Made by a program: the position numbers and the translations under genes
In this document: piece after piece, positions 1-64,000 of the stretch
Position numbering within the stretch: position 1 is the first letter of the stretch
Layout: every line of letters starts with the position of its first letter
Assembly (NCBI GenBank): GCA_003344405.1
Contig: NOWV01000141.1
Span: 1 to 64,000, forward strand
Reading direction: 5' to 3'
Source of the DNA: Trichoplax sp. H2
Lineage: Eukaryota
Length of the DNA stretch: 64,000 nucleotides
The notes under the pieces: model-generated
Seen by the model: the letters and a program-made list of their open reading frames with translations, nothing else
Databases searched by the model: none
What the model was told of the DNA's origin: nothing

Positions 1-1304
1 TTATGCAAGCAGGAATAGATGTATTTAGGATTAAAGGTCAAGTAACTTAGAATGAAAACGTATGGTTTACCAACATCGACTGAAATAACTACAAATAATC
101 AAACAGGAGCTGATAAGGTAGCATTTCTATAATGCACAAAAGAAAATCAATATAAGTAAAATAGTCTTAACATAGCCAATTAGTTATTAGATTGCATGTA
201 AGTTCTAGTTTCCAATACTTACTAGCTACAATTATGAATGTATTTATTGTTGCTAATCTACTGTTTGAGCAGTGTATACTTGAAAAGCTTATCGGACTTG
301 CACTCTGTCGTAGATTTAATACCGATATTTCATCAGTCTAATACGATGAAGAGTGTAGATACTTTATAATAGAAAAAGCAAACGCAGTTCAAGGCAACAT
401 TAGATTTCCCTCAATTCGCCATAAATTGCATGATTGAAACCGAAGAATATCTCTTTAAGCGCAGCTGATATTTAGCTCTAATATACTGCAGCTCGTCAAA
501 CCAGTAGAACATAACTTTGTATTATTTTATATGTCTGCAGCAAAATACCTTCAAAGAGATTTTTACGTTTAATACGATAGATATGTCTTTAATATCTTGT
601 ACATTTGAAGCTATCATCATTTGCTCAAATATTAGTTATATTTAGTAGAATCCACTGATTGTGATATTTTGCATACCAGTTAGATGAGTGGAACATTTAG
701 TAAATTGTAGTACCAGTACTATAGCGTATGGAAGAGATTTTGATACAATAGTTTTGAAGCAAATTATTATATAGTTATGAAGGAAAATACTGCAACAGTA
801 AGCCTGATCGGTAAGATACATAGTAAACTGGGAAGTACTTAAAGTAAAGGTACTAAATCACGTCTATGGAGATTTCTACACGCGAAATAGACATGAAAGT
901 GTGCACTGTACATCTTGAGACATATTATAAGCGCAACACATACTGACTATATATAGGTACAAATTAATTTTATAGGCGATATATACGAATATCATTTTAT
1001 TTGTAATCGTCTATCTAATATAACATTTGGATTTGTAATGCATGTAGCAAACATGTAGATTGTTAGATTAGCCTCGTTATATATTTTTCTTTAAGCTACT
1101 TATATGTTAATATATATCATTCATGCCATTATAAATTCCACCGTGCATGTTAGATGTCTTCTCATGTTTTGTAACGGTAGACGTTTGTAGTTTGATAAAT
1201 AGCCGTCCTCTAGCCATAAAAATAACCAATACATGTATCTTCGCAAATATTTGTAGCTGCTATCAAATTTGACTTATAATGTTGGTTAAAGCAGTACAAA
1301 TCTT

Positions 1305-4300
1305 TCAGTCAGCAACAGTGGTAGTAACCGTTTCATTGCCATTGGCTTGCAACTTATGCAAGACTTGCTTAGTCAATTTATTAGTTTCAAAATGATTCGA
1401 ATGGCTGATAATTTTAATATCTGACTTCATATCTTCGATCAATTCTCTTAACTGACTTATTCTACAAAATAATTGCAAACATTAATTGTAATATAATCGG
1501 CGTGTTCAACAACGTAATTCTTACTCTGTTCGTTGTCGGAAAACGAAAGCCTTTAAACTTTTACAATCAAAGTCTTGATTAACTTGATCTTTTTCCTCCT
1601 GAATCATTGCTATATTATCGGTTAAAGAATGCCAAGTTTTCTAAATAGTGTTAAGAAGAATAGTGTGCTTCAAAATTTTTCTCGAAAATTTTTTTCAATA
1701 TTACATGACATAAATGCTTCATATATGTAGCTGACAAAGTATGATAACCAAGTGTGGCATACCCATCTTACAATAGGTATTTTATACCCAACCTAGTAAT
1801 ATTAGGCAATATAGTTTAATTTAAGGTCCAATAGTATATCCCCTAGGGAAGGTAAACATTGCCTAATAAACTTAGGCGGTTAATTATTTCACCTAGGTAT
1901 GCTATGCCTTCCTTGCATAATATTACGCAAAGTGTGCATACATTTTTGAACTAGCTTTAAGTAATATAGATCTAGCATGTACCCAAGTATTTTTGTGTTG
2001 ATGATAATTATAACTTGCACTTGGGAACAAGCATAAGAAATTACCGATATCTTAATTAAGTAACTATACAGTATCCAATTATCATTTTCATCGTATTTTG
2101 TGCTATTGACCGCCCTATTGCTAACAAAAGCAGGCTGAAATTTTGATCATAGAAATTAAAATTATTTCCTTGCAATGATATCTATACCGCCTAGTTAATT
2201 TTACCTTTTGCAAATAACTCGAATTTTTATCTTTTCTGATCGTTAATTCTGGACTGTGCATAATCTTCTTAAGACACATTGGAAATGATTCATAAGCTCC
2301 AATAATTGACTCATTCTGAGTTTTAGCTTGGTTTAGACTAGCTGTTTCCCTAACTTCGTTAATATCACCCACGGCAAGACCAATCTAAGTAATTTTAAGA
2401 CGCTTAATGAAGTTAGACAACTATTCAAGTGAATTAATATCCTCCAAAAGTGTAGTACATCTGGTTAATATCTAGATCATTCAATGACTTTTTTCTAAGT
2501 CAAAATTTATACTCTTACGGCTATTCATGATAGTGATTAAACATTTTAAAATCAATAAGTAATCCTTAAGACTAAAATTAAAGCCTGTAATACGTTCAGA
2601 TTGTATTATAATAAGCGTAAATAAACCTTATTGACGGTTATAATGAGGAAATTTAAATACAGATTCATGTGGGTTATCTTTATAAAAAGCAACGGCGAAA
2701 ATTACCATTATAGCTTAATTAATCGAATGTATTATCTGTATTTTCATTTCTTCTTGGATAACTGCTGCATTGATTTTATTGATACTTAAACTATTCCTAA
2801 TCTCTGAAATCTTACCAATAAATTCGCAAATGCAATATTAACAATAATAGCCATGGCTGCAAAAAATATTAATTCTATTTTAAATCCCGTAAGTCTGCCA
2901 GTATTAATTAACTGCTGCAAGGAGCTGGCATAATTAAGCTCTCCGACAGACATGGTCAACACAGCAACTAATGCAGAGTCAAATTGATAGAAAGTAGCCT
3001 GTATTTGTAAAATTAAATAAATTTAGAGGATAATACTAAAACAATATGCGATCGGTTGAGCAAGATAGCGTTTGTTTTAGGCTACGTGATTAATTACTTC
3101 AATAAGAATTACAGTGAAGCGTAAAAATGATTATAAAATACGCCTATATAGGTGCAAGTTAAGATCTCTTTACCTCATCATGTAAAATTGTTGCAAAAGC
3201 TCCAGCAAATGCCAAAAGTAACAGCAAAAAGACAACTGAAACTTTGATGATGGTCGTAATGGTAGCCATAAGCATCGAAATATACAGACCTAATCCAGAA
3301 AAACTAGAATACAGTCATTAATAATCGGCTTACAGTATGTCATGATAGCCTAATATAACAACTCTGAATTCGATCCATTCAATCATTCGCACTCTAAAGA
3401 CTAATTCACAATTCTAATCATAACAGTGTTTCTAATTGATAGCATATCAAATAATACTATAGATGTTATACTATACATAATTTCGCAAGAATGCATGTAA
3501 TGCTCTCAGCTAATTGTAGCAGTACAGTATGTAGCTAATAGGATGAGACGGTACACTTGTACGGATTCAAATTTTGGGTTACGTAGGCAAACCAACAGTA
3601 ACAGCAGGAAAATATAACTCGGTCATTACAGTACAGTATCTGAAACTTACTATTATAGCTATCTGTATTAAGATATAAGATTTCCGTTAGTTATTTTAAT
3701 ACAGTTTCTACGTTGTAGACTCAATAAAATAGTAATCCATTCTGATTTAAATAAAGTAGCATACTCAGTTATGTATAAACTCTGCAATTTATAAGTCTAT
3801 AGAAGAGGTTATAGAGAAAGTATTTATCTAAATGTATTTTTGTAATATATCATTCCTGGAATGATTTATCGACTGTGATCTAATTTGTAATAATGTTATC
3901 GCTTAGTTGATATTTATAAGAGGACGTTCATAGCCTGATAGTTTTGTTCAGCTGTACAGTGGGATAGCTTTAATAATAAAATTTTAATTTAATACTCTAG
4001 CTGTACTAGATGAATCGAGAGATTTCTAGCAGGTTTATCTTGTTTAAAGTAGCTGATTCCTCATAACACAAGAATCTTACGTATCTATTTGATCATTAAG
4101 TTAGTCTTACCTTCTTAACAGAAATATGACGTTGATGAATAAGCAAAGAGTAAGTAATGCTCCAATCCGAACACTCTCATAATTGATGGGCTTATTGAAC
4201 GGTAGAGCGTATAGCAATCCAAGAACTGCTATAAACAGTTCAAACATAGATTGCTTCAGAAAATAATAAATAATTCGCCTCTATAATTAAAAGAATAAGT

Positions 4301-7300
4301 AACAGAATCTTATAAGACAGAACATATGATTTCAGCGCGTATACTTTTTGATTAAAATTTTTCACTTAAGGCCTTCATGACATATTTTAAATTTAACGTC
4401 AATCTATAACTATGGAGATGAGTCTAATCTTACATTTTAGTTTTAAATCAGACTTAGTGTACTGATCAATACTTACTCCAGCAATAAGAAAGAAGCTAAT
4501 GGTAGAGAGCATAATCATAGCCGTAATAAAAACGACAATGTTTCTAATTGGTACTCCTGGTCTGGCCTAGAGAGCCAATAGCATGGTTAACGTAGCAAGT
4601 ATAAGATCATATTAGTAATCTAGAAATTTACTAATTTTAAGATAATACACTAGTCCGTCGGTGATTTAATAAATTAACTGAGAATACCGATTAAAAGCTA
4701 AACTAGAGATAATTGTTTAATTTGTTGTTGAGAAAACAACCTGGATTTTATTATAACCTTACCACATTAGCGTAGAAACCACTAGAAGCATTTGTATTAC
4801 CCACTAAAATCAAGAAATCTGCATTATTCATAGCGATAGGAATGCTAAATCCAATTAAGTAAAGAATGTCCAAAAAAATCTGGCCGAAATACATAGCTCG
4901 ACGACCTGTTTTCCTACGATTGCAAAGAATGTATTATAATTGCGAATCTATATTTCTTATTAAGATTTCAAGTAACGATTTAATCTAGAAATTTATACAT
5001 ATTTGATATAAGGTTATATTTTGTTTTTTTCATGACCAGTAAAAGTATAAAGTGTTCATATTCTTTTTCTGTATTATTTAGCACAAATTATCATACGAAG
5101 GAGTAGATCAATTTTAAGATTTTTATTTTACAAATTACCACTTTTGGTAGACATATGCGGTAATTAGGGGATGTTTCATTAGCCTTACACGATCGAGAGA
5201 ACTTATTGTCTGCGTCGTAAACCGTTATGATTGTTAGTCATAATAAAGTGATAACTTGGTATTAACAAAATTCTATGATTCAGAGTCAAGCTTTTTTTCT
5301 TTATGCTTAGCTACGATAAGATACAGCATATCGTTACAACATAATATAATCCTGTATCATCTTGTCAATCTACATAGATGTGCCTTTTAAATAAAAGAGA
5401 TTCTTACATCTAGTGCAATGTATTTATCTTTAACATCTTGCAAATGGATATCATCGGGTGGCGATTCAAGATATGTAAACTTAAAGGCAACCTAAATTAA
5501 AAAGAACAGAAGCTTAAGCAATTTGCACGATATATGCGTATGATAAAAATACGATTTACACGTAAAATGATTTTATTTGAATATAAATATTAGACATTAA
5601 TTTATAATGCTAATGTTAATTTAAAATTAATTAAATAGTAGAAATACAAGTAGAACGCCTAGATATCTTAATTTTATCACGTACAATCACTTACAGCATA
5701 CTGACTAAATTGTCTGATTAGATGTTAACACTCGAACAGATTTAAAAATACTAGTATTTAAAGATTCGATTTAATACTTAGGATTATACGACATATGAGA
5801 GCATTAGTGTATCAAGTATGATTATTATCGTGTACTGACTGCAATTTCCTATTCAGATATCGAAGCTACAGTATAATTATGCCCCTATGTATAATGCTAC
5901 AATTTCTCCTCATTAGCCGTTTCTGTACCAGAGAGTATGAATCCATGATAAGGAATGTAGTTTATCTAATATTACATTGCAACTTTACGATAAATTAATA
6001 GTATAGTTCAATAGAATTCGTTCACTACTACTAAACTAGAGTATTTATGTGATTTGTATAGTTCAGGAGCTGCTTGAAAGTATCATCTGTTCAATTACAT
6101 AATCCTGATATATAGTGATGTGGTATGATCAGACTTCACTGTAGTCTTTAGCTTATTCTTACATATAGATAGAAATTTTGTATTGTACCGAATATAGACA
6201 GCTTTATAGTCTATTTCTACTATACTCAAATATAGCTTGTTATGTTTAGTTATTTATAGCACCTACAGCCTTCGCTGTTTTCTATAATCATTTACTATTA
6301 ATCTATCTTTTTATGGTAAATGCCACATCCAATTCTACAATCCTGTTCTCTGCATGTGTTCCATCTCTTAATCTATAAATACTGATGATTTCTGCCTCAT
6401 ATTTGTCAGTTGCACTAGTCGTAGTGTAGTACTTCCTCACGTTACTTCAAGACAGCTTACACGCTGATCTACGGTTACTACCAAATTGTCCCTCCGTTAC
6501 TATCTACAATAAAGTATCCACTTTTATTAAAACTCCTTGCATAATTTTTGTGAATGGCTACTAAGTTCGTAGCCACTGACTCTTCGAACCATCCATCACA
6601 AGTTATTCATTTTCTGCTATAAATCTAAATGAATGGACATTAGTCTATCTAAAGAATAATAAAAGAACTCAATGAAAGCCCATATATATCGTAAACTGTC
6701 CACTAATTATATTCGAATAATCTCCTCTCGAATTTTTATAGAAAATTTTAATCAATTTAAATAATGGCTGAATTGATTCGTTGAACTCGTGATCATTGCA
6801 GCCTTCTGCACCAACAATTATCAAATTACGGTAAATTCAAAGTGCTACCTACCTGCTTCCATTCATCTTTTCCATAATTACTTTTAGTATAAGTTATTGA
6901 TCTGTCCATAATAGCCTAAGTATAAATATACAAGTTTACAACATCAGAAAAGAGCATTCATGCACAATGTTATCGTAAGTTTTTAGTTGTTATTGAGCTG
7001 TTTACGAGTACTTTTTAGTTTCTCATATTAACTAAGCGTGTCAATCTAATCTTCTACTGATTTGAAAAAGTTGAGATTTATGAAAGTATTAGGGAGTTTT
7101 AATCATCATTTATACTATTTCTTAGGATCGTACTTCATAGTAACATTAAGTAGTAATATAGAATGCACTCTTTATATAGAATCTTCACCTCTGCAGCAAG
7201 GGGTAGGCGTTCTATTAATCGCTTCATTGGATTGTAACCATCAAATGCCCTATTACTCATAACCTTTTCCCAGCTACCATTTCATGTAAAGTTGCATGGA

Positions 7301-10300
7301 AGACATATAATGAAATCAAACTTAAAGCATAAGACTGATTTATGTCAATTTTTCCTTATAATTTCNNNNNNNNNNNNNNNNNNNNGTTATATCGCTAAGG
7401 GTGGCCACTGGGCCTTTAAATTTTGATTTCATGTAATATTCTGATGAAAATTGAATAAACATAGAATCTTTATAGAGTTTTCTATACAGCCATTTTGATT
7501 GCTACATTTTTTTATAACGGTATAACGAAATTTGAATTGGTATAGAAATGAATGATCTCTAGGATTTATGTAAATATTATTGAGAAGGTAGAAGTGATTG
7601 ATACACATCAGTAGGTACTATTAGTTCTATTGCTCTCTTGCAATTCGTAGTGTTATCCTACTGTAGTTCCCCTGTCCCAATTACTTTTGATTTCTATACT
7701 GTATATAGTAACCATCCTTATTCGGTAAACATACTAATACGAAAGTCACTTAACGAAATTTGAAAAGTGATTGATACACATCAGTAGGTACTCTTAGTTC
7801 TATTGCTCTCTTGCAATTCGTAGTGTTACCCTACTATAGTTCCCCTGTCCCGGTTATTTTTGATTGCTATATATCATATTACAAAAAGTATTTCTAAGAG
7901 GATAATGTTCGTTAGTCAGCGATCTGATAGTTACTGAACCTCTGTTAAATGAGCACATTATCGTAAACCGTCAGTAAAGCGACGGGAGTTTGCACTAGTT
8001 TATACTATTTCTTAGGATCGTACTTCATAGTAACATTAAGTAGTAATATAGAATGCACTCTTTATATAGAATCTTCACCTCTGCAGCAAGGGGTAGGCGT
8101 TCTATTAATCGCTTCATTGGATTGTAACCATCAAATGCCCTATTACTCATAACCTTTTCCCAGCTACCATTTCATGTAAAGTTGCATGGAAGACATATAA
8201 TGAAATCAAACTTAAAGCATAAGACTGATTTATGTCAATTTTTCCTTATAATTTCGTCTTAATTTTAAATGAGTAGACTAATGTGATTGTAAAAAATAAC
8301 TTACTATTTTGTTTCAATGATAGCTAGACCAATATCTTTGTAACGGAATTCGCAAGCAATATCTAAGCAGTTTTGGCCCTTATCGTTTAAGTTAGATGGA
8401 TCTGCGCCATTTTCTAATAATAATTTAGCTGCTTCTGTATTTCCTTTCTCGCATGCAACCAGCAATGGTGTTTTCTAGATAATATCAAATTATTCAATTA
8501 AAGCAGAGATAGAGGTATGATTATACTGTCGCCTAATAATTTTCTAGAAAACTATATCATAATTATTCAAGTAGCATTTTGTATATGGATGTAGTAGTAT
8601 ATGCCTCAACGAAAGATAGTAATAAGTTCTATGAACTGCTTCATATAATAGCCAAATTTGGAATTAATAAGGTAGATTTTAGATAACCCGCATATCTACA
8701 GTTTCTATTGAGTAAAGCATCCCAACATCTACTGCATATTGTAGCAACTACTATTTAGCTATAACCTTTGCCTCATTGAAAGCATCAACAGTTGCTTCAT
8801 TAGATAGTAAAAGTTTGACACTGGTCTCAGAGTCGCAACTGGAGGCATAATGTAAAGAAGTCCAACCGGAATTATCCCTAAGAGAGGAATAAAATGTTTT
8901 AAGATGCAGACGTAGCTAGTACAGTGCTGCATAAAACCAAGAAAGTAATTTAACAAACACCTTTGAACTACATAGTATGAATTACGACTGTCTATAATAC
9001 TACGGGACTGAATAAAGTAGATATGCATAATCTGCGATGAGCTATCATCTACTTCATAATATAGCTAAAGCTACCTGGAATTAACACTAGCTCCACGTTT
9101 AATTAAAATATATATAACTCGATTATTGCCATTCATTGACGCTAAATGTAAAGGTCCTTGCCCCAGAAAATTGCGCGCATTGACGTTTATAAAGGGCATA
9201 TGATCGATAATTATTTTAACTATATCACGATGATTGTTCATTGCAGCTAAATGTAAGATATTATTGCCATTGCAATCCCGATGCTGCTTGGCGAATTCTT
9301 GAAATCGTCCCACCATATGCTTTAAAATCTATAAATTATTCAACATACACTTGTTAGGTTTTCTAGCCTAGTCTACAGCATCTACTCTATCTAATTTCAT
9401 TTATGTTCTCCAATTAAAGATCTTCTATATCAATTAAAATAAATTATAGTAAAGGGCAGCTACAATCATGGATTGTCCTCTTACCGGAACACGTCCTGTA
9501 ACCGCAGCTGTTAATATCGGAGTATATCCGGCGGTATCACGAACATTGATGAGATCTAATCCGCTATGCTAAATGTTATTTCTAAGGTGTTATTTCGTAG
9601 CATATAAAAATTAATGTTATAAACTTAAAAGCCTGCAACTTACTTCTAAAATGATAACTGCAGACTCATTATAGTCCATTTCTGCAATTAAATGGAGGCA
9701 TGTCTTGCCATCTTTATCTTGTTCGGAAGTACTAGCACCGCTTTGTATTAGAGACTGTAATGCAACGACGCAATCGTGGCTGGCTGCTACCATTAATGGC
9801 GTTTGAGAATTTATGTCTTTAACTTCAATCAGGGCTCCCTATTTGAAATATTGTAAGCGTATCGTGTTCGATTTGGATGTTTGAATCGAATTTAAAAGTG
9901 CTTTATGCGTGGTCTTACGTGGTTTAGCAATAGATCCATTAGTTTTGCATTATTACTTAAAGCAGCGTAATGTAAACATGTTTTGTTTTTCGAATCAGAA
10001 ACATTAACTTTGGCACCCTTATTGATTAAAATTTCTGCAATTTCGCAATATCCATTTAAAGCCGCCAAATGTAACGGTGTCAATAGCTCAGGCTATATGA
10101 ATTATAAGACAAAGTATATATATACCGTATATTAAAGATTTCAGACCATGATATAACAATTAAACCAAGAGGTGCAGGTGACGGATAAAATTGCGAACGA
10201 TATGCCATATTTTCACTAATTATAACATTTAATACTCCATAGCAGAAAAGATTTAGCGATGACTATCAGCGAATTAGCTCAATTTATCTCTTATATATTT

Positions 10301-13300
10301 ACCGTCTGACACTCTATATCTGCCCCAAAAGCGATACATAGTTCAGTATTCTGATAGAGGAAAGAAATTGCGAACATAATGATTATTATAAACGATCATG
10401 ATTGCTTCCATTTTGGAATCGTGAAGCACTTATTAAAATTTACTGTCTAGCATCTTATAACAGCATGAATAATCAATTACAATATAGCACTGTTGATAAA
10501 TTAATATCTGTGATATATCGAAACATAAGATAATATTTACCTCAATAGATCCTAAATCTACCGACAAATGGATTGCTGTCATACCAAATTTATTTGGAAC
10601 GCTAACATAATCTTTTTTTCCTTGTAAATTAGCTGATTAAGACATGCTCAGAGTTAGACACTGCTTATTTCTGCAAGTTCGATATGGTTTAAGCATTTAC
10701 CGAATTCCAGAATTATCTTCATAATTTCAGTCTTTCTCCGCTTCACAGCTAACAACAATGGCGTATGCCCAACTGCATCTTTTCTGTAAATATTGGCTCC
10801 ACATTGAAGCTAACGTTGAATAAAGAATTGCTATTGTCTACAATAATTCACACATTCCGTATATTTGGAGATAAGTGTAGTAAATTAAATTATAATTTGT
10901 TTTACTATACTCTTTATGAATTATCTATACGGTAAACGACTGTAATAGTTTACATAGATTAGAGTATGTTAGTGAGCCATGACTGATGATGAAACGGTGA
11001 AGTAACGTAGTATGAGTGAGTCTATTGCAACGACATATATAATAATTCTCCATGCAATAAACTACTATAACAGACGATATTCTAATTATTTTTTTACATT
11101 AATTAGGATCGAGATTCATAACAATTCGTAAGGACCTATCCATAACCTCATAATTTAATTTATAAGATATAAGTATTCACCCACAGTATATATCTAAAGA
11201 TTTAAATACGCTCTAATTTTACTTACCAATTTAGTAATAGTATCTTCTGAACAAGTTACTACTGATAAGTGCAGCGGAGTTGCCCTTTCTTTGTCGTAGG
11301 CGTTAATTATAGTTTCCGTTGCTTTAATGAGATCGGCTTCAAATAAAATTGTCTATAAAAGCAGTAGTTCAATTTCTCGTTACTTGACTATTTCTTTTTA
11401 ATTAGAGGGTACTTACGATTACGGAAAATCGAAAAGGGATAGACTACCTTGCTATGTTAAATTAAAAATCACCTTGACAGCTTCATTGCAGCCATATTCG
11501 CAGGCATAATGCAAAGGCATTCTGGCATTGCTATCAGCAACATCAAGCATAGCACCGTTTTGTACTAGGGCTTTGATTGCTACACATGCATTATACTTTG
11601 CAGCTAAATGCAATGCTGTTTCGTCGGCATTTTCAATGCTGATATCAATAGCTATATTATTGTAGGTAGTATGCATCAGTATCGACTTTTTATGGGCATG
11701 GCATATGCATATGTTGCTGTCTTATAATTGTGCAAAATAAACTATCGCCATCATTATTATCTGCCATTTTTCGATTAATTGTAATTCATGATATCTTGAT
11801 TTATCATGATAGGATAGTTCTTGAAAGCTAGAAGTTAATTATACTGTTAATAAATAGTAATAACGAATACCTGCTCCGTGATTTATTAGGCTGTTGACAA
11901 TTTCACCTTGATCATGGATAGCTGCATGATGCATAAGAGTTAAGCCATTTTCGTCTGGATAATTGATTCTATCCAAATAAAATCTTGACTTGAATGCCCG
12001 GTTCAAGTCTTTTAAGTTCCCCTTTATTGCTGCCTATATACCGTATCGAAAAAAAATGTAGGACCTGCTTTTTTAATTTGGGTTCTCGTCAATAGAAATT
12101 ATTAAAGTAGTAAACGTTGCTAAAATAAAATTATTATGATAATTAATTATATGTTCCTGAGCATTAATTTTCGTGACCTAACCATCTACAGAAATCATAC
12201 TATTGCCCGTCAAGAAGTTTTGAATGTCGATTTATTAATAAAAGTAATTAAAATCCTGCAACCAAACCATTTACTGATGGATAGTGAAGATGGCAAAGCA
12301 TGGATTGAAATCACAAATCATGAATCAACTAACTTGGACTGTTGCCTGATTATAGGCAATTTCCAGTCGACTGCATTCATTTAATATCTAATGGAATAGG
12401 TCCTAATATATGCTATTCTAAAGAGGGTGTTGATTTAAAATTCTCATATTATTGCAAGAGAAATTAAAGGTCAGCATAACAACATTTCTAATGCAGAAAT
12501 ACTAAAGACATCGTTATGATGATTGCATTGTAACGGCACGTAATCCCTTTCACACTTCATCTATGGTAATCTAAACTAAAATAAAAGCTGCTCAATATTT
12601 GAATCACTTGCATCTCCAACATTACATAGAGATGAAGTATTTTCGTACCACAATAACTATCTCATACTTCATCTACACTTATCTGAACTAGAATTAAAAC
12701 ACTTCAATATCTGAATGAATAGATCCCCAATATTATGAGAAATGAAGATCTTGTTGTGCCACAATATCCATCTCATACTTCATCTATGGTTATCTTAACT
12801 GAAATTAGAATTATTCAATATTCGAATCCATAGCATCTCTAATTTGATACAGAGATGAAGATCTTATGGATATTTAGCAATCCTTCCATTAGGGACAATT
12901 GGAAGTAAAATTTCCCCAAATTTGATTGTTCAATAAATAATGTTACAAAAGCATACTTGTATAACGTTGACAAGCCTTATACTCCTTTCAATTTAAAATA
13001 ACCTCTATATATCAAGTTAGTTTTAATGTCAGTATTCCATATTAGAGTATGTCTGAGTAGCTAGACTTACATCATATACGTCAATTCCGCTCATTTTAAC
13101 CATGGCTAAGTTTAAGCTTACTGATGATCCTACACCAATATTAGAAGTTTTTCTTTGACAAGCTCTGCCAGGTACTGAATTGAAGCTGCTAGAATGATCA
13201 GTAATTCTCTTTTTAAAGGGCCGATAACACATAGTTGTTTCTTCTTCTTGATCATTATTGGCAGTATCAGACATAGTATGGATCTTCTTTATTTTTGTCA

Positions 13301-13301
13301 T
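1305..13301 (-). CDS. TRPA1-like ankyrin-repeat cation channel, paralog A (spliced, about 25 coding exons)
   Basis: Manual splicing gives exon 1 13301-13071 (MTKIKK...DVYD|gtaagt), then ankyrin exons (TALHLAAKYN, TPLHLAALNG, NILHLAAMNN, TPLLVACEKG; about 16-17 repeats). Pre-S1 reads WEKVMSNRAFDGYNPMKRLIERLPL and LMKHPLITAYVYQKW. S1-S6 follow, with pore VLTMSVGELNY, S6/TRP-like NIAFANLLIGLAVGDINEV, and a coiled-coil exon ending TVAD-TGA at 1307-1305. All junctions checked were GT-AG and in frame. Confidence 0.93.
6048..6600 (+). mobile_element. Candidate solo LTR (553 bp) in an intron of TRPA paralog A
   Basis: Termini TGTGAT...ATCACA form a perfect 6-bp inverted repeat of TG..CA type. TATAAA at about 6374 precedes AATAAA at about 6508. 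Flanks ATTTA/AGTTA match 4 of 5 as a possible TSD. This intron is about 1.36 kb, versus about 0.28 kb in paralog B. Confidence 0.55.
7109..7365. repeat. Near-identical copy of 7999-8255, including the TRPA exon WEKVMS...PLAAE (7189-7273, equivalent to 8079-8163)
   Basis: Direct comparison shows a single-T indel difference; the copy ends at the N-gap 7366-7385. Confidence 0.95.
7386..7998 (+). mobile_element. 3' portion of a Helitron-like element (5' end lost in the gap)
   Basis: Subterminal hairpin CCGTC-AGTAAAGC-GACGG (7968-7985), then 9 nt, then terminal CTAG (7995-7998) followed by T. The duplicated copy shows the empty site ...CATCA|TTTATAC (7108/7109), i.e. an A|T insertion with no TSD. 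There is an internal ~105-bp direct repeat (about 7592-7697 and 7765-7870). Confidence 0.75.
12552..12866. repeat. Degenerate ~111-bp tandem repeat (3 units) in intron 1 of paralog A; second copy at about 15871-16168
   Basis: The motif ACTTCATCTA...CAATAT..GAAT...AGAGATGAAG recurs at about 12554, 12666 and 12777. Confidence 0.7.
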
Positions 13302-13625
13302 TTTGAAAAAAGAAATTTTAGCTACAGTATAAGCTCAGCATTAAGCTGTAGATTAGTTGATGATCGATAAAGGTTTGCTTTCTAAGCTGTTTTTACAAAT
13401 GGATTTGCAACTCAATTCAATTCAATACTAACTAGCTGCAGGAAGAGACAACTCACTTTATCTCTAACTATCGAGCAATCGTTTGTTTCGCCAGCCTACA
13501 GTGAATTATCTCGTTTCAGAATATGCGAATAAACACTATTTACTCCCTGGAACTCAAACATTTAATTAGCATATCAAGCTGAATTTATAACGATGTAGGT
13601 AATTACTTGAGGATTAAGTTCGATG

Positions 13626-13639
13626 GTTGTTATGGAGAC
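13626..13639 (-). promoter_or_regulatory. RFX X-box upstream of TRPA paralog A
   Basis: Minus strand GTCTCCATAACAAC matches GTHNYYATRRNAAC exactly, 325 bp upstream of the ATG. An identical copy lies at 16928-16941 in the duplicated block. Confidence 0.7.
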
Positions 13640-15578
13640 CAGCCTACATTCATTCTATACAACCTGCACAGATTTTATTACCTTTTTACGTTGTGAATTG
13701 GATTTCTTTGTGCCATAGCCATTGATCAATGATTATGCACTGAATAAATTCAATAAGGAATACTGCAATTCTAAAACTAAAACAGGTGTAGAATTTATTA
13801 TTATAAGCAAAGAGAATCTTATTATGCCCTATGAACTATCAAGTATAATTATCTTACGGCAGTAAGCATGTTTGTTCATGGATGACCTATAGACTAGTTT
13901 TCAAATGATTGCATACTATAAAAATCGTTGACTTTTGCGTTGATGATTTTGGATAGCTGTAAATTGGTATTACTTACGTAGATCTAGATATATTTGGCAT
14001 GTAAAGCTCAGGCTGACTAGAATAAAGACAAATGGATTACTTAACACTGACTACAATAATTACAAATAGCTATCCAGCGGCTAATAATGATGCTTTATTT
14101 GTAAAAAACAAAGAAATCAATAGAAGGGAAAATAGTCGAAATAGAGCCAATTAATTGCTACATTTCGTGCAAACTTTGATTCTAATAGCTCTTTGTAGCA
14201 ATTATGAGATTATTCATTATTGCCAATTATCAGTTTGACTATCGTAGTGGATATTAAAAACGTTTATTGGTAATATACCTTCCATGAATTTACTATCATA
14301 TTTAGGACTATATTAGAAAATTCTTGTATGATGAGAATAGTTTGCAATTGGTTATTTCTAACGATTGATAATAATATCGAAAAATCTTACCTTTCTTTCG
14401 TAAGTTTGTTATTAAGCATCCATAAGAGGTTATTACGATCGGAGGTTCAATAAAGTAACAGAAATAGACCTTCATAGTGATCAACTAACTAAGACACCTA
14501 CTCGAGGAATAATTCGTGTATACGCCCTGCAAATTGTAGAAGACAGAAGATAGTTATTGTAGATTAAACACAATCTAGCAACAGACGGTAATGTATTATG
14601 TTACTGTTGTAGTAGAAGTCCTGTAAAGTAGGAAAATAATAATTACTAACTGTCGCGACCAAAAATGTGATGCAGAAAACTACCTTAGTTTAGGTATAGT
14701 TAGTTCTATGGTAATGTCTTCTAACCGTTTTTAATCACTAAAAGCCTAGTGATATTACCTTAATTAGTTTATATACAAGAACTGCTTAACACAAAAAGAA
14801 CTTTATTAAAGAACTTTTGCTACAACCCCATCTATCTAACATTGTTAATAAATTATTAAGCTCTTTTATACTTTTTACAAGGCTAACTCGTATACGAATG
14901 ACAAGCAAAATACCTATAAAGTTGTTTAATTCCTATAATACTAATTTAATATGGGTTTACATCAAATAAAATCTTGTTATTAATGGATTTTTCACATACT
15001 CAGGTTATAATTAACATTTAGTATTATTATCTCACGTCAACCTTTATATATGTTATAACACTATGTTCAGTACTAACAGTTTCTATTAACAACATAATAT
15101 CTAGTTAATCATTCATAGTAAACAATTTCCCACAATTTACATCTTGATCATTATTCCATTAACAGTTTCGCAGACACAATTAACGCTAACAATTTTTCCA
15201 TGAACGGTCTTGTGACTCAATTTATTAGTAAATATTCCCGAAAATAATATAGCTTTCATCATTACAATATTAATCATACTGTAAAACTAATATAGCTTAT
15301 TAATTAATTATCAGATGACAGCATTTTCTTTTAGTAACTATCCGCAACTGTATCATGAGCTCGTCATGAAGCAGTGTTTATAGCCAACCTTATTTTAAGC
15401 AACTGGCCGAGTAAGGAAGATTAAAAGTATTTTTAAACTCTTGCCCTGCTGGAAATTGTATTGCAGTTCTCAATTTCGATTTGATAATTTCGAAAAGAAT
15501 CACTTTTAGCGACTGGTTAAAAAAATACTTGCAAGGTCTTTAAATGTTCTTCTATACTCTAAATTTCCTGTATCTGGT

Positions 15579-15803
15579 TGTAATGTAACTTAGTATTGTG
15601 ATTGTAGACTGTTAGCCATGTGTAGTATAATGTACGGTAGATATTTATCCTAAAAGATATTTGGTAGCTGTAACTATAGACTGTAGTGGTAGAGACTCTA
15701 TGCTAGAGTACAGATGACTATATACAGTAAGCTGTTGAGTTACTAACATGGCTATAGGTAAAAATAGAACTGTAAATCATATATTAGGATATGGTTAATT
15801 CAT
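15579..15803 (+). mobile_element. Possible LTR-retroelement 5' end running into the gap
   Basis: Similarity to the duplicated block (18462 onward) stops abruptly at GTATCTGGT|TGTAATGTAAC. The unique sequence starts with TG and ends at the N-gap. No 3' end or TSD is visible. Confidence 0.35.
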
Positions 15804-15823
15804 NNNNNNNNNNNNNNNNNNNN

Positions 15824-18462
15824 AGACATCGTTATGATGATTGCATTGTAACGGCACATAATCCCTTTCACACTTCATCTATGGTAATCTAAACTAAAAT
15901 TAAAGCTACTCAATATTTGAATCACTTGCATCTCCAACATTACACAGAGATGAAGTATTTTTGTACCACAATAACTATCTCATACTTCATCTACACTTAT
16001 CTGAACTAGAATTAAAACACTTCAATATCTGAATGAATAGATCCCCAATATTATGAGAAATGAAGATCTTGTTGTGCCACAATATCCATCTCATACTTAA
16101 CTGAAATTAGAACTATTCAATATTCGAATCCATAGCATCTCTAATTTGATACAGAGATGAAGATCTTACGGATATTTAGCAATCCTTCCATTTGGGACAA
16201 TTGGAAGTAAAATTTCCCAAAATTTGATTGTCCAATAAATAATATTACAAAAGCATACTTGTATAACTTTGACAAGCCTTATACTCCTTTCAATTTAAAA
16301 TAACCGCTATATATCAAGTTAGTTTCAATGTCAGTATTCCATATTAGAGTATGTCTGAGCAGCTAGACTTACATCATATACGTCAATTCCGCTCATTTTA
16401 ACCATGGCTAAGTTTAAGCTTACTGATGATCCTACACCAATATTAGAAGTTTTTCTTTGACAAGCTCTGCCAGGTACTGAATTGAAGCTGCTAGAATGAT
16501 CAGTAATTCTCTTTTTAAAGGGCCGATAACACATAGTTGTTTCTTCTTCTTGATCATTATTGGCATTATCAGACATGGTATGGATCTTCTTTATTTTTGT
16601 CATATTGAAAAAAGAAATTTTAGCTACAGTATAAGTTCAGCATTAAGCTGTAGATTAGTTGATGATCGATAAAGGTTGGCTTTCCAAGCTGTTTTTACAA
16701 ATGGATTTGCAACTCAATTCAATTCAATACTAACTAGCTAGAGGAAACGACAATTCACTTTATCTCTAACTATCGAACAATCGTTTGTTTCGCCAGCCTA
16801 CAGTGAATTATCTCATTTCAGAAGATGCGAATAAACACTATTTACTCTCTGGAACTCAAAGATTTAATTAGCATATCAAGCCAAATTTATAACGATGTAG
16901 GTAATTACTTGATGAATAAGTTCGATGGTTGTTATGGAGACCAGCCTACATTCATTCTATAGAACCTGCACTGATTTTATTACCTTTTTAAGTAGTGAAT
17001 TGGATTTCTTTGTGCCATAACCATTGATCAATAATTATGCACTGAATAAATTCAATAAGGAATACTGCAATTCTAAAACTAAAACAGGTGTAGAGTTTAC
17101 TATTATAAGCAAAGAGAATCTTATTTTGCTCTATGAACTATCAAGTATAATTATCTTACGGCAGTAAGTATGTTTGTTCATGGATGAGCTATAGACTAGT
17201 TTTCAAATGGTTAATTGATCAAAAATATTGGATAAGGTTCCTACTGCAAAAGTACGCTTATAGGTTACGTTTTTATATATATAGATTAGAAGAGGGATTG
17301 TCACCCACACGAGTAATACCACTGTCTACTCTCTTCTAATGTGAGTGATCAACTAACTTACTAGCTACTTAGTCACCAACTAACTATGGAGAGATACAGT
17401 AAGTAAGACTAACAAATTCCTCACAAGTATAATAAGCGGCTTGATGTAAGATTAGTTTTATGAGTTTTACTCCTATTTATACCACGAGAGTGTAGTACCT
17501 TGTCGTATAAGATGAGGTTATCTAGTGCATAAAACATAAGAAACATTGCATACTATAAAAATCGTTGACTTTGCGTTGATGATTTTGGATAGCTGCAAAT
17601 TGGTATTACTTACGTAGATCTAGATACATTTGGCATGTAAAGCTCAGGCTGACTAGAATTAAGACAAATGGATTACTTAACACTAACTATAATAATTACA
17701 AATAGCTATCCAGCGGCTAACAATGATGCTTTTCTGTAAAAAACAAAGAAATCAATAGAAGTGAAAATAGTCGAAAAAGAGCCAATTAATTGCTACATTT
17801 CGTGCAAACTTTGATTCTAATAGCTATTTGTAGCAATTATGAGATTATTCATTATTGCCAATTAGCTGTTTGACTATCGTAGTGGATATTAAAAACGTTT
17901 ATTGGTAATATACCTTCCGTGAATTTACTATCATATTTAGGACTATATTAGAAAAATCTTGTATGTGACTCTCTTAAGTATGATGAGAATAGTTTGCAAT
18001 TGGTTATTTCTAACGATTGATAATTATATTGAAAAATCTTACTTTTCTTTCGCAAGTTTGTTCTTAAGCATTCATAAGAGGTTATTACGATCGGAGGTTC
18101 AATAAAGTGACAGAAATAGACCTTCAGAGCGATCAACTTACTAAGACACCTTCTCGAGGAATAATTCGAGTATACGCCCTGCAAATTGTAGAAGACGTAA
18201 GATAGTTATTGTAGGTTAAGCACCATCTAGCAACAGACGGTAGTGTATTATTTCACAGTTGTAGTGGAAGTTCTGTTTATTTTAATCAACTGGCCGAGCA
18301 AGGAAGATTTAAAATATTTTTAAACTCTTGCCTGCTGGAAATTGTATTAAAATTCTCAATTTCGATTTGATAATTTCGAAAAGAATCACTTTTAGCGACT
18401 GGTTAAAAAATACTTGCAAGGCCTTTAAATGCTCTTCTATCTCTAAATTTCCTGTATCTGGT
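15824..18462 (-). repeat. Duplicate of 12506-15578 (paralog A intron 1 part, coding exon 1 at 16373-16603, and upstream region); probable alternative haplotype
   Basis: High identity by eye, with large indels (about 17210-17544 only here; about 14625-15389 only in the first copy). It starts exactly at the gap edge. Exon 1 differs by one amino acid (DTANN vs DNANN). No further TRPA exons follow this copy. Confidence 0.9.
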
Positions 18463-19617
18463 TTATTAATTTATCAGATAGAACTATATGAATTTTATAT
18501 TGTAGAGTAGTTTGTAAATGGGAAAGTACGAGATATTAGTGATTGCATATAAATTTTTAAATTCGGCTTAGCGATTAACGGCAACAGAATATTAGTAAAT
18601 AAGCTTTAGATAACGTTGGTGAATGATCATTTCTATTTGCTATATGTGTTTTAGAAACAAGAAAAATTTACGATAGTTTTTAGATATGATGGCATTTTAT
18701 TCAAGTAAATTGCAATGCAGATAAATTGATTACTAAGATTGACTGATACAAGTCAGAATAATTACTCGGAAAAATCATCTTAAATAAACAGCAATATTCT
18801 TATAACGTATTCGCATATAGATATAAACCAGTGACATTTTACGGCAAAGAATCTCAAGTCATCACAAGACGAGCTGCATTATAGTTAAGGAGATTATTGT
18901 TTCAATACCCGTGCATATTTCGGATACATTTTAGATATTATAAACAAACACAATATCGAAACACTAGCGGTGAAATGGTTGCGATATGCGAAAATTTACT
19001 GTAATAATCAAACGTAAGACTAATCTTTTGGTGATACTAAGCAAAATATTAATCCAGAATCTTCGTGATTAGTTCAATGTGAGCTACAGCATGGTAACAA
19101 GACTATATACTTTGTAAACATGATAGTAATGGATAAAATGATAGTTTATAACAATAAGTGAAAAAAATAACACTGCAGTGGATGATTTCGGAACACAATG
19201 ATATTTGAAACTTAATATTATGTGGTTGAGAGAATAGGTTGTAAATGAAATACTGATCAATATCACATATTGTATTAAAGAAATGCTAAAATAAGAGCAT
19301 GATAATCTATTTTACAAAGATGGTTATAATAAGAATTGATTTAAACTGGTATTTAGCAGCATTAATAATGTATTTGTTGAACATATTCCATAAATGTTAT
19401 ATATTGTGCCAGTATACACGCATGTTGCAGATATTTATGCATTTTGTAAATTAATAGTCATCTTTACATTTTGATCAACTGATCCATCTCAGAATACTTA
19501 CAGCTTATTTTAAATTAAAATCGGTTAGAATAATCTTTATTCTCTCTACGTAAAAAAAAAGTTATAAGGCATACCCTAATGCAGATTAAAATAAAAGTAT
19601 TACTTTTTCAGATAGCA

Positions 19618-22600
19618 TTAGCCGAAGGAATATTTTTCACTTCCATCGGCTTTAACTGCTTGTAAGACTTGATCAATCAGTTTTTTGGTTTCAGTGCGGT
19701 TGATATTGCCATGAAAGTTAATATCTGATTTCGCGTCTTCAATTAAATCTTTTAACCGACTTATTCTGAAGATAATTATAAAAAATTATATTTCATTAAT
19801 TATGATTTACTGAAAGTGCTTAAAACATAATAATTCTTACTCCGTTTGTTGCCTTAAAACCAGAGCTTTCAAATCTTTTAAATTAGTCTCCTGATCAGCT
19901 TCATTTTTATCTTCTTGAATGAATTTTAATTTGGCAGTTAAATTATGCCAAATTTGCTAAATTACATTATTTAAGAAAGGATAACATTTAAAGATTTTGT
20001 TAACTTTTTTAAGACATAAGCAGTAAAATGTCTACCTTTTGCGAATAGCTCGAGTGTTTATCTTTCCTGATAGTTAATCCTGGACTATGCATAATCTTTT
20101 TAATGAACATCGGATATGATTCGTATGATCCAATAATTAACTGAAAATGATTTTTAGCTTGGTTTAAGCTAGCTGTTTCTTTGACTTCATTTATATCACC
20201 GACGGCAAGACCAATCTATATATTGGATTTTAGGGCATATTTCTCAGTTAATTCAGCTACTATAATGAACTAGTATGCTCAACGACACATTAGCATTACA
20301 TCTTACTCATGTTTCGATGAAATTAGCATTTATAAAGGCTAGCTTATTTATAATTTGTTAGGTTTTCAAACATTATAATCTAAGAAATAATCCTTAATAC
20401 TAAAGGATATAACTCATTACGGCTTTACGACTATCTGAAAGAAAGGCTGTTAGTAACAAATCATATATATCAAAATAGATACTGATATAATCCTATAGAA
20501 GTCTAATAAACTAGACTAAAGAGTTATCTAGGATATATTATATCCTCATACAAAATGATTATGAAATTTAAGATTAAATCTAATCAATTACATGATAATT
20601 AACCCGCGCATAATATCTGAATTTCTTATTTCTATCAATAGAATTGCTCCATTAGCATTGGTAATAATTTTAAAGAATATATAATCTTTCTACATCTCAC
20701 CAGCAAGTTTGCAAATGCAATGTTAATAACAATAACCATAATTCCAAAAAGTAATAATTCAACTTTAAACCCAGCCAATCTTCCTGTACTACTTAAATGG
20801 CTGAAGGTATCGGCATAATTAATCTCTCCAGTCATCATGGTTAATACTGTAACTATTGCGATATCAAACCCACGGAATATTGTCTGTATCAGTAATAAAG
20901 AATTCATTTAATAAGTACAACTGCTACAATAGTGTGTTTCGATTTCTCAATGTATTGAGCTAGCGGTATCTTTTATATATTGCATCTATTACTATAACAG
21001 GAAAACATGGCTGAGAATGCGTGTTAATAATTTTCTTACCATATCGCTTAATATCATTGAAAAAGCAACAGCAAATGCGACCAGAAATAGTACAAAGACC
21101 ACTGAAGCTTTAAGAATGGTCATCATGGTGGCAAAAAACATTGATATGTATAGGCCTACACCAGGAAGACTAGAATGCAAGATTAACATCATTAAACCTA
21201 TACAGTAACAATCTAATCATTGCTTTATTGTAATCCTTAATATCATCCGTTAATTAAATGTACACACTACTCGTATATATACACGAAGCTGTATTACAGC
21301 TGTATGTATCTATTTAATACAGAGTTGGAAAAACATTACTTGAAGAAATAAATAAACCGTCATATTCTATATATCTTTATGGTTATTAGTACACTTAAAA
21401 CAGTTTTTTCTCTATTGGTAGAGTAATTTGTCTCATAACAGTGCATCTAGCAAACTATCGCGTTATACGTACTTTAATAAGTAAAGTTAACTGGCATCTG
21501 TTGTAGTAAAGGTACTTTTTTACATCCACTGAACAATAGCTTTACTTTCATAAAGCTATTTTAATGATTTGTATTATAAAGAATATGAATTCTAAGTCAG
21601 CCTTACTTTCTCAATATGTATATGATGTTGACAAATAAGCAAAGAACAAGAAGCGTTCCAATACGAATACTCCCATAATTAATCGGCTTATCGAATGGTA
21701 GAGCGTAAAGCAGACCAAAGATTGATATAAGCACTTCAAATAAAGTTTGTTTCAAGAAATAGAGGAAAATTCGCCGCTGAAAATAAGAAATTGTCAAGAA
21801 AATGCTATAATTAAAACACTTTAATTCTTCGTAAATGCTTTTTAATTCAAGTTTTATTTGGGACTTTCATGACAACTCTAAGCGCTGATGTTGATATGGG
21901 AAAAGAAGCCTAACGTTATTATTAGAGTTTGAATTAGCCCGAAGATATCAATACTCACTCCAGCCAAGAAAAAGTAGCTTAAGGTTGATAAAATTACCAT
22001 CACTGTAATAAATACAATAATGTTTCGAATAGGAACTCCGGGTTTGGCCTAATACAAAAAAAACGCAATAGATGTAATATACTGACTAGTATGCAACTGA
22101 TTTCCTCATCATTAAGGTAAGATATATCGACAATTTATATATCGAATTGGGGAAAAATGAATATAAAACAAGTTTCTATTTTATTACAAAGATTATCACC
22201 GATTTTATCGCAAACTTACTATTGAAACGTAGGAATTTGGAACACTTGAATTTTGCACAAAATTCACGAAATCTATAGTATTCATGCTAATAGGAATACC
22301 CAATCCAAATAAATAGAGAATATCTAACGCTATTTTACACGCGTATATAAGTTGAAGAGCTGCCTTCCTATGATTGCAGAGGAATGACAAATGATCAGTG
22401 TTTCTTTTTGTACTATGTAAACGATTATCATACTTAAATTTAATAATTTAAATAGGTCTGCTCGAAGTTTAATCTAATTAATTCGTATTACTGGCAATAA
22501 AGGAGATTTTGTATCATTTTTATGATTAATCTCAAAATACTATATCATACGAATAGATAGCTCTTTTATGAAACGTTAATGTTCTTATATACCATTTTGC

Positions 22601-25600
22601 ATATGCATAAGCGTTAATTAAAGGATGTTTCATCAGCCTAACACGATCAAGAGCGCAAATACTCTGCAATAGACAATGAGAAGATTGTTAAAGATAATGA
22701 CAGATCTTTCTCTACCTGCTACAAATTTCACAACTGAAAGCTAAAAATATCTCATGAGGTGCAACAGATACTTAATTTTGGTAGACAAGAGCTCATGAAT
22801 GTGACAGAATATAACTCTATAGTATTATGTCTATCTAAAGTAGAATGCCTATAAAGAGATTCTTACATTCAGTGCAATATATTTTTCCTTAACATCTTGT
22901 AAATGAGTATCTTCAGGTGATGATTCAAGGTGTGTAAAATCAAAAGCTACCTAAATTTAGAAAAATAGGAATTTAAAATAATTGTTGTCATCTTTACCAT
23001 TAAAATTATGCAAGTCAATTTATCGACCTTAAGAATATAAAATAGCTTGACATCAAATCTAAATTTATATGTAGCTAATTTACAGCTATCTAAACGCTAT
23101 TATTTAGAACTAATGCAGAGAAATTAATTAAATAAACGATTGATCTGATCCTTCTAGCTTGTGATAATAGCAACTAGATGGTATATACTCGTATATAACA
23201 ATCATACGAGTACGTTTCAGAAAATACTTTCTACCTGTTTCCATTCATCTTTACCATATTTGCTTTTCGTATATGTTATTGATTTGTCCATAACGGCCTG
23301 AATATAAATAAACCAGAAAATGAAATTAATGGGAAGTAGAGCCATAGGAAACAACCACAAGTAAAAGTATTAATGTATTGATATAATCGATTTAATTATT
23401 TTGTCTTGACTCCTAATATAGCTTAATATTTATATCTTTTGCTGATTACTGGTCTTAAATTCATAATTGTGAAAATAAAATGATTAATTTCATACATCAT
23501 TTTCGGAGCATCTCAAATTTATACCCTACAACACCACTAGTAGACCGTATACTCGATATAGCACTGTTTGATACTTACCTCTGCAACAAGGGGTAATCGT
23601 TCTATTAATCGTTTCATTGGATTATAGCCGTCAAATGATCTATTATCCATAACCCTATCCCAGCTAACATTTCATAAGGAAGTTATATTAACAAACTTAG
23701 AAATGATTCTTAATTTTAAATATATCCATATAGCTAAAGAAAATGAAATTTATTGTTTCAGCTTTAAAACAGTTCATATATTGGGAGTAGAATAATATAG
23801 TTCAATAAGTGCAAGAAATCGAGAACTTACAATCTTGTTTCAATTATAGCTAGGCCAATATCACTGTAGCGAAATTCACAAGCTATATCTAAACAGTTTT
23901 GGTCCTTATCATTTCTAACAGAAGGATCTGCACCTTTTTCCAGCAACAATTTAGCCGCTTCTATATGCCCTGACTCGCATGAAAGCACCAACGGCGTTTT
24001 CTAAGGTATAGAAATCATTTTAATGAACAAGAAAACGGGAATGTAAGTGTGATAATACTGTTACTGACGCATTCTTTCAAGCTGTACTTTTATTTAATTA
24101 ACGATAAACAGGAAGTATAACTGTGATAATGCTATCGTTGATACATTATTTTTTCGAGCTGTGCTGTAATTTTGATTTAAAGTTGATGTGGAGTTCTTCA
24201 AGCAGGATTGCAGACTAACACATTAAAGTAATTACTATCCTCTTGTGTAATAAACTTCGTTCAGTTAAATTGTAAATTGATATAATGTAATTTATAAGCT
24301 GCATATGAGTATATAAGAATAATAAGCTTTGTAATCACCTGACTACTATTTTAGTAAATAGGATTTAATAAATATTTCCTGCAATAGCTTATTTAAAAAC
24401 AATTGAGTCAGTATTGCTCTACTGAATTATAGTGGGAATTTCTCATCTTGTGCTGGATTACTTAAAGAATTGCCTTATTTTAGATAATTTAATTTAGCAT
24501 AACTTTCTTGGTTATCATTATTAATTGATATTATATTAATCTGGTCTGCATTGGTACCGCAATCCAGAATTATTCAATCCTCACCTTTCCTTCATTAAAA
24601 GCATCAACAATTGCTTCCTTTGATAGTAACAGTTGAACACTGCTGGCAAAACCATATTTTGCAGTATAGTGCAAAGGAGTCCAACCACAATTATCCCTAG
24701 TAAAGTAAAATAAGATGCCTCAAAGTGCTACCTCTATTGCCATAGTTTTAAAATCAAGTAAGTTCATTCGCGTTAATTTTAGCTTTATATTACACATTCA
24801 ATACGTATCCAAATAACATATTACATAGAGTTAGTCAAATATCCTACTTTGAATGAGCTATCATACACATAGTATTTTAATGTACATTTACCTAGTATTA
24901 ACATCAGCTCCATGTTTAATTAAATATTGTATAACTCGATTATTGCCGTTCTTTGCAGCTAAATGTAAAGGTCTCTGCCCAGTTGCGTTGCGTGAATTAA
25001 CATTAATAAACGGCATGTGATCGGTGATAATTTTAACCGTGTCGCGATGGTTATTTAATGCAGCTAAATGCAAGATGTTATTGCTATTGCTGTCTTCATG
25101 TTGCATAACAAATTCTTGAAATCGCAGAGCCATTTGCAATAATATCTGTACATTATTTAAAATATAATTGCAAGATTCTTAGTTTCTTAGTTGATGCTGT
25201 CGAATCATTTATATTTCATTCATTCAGGTATTCTCTAACAGAAGAACTTTAACATAGATTTTGATAGTATATATTCAAGAACTTATGTTAGCTACAATTA
25301 TTATTATCCTCTTACAGCTACAGATCCAGAGGATGCAGCTGTTAGTGGTGGAGTAAGCCCAAGTTTATCACGAACGTTGATGAGATCGATGCTACTGTGC
25401 TAAATGTTACAATGTAAAAAAATATTTACAATTTTGTTGCGCAACGTATCGATAATGCTATAAATCTAAAATCTCCAAACTTACTTCTATAACAGCCGTC
25501 AATGCACCTTTACAATATTTTTTTGCGATTAAATGAAGGCAGTTCCTGCCCTCTTGATCTCGTCCTTCAGTACTTGCACCATTTTGTAATAGAAATTCGA

Positions 25601-28600
25601 TTGCATCAGCGGCATCATGATAGGCTGCTGCCATTAACGGAGTTTGCAATTTAGCATCTCTGACTTCGACTAAGGCTCCCTATTAAAAGCATGATCACTA
25701 TAATTAATTTTTCTAACTTAATTTATTTGGCTTGGCCTAACTTCACAATATTTCTTGATCTTACATTATTCATTAAGAAATTCATCAATTTGACATTATT
25801 ACTTAAAGCAGCATAATGTAAAGCCGTTCTGGATTTCGAATCAGGAGTATTAACTTTAGCACCTCTTGCAATTAAAACTTCTGTAATTTCGTAATATCCA
25901 TTCAATGCAGCCAAATGTAAGGGAGTTAGAAGTTCAGACTATGCAAGTTATTTGACGAAAATATAATAACCTTAGCATTGCAATGCAAGATTAACGGTAT
26001 TACTCTATTTTAGTGAAGATTTTATTCCGATCGTGGCTTAATTTTGTGTTTAAGCTCTGATATACTTACCGATTGGCTCTCTATATCTGCTCCAAAAGCA
26101 ATGCATAATTTTGTATTCTGATGAAAGACAGAAATGTCAAATATTCTGAGCAATAGCGAATATTATGATTTCTAGTATTTCACATTTATAAAAGCAATTA
26201 ATTATTAAAATTATTATAAAAAGAATCTTATTACGGCCCCGCTTACATAACTAAGCCTAAAGCAGTAAAACTATTTTATATCGAAACATTTTAAGGCGAG
26301 AGATACCTCGACAGATCCTGAATCAACTGATAAATGAATAGCTGTCATTCCAAGTTCATTTGGAACGAGTACATAATCATGTTTTCCCTGCGTAGCGGCT
26401 AATCAAGGCAGATAAAAAATAAGTAGAGTTTCATTCCTTTATAGAATTTAACAACTGCACAATCTATCAAATATTATGATTTAGTAGTAAAACTATATTG
26501 ATAATTAGATCCAGACTTGCGCGACAGTTAGCAATGAAAATATATGTAAAATACTTCCTGTATGTCAATCTGAAGGTATGGGCTAGCAGAAACAACTCAA
26601 AGTAAGTTAGGTTAAAGCTTAAGCATTTACCAAATTCTAGTATTATTTTCATTATTTCAGTTTTCTTTCGCTTGGCTGCTAACAGCAATGCTGTATGACC
26701 AGGCACATCTTTTCTATAAATATTTGCTCCACTTCGAAGCTAACATTAAATACAGCATTATTAGCATAATATTATAGATTTAACAAAGTTAGAGATCAAA
26801 TTAGCAGAATTTAAGGCGATGTTCAGAGATTATTAATTATTAGAATAGTTAGTAAAAAGACTACTACCGAAACTGATAATTTACTCTGCGTTTTTTTTAT
26901 ATTTTCATACACTGATCAAGATTAACAGCAATTATCAACATAGATTCATGTTTGTCTGTTAAATTATTAAGCTGTAATCTATAACTAAGTTTAAAGCTAA
27001 ATTATCTAGCAGCTCAAGGAAGATTACCACCTACCTACACTAGTACTCCGTTTTGCTTATTTTTATATTTTCATGCACAAATCAAGATTAATAACAATTC
27101 TTATCGACTTATGCTTGTACGTAATAACTAAATTTAAAGCTAAATATATCTAACAGCTCAAGGAAGACTACCACCTATATTAGTAAATTTATTCTGCATA
27201 TTTTTATATTTTTATGCAAAAATCAAGATTTAAAACAATTCTTAAGTAATCTTGCTTGCTTGTCTAATCGAATATATATGTATAACATATATATGTATAT
27301 ATATATATGTTTGCATGCAGTACGCTATAGCTAAATTTACAGCTAAAAATATCTATTGGCTCCAGTTTAAAGATTAAATAAACTCTAATTTCACTTACCA
27401 GCTTTTGCACGATATTTTTAGAACAAGCTGCTACTGCTAAATGTAGCGATGTTTCTCGCTCTTTATCATAGGCGTTAATAATGGTTCGGGTCACTTTCTT
27501 GAGGTCGGCCTCATATAAAATAGTCTAAATAGATACAGTTAAATATTACATTATTTTATGATTTATTTGAATAAGAAAAGCGGAATGATTCCATAAATTA
27601 TGCCTAGATCTTTCTGAAATATCAAATTGAATATTACCTCCACAGCTTCATTACTACCATTTTCGCAGGCATAATGCAAAGGTGTTCTTAGAGTACTATC
27701 GACGACATCAAGCATGGCATCATTTTGGAGTAGAGCTTTGACTGCTGCACATGAATTATGTTTTGCAGCTAGATGTAATGGTGATACTTCGGCGTTTCCG
27801 ATGGTAACATCAATAGCTAGGTAATAGTAAAAATGCTTAGTTTAGGTAGAGATCTTTAAAAGAAGCTAATTTGTTACAATATGACGGTGATTGCAATAGA
27901 AAATAAATTGGATACAGCGATTAAGAAGTAATGATTGCTAATAGCACCTGCTTCGTGTTTTGCTAGGCAGTTAATAATTTCACCGCGATTATGGATAGCT
28001 GCATGATGCATAAGAGTTAAGCTATTTTCGTCTGGATAATTGATTCTATCCAAGTAAAATCGTGACTTAAATGCCCTTTTTAAGTCATCTAAATTTCCCT
28101 TTTTAACTGCCTAGATATGAAAGAAAAAAGTAACGAATTGATCCCTAATATAGAATAATATTAATAGCTATTTAATAATTTAATATAACTTAAATAAAGT
28201 TAGCAAGGCAATTTTTAGAATTAAGATAAAGCAATGCGGGACATTTTTAGGCCTAGCAGCACATCTCATCAGGATCGTCAATATTGATTGATTCACAAAG
28301 TACAATAAGCTTGCTGAAATACGTGCTAGCGCTTTTTTTTTCTAATAGACCGGAAAGGTGGTATCCGGTAAGAGATTTGTTATGTTTCATGCTGGAAAAT
28401 AGTTTAATTAAGGATTGTCATCATCAATCAATAAATCAGACTTTGGCATTGGATAAGCTTTTAACCGGAAAGTTATATTCTTATTGAAATTCATTGAACC
28501 AGTCTACTGCTTGATAGCTTTTCACATCAAATCTTGCATGAATTTACTTTATTTGAAATATCCGTGATAGTATATTTGCGGCGTTTTATAATAGGCTTAA

Positions 28601-30209
28601 ATGTAGTATGAAATCAATGTGCAATGCATATATACTTGAAGTAGCTACAGATCATTCTTTGGATGGTACTTGCCTGAAATAAATTTGGTTGACTAATTAA
28701 TCAGAATCGGGCATTGTTGAATAAATGTAGGAATCACTATTAAAGTTAGATGAGATAGTATAGGAAACTCAATGATTTATATTGGATTATAGTACTAAGC
28801 CGATTTTGTAGAAATAATATGAAGACAAATGCCTGCCGTGTCAGGAGATATTTACATGGCAATGGTGTGAACAGTATAGGTATATAATGCAAGATTAGAT
28901 GATTTGATGTGATGTAGAGAGAAAATTCGGAGCCAGTGTAATGATACATTAAGACAGTAGTCTATTACCTGCTTTATTGCTTCTGTTTTATTTAGATCTA
29001 TGTGCAAGCCTTTTGATGTATGTAATAAACATTACTATTACCCGAATCTACCAGTTAGAGTTTCTTTAGGAGTAACGATAGACGGTCTAATAGTAGTGTT
29101 AGTGGCTACTATAATCAAATAGAAATTTTAACCCGATCTATCGGCTGATATGTGGAAGAAGATAGCAAACACTTCACATTATACTCATTGCAAAGTTTTA
29201 ATGAAGAATAAACAACATAGAGGGATAAGAAATAGAATAATACTTAGTAAAATTTTAGCTAATTATACCAAGAACGAACTGGCGAAGAATTGATCACACG
29301 TTACCTGTACCCATATTCACTAATATGTTAAAAAGTTTATCACATCTAGATTTTTTCCTGATTATTTAGCAGAATTACTAATTCTTATACTTTATAAGTG
29401 AAAATGGAAGGCCATCTGGCGATTTTTAATCTTGTAAGGTTACAACAATTTTGATATTTCTACCTGATACATAATTATTGTAATTACGATTCCAATTGCC
29501 AGTTAATTATTAGCATTGTTATTTTTATTTTAATTGAAAAGATTTTCCTTATACTATTTTTTTCTGTAATGGCTCTGGCGAAAATTTTCAAGCTATAGCG
29601 CGTAGAAATAGAAAAGTTGTCGTCGTATTTCTAATACGAAAATCCTACAGATACACTAAAAAGGGCTGTTTCTGACTGTCAAACTATCTACGTATTTATA
29701 ATTTTATCCTCAATCATGTAAACCAAACAAAAAATTTCAACTCTTTAATTAATAATGCTTCTAGTACTACTGTTATCACTTAGGGAAAGGTGGCCTTTTC
29801 ATTTAAGATAGGTAATTAATACCATTTAACTTCATCGATAGCAAAATAAATATTATCAAAAATACATAACGTTTTAAATCCTTGTCTATCTTTCAATGTA
29901 AAGTAACGTTGTACATTAAAAGAAGGCCTTACCATTTATTCATAGTTTAAGCTCGTACATATCTTAACTTACATCATAAACGTCTATTCCACCCATTTTT
30001 GCAATAGCTAAGCTAAGGCTTACGAAAGATCCTGCAACTAAATCAGACATTTTCCTTCCATGCACTTTCTCCGATGTTGAATTTAACTTATTCGCATGAT
30101 TCGTCTTTTTCTTCCTAAAAGGCGGAAAACATACGGTCGTTCCTTCCTCGACATCACTACTATTATCGGTACTACCAGGCATAATACTGATCCTATTTAC
30201 TTTCGCCAT
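19618..30209 (-). CDS. TRPA1-like channel, paralog B
   Basis: Same exon series and phases as paralog A. Exon 1 is MAKVNRIS...DVYD, followed by ankyrin exons (ORFs 24888, 25458, 25723, 26467, 27264) and TM exons (22205, 21603, 20992, 20635). Pore VLTMMTGEINY, then IGLAVGDINEV; the last exon ends KYSFG-TAA at 19620-19618. Confidence 0.93.
26880..27245. repeat. Intronic ~150-bp degenerate tandem repeat (about 2.5 units) in paralog B
   Basis: Recurring TTTTTATATTTTCAT.CA...ATCAAGATT and TTTAAAGCTAAA..ATCTA.CAGCTCAAGGAAGA.TACCACCT. Confidence 0.75.
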
Positions 30210-30556
30210 TATAATAAGTGAAAATTTCTATTACAGCCTAAGCATAAATCCACTAGTAACTTGATTGATGATGAACAAGGAAGCTTTCTAGACTTGAGTG
30301 ACGGATAGATCCAAGTCTGTACAATTAAGTGATACTATAACTAAAAATAGGATAAAAAATAACTGGCCTATCCTATCATTAAGTTAATAGTCATTATTAA
30401 TTCTATTGCCATCAGATATGATACATTATTTTAAAACTATTCTAAACAACATCTGACTATTTACTCCATTTACTCCATTGAATCGCAACTGATTAACAAC
30501 TATTTCCGGCTAAATTTGAAAAGAAAGAGCTAATCACTCGATGAATAAGTCCAATG

Positions 30557-30570
30557 GTTGCTATGGATAC
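30557..30570 (-). promoter_or_regulatory. RFX X-box upstream of TRPA paralog B
   Basis: Minus strand GTATCCATAGCAAC matches GTHNYYATRRNAAC exactly, 348 bp upstream of the ATG. Confidence 0.72.
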
Positions 30571-31564
30571 CATGTCATATTGTCTGACAGAAATCTTCAC
30601 TTTTTGAACATTTCTTCAAGGATGAAATTGAATTTCTTTATATCAAGAACAATTAACGCCTGCAGAGTGTATTCAGCAAAGAATAATGTAAAGTTTATGA
30701 CGAACATAACGCGCCCAAGACGTACCGAATAAACTTCAGCTGTCACGGTACGAACTACCGTGAAGAAATAGCTATCTAAATTTGGTTAATATAATATAGT
30801 GATATTATATTACAACTAGTTACTTACTATAGGAATTACTCTAATTATAAATGTGTTACAGTAAATTTAATGCTGTGCTGTAATGTGCACTGATTCTGTG
30901 AATGGAGATATTGTAGTCCGACTGTGAAAAACTAGTTATCTCACCTAAGTATTTTTATAAGATGACTTGTGAATGTTAGCTGCTGTAGAAGTGTATATAA
31001 GCCCGTCAGATAGTTGAATAAAGCAGTTCTCAATTGTCTAGTTGAGTTTAACGTAGAATCAAAGGCGTCTAAATTCTTGTGAGTATGGATACTGAATCCC
31101 GGAGACTATAGTAATTTAGAGATTTGTTTTACGTTATCCTTGTCACGAAGCTGGTTTGTGACATCAGCATATTGCATAAATTATCATGTTATCGTCATCA
31201 TGAATATGTTTATTCATTCGTCGTGGTTTATATCATCAACTTGTTCTGAATAGCAAGCAATAGCTCAAAAATTTATAAATACCATTTGCAGCTTGTCAGT
31301 GTTTGTGTATACTAGAAATAGAAAGGGAGATGGCTAATAAATAAGAAATCATTATCGACAAGAATAATGCAAAATTTACGACGCATAGAATACGCCCAAG
31401 ACTTACTAAATGAACTGTGGCATATTGCACTAATTAGCATGTAACCGCTATCATAAATACACTTTTGGATTCATCATAGTTTGTCACATAAATTTGTTCT
31501 GAATAGCAAGAAATATAATAGAAGTTTATAAAAACTATTTGCAGATTGTCTTAGTTTATATGTG

Positions 31565-31709
31565 TGTCGTGATCAGCCCACGACAAGGAAACCTGGGTCT
31601 TTTAAAATAGTTTATTAAACCAAGGTAGTCTTGACATCCAAGGCTACTCTAACTACACGCGTACACTACTCGGTCAATCGTCAACTCTACAGCTAATTAC
31701 TCCGTCACA
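31565..31709 (-). mobile_element. Short solo LTR (145 bp) with perfect 5-bp TSD
   Basis: TSD ATGTG at 31560-31564 and 31710-31714. The minus strand reads TGTGACGG...AATAAA...CACGACA. It interrupts the second copy of a local duplication (about 31235-31350 vs 31490-31750); the first copy lacks it. Confidence 0.8.
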
Positions 31710-33088
31710 ATGTGCTACAAATAGAAAGAGATATGTCTAATGAAATGAGAACGATGAGCAACGAGTTGCTGTATAGGAATTCTTGACTTTGTTCCAGTGA
31801 TTTTAGTGACCTGTAAGTAAATATGGATCCGATAAATCTTGATAAAATTGGCAAGCAATTCTCAAGCCTCATAGTATAGAGATACGTGGACTACTTACTA
31901 GTACTGACTAAAACGATTTAAAATAATTGCCCAGCATCAGATCCAAATACAATTTTGACGATTAATAAAGGAAACGAAATAATCATACCAGACTAGTAAT
32001 TTAATTTTTGTAATGATTATGACTCCATTAACTGCTAATTGATGTCATAATTATTTTTTAATTGTTCATCAATGATGTGCAAATCCATTTTTAATATCTA
32101 TTGAAAATAAAATTATGCAAATTTAAAGTATAGAAGTTCACAAATTTGCTGTAGCAATTTCTGTAACCTGCCTATGAGCATTACTCTAGTAGATCTGATA
32201 TAGTTGGTGAAAGACAATTAATTATAAGCAAGTGAAACAACAATCATTACGGTTTACTTGCACCATATTAATAACTCAGACTAGCTTGAATTGACTGTTT
32301 GAGCGAACTATATAGAATTTTTAGAAAAATTCTTTTAAGCTATAATATATATATAAACGTACAAGTAAGGAATCATTAACTTTAAAGTTTATTAACTTAG
32401 TTTCTAGCAATCATTAAGATTTACTCGTGCTTAATTAATAACTCAAACTTTCTCGAATGAAATATTTAGGCAAACTCTATTTAGTTTTCTAAAAATTCTT
32501 ATAGGTGAAGATATATATAGTTATTGGAGTAGAAAAGGAAGAATCTAGAGCACGGTTGAAATGGTTTGTTGGTGAAAAATTTCGAGCAGTAATATATTAA
32601 TGGTTTATTTTGTATAATTGGATCTCCAGCAAAAGGCTTTATTTTTATCTAACCGTTTGTACTGAGATATGGCAAAAATTAATATGCTATATTTACGTAT
32701 TGGCCAGCGGTAAAACAATTCTGAATCATAGTGTGTCATACAAAGTTATATCGATATATTTTTTCTGTAGTTCTTGGATCTTTAATCATATTTGCAAGTT
32801 AAGTAGAGATGAAAAGCCTTTAATCGAATGATTTACTTGTACGCCAACTTGCATTAATTAAAATACTATGAGCTACTCGTACCAACGACGTGAGATAATT
32901 CCATTTCCAAATACTATAAGATTAAATTATCGGTCGTTTCTTAGCCACTATTTTATTTTTGCATTATCAGCAACCTAATACTGGGCCTCGTAAATTGTAT
33001 AGGTAGGGAAGAGAAATAAATCAAGTTAAGTTAGAAATACTAGTAACTACAGTGGCTCGATAGCTGTTAAACTATACTGCAATGTAGC

Positions 33089-33211
33089 AGTCACCTAGGT
33101 AGATTTTATCTTTAGAATAAAAGTAACCTTCTAAGTAGCTTAGGCAGATTTTGTCTTTGGAAAAGTAATCTCTAGATGACTCAAGTGGATTTTGTCTTTA
33201 GAAAAGTAATC
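33089..33211. repeat. ~42-bp tandem repeat, 3 units
   Basis: GATTTT(A/G)TCTTT(A/G)GAA..AAGTAA occurs three times. Confidence 0.7.
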
Positions 33212-33404
33212 TTTTTTAAATGAATAACAGTACAAAATCTATGTCGGAAATTAAATAGAAATATTCTTGGCATATCAGTATTAATATTAATTATTAGCTC
33301 ATTGCTATGGCATCAAAGGATAGGTTAAGGTAGTTTTACGCTAAAATTTCTGCAAATTAAACTTATTTACATTAAGAATATATGACCGAATCAACATGTA
33401 AGAT

Positions 33405-36400
33405 CTATGTAATATTTTGATTCTGCAATTTAGAAATTTTTTGTAGTTGCTCCATAATTTCTTTATTTTCAAATCTGGCAACGGTACCCTGAAAGTTGAC
33501 GTCGGATTTCACATCCTCTAATAGCTCTTTCATTCTGATCATTCTGAAGATAAACCAGGCAATATATATTATCAGACTCTGTAAATTCTAAGTTCACTTT
33601 TCCCTTTTAATACTTTGTGTCGTCAAAATCTTGTTAGAAATTACTAAATTAATAATCTATAAGATAATCTAAACTCACTCAATTTCCTGCGCAGCTACAC
33701 GATTTTTCAGCTCTGTAAGTTCCGATTCTTGACAAGTGTCTCCACTATCCTCTTTAACTGGCTTAATGTAAGCGGTGAGGAAATTCCATTGCCGCTACAT
33801 GTTAAATAAAAATTGTAATGATTATTTTTAATCCATATGAAGTGATCTAGTCTCGTTATAGATATGACATATACAAATGTATAAATTAGGTAACACTTTA
33901 TTTGCAATTCAAATTTTGACTTTACAAAGTATTTTTAGCTATAGCTGTTTCCTTTATATATTATTATTTTAATCACGCAAGAAATATTAAGAATATTAAA
34001 TTACAAAGTTGACTAACCCTTTTAAATAGGCCAGTATTCTGGTCTATCCTAAATATAAGTGTGGACTTGTACATTTTTTTTTTCAGAAATAATGGAAAGG
34101 CTTCATAAGACCCGATAATAACTTGTAATTGACCATCTAATTGGTCTAAATTTGCACTTTCTCTAACTTCATGGATATCACCCACAGCTAAACCCACCTT
34201 AAAATCAAAAAATTATGCCACAATGAAAAAGAGTTTAGCTTCTTTAACTGCACTTAAAAATCGCCATTTTTATTCGGATATTGACTATTTACCGTATTTC
34301 AACACATAAATATCAGAAACTAATGCAATCTGTTATAACATAGTTCTAGACCATAATTTCTGGTTACAATAAAATCATAAAATTTCTTAAGGAAAAATAC
34401 TAACCAATAAGTTGGCGAACGCTATATTAATAACGATGATCATGGCAACAAATAGTAGTAACTCAATCTTGAAACCCTGCAATCGCCCTGTACTTTTTAA
34501 TCTTTCAAAAGCCTCGTAATAGCCTAATTCTCCAACCATCATCGTCATAACCGTGACAACCGAATAATCAAGGCTACTAAAAAATGGCTATAGAAGCAAA
34601 TATGAAAGCAATTTCTGAATATTACACTAAGATAAGAGCTCTTTCAAAGATAAATTATTAGAAGTTCCGCAGTCAATTTGAAATTCAATATCGCCTTTAT
34701 CGTATTATGCTGTCGATTTCGAAATTACCAAATCGTTTAGGATCATGGTGAATGAAAGGGCAAAGGCAACAACGAATAACATGAACACGAAGGAAGTCAT
34801 AAAGATTGTTTTTATGATATTGAGGAACATGGCAATATACAGCCCAATGCCGTATAAACTAAAATCAATGAGAAGAAAAATTCGGTCATAAGAAATTTTC
34901 TAGCAGGTTTAAGTTTCCTAAACTTGTTTCTTATATTATGCAAGGCTATTTCTAGGATTATGCTTTAAATTTTCAATCTGGCGTTCTTTCATTACCACTA
35001 TTATTAGAACTAAAATAAAATTAATCATCGACATTATTATAAAACGATTAATTTACTTGCGTAGAACAAGGATAATGTTTACAAAAAGTAAAAACACCAG
35101 AATAGCGCCAACACGTATTACAGAATAATCGATTGGCTTATTGAACGGCAAGCAGTAAACATAACCCACAGCGGCAATAAGAACTTCAAAAAGGTTCTGC
35201 TTCATTAAATCTAGAAAGACTCTTTTCTGTTATAATTTAAAAAGGGAAAAACTTAAAATAATACTATTCTGGATTGATTAACTACAAGTCAAGCAAGTAG
35301 CTATTTCTTAAATTAGTATAAATTAAAGCTGATTAAATGTCTGATGGAGTGTCATGATATTGTCAATAATAAAATTAGATTGAAGTTATTTAACCAGGAA
35401 GTAAAAATTCTAGCTGAAGTTCTTAATTTTTATAGCCTAGATATTGCTGGCTGAGTGAATTTTATGTAATATCAGTTCAAAGCACGTATGTTTGTATAGT
35501 AGCAAAGCTTGAATAGTTCCTTTAATAGGTTGCACTTTATTAATAGCAGACACTAGATATCATCTAAAATTTATCATTCATGTTGCATCAACTTACTCCA
35601 GCAAAAAGGTAATAAAGAAGTGATGTCAGCATCGCTGTAACGGTTATAAATACAGCTAAATTTCTACCAAAAGATCCAGGAAGTTGCTAAAGCCAAAAAG
35701 AAGAATAGAGTTTAAAACAGAGGGTACGAATCTTAAAATTAAAGACTAGTAAACTACCTGTATATATTGCGTTAATATTCAAGAAACAGTCTATCAAATA
35801 CCTGTTAACCAAATTAACTATGCCATTTGCCTACGAGATCAACTGTAAAGTTAACTCCAGTCAAATTTGTACATTATTCCGTGAAGTAATTCTGCTAATA
35901 TTTTAACTCTATTTTGTTAATATACATGAGTGTGATAAATAACCGCTCTACTGCACTAAATACTCTATCGGTTTATACTTGCTAACTGTAAGCAACGACT
36001 TACTGGAGTAAAGTTCGTAAAGTATACCGCTAATTTTCTCTATATTTATCAAGCTTACTAATATCAGAAATTTACTAATGCTATTAAATACAATCATAAT
36101 CTCTTACAATCATATCATATCTATTTGTAGAACCATTATAAGACGTTGCGTTAAGAAATTCTATAGCATTTAAACCAATTGGGATAGATAAGCCAAATAA
36201 ATAAATTATGTCGGTAAATATTTTCAGGAAATACAAATAATTTAATACAGATTTCCTAAAAAGATAGCAATAAAAGTTTACAGATTAATGCTATGCCATT
36301 CCGTTTCGGTCAGTTCATGGGTTATAGATCCATAGAAATCAAACGATCGATTATAATTATCTAACGTTACTTTAATGTCTAGCTTACGATGATATTTACT

Positions 36401-39400
36401 AAAAACTAGTCTTCCATGCTTTATAAAAATTCGAAGCAAACTAATTTTAACTCAACTTTAAAAGAAAGTTTTAAAGTGTTTGCGTACCATTTCCAGAATA
36501 TAAACGCCTTTATTAAAGGATGTTTCATTAATCGTGTCCTTTTATATTGGCTAATACTCTAAGTAGATTTCAAATTTTCGCAATTACATAAATACCGAGC
36601 AGATTAGGCTGCTAAAGTTTCAGAAATTAATTCTAGATAATCTTTAATCCTAGTTTACTTACATTAACTGCTATATATTTATCATGAACATCTTGCAAAT
36701 GGACATCTTCAGGTGGTGATTCGATAAATTTGAGGTCAAAATTAACCTGGTCGACATAAGTTAGATATTTTAGCTATTATTTTTATTAGAATAAAATATC
36801 GCTTTATCCGAACTGTTTATATTTAAGAGGTGCGATGAAGCACATATTGAGGTATGTCCGCATTATTTTCTTTCTTCTACCTGTCCAGAATGTGTGTATA
36901 CTGTATCGATGCGACATTTCCTTACCTGTTTCCATTCTTCTCTTCCGTATTTACTCTTCGTAAAAGTAAAAGATTTATCCATGACAGCCTAGCAAAAGTA
37001 GTTAGTACTAGATATTATTGGATTTAAGATTTATATTCACATGATGATTGTAATGCTTTATGGTTACTCTTGAAGTAGTCCTATTTCAATTTGATTATGA
37101 TTTATAATAGCTGAAATTTCGATTTTATCATGGCGATTACTTATTCGAGCATAATTGTTCCTAGCTACCTCAGCCACTTTAGGTAATCTTTCAATTAGCC
37201 TTTTCATAGGGTTATAGCCATCATAGGCTCTATTTTCCATCACTCTTTGCCAACTGTATGGATAGAAATAGGCTCAAATTAGTGAGCTACATTGATAATT
37301 CCTTTATGGTGCTTATTTAAATTGCATTTAGTGACTGTACGAAAAATGGTTATATTAAGCAGCAAAACACTTATATTTAAAGTATCCTTAGACTCGTAAT
37401 CATTGATTAATTAGTAGCACATGATCCAAAAATTTAAGTAAATGTAAATGAAAATTATATTGACGCTACAGATTTGCATATTACCCAAGTATGCTGAGTG
37501 TTACATTATTGAATCAGTACGCAACATGTTCTAAGTAAGCAGTTTTACTGTTTGACTTACAATTTAGTTTTAATAATTTTTAGGCCAATGTCCTCGCTTC
37601 GGTATTCGCAAGCTATATCTAGACAATTTTGCCCTTTGTCGTTCAGTAAAGTTGGATCAGCACCATGATCTAGTAAGATCTGAACCACTTCACTAAACCC
37701 CATCTCGCAAGCAATGAGTAGTGGGGTTTTCTATTTTATTTTGAAAGTACCGGATGTTAGTTACGTAAAATAGATAGTATAGCGGGAGTCGAGATTATTA
37801 AACTAAATTTAATAACCAATAATTACTGTAATCATTTGTAATTTATTGGTTATGTCTATATAAGTATTTATTATTACACTATTAAGAGCGAGAAAGAATA
37901 ATGATATGCTCGGAGATTTAATGGCAAGTTGGTTGGATTATCTTCACGAGGATATGAGCGTTATTTACTGCTGATTGTTAGAATAAAATAGGTTTTATAT
38001 CATAAAGATTATTAGGCCATAAAAATTGTCATAAAATTTCCTAGTAGGATTAGAAATGAAAGTAAACTATCAAGAACGGTTTGAATAAATCCGTAACTAA
38101 TATTTAACCCTATGATCAATTTAAGTTATCTTTGAATTACTAACTGTTAAAAGTTAGAAATACAGATGTTCATATCCTTTCTAATGTACTGTACTTATGT
38201 CAGTATAACAACGTACTAAATCTAATATTCTAACATTTACTGGAGTACTAACAAAGGACAGAAGTGTACTGCTGCTTTCAGCTAATTCGGCGAAGTAGAC
38301 ACCTTAAAATTCCTTAAACTTGACATTGGTCTAATCAAAATTCCTGCTAGAATTGAATTTTTAGGCTTAATATTAATGTTGAAAATAAATTCTTATCTGT
38401 TCTAAACCGTGATAATAAAGTCGCAATACAGTGCTTAGGTAGGTAATTACATAATAGGAAACTCTTTTTAGAAAGGAATGGATTTGAATTAGATTCTGGC
38501 AAATAGTGGTAGCTTGTCAATTCCAAAGACTTAATCTTCATTGTCCAAAAGATACTTAACTTACTTTTGCATCATTATAAATATCCACTTTGTCATCGAG
38601 CGATAGTAACAACTTGACAGTCGCTGAATAGCCATACTTAGCAGCGTAATGAATTGGATGAAAACCGCGGTTATCCCTTTAAAACATTTCCAATAGGAGT
38701 CAAACATGTATTAATGTTTATGATTTAAAATACTTTAAATCTACATATTCTATACAGTACGATACTCGGACAAAATTTAATGTAATCCTTTTTTGATTCC
38801 AGTAGCATCAGAGCATCCTTTAAAGTACTTACCTACAGTTAATATCTGCTCCTCGTTTAGTTAGCATTATAATGACACGATTATTTCCATTAACAGCGGC
38901 AAGATGAACTGCTCGCTGTCCTAAGATATTTCGAGCATTAACATTTGCAAACGATTCACCCTCGACAGTGAGGGCTTTAATGGTATCACGATGATTATTT
39001 TTAGCCGCCAAATGATAGATATTATTGCCATTACTATCTTCGTGAACTTTGATTTGATCGCCATACATGGTTAAAATTTGATAAAGTATCTAAGATGTAT
39101 TTCAAAATATTAAAACATAAATGAGCCTAACTAGCTATAAAATTACTATATTTATAAGACATAATACGGTCTCAAACTTGATATAGTATCGATCGATGTC
39201 TATTAATACTAACTGTAAGGGCTCCTGATTCTGCAGCAAGCAAGAGTGGAGTTAAACCTCCATTATCAGGAACATTGAGGAGCTCTATACCACCGTTCTG
39301 GCAAGAAATAGATGCAAAATCTTGTTACGAAAATATCTACACAATATCTCCTCTGATAAAATGCTAATACACTGCATGGTATTATGAATATTCGCTAATT

Positions 39401-42400
39401 ATTACAATCGTATCGTGTATGTATTCAAACGAGTAAACAGGTGATTCTACAAGCCATTTGCTAGGGTAAAAATACATTTTAGGTGAAATTACATATTCAG
39501 CAAATGAAACAAACTTAAATTACAGAAGATTTATGTTATTACTGTGATAGGTATGCTAGAAGACTACAGTTAGACTGGCAGACGCGGTTTGTTTCTCTTA
39601 AAAGCTAGCAGTTATGGGATGAAATTACTCGATATTTGCGATAAGTACGATTAATTTTTATCAAAAGGTAACACGTATACGGGTGTATTTAAATAAATCG
39701 AATCAATTGCAATAATGTTAGAATGACTAAAATTTAAAAATGGTATCCAAGAAAATTTATATCGTTATTACAATCACTTATTAGAAGTTTGAATTACGAA
39801 GATAGGAATTTTTATTTCGTTTTCAGTAGCCATTACGGTAATTGAAATGTAAAATTACAGTCATTGCTATCGAGTTATGTTGGATAAAAATCAGTTTATG
39901 TTCGAAGTAAATTAAGATTATTATCATTATCTGCCATCAAAATCTACAATTATGCCTTGCATGATTCAAAGAATTAACCATTTTCGCTTAAAAGTGTTAT
40001 ATAATAATTAATTACAAAATAAAATTAAAATATTCCAAGTTTAATATCCGAAACATGCTTAAATGGATGAGATTAATATTGTTCTTGTTGTGATTACAGC
40101 ATATCATTCAAAGACTGAATATTTAGAAGGAGATGAGAGTTCTTAAATATTCGAATTTACAGTTAGATAAAATATAACAGAATTAAAGCCACTGCAATGC
40201 AATGATATTAATCGAAGTAGATATTTCATTTTAGATCTACTTACTTGCATGATAAGTTTAAACGATTTTGAAGTGCCTTTATCGGCAACAATGTGCAGGA
40301 CGGTTCTACCTTGAATATCTTGACCTGAAATAGCTGCCTTTTGTTCCAACAGAAAGGCTATAGCATCGCTACAGTCATGACTTACTGCAACCATAAGGGG
40401 TGTTTGCAAACTACCATCCATTGCTTCTAGATATGCGTCCTTGGTAGACCAATTAATAATCGATCAGCTTGTGTAAGATACTTTTAAAATTCAAAATTGA
40501 ACAGCTTACGTTATCTAGCAGTAATTTCATTATTTTCACATTATTGCTAATAGCGGCATAATGTAATCCTGTTCTTGATGCGGAATCAGGTGTATTAACT
40601 TTAGATCCTCGTTTAATTAATTGATTTACAATATCGTAGAATCCATTTAATGCAGCCACGTGAAGGGGTGTCAAGAGATCATTCTGTTTAATAGCAAACA
40701 TGGAAAATATCTTCAGTTGCATAATTTTAAAAATATCGTTACTCAAATTAGAATGCAGTTAAAGTAAAATAGCTCATTTAAACCCAATTCGCTTCAAATA
40801 TTTATTGAGACTGTAACCATGAATTAATTAAACTAAAAGGATAGAAGCAAATATAAAAACTTACCGATTGATTTTCAATATCGGCATCATATTGCAAACA
40901 TAGCTCTGTATTCTAGTATAATATAAATCAAGTATATATTACATCACCACAGTTTAAGCAGGAAGGAAAAAGAATAGAATAAATTAACATTACGGTACAT
41001 TATGTCAAATATGTATAGTATTTTAAATCTATTATACTTTGATCCTAGAATAAAAATTTTACTACCTTAATCGAACCAGAATCTACTGCAAAGTGAATAG
41101 CAGTCAACCCCATTTCGTTAGCGATACTAACATAATCGTTATTCCCCTTCGATTTGGCTGTAATGATTAATATATTATAGTAACTTATATAATTCGACGC
41201 GAAATAGAATAAAAGTCGAATATTGCAATCTTTTCTTCAATAGATAAGCTATACGATAAGTAATTTAGTTTCTATAAACACATATGTTAAAGATATAATA
41301 GTTAATGATGCCTTTATCTATTTCTCCATGTACCAAAACACTAAATTATAGATGATCAAAGCAAATAATAAGTAATTAACATGTATATGAGTATACATAT
41401 ATGGACTAATACTGCATTTCTAAACATAAAATTCAGCCGATATTTCGTATTTTATTGCTATAGTAATGGAAATAATCGTGTCTATCGTGCCGTTACCTAA
41501 GAGTTTAATTTTGACAAGCCTATCAACATACCATAACGCAATAGAAGTTGTATGATGTCAGTTCTCTTCCGTTTAATTGCAAGATGTAGTGCGGTATGTC
41601 CTCCGATATCCTTTCTATAAATATTAGCTCCGTGATGTAGCTGATGAATGTATTTTCCATTAGTATTACAAAAATTAGAAATTTTACATTAAAGAAATAT
41701 GTTAGGGTTTGCTAGAAAAATCAAATTGGAATCACTTTAAATCCATTCTACTTACCAATAATTCTACCGATCGAACTGTGCATGATATTGCAGCCAAGTG
41801 CAATGGCACAGTTCGTTCTTTATCGTGACAGTTTATTATATGTGGAATGGTTGAGTTGGGATTAGATTCACCCATGATAACCTGAAAGATGTAAAATGAG
41901 TAGGAATAATAATGGGCAACAACCACTATATAAAATGCAAAGTAACTAAAACTGTTAGGACGGCAATTTAGTATTAGGGAGAAGACCTGACTAAGGGATA
42001 AATACGACATCTTATTTATCTTAGCTTAAAGATTAAGGGTAAAAGCTTACCTCAACTGCTTCATTACAACCATTCTTGCAGCAGATATGCAATGGAGTAC
42101 GACCTTTCCTGTCGACACTGTCAATACTAGCATCATTTTGGATAAGAGTACGTATAGCATCGCAGGAATTATGTTTAGCAGCTACATGAAGCGGTGATTC
42201 TTCACCATCACCAATTTTAATATTTGTTTCTAGATTAGATATCAAATGAAGGTATAAAATTATGATCGAAATTTCAGCATTACAGTAAATGATATTGGAT
42301 GTGATATAGGCTAATAATTTAACAAGATACTAATTAATTCTATATTTAAAATTCTTTGTTCATCGCCCTTAGTTAGTACTGCTATTTGTGATAGTTTACC

Positions 42401-43909
42401 TCCTCCATGTATGACTAAACAGTCGATAATATCGCCATGGTTGTGGATAGCTGCTAGATGCATTAACGTTAATCCATTTTCATCCGGATAATTAATCCTG
42501 TCTTGATGATATCGGGATTTCAACCCTCTTTCCAAATCATCAACTAATCCATTCTTTGCAGCCTATTGCATAGTGTTAAATAGAATCATTCATTTTGAGT
42601 GCCAATTCGCGTTTTTAAGGTGCTAGATGGCACTGTGTTATTCAGTTTCCTTTGTACTTTAAGTTAGCTTTGACTCCTTTTGAGATCTATCCATTACTAT
42701 AAATATTGTAGTAATCATGATCATATTTCGTCATTACAGTAACTGTTTCTCTACTAGATAGCTCGATTGGTTATTTTCTCTATTTGATCGAAATAATTTA
42801 ATTAAAAATCTAGATTATAACGTTTAAATCAAGAGCAATAATTGTATGTATCGTCACCATCAGTTTCATCTAATGGGCTATTAGACATTTTGAAGAAATT
42901 TGATGAAATTTCAATATAGTAAATGGATTCTGTTCCTACGACTATTACCGATGGTAGATATTTCTAGTCAAATACCATCATCATTTGATTACTACAGTAC
43001 TTATCGCAGGGACTTCTCGATAATAATAGAATGAGAGAGAGAGAGAAGGACATTTATTATCGAGAAATTCCTGCTTATAGCTAGTGTATTACAATAACGA
43101 TATACAAATATTTCAGAACTGGAATAATCTATTTTATCATATATAATATGATGGTTGATGCATGATTTGTAATTTGATATACAGTCATTCGCTCTTAAAA
43201 TACCATGTTTAATTAATGTGGCTATGCAGTTAAGATATGTTATAATTCATAAATAACATGATGATTAGTTTTGAATCCTTGATCCTATCGGTTGTCATTA
43301 GCAAATTTTAACAGTAATTAGAGAACGTATACGCTTAAAGTGTTATTCATACTTTTACAGGAATGTAGTATATCAAAAATTACTTATACAGATTCATAAA
43401 CGTTCCCTACACTATAGTCGTAGTTGATAAATTTATAACTTTAAAGAGCGGAGGATATCAGAAGGGAGAAGTAATCTCTTATAAAATGTGGTAATTATCC
43501 ATTATGACAACGTTAGAAAATATATCCTACGATACTGTTATAATAGCTTGTGTTGTTAATTGTTGTTAAGAATTTATAATCGGTTCTTTAATTGATTTTC
43601 ATTGTATTTTAAATGTCCTAATGATGTTGACACTATTCTTAGTTCCGTAGTTGTACTTACTTGATAAACATCAGCTGGACCGACTTTAGTCACTGCCAAG
43701 CTTAAACTGATAAGAGAATTGCCTATCAGCTCAGCGGTTCGAGTTTGCTTTTTTCTCTTTTTGTGTGGTTCCGACGTAGATTGATTCTTTCCTTTAAAAA
43801 TTTGTGTAAAGGGTCGATAGCAAACAGCTGTTGAATCAGAATTTTTCATGTTTTCTTGATCCGATGAATAATCAACGGGGTTTACATCAATTCTATTAAC
43901 CTTGCTCAT
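33405..43909 (-). CDS. TRPA1-like channel, paralog C (most divergent of the three)
   Basis: Exon 1 is MSKVNRID...DVYQ, followed by ankyrin exons (ORFs 42311, 42033, 41732, 40453, 40143, 38829). Pore VMTMMVGELGY, then NIAFANLL|VGLAVGDIHEV; the last exon ends QNQNIT-TAG at 33407-33405. Confidence 0.93.
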
Positions 43910-44644
43910 TATTATTTTTATTTATTGGCATCTAGTTCGACTGAAAGTAAACCGAGACTAAATGGAATCCCTAATTTTCGAACCTCTTCCGAATCAATTT
44001 GTTACGTGTACATTAAAATAATATCTGATCCTATCCAGGTTCTTATATTGTCTATTACATGCTGCTTATGAGTGGTTATTGGCGTTCAAGTTTGCTATAG
44101 CCATCGTGACTTTACATATAGTAGTTACGGTTGTAATATAATTTGCATTTATAATAATGATGTCAGCACAATAACAGCATGTAGAACAATCAGTCAAGGG
44201 AGAAAAACACTATTAATTAAAATACATGAAGAATGGGATAGGCCATTATGCAAATAAGGCCTTCATCTAAGATAGAGTAATACTCAATTAGCCTTTGATA
44301 TCGTATAGTACTCGTAAACGTTCGAGTAGCAGCTTAGCTTGCGATCTGTAAATGGAATTCCATAAATTATCGATAGACCGATAAAAAATATTTTGTAGGT
44401 GCAATAGTTTGGAATAAACGAAGTTTAGAATGTGATTTAGTAGCATTGATTACAAATGGAGTATAAATGGAGATAATTTAACATGTTTGCTTTAGCTTCA
44501 CCAATGATGATATTATTGTGACATCCGATATTTTTGGACGTTTCGATGCGAAATATAGCTCAAGTGGCTCTATTATAATTCCATTTCTGTATCAAAATTT
44601 ACCGCATTCTAAGCTTGTAGTGCTTGAAAATTTAGTAGCAGTCA

Positions 44645-45144
44645 TGAGGTTTTCCATTTATCATCGTCTAAATATGTCAAGTACAAAAATAATTTGTTGT
44701 TGTACGCTGATAAAGCTAAAGATACACCCTTGGACGTTCTGTGTCATGAGTATGGAATTTAAAATTTCACAATCATTCCATTCAAAAACCTTTCAGTAGA
44801 AGCATAAACAACTAGACATATCATGGTGCATCTAGTAGTCTATCAGTCACCATGGATTGCTAAATACTGGTATACCATGGATTACTAGATATATCATAGC
44901 GCGTCTAGTAGTCCATCAGTCATTATGGATTGCTAGATATACCAGGGAGTACTAGATGTATTAGGGTGTATCCAGTAGTGTTCAGTTTTGAGGTTTCCTA
45001 TTTATAAATTATCATCTAAATATGTTAAGCATATGATAACTTGCTCTTGCACGCAGTACAAAGTTAAAGATGCAGCGTTGAGACAAGCTGTGCTGCAAAT
45101 ATGGAATTGAAAATTTTACAATCACTCCATCCAAAAACGTTTCA
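44645..45144. repeat. Two diverged ~155-bp direct repeats (about 44645-44796 and 44989-45145) enclosing a ~70-bp internal tandem repeat
   Basis: Both copies read TGAGGTTT...TCTAAATATG...AAAG.TAAAGAT...TATGGAATT.AAAATTT.ACAATCA.TCCAT.CAAAAAC.TTTCAG. The interior repeats CTAGTAGTC.ATCAGTCA..ATGGATTGCTA. Confidence 0.65.
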
Positions 45145-46690
45145 GATCATTCAGCAGAGCTTGTAAATAAAATAGCTACTGGTATTGAGAAACACTGCCA
45201 ATAAGCCGCAGATGTTCTACTTCTACCTCGCAATGGGTGTCTGTACGTACTTGCCAAACAGATTTTTTCAAGGGTGCGCCATCTTATGACGGTAGCTCTA
45301 CGTTATTCATGATTTCTACATACTGCAAATAAACGCGTGAGTATGGATAGCTATCCAATCAGTTATACCACGACTACACCTTATATATTAATTAATTACA
45401 TATACATCGATTTTAATAACGTTATTGGCTACACAAGTAGCGCAAAATGTCGCCCAAGTCGACCAGTCTACACACTAATAAAGTGGTGAGGCAAGAATAG
45501 TGCCTTGAAAGATTTTGCAGGAACTTGTAGCACTTTCTCTCATCGCTATTGGGACTTCTAAAAGATGAAGAGAAGGTGTATATTCCTTTCTGCAGAAGTA
45601 AAAGAAAATTACCTCCATGGTTCATGTCATAAAATTCATATCCAAAGAAAACATCAGCGGATGGTAACCACTTTTCATTATAAATTCATTTATTTATTTA
45701 TTGGGAGGCTAATGTCAGCTGAGGATGAGAACTAACGAATTGCAGAAAGACTTGACTTTACATACAAGTGGTAAAGTATCATCTGCCACCTTTCAAGTTA
45801 CTATAGTTTCCTAATTAATACAGTAAGAGCTTCTACTAACACCATTGCGCCATATATGATCATCTACCTTTCCAAATGCGGGGTAGATAACAACCGATTA
45901 TAGTATTAATTTACTATTAGTCGACAACACCATTATAATCATCATGATCGAGAGGATATCTCTACTAATATAGGATCTCCTATATTAATGCTAACAGTTC
46001 TTTAAGATAGTTCAATTTCGCGACAGGCCCTATCAGGGATTATAATTCATCGAGCAAGAAGGACTGACGACGAAAATTCATTACCAACCATTTGCTCGGG
46101 GGCCCTTTTGCTAGTCATTTTAACTGTACCGCAAGACTGGAACCGTACGTCGCACTGTGCACAAAATGCCTAGTAGCTGCTTGAGAACGCATCTATCAAC
46201 AATGTACGCTTCCAGACGTAGAGTAGAGTTCTTATGATCAGCGATATCACCTTATATCAGCTTGTTCGTTATTGGCAATCAAAAGTCTTTACTAATTCCT
46301 GCCTTTCCTCTTCATGTTTTAATGTTTAGCCGTTGCTGGTAGCATCGAGGTTTTACCTCCATGGCTACTACTGTAATTCCATTAGCGGCAACATCCTATA
46401 CTGTAGTATAGTAGTGGAACCTTGGTAAAGCACATGATACTGTGGAGAATTGAATTTTCATGGCTTGACTCAGTAAAGTATACTGGCATCAATGGACCAA
46501 CAGTACTGCATTCCATCATCTAGATCACACACTTTCTTCCACCAAGTTAATACACACTTCTACCTATTGAATTCGATTGCTTATGATCCTCTATGGACGA
46601 TAATTATTCACTCTTTTCGCCTCGAATTAGATGCTTAAGGTTAGCTGGATTTAGCTATCCGACATCTTTGAAAGGCTAGCTCATCGACAA

Positions 46691-46698
46691 CACGTGAC
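46691..46698. promoter_or_regulatory. E-box (CACGTGAC) about 170 bp upstream of the RRP9 start codon
   Basis: Motif read directly from the sequence; function is inferred. Confidence 0.4.
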
Positions 46699-46867
46699 TA
46701 ACATTGGTAACGGACATCTAGACGAGCGGAATCACTCGAAGCATGAGATCCATGACCAAAACCATAACTGCCATCTATCCGCTTTTGATACCTGGAAGTG
46801 GAAATTTCTAATTTGGTGCTAAATATCATCGCTTTAAGTCCTGATTATCGATCGATGGAGTAGGAAA

Positions 46868-49800
46868 ATGTCTTCCAATTTTTTTATTACCAACGAAAAA
46901 CGGCGAAAAGGTGCCGGTCGACCGGCCAAAAAGGTGAATAAGTTGTAGAATAGGTAGTTTAGCTGGACTGATAGTCATGAAAATGGCTGCATGCATTCTT
47001 TCATTCCTGATGATGGAATGAAAGATTATTAATGGGTGGTAGTTACAGATGCAATGTAGTAGATGTAGAGCGATGCTTGATATAAAGTAATATTGAAGTT
47101 ATATTGTGCTATGACATGGTTGATATTGTTAATATTAGATGAAAGGAAGTAAGAGAAATGCTATCGTAGATGAAGAAATTCCAAGTGATGATGAAGAAAT
47201 ACAAGCTTCCACTCATAGGAGCGATGAACATTCAGAGGATGAATATGATAGTGAAACTGCAGAGGATAAGCGCTTAAGACTTGCCAAAGAATATCTTAGA
47301 CATTTAGAGCAAGAAGGTAGCGAAACTCACTAGTCAGACAATGATGCGTACAATCTTGCCAATAGGCCATGTTTCGTCAATGTGCTGTACACAGCTCAAC
47401 AGGAAGCACTAGTTTACTATTGTGCACAATTGAATTCTTCATTAATGAATCGGCCCTCTTCTGTTTGCTTAGAATTGCAAGATCAGCAATCAAAAGACAC
47501 TGCACATGATGCAATTGCACACCGTTTAAAAGAAGAATTTGTAAGGATTACATTAGCTAAGATTTTGATTCTAAATATCATTGATTATAATAGCGCTTCA
47601 TTATCGCATTTCAATGATATAGTTAGACCACAGTGGAAAGCAACAAAAATTATTATGCGATGAAGTAAGTGCAACTTCGATTTAATTTTTACTTATAAAT
47701 TGACTGGATAATGACTACTATTCATAAAATAACAACAAAAAGATAATCGGCTTCTTATGTAGATTCTTTATGTTACTTATGATGTGGTAAAATATACTTT
47801 TACGATGACTGATTCATAAAATAAGAACAGGAAATAATTAATCGGCTTCTTATGTAAATTCTGTTTCTTACTTGTGACGAGATAAAATATCCTTTACGGT
47901 TAAATATCGATATCTAGTTGTTGATTGTAAAATTACTGTTCATCAGCTATTCTAATAGCGGCATAATTGGATCCATTTATTTCACAGTGTATTGAACCAG
48001 ATCCTGATAAAATCATCAAGTTACAGGGACACAAACTCAGTGTCACTTGTGTAGCATTCTCTCATGATGGTAAATTTGTCTATAGTGGTTCAAAGGATAG
48101 TTCTATAATCAAGTGTAAGTCCTCACGCATGAATTGATACCAAAAGAATGGAAGTAATATACTATTTCTATGCACATGATTGGATTGGATTGGCTAAGAA
48201 CCTTTAGTGTTTTTATAATTACTGTTAGTTATGCTAATCTTTCATTTTACAGGGGATTTAGAAACTTTTAAGAAAGTAAAAGTATTTCATGGCTTCCATA
48301 AAGCTGGCGAAGGGAAAGGACATAAAGGACACATCCTATGTTTAGATGTCAGCTCGGATTGTAAATACATGGTAAGTAATAGCCTAAGAGCTTATACATC
48401 ACCATTGTCAAGTAACGTTAGGTAGGCTTATTCTACAACAGTATATTGTAATCGAAAATTTGTTAATTACAAATAAAACAGGCGAGTGGTGGGCAGGATA
48501 AACTTGTATACTTATGGGATTTAGAGAAGGAAGAAGTTTGTTATATATTCAAAGGACATAAAGATATAATTACGGTTAGTTTCGTGTGACTCACTTTGTA
48601 AATTATATTAACGTATTGAACTCCTTACTATATTACTTACTCATTGTCATTTAACATTCCTGCGCTGGCTTTAATGCCACTATAAAAACTCATAACTAGT
48701 GTAAGATTGATATTTCATTGCTTACAAAAGTAATACCGATTAATAAGATTGAATAAGTGAGAAAATCTTAGTATTTTCTGCTAGTAATGTCGCTATTTTG
48801 TAACCGTGGTGTACATTGGTTTTAATACATCTTTACAGAATATGTCAATACAACTGCTTACTACGTTATCCCTTAAACTCTTCCTTTATTATATTTGTGT
48901 ACGAGAATATATGCACGCGCTATTATTCACTAACGCTAAGTTGGATTTTATACATGATGTCAAGGGCTTGCGATTTCGCCATAATTCTCACGAATTGTAT
49001 AGCACTTCCAAAGATAGATCAGTGAAAGTATGGAGCGTGGATGAAAGGGCATACGTTGAAACATTGTATGTTGCAATACTGTATATGTAGTATTAAACGC
49101 TTGGATGACTATATTTAACCGTGGATTGACAGTAAAATGCAACTTCATTTTTTTTTTCATAGATTTGGTCATCAAGACGCAGTTTTAGGTATCGATTGTC
49201 TCAGGCGGCAGCGACCTGTTACTGCTGGTGGTCGTGATTGTAGTATTCATGTCTGGAAAATTATTGACGAGAGCTATTTGAAATTCGAAACCAACAAAAG
49301 GTTAACTTTTCAAAATAAAATGTGATTTAAATCAATGTTTGACAATCAATCTATCGTAAAGGGTACGTCTTACTCTATGCGTGAAAATATAAAGGTACAC
49401 GTTGCAAATAGTTCCATTCTCAGTATTCAGTGACAGGTGTAACTCTTGTTGGACAACTACTGACGATAATTGGTTAAATTCAATATTTATTGAACACTTA
49501 TAATACATGAATATGATACATAAACATTTAGAGGATCCATGGAATGCCTCTGCATGCTTAATGAAGATAACTATCTTTCTGGCACTGATGACGGGTAATG
49601 ATGCAATTGATTATGTTTCTAGTGATAAAATAGCTGCTAAATTTTACGTTGAAATATAGTAAAATTGATATTAATTGGATATAACTTTGTAAAACGTGCA
49701 TTGTAAGATCGCTGATAACATGGAATATTCACAAAAAGAGGCCAACTTTTACCAGAGATAACGCTCACGGATCAAATCCGCAAAGAAACCTTCCAACAGA

Positions 49801-50457
49801 TGATTCTTGGATCATCTCTGTAGCGTCGGTTCCTTATAGTGATCTAGCTATAAGTGGTACATCTAAACTTGATATAATCTTTTCAACTTTCAACATTATC
49901 TTAACGTCCAATTTTGTTTTATCGTTCATCACTGTTTTGATCATGAACGTATGCAGGTTCAAATGATAATCAATTACGATTATGGCGAAGCAGCCGTGAC
50001 TATACAACATTAAGTCCACTTTTTTCTGTCGATGTGGTAAGTTAACTATCTATGCCTCGCAACTGACTCGGCTCATACTGTTGTAAATGTATAAACTGTT
50101 CAGTGACGCTTATCCTAAAGCTTCATGCAGAAATCTCGTTTCTCACTGCATATACAATCAGTTTCAATTCGTTGATGTTTTTTTTTCAATAACACTAAAG
50201 GTGGTAGGATAGTACAGTAAAATACAATGATATATAAATTACTTGTTTCTACTAATATATCATACATTCAGTTACTATAATTGATTAATAATTGTATAAT
50301 TTCGATAACACAGCCAGGTTTCATCAATGGACTAGCTCTAAGTCATAATGGCCAATTTATAGCATGCGCTATTGGTCAAGAGCACAAATTAGGAAGATGG
50401 TGGCATTTACAGCATGTCAAGAATTGCGTATGCATTATCGATTTGCGAAATGCTTGA
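46868..50457 (+). CDS. RRP9: U3 snoRNP-associated WD40 protein (U3-55K/RRP9), 13 coding exons
   Basis: Spliced ORF MSSNFFITNEKRRK...ETAEDKRLRLAKEYL...AIAHRLKEE...GHKLSVTCV...SGSKDSSIIKW...SKDRSVKVWSVDERAYVETLFGHQD...IGQEHKLGRWW...RNA-TGA (50455-50457). All introns are GT-AG; AATAAA at about 50482. Confidence 0.95.
47712..47899. repeat. ~93-bp tandem duplication in an RRP9 intron
   Basis: ATTCATAAAATAA.AACA...TAATCGGCTTCTTATGTA.ATTCT...TTACTT.TGA...TAAAATAT..TTTACG occurs twice. Confidence 0.8.
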
Positions 50458-51455
50458 TCAACGATGTATTATTTGGAATAGAATAAAAATGAATGACAAT
50501 TTTATCAGAGTTAAAATTAATTGTGAATCTGAAATTCTTGCTCCATATTGATATCTATTCAGTTAAAATGAACAGATTTATTCCAGGTCTAGCATTAAGA
50601 AGTCCTTTTACGTTTTTAATATAAGTTTAGAGATTTCGCAGGTTAATGCATTTAAAGTGAAAGGTATCCGTAAATAATTGCCGTTATCAGCATAATATGC
50701 CAGGACAATTTTGTAAAACAACCCATGACTCCAAACTGTTATAAAGTTGGAAAAACTATTGAACTTGTTAATTAGTTACTTTTTTTGAGTATGATTGACA
50801 CATAAACTGTAAAGGGTAACATGATAATAATAATAATGATAATATTAATAAGGCGACTATGATCGCTCATCATTGTTACGTCTAGACTGATAAAAGCAAT
50901 CGAGATGATAACATGACATATGGTGAATAAGATTGCCTGGTCATTCTCGAAGTTGATTAGTTCTACATTTGAGTAATAATAATCAATAAGGCCATTTACT
51001 GGTGATTAACTTCTTCAATCACGATAACAGTCTCCAATCAGAATGAAGCCTTCCACAACGATGTGAAAACCAAGTTAGGTACATCTACGTACTGTTGATA
51101 TGCACAGCAAGTATTAGTAGATAAATTGTTGTATTCCACATCTTTAGTCAAGTCAATAAGGGCGGAAATAAACTATAGCAAATAGGTATCTCAATTAAAA
51201 CATTACATTACATGTCTACTTTTAAACGCTGAATCCAAATTATAAGGTGAAGAAATCTAAACGTCATAGCGAGAGAGAAAAAAAGAAAGTCATAAAATTA
51301 TTGATACAATAATGGTGATTTTAAAAAAAAAATGACTCCTTTACTGATTATTCCAGTGAAATGAAAAACTTGATTTTTTTCGGGGGGATGCCATAACCAC
51401 GAATATTGATCATTAATACGTCAATTTATTCATAATGATAGTAGTAATAACAGGC

Positions 51456-54177
51456 CTAAGCTATCAATACTTTAACCATGATCAATAGTAAATGATCTTG
51501 CGATAAATATCCTTGATTTATACGCGGATATGCTTCCATCAAGTGATTATTGGAAAACTGGCATGGTGGAAAGACATGAACAATACACTCTACATTATCA
51601 GCCATTTCCAACATAACAACACCGGCAGCATCCTTTTGTCGCAAATACATTACCAAATTGCGAAATTCACGACCAGTTAGATTGGCATCGTCTTCAGGCG
51701 ATATCTCATCTTTAGTAAATTCATTTCGATCCATGGCTAGAACGTAACAAAAGTTGGAAGGTCCAGCATTTTCAATTCTTTTATTCACCTCACCTAATTT
51801 TTCATTATCAAGACGTAAACGTTGTGTAATTCGAAATGGACTTTGAGGACTTGACCAATCGATGTTATCCATAATTGAATCAGCAAAGTCCATACTTCCT
51901 GATACAAAAAACAATCTAGTCATAAATTTACTACTTTTAAGTAAAAATGAAGTATCCCAATGTTTAAATTTCTCTTGTATAATGAAAGATGTTAATCCAT
52001 CGGGTGCAGTATGTCCTTCATATTCAATCGGTGATTCTTTATCGGCTGATGATGCACGCATTAAGGCGTTATTCTTATCATTGGAAGGTGAGCGCGGTTC
52101 ATGGATCCAATCTCTCTCTTCTCGGTTATCCCTTGTTTCATCATCGGCGTGAATTGATCCTTCTGGTGTATATTCTCTTCTTTCACGATGTCGATGTGGT
52201 TCATCGTAATTACTGTAAGACGATGACGAAGGCCTAGGAGAAGAAACCCATTCTGTGCTTTTACCTCCAGCGCTACCAGGTCTACGATCATGGCCAGAAT
52301 GAGGTGAATAGGGTTTCCTATTACTTCTTCTACCAGCATAATCTTGGCGCCTTTCTTCACTTCGACGACGAGGCACAGGGGGCTACAAAGTGGATAACAA
52401 TAAAACAAAAAAAAATATCTATCAAATCCAAAAATAGTCAATTGGTATGTCCAATTCTATTTGATGTTTTCATTTATGTCATCCATTATTCATTTACTGC
52501 AATAAATTGTAGTGTACGACAAGAAGCTATAGACTACAGTGGTATAATAAAAAAANNNNNNNNNNNNNNNNNNNNNNNNNNNNAAAAAAAAGAATGGAAA
52601 AAGATAAAAATACAGTACAACGCAATGCTATGTCATCATTACGATCATTACCAATGGAAAGATCTATTTTACATCTTAATTAGTATTGATCAGGGCAGAA
52701 AAAAAAAAGAAGCCATGACCATTAATGGTGTTATTGTTTAGCTTACATTATCTCGTTGATAGTAGTCATCACGATGGCTACTACTACTGCGATCGGTATA
52801 CGATCGTTGGTTGTAATAGTCGCCTTCTTCTCTTCGACTACTACGCGACTCGACGATATCATGATGGGAATCATTACCATCATCGTCATCATGGCGTTGC
52901 TGACGATCACGAAATGATGTAGCAGTAAAATATTGATGTTGTGTATCCACATATTCGACTTCGACATGGCGTCCAGTACGGCCGAAAGTATTATGAGTTA
53001 ATTCTTCAAATGCAGCTTTGGAAGCATCTACGGTAGCAAATTCCACTTCAGCATATTTATTATTCTTGTAATCATAATCGACTTCACGTAGCGCTCCAAA
53101 ACGATCGCATTCTTGCTCAATGATATTTCGATTGATCCATGTTCCTAAACCGCCAAGCCATAATCGCTTACTTGGATAAACTTTACCGTAGCCAATTTTA
53201 ATACGATTTCTACCCAAGACATTGCCATCCATTTCACTCTTGGCTTTATCGGCTTCACGAATTGTGGCTAACTTGATAAAAGCATAACCTACAAATTGGC
53301 CACGATGTCGCTTGACATCCATATCGATGATAGTATAACGGCCAAAAATACGGCGTAATTCGTAATTGCTAATGGATGTATCTAAGTTGCCGATAAATAA
53401 AGTTCGATTGGGGATATCTTCCAAGAATTCCATTTGCTGTTGTTGATTGTTATAGTAACCGCTACCAGAACGATTGGAAGTGATAGGGGTATTTCTGCGG
53501 CCACCTTGTTTCCAATCTTGGCGTCGGTGTGTATTACTGGATTGTGAGTAATCGTCTTCTACATCGATACGACTTGGATATTGCCTTCGATTATCACGAC
53601 CCCGATTGCTATAGAATTCGCTGGAATCATCGCTTCGAATATCGTCCATGTCATCTTGAGGATTACCTTGGTAATATTCAACATTGACAGGGCGATCAAA
53701 GACATAGATTGAATTTTGTTCGCAAAAACTTTTGGCTTCACGACATTGTGTATTATGCTTGAAATTGATTACACCATATCGACTTTTACCAAAACCCTGG
53801 ACATGAATGGATGGTTGGCCAAATTTTTTAAATTGATAATACAATTTATTTTCAATATCTTCATCGCTACGATCTCGAGGTAAATTGGTAATTTTCAATT
53901 TTAATCGTCCACTTGTATCGGTATCACGTCGATGGCGATCGGGATAACTTCGATGCGATGGAACTTCTACTACTTTACGCTTGATACGATCATCCATATT
54001 ATGGTAGCCACTGCTATGTTGAGAATGATGATAATTAGGCGATCTTGACGATTGTGGTTGAGATGGTCGGCCAGGAGAAGCCATTCGTTCACGTTTGCCA
54101 TACATTGCTGATTGACGATCATGCCTGAGATCGTGACGAAGATCACCGGAGAAATCTCTTCCTACCTTACGTTTCAT
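51456..54177 (-). CDS. RBM15: RBM15/Spenito-family RNA-binding protein (3 RRM + C-terminal SPOC), two exons: 54177-52747 and 52382-51456
   Basis: RRMs LKITNLP...FKKFG, RTLFIGNLD...YAFIKL...IKIGYGK and KRLWLGGLG...FG. SPOC motifs QRLRLDNEKL, LVMYLRQKDAAGVV and HVFPPCQFS. Phase-0 intron AAT|GTAAGC...TGTAG|CCC. First ATG at 54177 (the ORF track start at 54219 is TTG). Confidence 0.93.
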
Positions 54178-54548
54178 GTTGAATTCCTTACGATACAAAC
54201 AACGATCAATTGCCTTCAAACCTACTACGATCGATGATGGGACAAGAAACTTTCAAAGTGCTACGTTTCTTTTCCTTTTTTTCTCCACCTCTATTACACA
54301 AATAGCGGCGAAATGCAATCCAAAAAAGAGTCGAAAAGAGATCCAGCCACGCTGCTGCTTCTTCAGTCAATTCCACTGGAATAAAGAGTGACGATGTGCC
54401 AATACAGTCTGCCCTTGTCCTCCACTTAGCCCATACATTTCTCTAATAGGAAAGCATCGGTTTGGGTTACAATACTCTTGACACTAGGCCATACTAGACT
54501 GGAAAAAGGGCAAGGCGATGACCTCTATTCTTCACCTGGGCCCTCAAT

Positions 54549-54584
54549 CAAAATGGCGGCCACAATAGGATACAGTGCGCATGC
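54549..54584. promoter_or_regulatory. YY1-like (CAAAATGGCGGCC) and NRF1-like (TGCGCATGC) motifs upstream of RBM15
   Basis: Motifs at 54549-54561 and 54576-54584, about 370-400 bp upstream of the ATG in a locally GC-richer stretch. Confidence 0.45.
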
Positions 54585-55138
54585 CTGGATCTTAGTACTG
54601 TATGCGTGGTAGTATAGGACTGTAGAGAGCGATCGGACAATAGAGGAGAGAGTAGGGTATGAGGTAGTCGTGTGGAAAAGACTCTTTAGTACAGCAATCG
54701 ACGAGCGTACACTACATGCTATCATGGATCATCGCTTATGCCGGTTAGAAAGCAATGGTTGCTGGCTAACCCTTTGCTTTCCATGCCGTCATTGGCATAC
54801 AATCAGCAGCCATCGACAGTACGGTATAGGATAGAAAATGGGCCATTTTTATCTACAACACTGTACAGTAGAGACCCTTCAAATTCGACAACTGGACACT
54901 TGACATGGTCATCATCCACCGATGACTACATGTCAAGTCCTTGCTGGTCTACGACCTGCAAATAAAGTCATCAATTGATACAAGCCTCCAATCCACTGTT
55001 TATTCCATGCAAAGCGCCCATTACGTTGAAGCATGGACATGCCATAACTAGGGTATATACTACAATGAATGTCATGTCAATGGATTCTCTTCCTTTTCTT
55101 CATGCATACTGAAGTAGTGAAGGGAAATGGACCCATGC

Positions 55139-56306
55139 CGAAATGCTGCATGGGTCCATCAAAACGGCATAATTAATTAATCAATTCATCAATCGACTGC
55201 AAAGAGACTGGGGGATAGTCCAATATTCTGTCAGTCTGTCGATGAAAAAACAATGCATTAATTACAGTACTGTAATTCTTAGTCCTGTGTTTCCATCCCT
55301 TGACAATACAGTACAGTACACTATACTGTACTGTACGTTCAGTGCAAAGTTCAGTGCACAGTATAGTACTGAAATGCTGCATAGTCCATTAATTAAAACG
55401 GTATAAATCATTAATCAACTTCAAAGAGACTGTTCATGTTAAACACTGGGATAGTCCAATATTCTATCAATCTGTTGATTGATCATTATGAGTCCTGTGT
55501 TGACTTTACAGCCCTCGATTACAGTACTGAAATCAGTGTACTGTAATTAATCGACTGCAAGGAGACTGTGGGACAGTCCAATGTTCTGTCAGTCTGTCGA
55601 TGAAAAGAAAAAAAAATAAATAATATAATTAGTCCTGTGTTCACCTAATGCAGCCCTCGACTACCTACAGTAGGGCAGAGTACAGTACTGAAATACTGCA
55701 TGGTCCATTAAAACGGTATCATTCATTTAATCGACAGTTCAATGTTCATGCAAAACACTGTTGTGGGATAGTCCAATATTCTATTACTCTATCGATGAAA
55801 AAATAGTAATTAATTATTATGAGTCCTGTGTTCACTTTAATCGACTGCGAAGAGACTCTTCAACGTGTTCATGTATTACACACAACACACAGCTGTGCGA
55901 TAGTCCAATATTCTGTCAGTCCGTCGATGAAAAAATAATGAATTATTACTGTAGTCCTATGTTCAGTACTGTACAGTACAGTACAGTACAGCTCTCGACT
56001 ACTCCACTGTACTGTACTGTACAGTACTGTGTACTGAAATGCTGCATGGTTCATTAAAACAGTATACTGTACTGTACTGTACTGTACTGTAATTAAACGA
56101 CTACAAAGAGACGGTGGGATAGTCCAATGTTCTGTCAGTCTGTCGATGGAAAAAATAATTATTATGATCAGTCCTGTGTTCACTTTACAGCCCTCGACTA
56201 CATAGAGATAGTCCAATATTCTGTCAGTCTGTCCATGGAAAAAAAAATAAATATAATCAGTCCTGTGTTCACTTTACAGCCCTCGACTACATACTGTACT
56301 GTACAA
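55139..56306. repeat. Complex modular satellite with (CAGTA)n/(TACTG)n tracts
   Basis: About 7 copies of GATAGTCCAAT(A/G)TTCTGTCAGTCTGTCGATGAAAAAA. Modules AGTCCTGTGTTCACTTTACAGCCCTCGACTAC, TGAAATGCTGCATGGTCCATTAAAACGG and ATCGACTGCAAAGAGACTG recur in shuffled order. An outlying partial copy sits at about 56647-56675. Confidence 0.88.
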
Positions 56307-58752
56307 TAAACTGGCTTTCAATCTTCCCCTTAACCTAGCCTAACATGACTAAGATTGTAGAGTTCATAGTCCCTGTCATAGATTACTATTTTTTTGTAGT
56401 AGTCCATGTCCCTGTTCAGTGCTCATGGTGCAGCTTAATGCTGTGCTTACTTCCCTGTCGTTAGATACAAATTTTGACAGCGAATGCATTGAAAGGACCG
56501 CAACAATACAGTACTGTACAGTATATGATGTAATAACGAATTTTATCCATGATAAATGCAGGGATAACTCAAGGGGGAAAAAGTATCTATCTTTTCCCTC
56601 TGATAGAGAGTTAGTTAGAAATACTGTAAAGTCGAGTTAATCCATCATAGTCCGATGCTCTGTCAGTCTGTCGAGAAAAGCATTTGTTTTAGCTCCTCTA
56701 GCCTTTGCGATTCCAAGGAAATCCGCTGTTGTCGGGTGGATTGAATGCTTTTCAACTTGCAATTGGTTTTATTTACAGCTGAAAATAGCAGTCATTCATT
56801 ATAATATACTGTATATATATTACAGAAATACTAGTAGAATATCTCGCTCGTGACACTTCACGTACAGTGCGTATGCTGGAGTATTTAGTATGGACTACTA
56901 GAAATTGAAATTAGAAATTGAATAAATATTTTATAAAAAATTTCTAGTAGGCCATGACTTAATTTGGAACTCGACGTAAAACCCTGCTATAGACCAGTAT
57001 GACGACGTGATGAGTAATGTGTATGGTTAGACCGGCCCGTACATGTACGGCTGACTGATAGTTTGTATTAGAAACTTAAAAGTAATAAAATTGACTCAAT
57101 ACCGCAATAAAAAACATCGAGCGCCAATTGCTCAAGTCTGTCCTGATCTATCTGCGTCAATTTTAGCCAAGTTTAAAGTCTATTTCTTTAAAATTTAAAG
57201 ATATAGTTTAAGGCTGAATATCTTTCAACCATTTTGGTCTTATATATATATTTACAGTAAAGACGCGCATACTATCATCTTATCTGAAAGATATACGCGT
57301 AGAATTATTTTACATGACTAGACAAACACCCTCCCTGCCCACGATATTTCGCTAATTTGCCCTCAAGATACAGAGTACTACAGTACGATACCCATATGCA
57401 GTAGTTAGTCGTGTGTTGGCGTTGATCGATCTGATAAAAGAAAGTATTGGTCTTTCTATATTAGTCTATCGAGTCTGTAGTAATGAGTAATTCAAAAGTG
57501 TTTAATCGCTAAGCATGAATTTAGCAAATACTCGATGCCCACTTTATGAAAAGCTTTATTATAGCTGCTGTAATATTACAATACGTTTAAGGGTAATGTT
57601 ACAAGTTAAGATGATCATTAGTCGTTGTCTATGGACGATTAAAGTATTGTGAAATATTTATGCATGAAAATCATGCATTACGAAAATGATCACAACGTCA
57701 AATATGACAATATCACTGTCTGTCTTCATAGTCCCTACTTTCTTAGTCGGGATTGACAAAATCTGCCTACTATTCCAAGGCATTTTAAAATTGTTTCAAC
57801 AAGCAAAGACTGCAAATTGACTATTCTGCAATGTAACAAAAACAAAAAATTCTCATTGCCATAATTTCTACCAGAATAAAAACATAGAGTGAGTCCAAAG
57901 TTATATAAAAATATACCGAGTTGGAACAAAATAAATTTACAGCATCTGACAATGTAACAATTGACAAGCTTACAATAAACGAGCGGCATTTCCATACAGC
58001 AGTAGATGCAATCATGCACTAAAAGTCAATTTAAACTAGGGTAAGTAGTAGGTACAATACACCTATTATTTTATCGTCAGAATTTGCGTCTACTATGCTA
58101 CCCGGTAGCTAACGGCATTAACAACATATTGCTTGCTTTAACAAATACAATAGTTTCTGTAAAAATTCACTTTTGATGTTATACAATCGTCACATCGATT
58201 AATCATGAATAGTAATAAAATTGCTTAAAGCTCTAAAAAATTTGTACCGCTTGCCAGCTCTCGTTGGACATAGCAACTTACTTTACTGGGGCGCGGCGCT
58301 GCAATATCACTCTATCTATTACTAAGAAATATTCGCATATAGCTGCCATTGCTATTTTCTTTCTCGAACACTTGCTCTACACGCGCATAGTTATAAGTAT
58401 AATCGTTAATACTGTACACGGCTCGCTTTACATACGATTCTCGGTTAACTAGTAGCAACCCTTCCGTACTATGGCACATCTTATTATTATTTTTATACAA
58501 TATATATTATTTCTTGCAAATTCATAATAAACCATATACGACAGCAAAGTATTTTTCAACTTAACTGAGCTAACAATTCTAGTCAATATATATGTATATA
58601 TACTGTAGCATAGTATTTCATACCAAAACACGCAACCACTTTGTGCTAAATCAGCGTTTTAACTGGTACTAATATCAATCAATCACGTCTCAAAATTAAA
58701 ATTTTGATTCCATCATTTAAAAAATCAACCAGCACAGAGATCAGTTGTTTAC

Positions 58753-61716
58753 TTAATAAACGTCTGCTCTTTTATCTCTATGTACACTTCTAGCTTTAGT
58801 TCTAGCTTTCGCTGCTAAACTGTTGTAATAATTCTGCATAATGAAATACGAACAATCAGTTTCATTAAAAACGTTCAAAATTTATTCAAAATAGAATTAA
58901 TCAATTGCAGTACACCTACCCTCTCTGAACGCGATCCTTTCTCCAATTTAAAATCTGCCGGCAACACCTTACCTAAGTCGAATACTTCCCGGATAAATTC
59001 ATTGCTCTATAATAGGGTTATCATTACAAGTTTGTTTTGTCATACCGCTGCGCAATATTTTTGTACTTCATATCAAAAATTAGGTCTAAAATTTAAAATG
59101 TAACTGAGCACTATTAATTACTTGCAAATGGGCATTTGTACCACCTCCCAAAATAGTTCGAATGTAATTGTATTGTACGCGCCTATTTGAGCACCGATAA
59201 CATTTAATTTTAAGCAATGTCAATCATCATAGTATTCCAAAGTATTCAGTTGTAAGTGCAAATTCTACAAAGGAAAATAATAATGTCTTGATAAAATCAC
59301 CTTGACCAGCAATCAATATCAAGAGTTTCCTGACCAAACTTTACACATTCTTCTAATTCTTGACCATCCTAAATTACAAGTTAATCTACTGTTTATTGCT
59401 GTAAGACATAAAATAGTGACGATTGTGCAACATTTACTATGCGAGTTGATAAATTTTATTAGGCACATTATTTACCCTTATATAATGCAAGACATCACGG
59501 ATGGCAGATCTCTGTTGAGCTCTATCCTTTTTTGCATGCCGCCTGTAAATCATAGCAACATGCTTCTTTTATATATGCTCATAGAATGTAGCCATCAGGA
59601 TGAAGCATGGTATAATAAATACTAACTTGCTCGAATCGGCAACTAATGCTTCCAGCATCGTACAAATTTCGTCGAAAGGATAAATATCGTCCTGTAAATT
59701 TATACTATACGTTTAGAAGGCATCAGCACAAGGATAGTAGAAGGGGCATGTACAAGATTTCATAAAAGAAATTTTAATGCATAAAGGTTACCGTATCGGC
59801 ATTTAAAACCTCGCAAACTAAGGCAATTGTTTCGCCAGCTGCGATCCTAACATCAACATTATTGTGGCCTAACGATTTCTTTAGCTTCGGTAATACTCTA
59901 TAAAACATAGCAGAAAAAAAAACAGATATTAACTAGCAGTGTAACATTAGCTCTAAAACTTTGTTAATTAAACAATTACTAAAGCGAACTCTAACTACAA
60001 TGAGGGAATAGAGTTGTAAGATCAGACATACTCATGGATGAGCTTATTTCTCGATGGGGTCTGTACAGCAGAAAGAAGAAGAGACCAAGCTGAAAGCGAT
60101 GCTGATATAATACCATCTAGTTTGCTGTCAGTAAAATAGAAAAAAGCTTCCAGAGTCTCCATAAGATCCATCGTATCCTATGAAAAAATTGATTTACAAA
60201 CATTAGTAATGCATAATCATTATTACGTAATTTCAATTTTATACACTTACTGGACTATCAGCGGCGACAAAGGTCAACAATCCCAAGGCTGTTATACACT
60301 ATGTGTAGTTGTAAATATAGTAATTAGTTACGCCTCATGAAGTAGTACAATTCTACGTGTTATCAGTAGCGCTAGGTAAACATCAAAGAGTATGAACTGT
60401 ATGAATTTATAGTATAATACTAACTGAAGCTCTACTTGAAGGATTCAGCGAAGTATCACGCAGACGAGCCATTAGCGTGGGTTTTAATTCTGAAAATAGC
60501 CGACTACTATCAGTGCCAAGTTGGATAAAGAGCAAACTCATTAGCTTTGTAGACAATTCCAGCTCTTTTTGTTGGCCTAGAAGCAGATTTTGCAGACAAA
60601 ATTTGACAATTAAAATTCTAAATATCAGGTAGCTAATCTAATTTCTGATAATTATAATTACTTAGTACGTGTACACTGCATTATTGATACATTACAATGA
60701 ATTTGGTATTACAACATAAACTTGAAAGTTACCTTTTTTCACATATTTTTCTGCGTGGGATGCCAGTGTTTCTTGCCTAGTAAAGGAACCGAACATTATC
60801 AGAGCTACATGCGTATTACGAGCGGGATTGCACTGGTATGAGTGGCAAACGTACCTTTTCTCCACAAATTCTGTCATGACGGATTTGGACAAAATTTTAT
60901 TAACGGCCTGTAAGGCAGTTGCCTTCATCCTGATGCGACAATAAATCAATTATCAATGATGATTACTGTAAGTTCAGAACTTAAAATCATCCCTTATATT
61001 AGTTGTTTCCTGGCTAACTGTATACAGTACACACGTACACATGTATAATAATATGCATACTGGCCGACTTTGCTTAAGTATAGAAATAGTTCGTCACCTT
61101 TTATCATACAGTTCTTCTATAGCATCCACTAATGCATTTTCAATTTCCACTTGTGCATTTTCAGTTTCACCTCCAGAAGCGGTCAATTCTGTGTTATACA
61201 TACATAGAGTCAATTGAAAAGAGATCAATACTCCAATATATAGTACAGAACGTCTATGTAAAGATGTAACAACGCACTCGAAACGATTATCAATGATACT
61301 ACTATAATTCGTCACAAAAATTAGTAATGATTGCGAAGTAAAAGTTGCAGAATTAAAAAATAATAACGCTAAGATAGAGTTTTCGGTCACTTTTAAAAAT
61401 CTATAGCTGTAAAGTCATGCTTGCAGGAATGTACATCGTATACTACAAAAAACAATACCGTAGTTTATTACAATACATAAGTGTTAGCACTGTACTATGT
61501 AGATAAAGTTCTGCAACTATTCTTCTCCAGAGAGTTGTAAATAGAGAATAGATAATATCATTTTACCATTGAGAAATACTTAATATAGAATCTGGGAAAT
61601 ACCTTCATCACTTTTACTGGTGAAAGAGCTGCATGTGCTCATATGTTCAACAGATTCATCGTTGTCGTCCTCATCATAGCAATCCTTATGATTGTTTGAG
61701 CGGTGATCTCGATCTC
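58753..61716 (-). CDS. IFRD1: Interferon-related developmental regulator (IFRD1/2 family); 5' exon not located
   Basis: 14 in-frame GT-AG exons. Motifs LSAWSLLLS, VDVRIAAGETIALV, AKKDRAQQRSAIRDVL, EFIREVFDLG, and C-terminus YNSLAAKARTKARSVHRDKRADVY-TAA (58755-58753). The upstream-most exon found (61716-61603) begins in phase 1, so the start codon lies further upstream, perhaps beyond the window. Confidence 0.92.
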
Positions 61717-64000
61717 CTATTAAGGTAGAATGGATGTCATATTATGAGCATAAAATCGACCAGATTAAATGGTCATTTTCATGTTATTGTTACCAATGTA
61801 ATTAAAAGCACGTCTTTAATGGTTGATATTGCATTGCATACTGTATATAGTACATGACAATCCGACATCAACACAGTAAGCTTCAATAATTAATCAGATC
61901 GAACTCATGCACTAATTTATTGTGAATTCTAATACATTCTAGGATCATTTTTCAATCACGCCGTGCTCGGGTTTTTAATGATTTTGTGCTGGTATGTGTC
62001 TGCTTGTTGGTACATTGAATTTCAGTGTAAACTTAAAAACTGTAATTATTACTGAATTGAAAAGATTTGACACGAATCCAAATCCTTGACAATTCAATCC
62101 ACCTTCAAATTTTAAATGGTATCATTATACAAATAGTTTCTAAACAAAGTAAAGTGCATGCATTTTTTATTACGATGAGTGATACTATAATTATTTTATT
62201 GAAAAGTTAAAAAATCGGCACGCGCACAGCTTATCCGTTACATAGGCACATTTATCATTCCTGAATTTGATCGCCCAACTACGTACGATACTGTGTTGTG
62301 CAATACGACAAATTTGCGCTAAATCAATAAGATGTGATAAAAGCCTCTATGTTCTAGAAAAAGATTAATGTTTCGACATTGCGGGATGCTAATCAACAGG
62401 ACACTGGTGGTTGTAATTGTATAATATAGGCAGTACTGTACATATTAATTGTAGCCATAATAATAATAATTCAAATTATTTCATTTCGTGTGGCATGTAG
62501 TTACAGTATTGTATTGCCAGTCTAGATTCAATTTTAACGTCGTGAATCTTAATTCTTCAGCTGTGAAACACCTGAGTACTGTGTGAGTGGATTGAACAAT
62601 AATTATAGAATCATTATATGATCAAAAAGGGAAAAGAGTCATTGCATCATTGGCATTCGTCCAACTTGTATGGTAATAATACAGTGTATAAAAGACACCC
62701 ACAGTAATAATCAGAATCAAAATACTTTCTTGCCACCATCATTTGTATTGTTAATCGCTTGTTTTCATGTAATAATAACATGGTAGTTAGCGTACTTCTA
62801 GGTATGTAGTAACATATTGAATATCGATTTAGAATCCAAAATTAGAATCAAACTATTGCAGTAATACCGGTCGGTGTCTGGTGTCGTCGTGGCGTAATCG
62901 TATGCACTCAACTTGTGAACTAACCCGAAACCTAACTAGTGTCCATAGTACTGGTACAACCTGCAGTAATACATCAGTATCTATATAGAATGAATGTCCA
63001 AAATTCAATCGTTTTCCTTCATGATAGAAATTTGTACCGATCTACAACATCTTTGAAAGAATAAATTTTCTAGTAGTATCAAAAGACCATGAGTGACTTA
63101 TATCACAGTAGTGGATTATTTTTGAAATCCAGGCCTAGAGAGGATTCTACATTATCGTTGATGTTATTAAAATATACTCCTCCTCGAACTAGTCATCAGT
63201 TTCCTTGTCTGTATTCATTTAAAACTTTTATGGCTATTCTACCCTCAGACGGAGTCTAGTCGATGCATAGAACTGGCAGACTTTTCATCGTTGGCCACCA
63301 TTGAAAGCAAGATTAGAATTTGATGGAAAAAATGGACTAAATGCATATGCTTGTTGATCCCATCGAGGGTAGACAACACTGGGCTATAAATGGTAGTACA
63401 GTATCGTATTTTGCAGCATGACGGGCTAAAGGCGATCTGACTACGACACCAAATCAGGACTAAAATTGATGACAACAAAATAGATATGCACGATTGTAAA
63501 CTTGCATTTCCTTTATCCAAAAAGACATGGAAAAGGAATAACCAAATAGTGATTGAAATTATTGGCCATGTATTGGATAGTGATCGCGATCTCTTTTTAT
63601 AAATTGATAATCAAAATAGTCACTCCTACTCCGTCACGAGTTATCGTATGCATCATTGGAATGTGAAGATCGCGGCGCACATGCTGGCACCGAGGTGGCT
63701 ATGTGCAAAACACCGGTTGTCAACGAGTGCTCCAGTCTATTACTCAAACTGATATCGATTGGAAGCAGGTAAGCGAATGGTGTTCCACATCGTGTTGTAT
63801 GACTCATTCTACCCTTGATTGATCTCTATTGATCAACTCATTTTACTATCATGATTTCTTGCCTTTTAGTAAGCTTATCGTAGTAAGTGTCGCATCATCC
63901 TACTGTACATACAGTCATAACGTTTTAAATAATTCAATCGCGATGATAATGATGATGAAAGTGGTGCCGGCGATGAGACCCATTTGGTCACGATGACACT

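Follow-up and report, generated by a model that had tools for sequence, protein, structure and literature searches.

Do the X-box-like sites upstream of tandem TRPA1-like channel genes in a placozoan genome place these channels under RFX control, and would such control make them ciliary sensors? The window, i.e., the whole stretch of 64,000 nucleotides analysed, comes from a host whose named homologs identify it as a placozoan, and it carries the channel genes on the minus strand. Paralog A (1329..13301, minus strand), recognised by tblastn, encodes ankyrin repeats and an ion-transport domain; its start was set by sequence comparison, it contains an N gap and a 257-bp overlap duplicate within the gene, and its 25 exon blocks align to paralog B with no internal stops. 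Paralog B (19621..30209, minus strand) encodes 1136 aa in 25 coding exon blocks, corresponds exon by exon to the Trichoplax sp. H2 protein RDD39281.1 (also P0008), and is spliced, with GT-AG joints in RNA runs X19 and X20. Paralog C (33432..43909, minus strand; P0009) is more divergent than A and B. Moreover, a copy of exon 1 and the promoter of A, here termed A', occupies 15824..18463 (minus strand). It is probably the second allele of A assembled in tandem, because it is 92-95% identical to A, adjoins an N gap, and has single contig depth (~31) with the second copy absent in DNA run X3 of organism B; for the same reasons, its reading as an independent duplicate was rejected.

The naming of these genes as TRPA channels holds, as they are TRPA1-like by their Pfam ankyrin and ion-transport domains and by alignment to human TRPA1. 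Specifically, B aligns with human TRPA1 in one stretch over residues 106-1033 (E 8e-84); this single collinear alignment of ~930 residues to the vertebrate channel (PDB 9m8n, 6pqq) takes in the ankyrin array, the six-helix region, the pore MMxG(D/E)INY and the LIGLAVGDI segment, while the placozoan gene, unlike that of vertebrates, has expanded into many tandem paralogs. The best stretch of NompC against B covers only 144-580, and by these alignments B is collinear with TRPA1 rather than with NompC; two non-placozoan relatives appear among the matches listed. In human TRPA1, C621, C641 and C665 act in electrophile sensing, and no cysteine of B aligns to any of them, so the electrophile chemistry of TRPA1 cannot be assumed for B. 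An expanded TRPA1 family of Trichoplax H2 has reportedly been described in a Russian-language paper.

Exact matches to the X-box consensus GTHNYYATRRNAAC are indeed present on the minus strand upstream of A (GTCTCCATAACAAC, 13626..13639), of A' (16928..16941, letters identical to A) and of B (GTATCCATAGCAAC, 30557..30570). The distances of -325 (A, A') and -348 (B) given in the earlier note are those of the box 3' ends from the ATGs at 13301, 16603 and 30209, the 5' ends lying at -338 (A) and -361 (B), and the two differences between the A and B boxes fall, as described there, at the degenerate positions 3 and 10. Another GTHNYYATRRNAAC match, absent from that note, lies at 48209-48222 within the RRP9 gene, which brings the window to four matches against a shuffle mean of 0.79 (at least four in 2 of 100 shuffles). 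The degenerate half-site formerly attributed to C is not convincing, since the best motif score at C (6.8) is below the background median (8.5); no X-box was found in the 1.5 kb before the ATG of C, and two alignments place the homologous box position differently. A divergent plus-strand neighbour was considered as the target, and the list of open reading frames shows no sign of one next to the boxes of A, A' or B. Contigs of run X16 lie across both boxes with a slightly raised depth; as contig depth cannot rank places, they were set aside. Contigs of X3 (organism B) cover both boxes at ~99% identity, a divergence too low for a conservation test.

The promoter DNA around the boxes, previously described as largely diverged, is in fact collinear between A and B as far as the ATG (identity at 282 of 517 aligned positions, and 78% over the 64 bp around the box), and the boxes therefore descend from one inherited site. 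Three further paralogs elsewhere in the genome (D, E and G) also keep the box, which is thus retained in all six clade promoters having 5' end sequence (A, A', B, D, E and G), at promoter identities of 55-89%. Over five promoters, 12 of the 14 box columns are invariant, compared with 189 of 469 ungapped columns overall, and the changes are confined to positions 3 and 10. None of 1567 ungapped 14-column intron windows has as many as 12 invariant columns, on an intron tree ~1.4 substitutions per site long. Given A and B, the neutral chance that D, E and G all match is 0.012 at the intron rate, 0.039 at 0.75x and 0.12 at 0.5x that rate. The site thus appears conserved above the neutral rate among the paralogs and looks selected. 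About 95 bp downstream of the X-box, a forkhead-type block, GAGTAAATAG, is invariant in the same six promoters, at 13536..13545 in A, 16838..16847 in A' and 30457..30466 in B (all minus strand); it contains the RYMAAYA motif as defined in the available part of Newton 2012 (PMC3414849).

How unusual such sites are depends on the stringency of the pattern. A genome scan with the loose consensus returned 1364 matches against 1754 for the reversed control, i.e., no enrichment, and the loose consensus was dropped as genome-wide evidence. The tight form GTHNCCATRRCAAC, derived post hoc from A and B, has 118 matches in 94.9 Mb against 38 for the reversed control, itself an imperfect null, as it outnumbers the forward matches of the loose pattern. 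The upstream regions of 12 ciliary genes have higher X-box-like scores than those of 16 housekeeping genes (p = 0.0014); an exact loose match occurs upstream of only 2 of 13 ciliary genes. Among 26 tight-site loci scanned, 12 have a Pfam match, and only around five of these belong to families that we take to be ciliary. In the scanned parts (90 kb) of the other TRPA clusters (C361, C279 and C819), there are no tight matches and two loose sites, neither tied to an ATG, and genes I-O of C785 are without an exact box. The genome contains five RFX loci (PF02257).

The cells in which the clade is expressed can be approached through published single-cell co-expression modules (Najle et al. 2023, PMC10580291, Table S3, available in part), a study that lists dozens of TRPA-named genes for Trichoplax H2. 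In H23, the syntenic gene PlH23_007849, together with 009095, belongs to the violet module with RFX1/2/3; of the violet rows listed, 15 of 105 carry ciliary or basal-body names, in a module that its authors left unannotated, that also contains long non-ciliary genes, and in which memberships are only 0.53-0.60. The H23 co-ortholog 009094 belongs to the cilia module (membership 0.536). In H2, genes 006106 and 006107, assigned to paralogs F and G, fall in ventral and pan-epithelial modules, and B (008673) falls in the GPCR-rich peptidergic-omicron module (membership 0.707). No H2 gene mapped to the TRPA clade, including A, B and C, is listed in the cilia module TrH2.yellow, and co-expression of the H2 clade genes with RFX is not seen in the module tables; the tables give no module row for A (008671), C (008674) or 005810, nor for the T. 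adhaerens clade gene ids searched. The cilia-linked module under RFX that was originally suggested is therefore borne out in part: box conservation in paralogs that the earlier note had not seen, the RFX loci and the grouping of the H23 orthologs with RFX1/2/3 and ciliary genes support it, whereas the H2 genes lie outside the cilia module and B is peptidergic. The box-less C785 genes I-O are also found in peptidergic modules, and one of them, 006115, accompanies B in omicron, so the box is not needed for omicron expression. FOXJ1 is pan-peptidergic in H2 according to the same tables. In the available part of PMC12013895, a cilium is reported on LF, ELP, SIFGa and FFNPa peptidergic cells, and RWamide mucocytes are reported without one; since most placozoan cell types are ciliated, expression in ciliated cells discriminates little.

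Taken together, these patterns make it reasonably probable that an RFX/Fox promoter drives expression of the clade in ciliated epithelial and peptidergic cells. An ancestral TRPA1-like promoter would have carried a near-palindromic X-box near the transcription start and a forkhead site ~95 bp downstream; duplication would have copied it, and selection would have retained both sites in A, B, D and G, and also in the stop-bearing E. An RFX protein, most likely of the RFX1/2/3 type, and a Fox factor would then direct clade expression in ciliated cells, some paralogs to the lower and general epithelium and B to a peptidergic secretory type, with further factors supplying cell-type specificity for B. 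The channels may pass cations, as proposed from the retained acidic pore residue, and calcium entry would alter ciliary beat or trigger peptide release. The motif, its conservation, the identity of the genes, their splicing and the published co-expression modules are observed; within this scheme we infer RFX binding, the start-site position, the RFX type, the cilia of the cells, the stimulus and the output. A channel inside the cilium is compatible with the scheme and is not implied by it, and ciliary localisation with a sensory role appears unlikely.

RFX6 acts in vertebrate endocrine cells, and the site could be a real RFX site that is read by RFX4/6-type factors in a secretory (peptidergic or gland) programme, in which surface channels trigger peptide release and the ciliary gene set is uninvolved. 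The presence of B in a GPCR-rich peptidergic module, the absence of mapped H2 clade members from the cilia module, and the assignment of RFX4/6 genes to peptidergic or gland modules in the rows of the published tables (TrH2.black, HoiH23.white, HoiH23.salmon and Hhon.greenyellow) would fit such a programme; however, these RFX4/6 modules differ from omicron, two H2 clade members are epithelial, and in H23 the orthologs share modules with RFX1/2/3 and ciliary genes, which leaves it a possible but improbable reading.

A further question is whether the letters are conserved for a reason other than RFX binding, since an RNA contig points to a 5'-UTR intron whose predicted donor lies close to the box. 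Record 19 of run X20 maps to 29999-30283 with 30 letters left over, next to an AG at 30285-30284, and this one RNA contig implies a non-coding exon upstream of the coding start of B, although contigs cannot show starts. The predicted 5'-UTR intron (30284..30537, minus strand) takes its acceptor from that contig and its donor from a conserved GT, ~20 nt 3' of the box, which is present at the corresponding position of A, A', B, D and G and is missing from E. Moreover, a second block, AAAGAAATYCAAT, at 13697..13709 in A and 30627..30639 in B (both minus strand), has 12 of 14 invariant columns, the same as the X-box, so constraint covers the whole stretch. The stretch might accordingly have been kept as a core promoter, a short first exon, a splice donor or the site of another factor, with an incidental X-box likeness, as the continuity of conservation from the box to the GT would suggest. 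This account is nevertheless rather unlikely: the within-box changes (at least four) occur only at tolerated positions, the tight form is rare in the genome, and a role as splice donor would leave the letters 20-33 nt upstream of it unexplained. A coding reading of the box, as an exon or as a conserved uORF, was rejected, as an in-frame ATG exists only in B and that frame contains a stop in E and G. Lastly, the ancestral promoter might have matched by chance, and recent duplicates might have inherited the match passively. The promoters are homologous, a loose match is expected by chance in ~0.7% of 500-bp promoters, and E, which split from G only recently, retains the box despite two in-frame stops; but the intron divergence is large, no intron window is equally invariant, and the neutral chance that, given A, B retains a loose match is 0.002-0.03, which makes this reading very improbable.

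If the RFX/Fox promoter reading is extended to the organelle, the TRPA clade would be a ciliary sensor of the placozoan walking epithelium, switched on by RFX and Fox and placed in the motile cilium, where heat, touch or chemical cues would raise calcium and steer or stop ciliary walking. This extension is doubtful. Were it true, the RFX-Fox-TRP module of sensory neurons would exist in a neuron-free epithelium and predate neurons, and later paralogs would have lost the box as they came to be expressed in individual peptidergic cell types; channels lying outside the cilium would instead be just another RFX target of an animal whose cells mostly bear cilia. The X-box/forkhead pair singles out one TRPA clade as first candidates for heat or food sensing and ciliary steering and supplies exact sites to mutate. 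A literature search, mostly outside subscription papers, found no X-box link to placozoan TRPA genes. Piasecki et al. 2010 are said to have treated X-boxes across animals. A thermotaxis paper (PMC10498350), in its available part, lists the earlier-known TRP genes without TRPA and states that the sensing cells are unknown.

Among known systems, the nearest in the animal itself is the placozoan ciliary gene module (PMC10580291, available in part), which resembles the present case in its RFX1/2/3-linked co-expression in H23 and has one co-ortholog as a member; the H2 genes that correspond to those of the window are not listed in it. In the DAF-19M module of C. elegans with osm-9 (10.1101/2021.02.03.429678, available in part), a TRP channel of some of the ciliated sensory cells is likewise under RFX control; there, the boxes are variant, none of them was detected at osm-9 itself in that study, the channel is a TRPV, and the cells are neurons. 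The available part of PMC3414849 (Newton et al. 2012) describes a likeness in the Drosophila TRPV genes nanchung and inactive, which need an X-box/Fox pair read by Rfx and Fd3F: a TRP gene in which a single X-box and, close to it, a RYMAAYA motif lie within ~600 bp of the ATG. In the fly, binding and reporter mutations were shown and the channels localise to chordotonal cilia, whereas the placozoan case, known from sequence and published modules, involves TRPA1-like channels, sites ~95 bp apart and a host without neurons. If confirmed, the regulatory pairing shown for TRPV channels of the fly would also apply to TRPA channels of an animal that has no nerves.

Genes A, B and C, the TRPA1-like paralogs of the window, lie on the minus strand, and the 14-bp X-box-like sites of A, of A' (a copy of its exon 1 and promoter) and of B are present where the earlier note placed them, on that same strand, with 325, 325 and 348 bp between box and ATG (13301, 16603 and 30209, respectively). 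The claim that the surrounding promoter DNA is largely diverged does not hold: a collinear alignment joins the promoters of A and B (identity at 282 of 517 positions, and 78% in the 64 bp around the box), so that their boxes represent a single inherited site. A', which matches A at 92-95% and adjoins an N gap, does carry the same box at 16928, but single-contig depth in the DNA run X3 of the coded organism B, continuing into the 3' end of gene B, fits a second allele assembled in tandem with A rather than a separate duplicate. A' also contains a repeat insertion at ~17212-17545, and identical 257-bp copies (7109-7365 and 7999-8255) flanking the N gap 7366-7385 in gene A look like a scaffold overlap artefact. 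The half-site ascribed to C is no credible box, its best score being 6.8 versus a background median of 8.5.

The window holds four matches to the loose pattern GTHNYYATRRNAAC (shuffle mean 0.79; at least four in 2 of 100 shuffles), the fourth within the intron-containing gene RRP9. Genome-wide, this pattern yields 1364 matches, fewer than the 1754 of the reversed control, and an exact loose match therefore carries little weight. Conversely, the tight form GTHNCCATRRCAAC, derived from the boxes of A and B, has 118 matches versus 38 for the control; among the 100 matches listed, at least two lie upstream of the TRPA paralogs D and E (contig C741), and a third paralog with a box, G, was found on fetching contig C785. 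On an approximate X-box matrix assembled from recall, taking the best score in 1.5 kb upstream, 12 ciliary genes score higher than a set of 16 coding for proteasome and CCT proteins (p = 0.0014; four ciliary anchors are not at the gene 5' end), with at least 13 bits in 5/12 and 1/16 of them and in 5/44 background tiles. On this matrix the six TRPA boxes reach 13.7-19.5. Exact loose matches lie upstream of 2/13 ciliary and 0/16 proteasome/CCT genes. Thirty tight-site loci were fetched, of which 26 remain after exclusion of three window sites and one overlap; 12 have a Pfam match (130 ORFs tested), and about five of these presumably belong to ciliary families (LKAAEAR, ASH, p25-alpha/DCX, cytochrome-b5-like, LRR_9), while other loci include HSP70, BRCA2, HR1, Jagunal and SCOC. 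The motif leans ciliary in this genome, which has five RFX loci, without being exclusive.

The boxes of D, E and G lie 335-366 bp before the ATG, and when these three promoters are aligned with those of A and B the box keeps 12 of its 14 columns invariant, compared with 189 of 469 ungapped promoter columns. Its differences are confined to positions 3 and 10, in agreement with the earlier proposal that the A/B substitutions fall at tolerated positions. Twelve invariant columns are reached by 3 of 630 promoter windows, corresponding to the box and to one other block, AAAGAAATYCAAT (13697-13709, 16999-17011 and 30627-30639), which is as invariant as the X-box and may hold a CCAAT-like site; the introns of these five genes show invariance at 1360 of 4024 ungapped columns, and none of their 1567 ungapped windows reaches 12. 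Moreover, GAGTAAATAG, containing the forkhead consensus RYMAAYA, is invariant in all six promoters ~95 bp 3' of the box; RYMAAYA by itself is common (4.7 per kb), so the evidence is the invariance of GAGTAAATAG. The box is kept in E (G000:C741:59803-70830) despite two in-frame stops, and paralog H (G000:C785:21366), whose first coding exon is interrupted by a stop, retains just the left half of it at the corresponding position. Judged from sequence, the box of this TRPA clade is a real RFX-type site under selection.

A, B and C are ankyrin and ion-transport genes, and the genome contains many further TRPA paralogs. B agrees exon by exon with the Trichoplax sp. H2 protein RDD39281.1, and the RNA runs X19 and X20 show its splicing at GT-AG introns. 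It aligns with human TRPA1 in one stretch, over residues 106-1033 (E 8e-84), with the LIGLAVGDI segment and an acidic residue in the pore both kept. No cysteine of B lies opposite C621, C641 or C665 in this alignment, the human residues of electrophile sensing. The T. adhaerens protein clustering with B is XP_002112602; therefore XP_002112601, an extra TRP hit in the accessible part of a thermotaxis paper (PMC10498350), may be a neighbour gene in the TRPA array. The segment 16-268 has a 69% match to the DNA lying 700-950 bp upstream of A, suggesting another paralog's promoter just beyond the contig edge; since C785 (G000:C785:1-4000) starts within a TRPA paralog, the two contigs may belong to a single array with at least a dozen TRPA genes. 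After C come RRP9 (plus strand) and an RBM15-type gene (minus strand) at 47139-54252; in the H23 lineage RBM15, IFRD and a TRPA gene are likewise near-neighbours by id. An irregular short-repeat array with raised G+C occupies 55140-56298. A small contig (G000:C845:1-3877), a 95% protein copy of the B 3' end, is probably its other haplotype and may divert single-cell reads away from B.

Expression was taken from module rows in the accessible parts of Tables S3 and S4 of Najle et al. 2023 (PMC10580291), with ids assigned by neighbour order (RBM15 = 008676, RRP9 = 008675, C = 008674, B = 008673, A = 008671). So mapped, B belongs to the peptidergic-omicron module (0.707), together with FOXG1; 006106 and 006107 of its orthogroup, which by order correspond to the C785 genes F and G, fall in ventral and pan-epithelial modules, and the box-less C785 paralogs 006110-006116 in peptidergic ones, one together with B. 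In these rows A, C and 005810 have no entry. As for the co-expression with RFX raised by the earlier note, the H23 module violet unites the syntenic PlH23_007849 (0.60) and 009095 (0.53) with RFX1/2/3 (0.59). None of the mapped A, B, C, 005810, 006106 and 006107 appears in the H2 cilia module. Violet carries ciliary or basal-body names on 15 of 105 rows seen, along with TMC, TRPV, TRPM and CNG channels and long unrelated genes; the cilia module includes a further H23 gene, 009094 (0.536). In the 60 of 105 TRPA-named rows of Table S3 that were covered, different paralogs belong to different modules (peptidergic, epithelial, lipophil and fibre), and a cell-type code of TRPA channels is possible.

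We favour, with some reserve, a reading in which RFX and a Fox factor would bind a start-proximal pair of sites and drive the clade in ciliated cells, additional factors would determine the cell type, and cations admitted by the channels could alter ciliary beating or secretion. A secretory programme run by RFX4/6 is a less probable explanation of the box; B as mapped is peptidergic, which speaks for it, and RFX1/2/3 accompanies the H23 orthologs, which speaks against it. For FOXJ1 the module is pan-peptidergic in H2 and ciliary in H13 (PMC10580291, rows as above). A cilium is described on most peptidergic types examined, not on RWamide mucocytes, in the available text of PMC12013895. It is unlikely that a core-promoter or first-exon block is conserved and its X-box likeness incidental. 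The box of B would lie close to the transcription start: an X20 contig on 29999-30283 has 30 letters left over and breaks exactly at an AG, and 20 nt past the box on its 3' side stands a GT that A, A', B, D and G share and E lacks, from which we infer both the donor and a short non-coding first exon ending just past the box. In B only, an ATG immediately before the box would open a frame after this splice (30572-30209, minus strand) that stops at a TAA overlapping the main ATG. At 170 bp upstream of the box of B a high-copy repeat (30741-31163; DNA depth in the thousands versus ~30) recurs at 96% in an intron on C741. Passive inheritance of the box is highly improbable: conditional on A and B, the retention of a loose match by each of D, E and G has a probability of 0.012 on the intron tree, and 0.039 (0.75x) or 0.12 (0.5x) at slower rates, the fairer neutral test because the promoter is somewhat constrained overall and E and G are close.

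A bolder reading, in which TRPA channels of the cilium would act as the sensor by which an animal without nerves is steered, is doubtful. TRPA channels are polymodal and TRPN is absent from placozoans according to the consulted part of a review (PMC11526382), and a literature search of incomplete coverage yielded no publication in which X-boxes are connected with the TRPA genes of placozoans. As far as the accessible parts of both sources describe them, the fly nan and iav genes have the same pairing of X-box and forkhead site as the TRPA clade promoters (PMC3414849), and the worm DAF-19M module resembles their arrangement (bioRxiv 10.1101/2021.02.03.429678).
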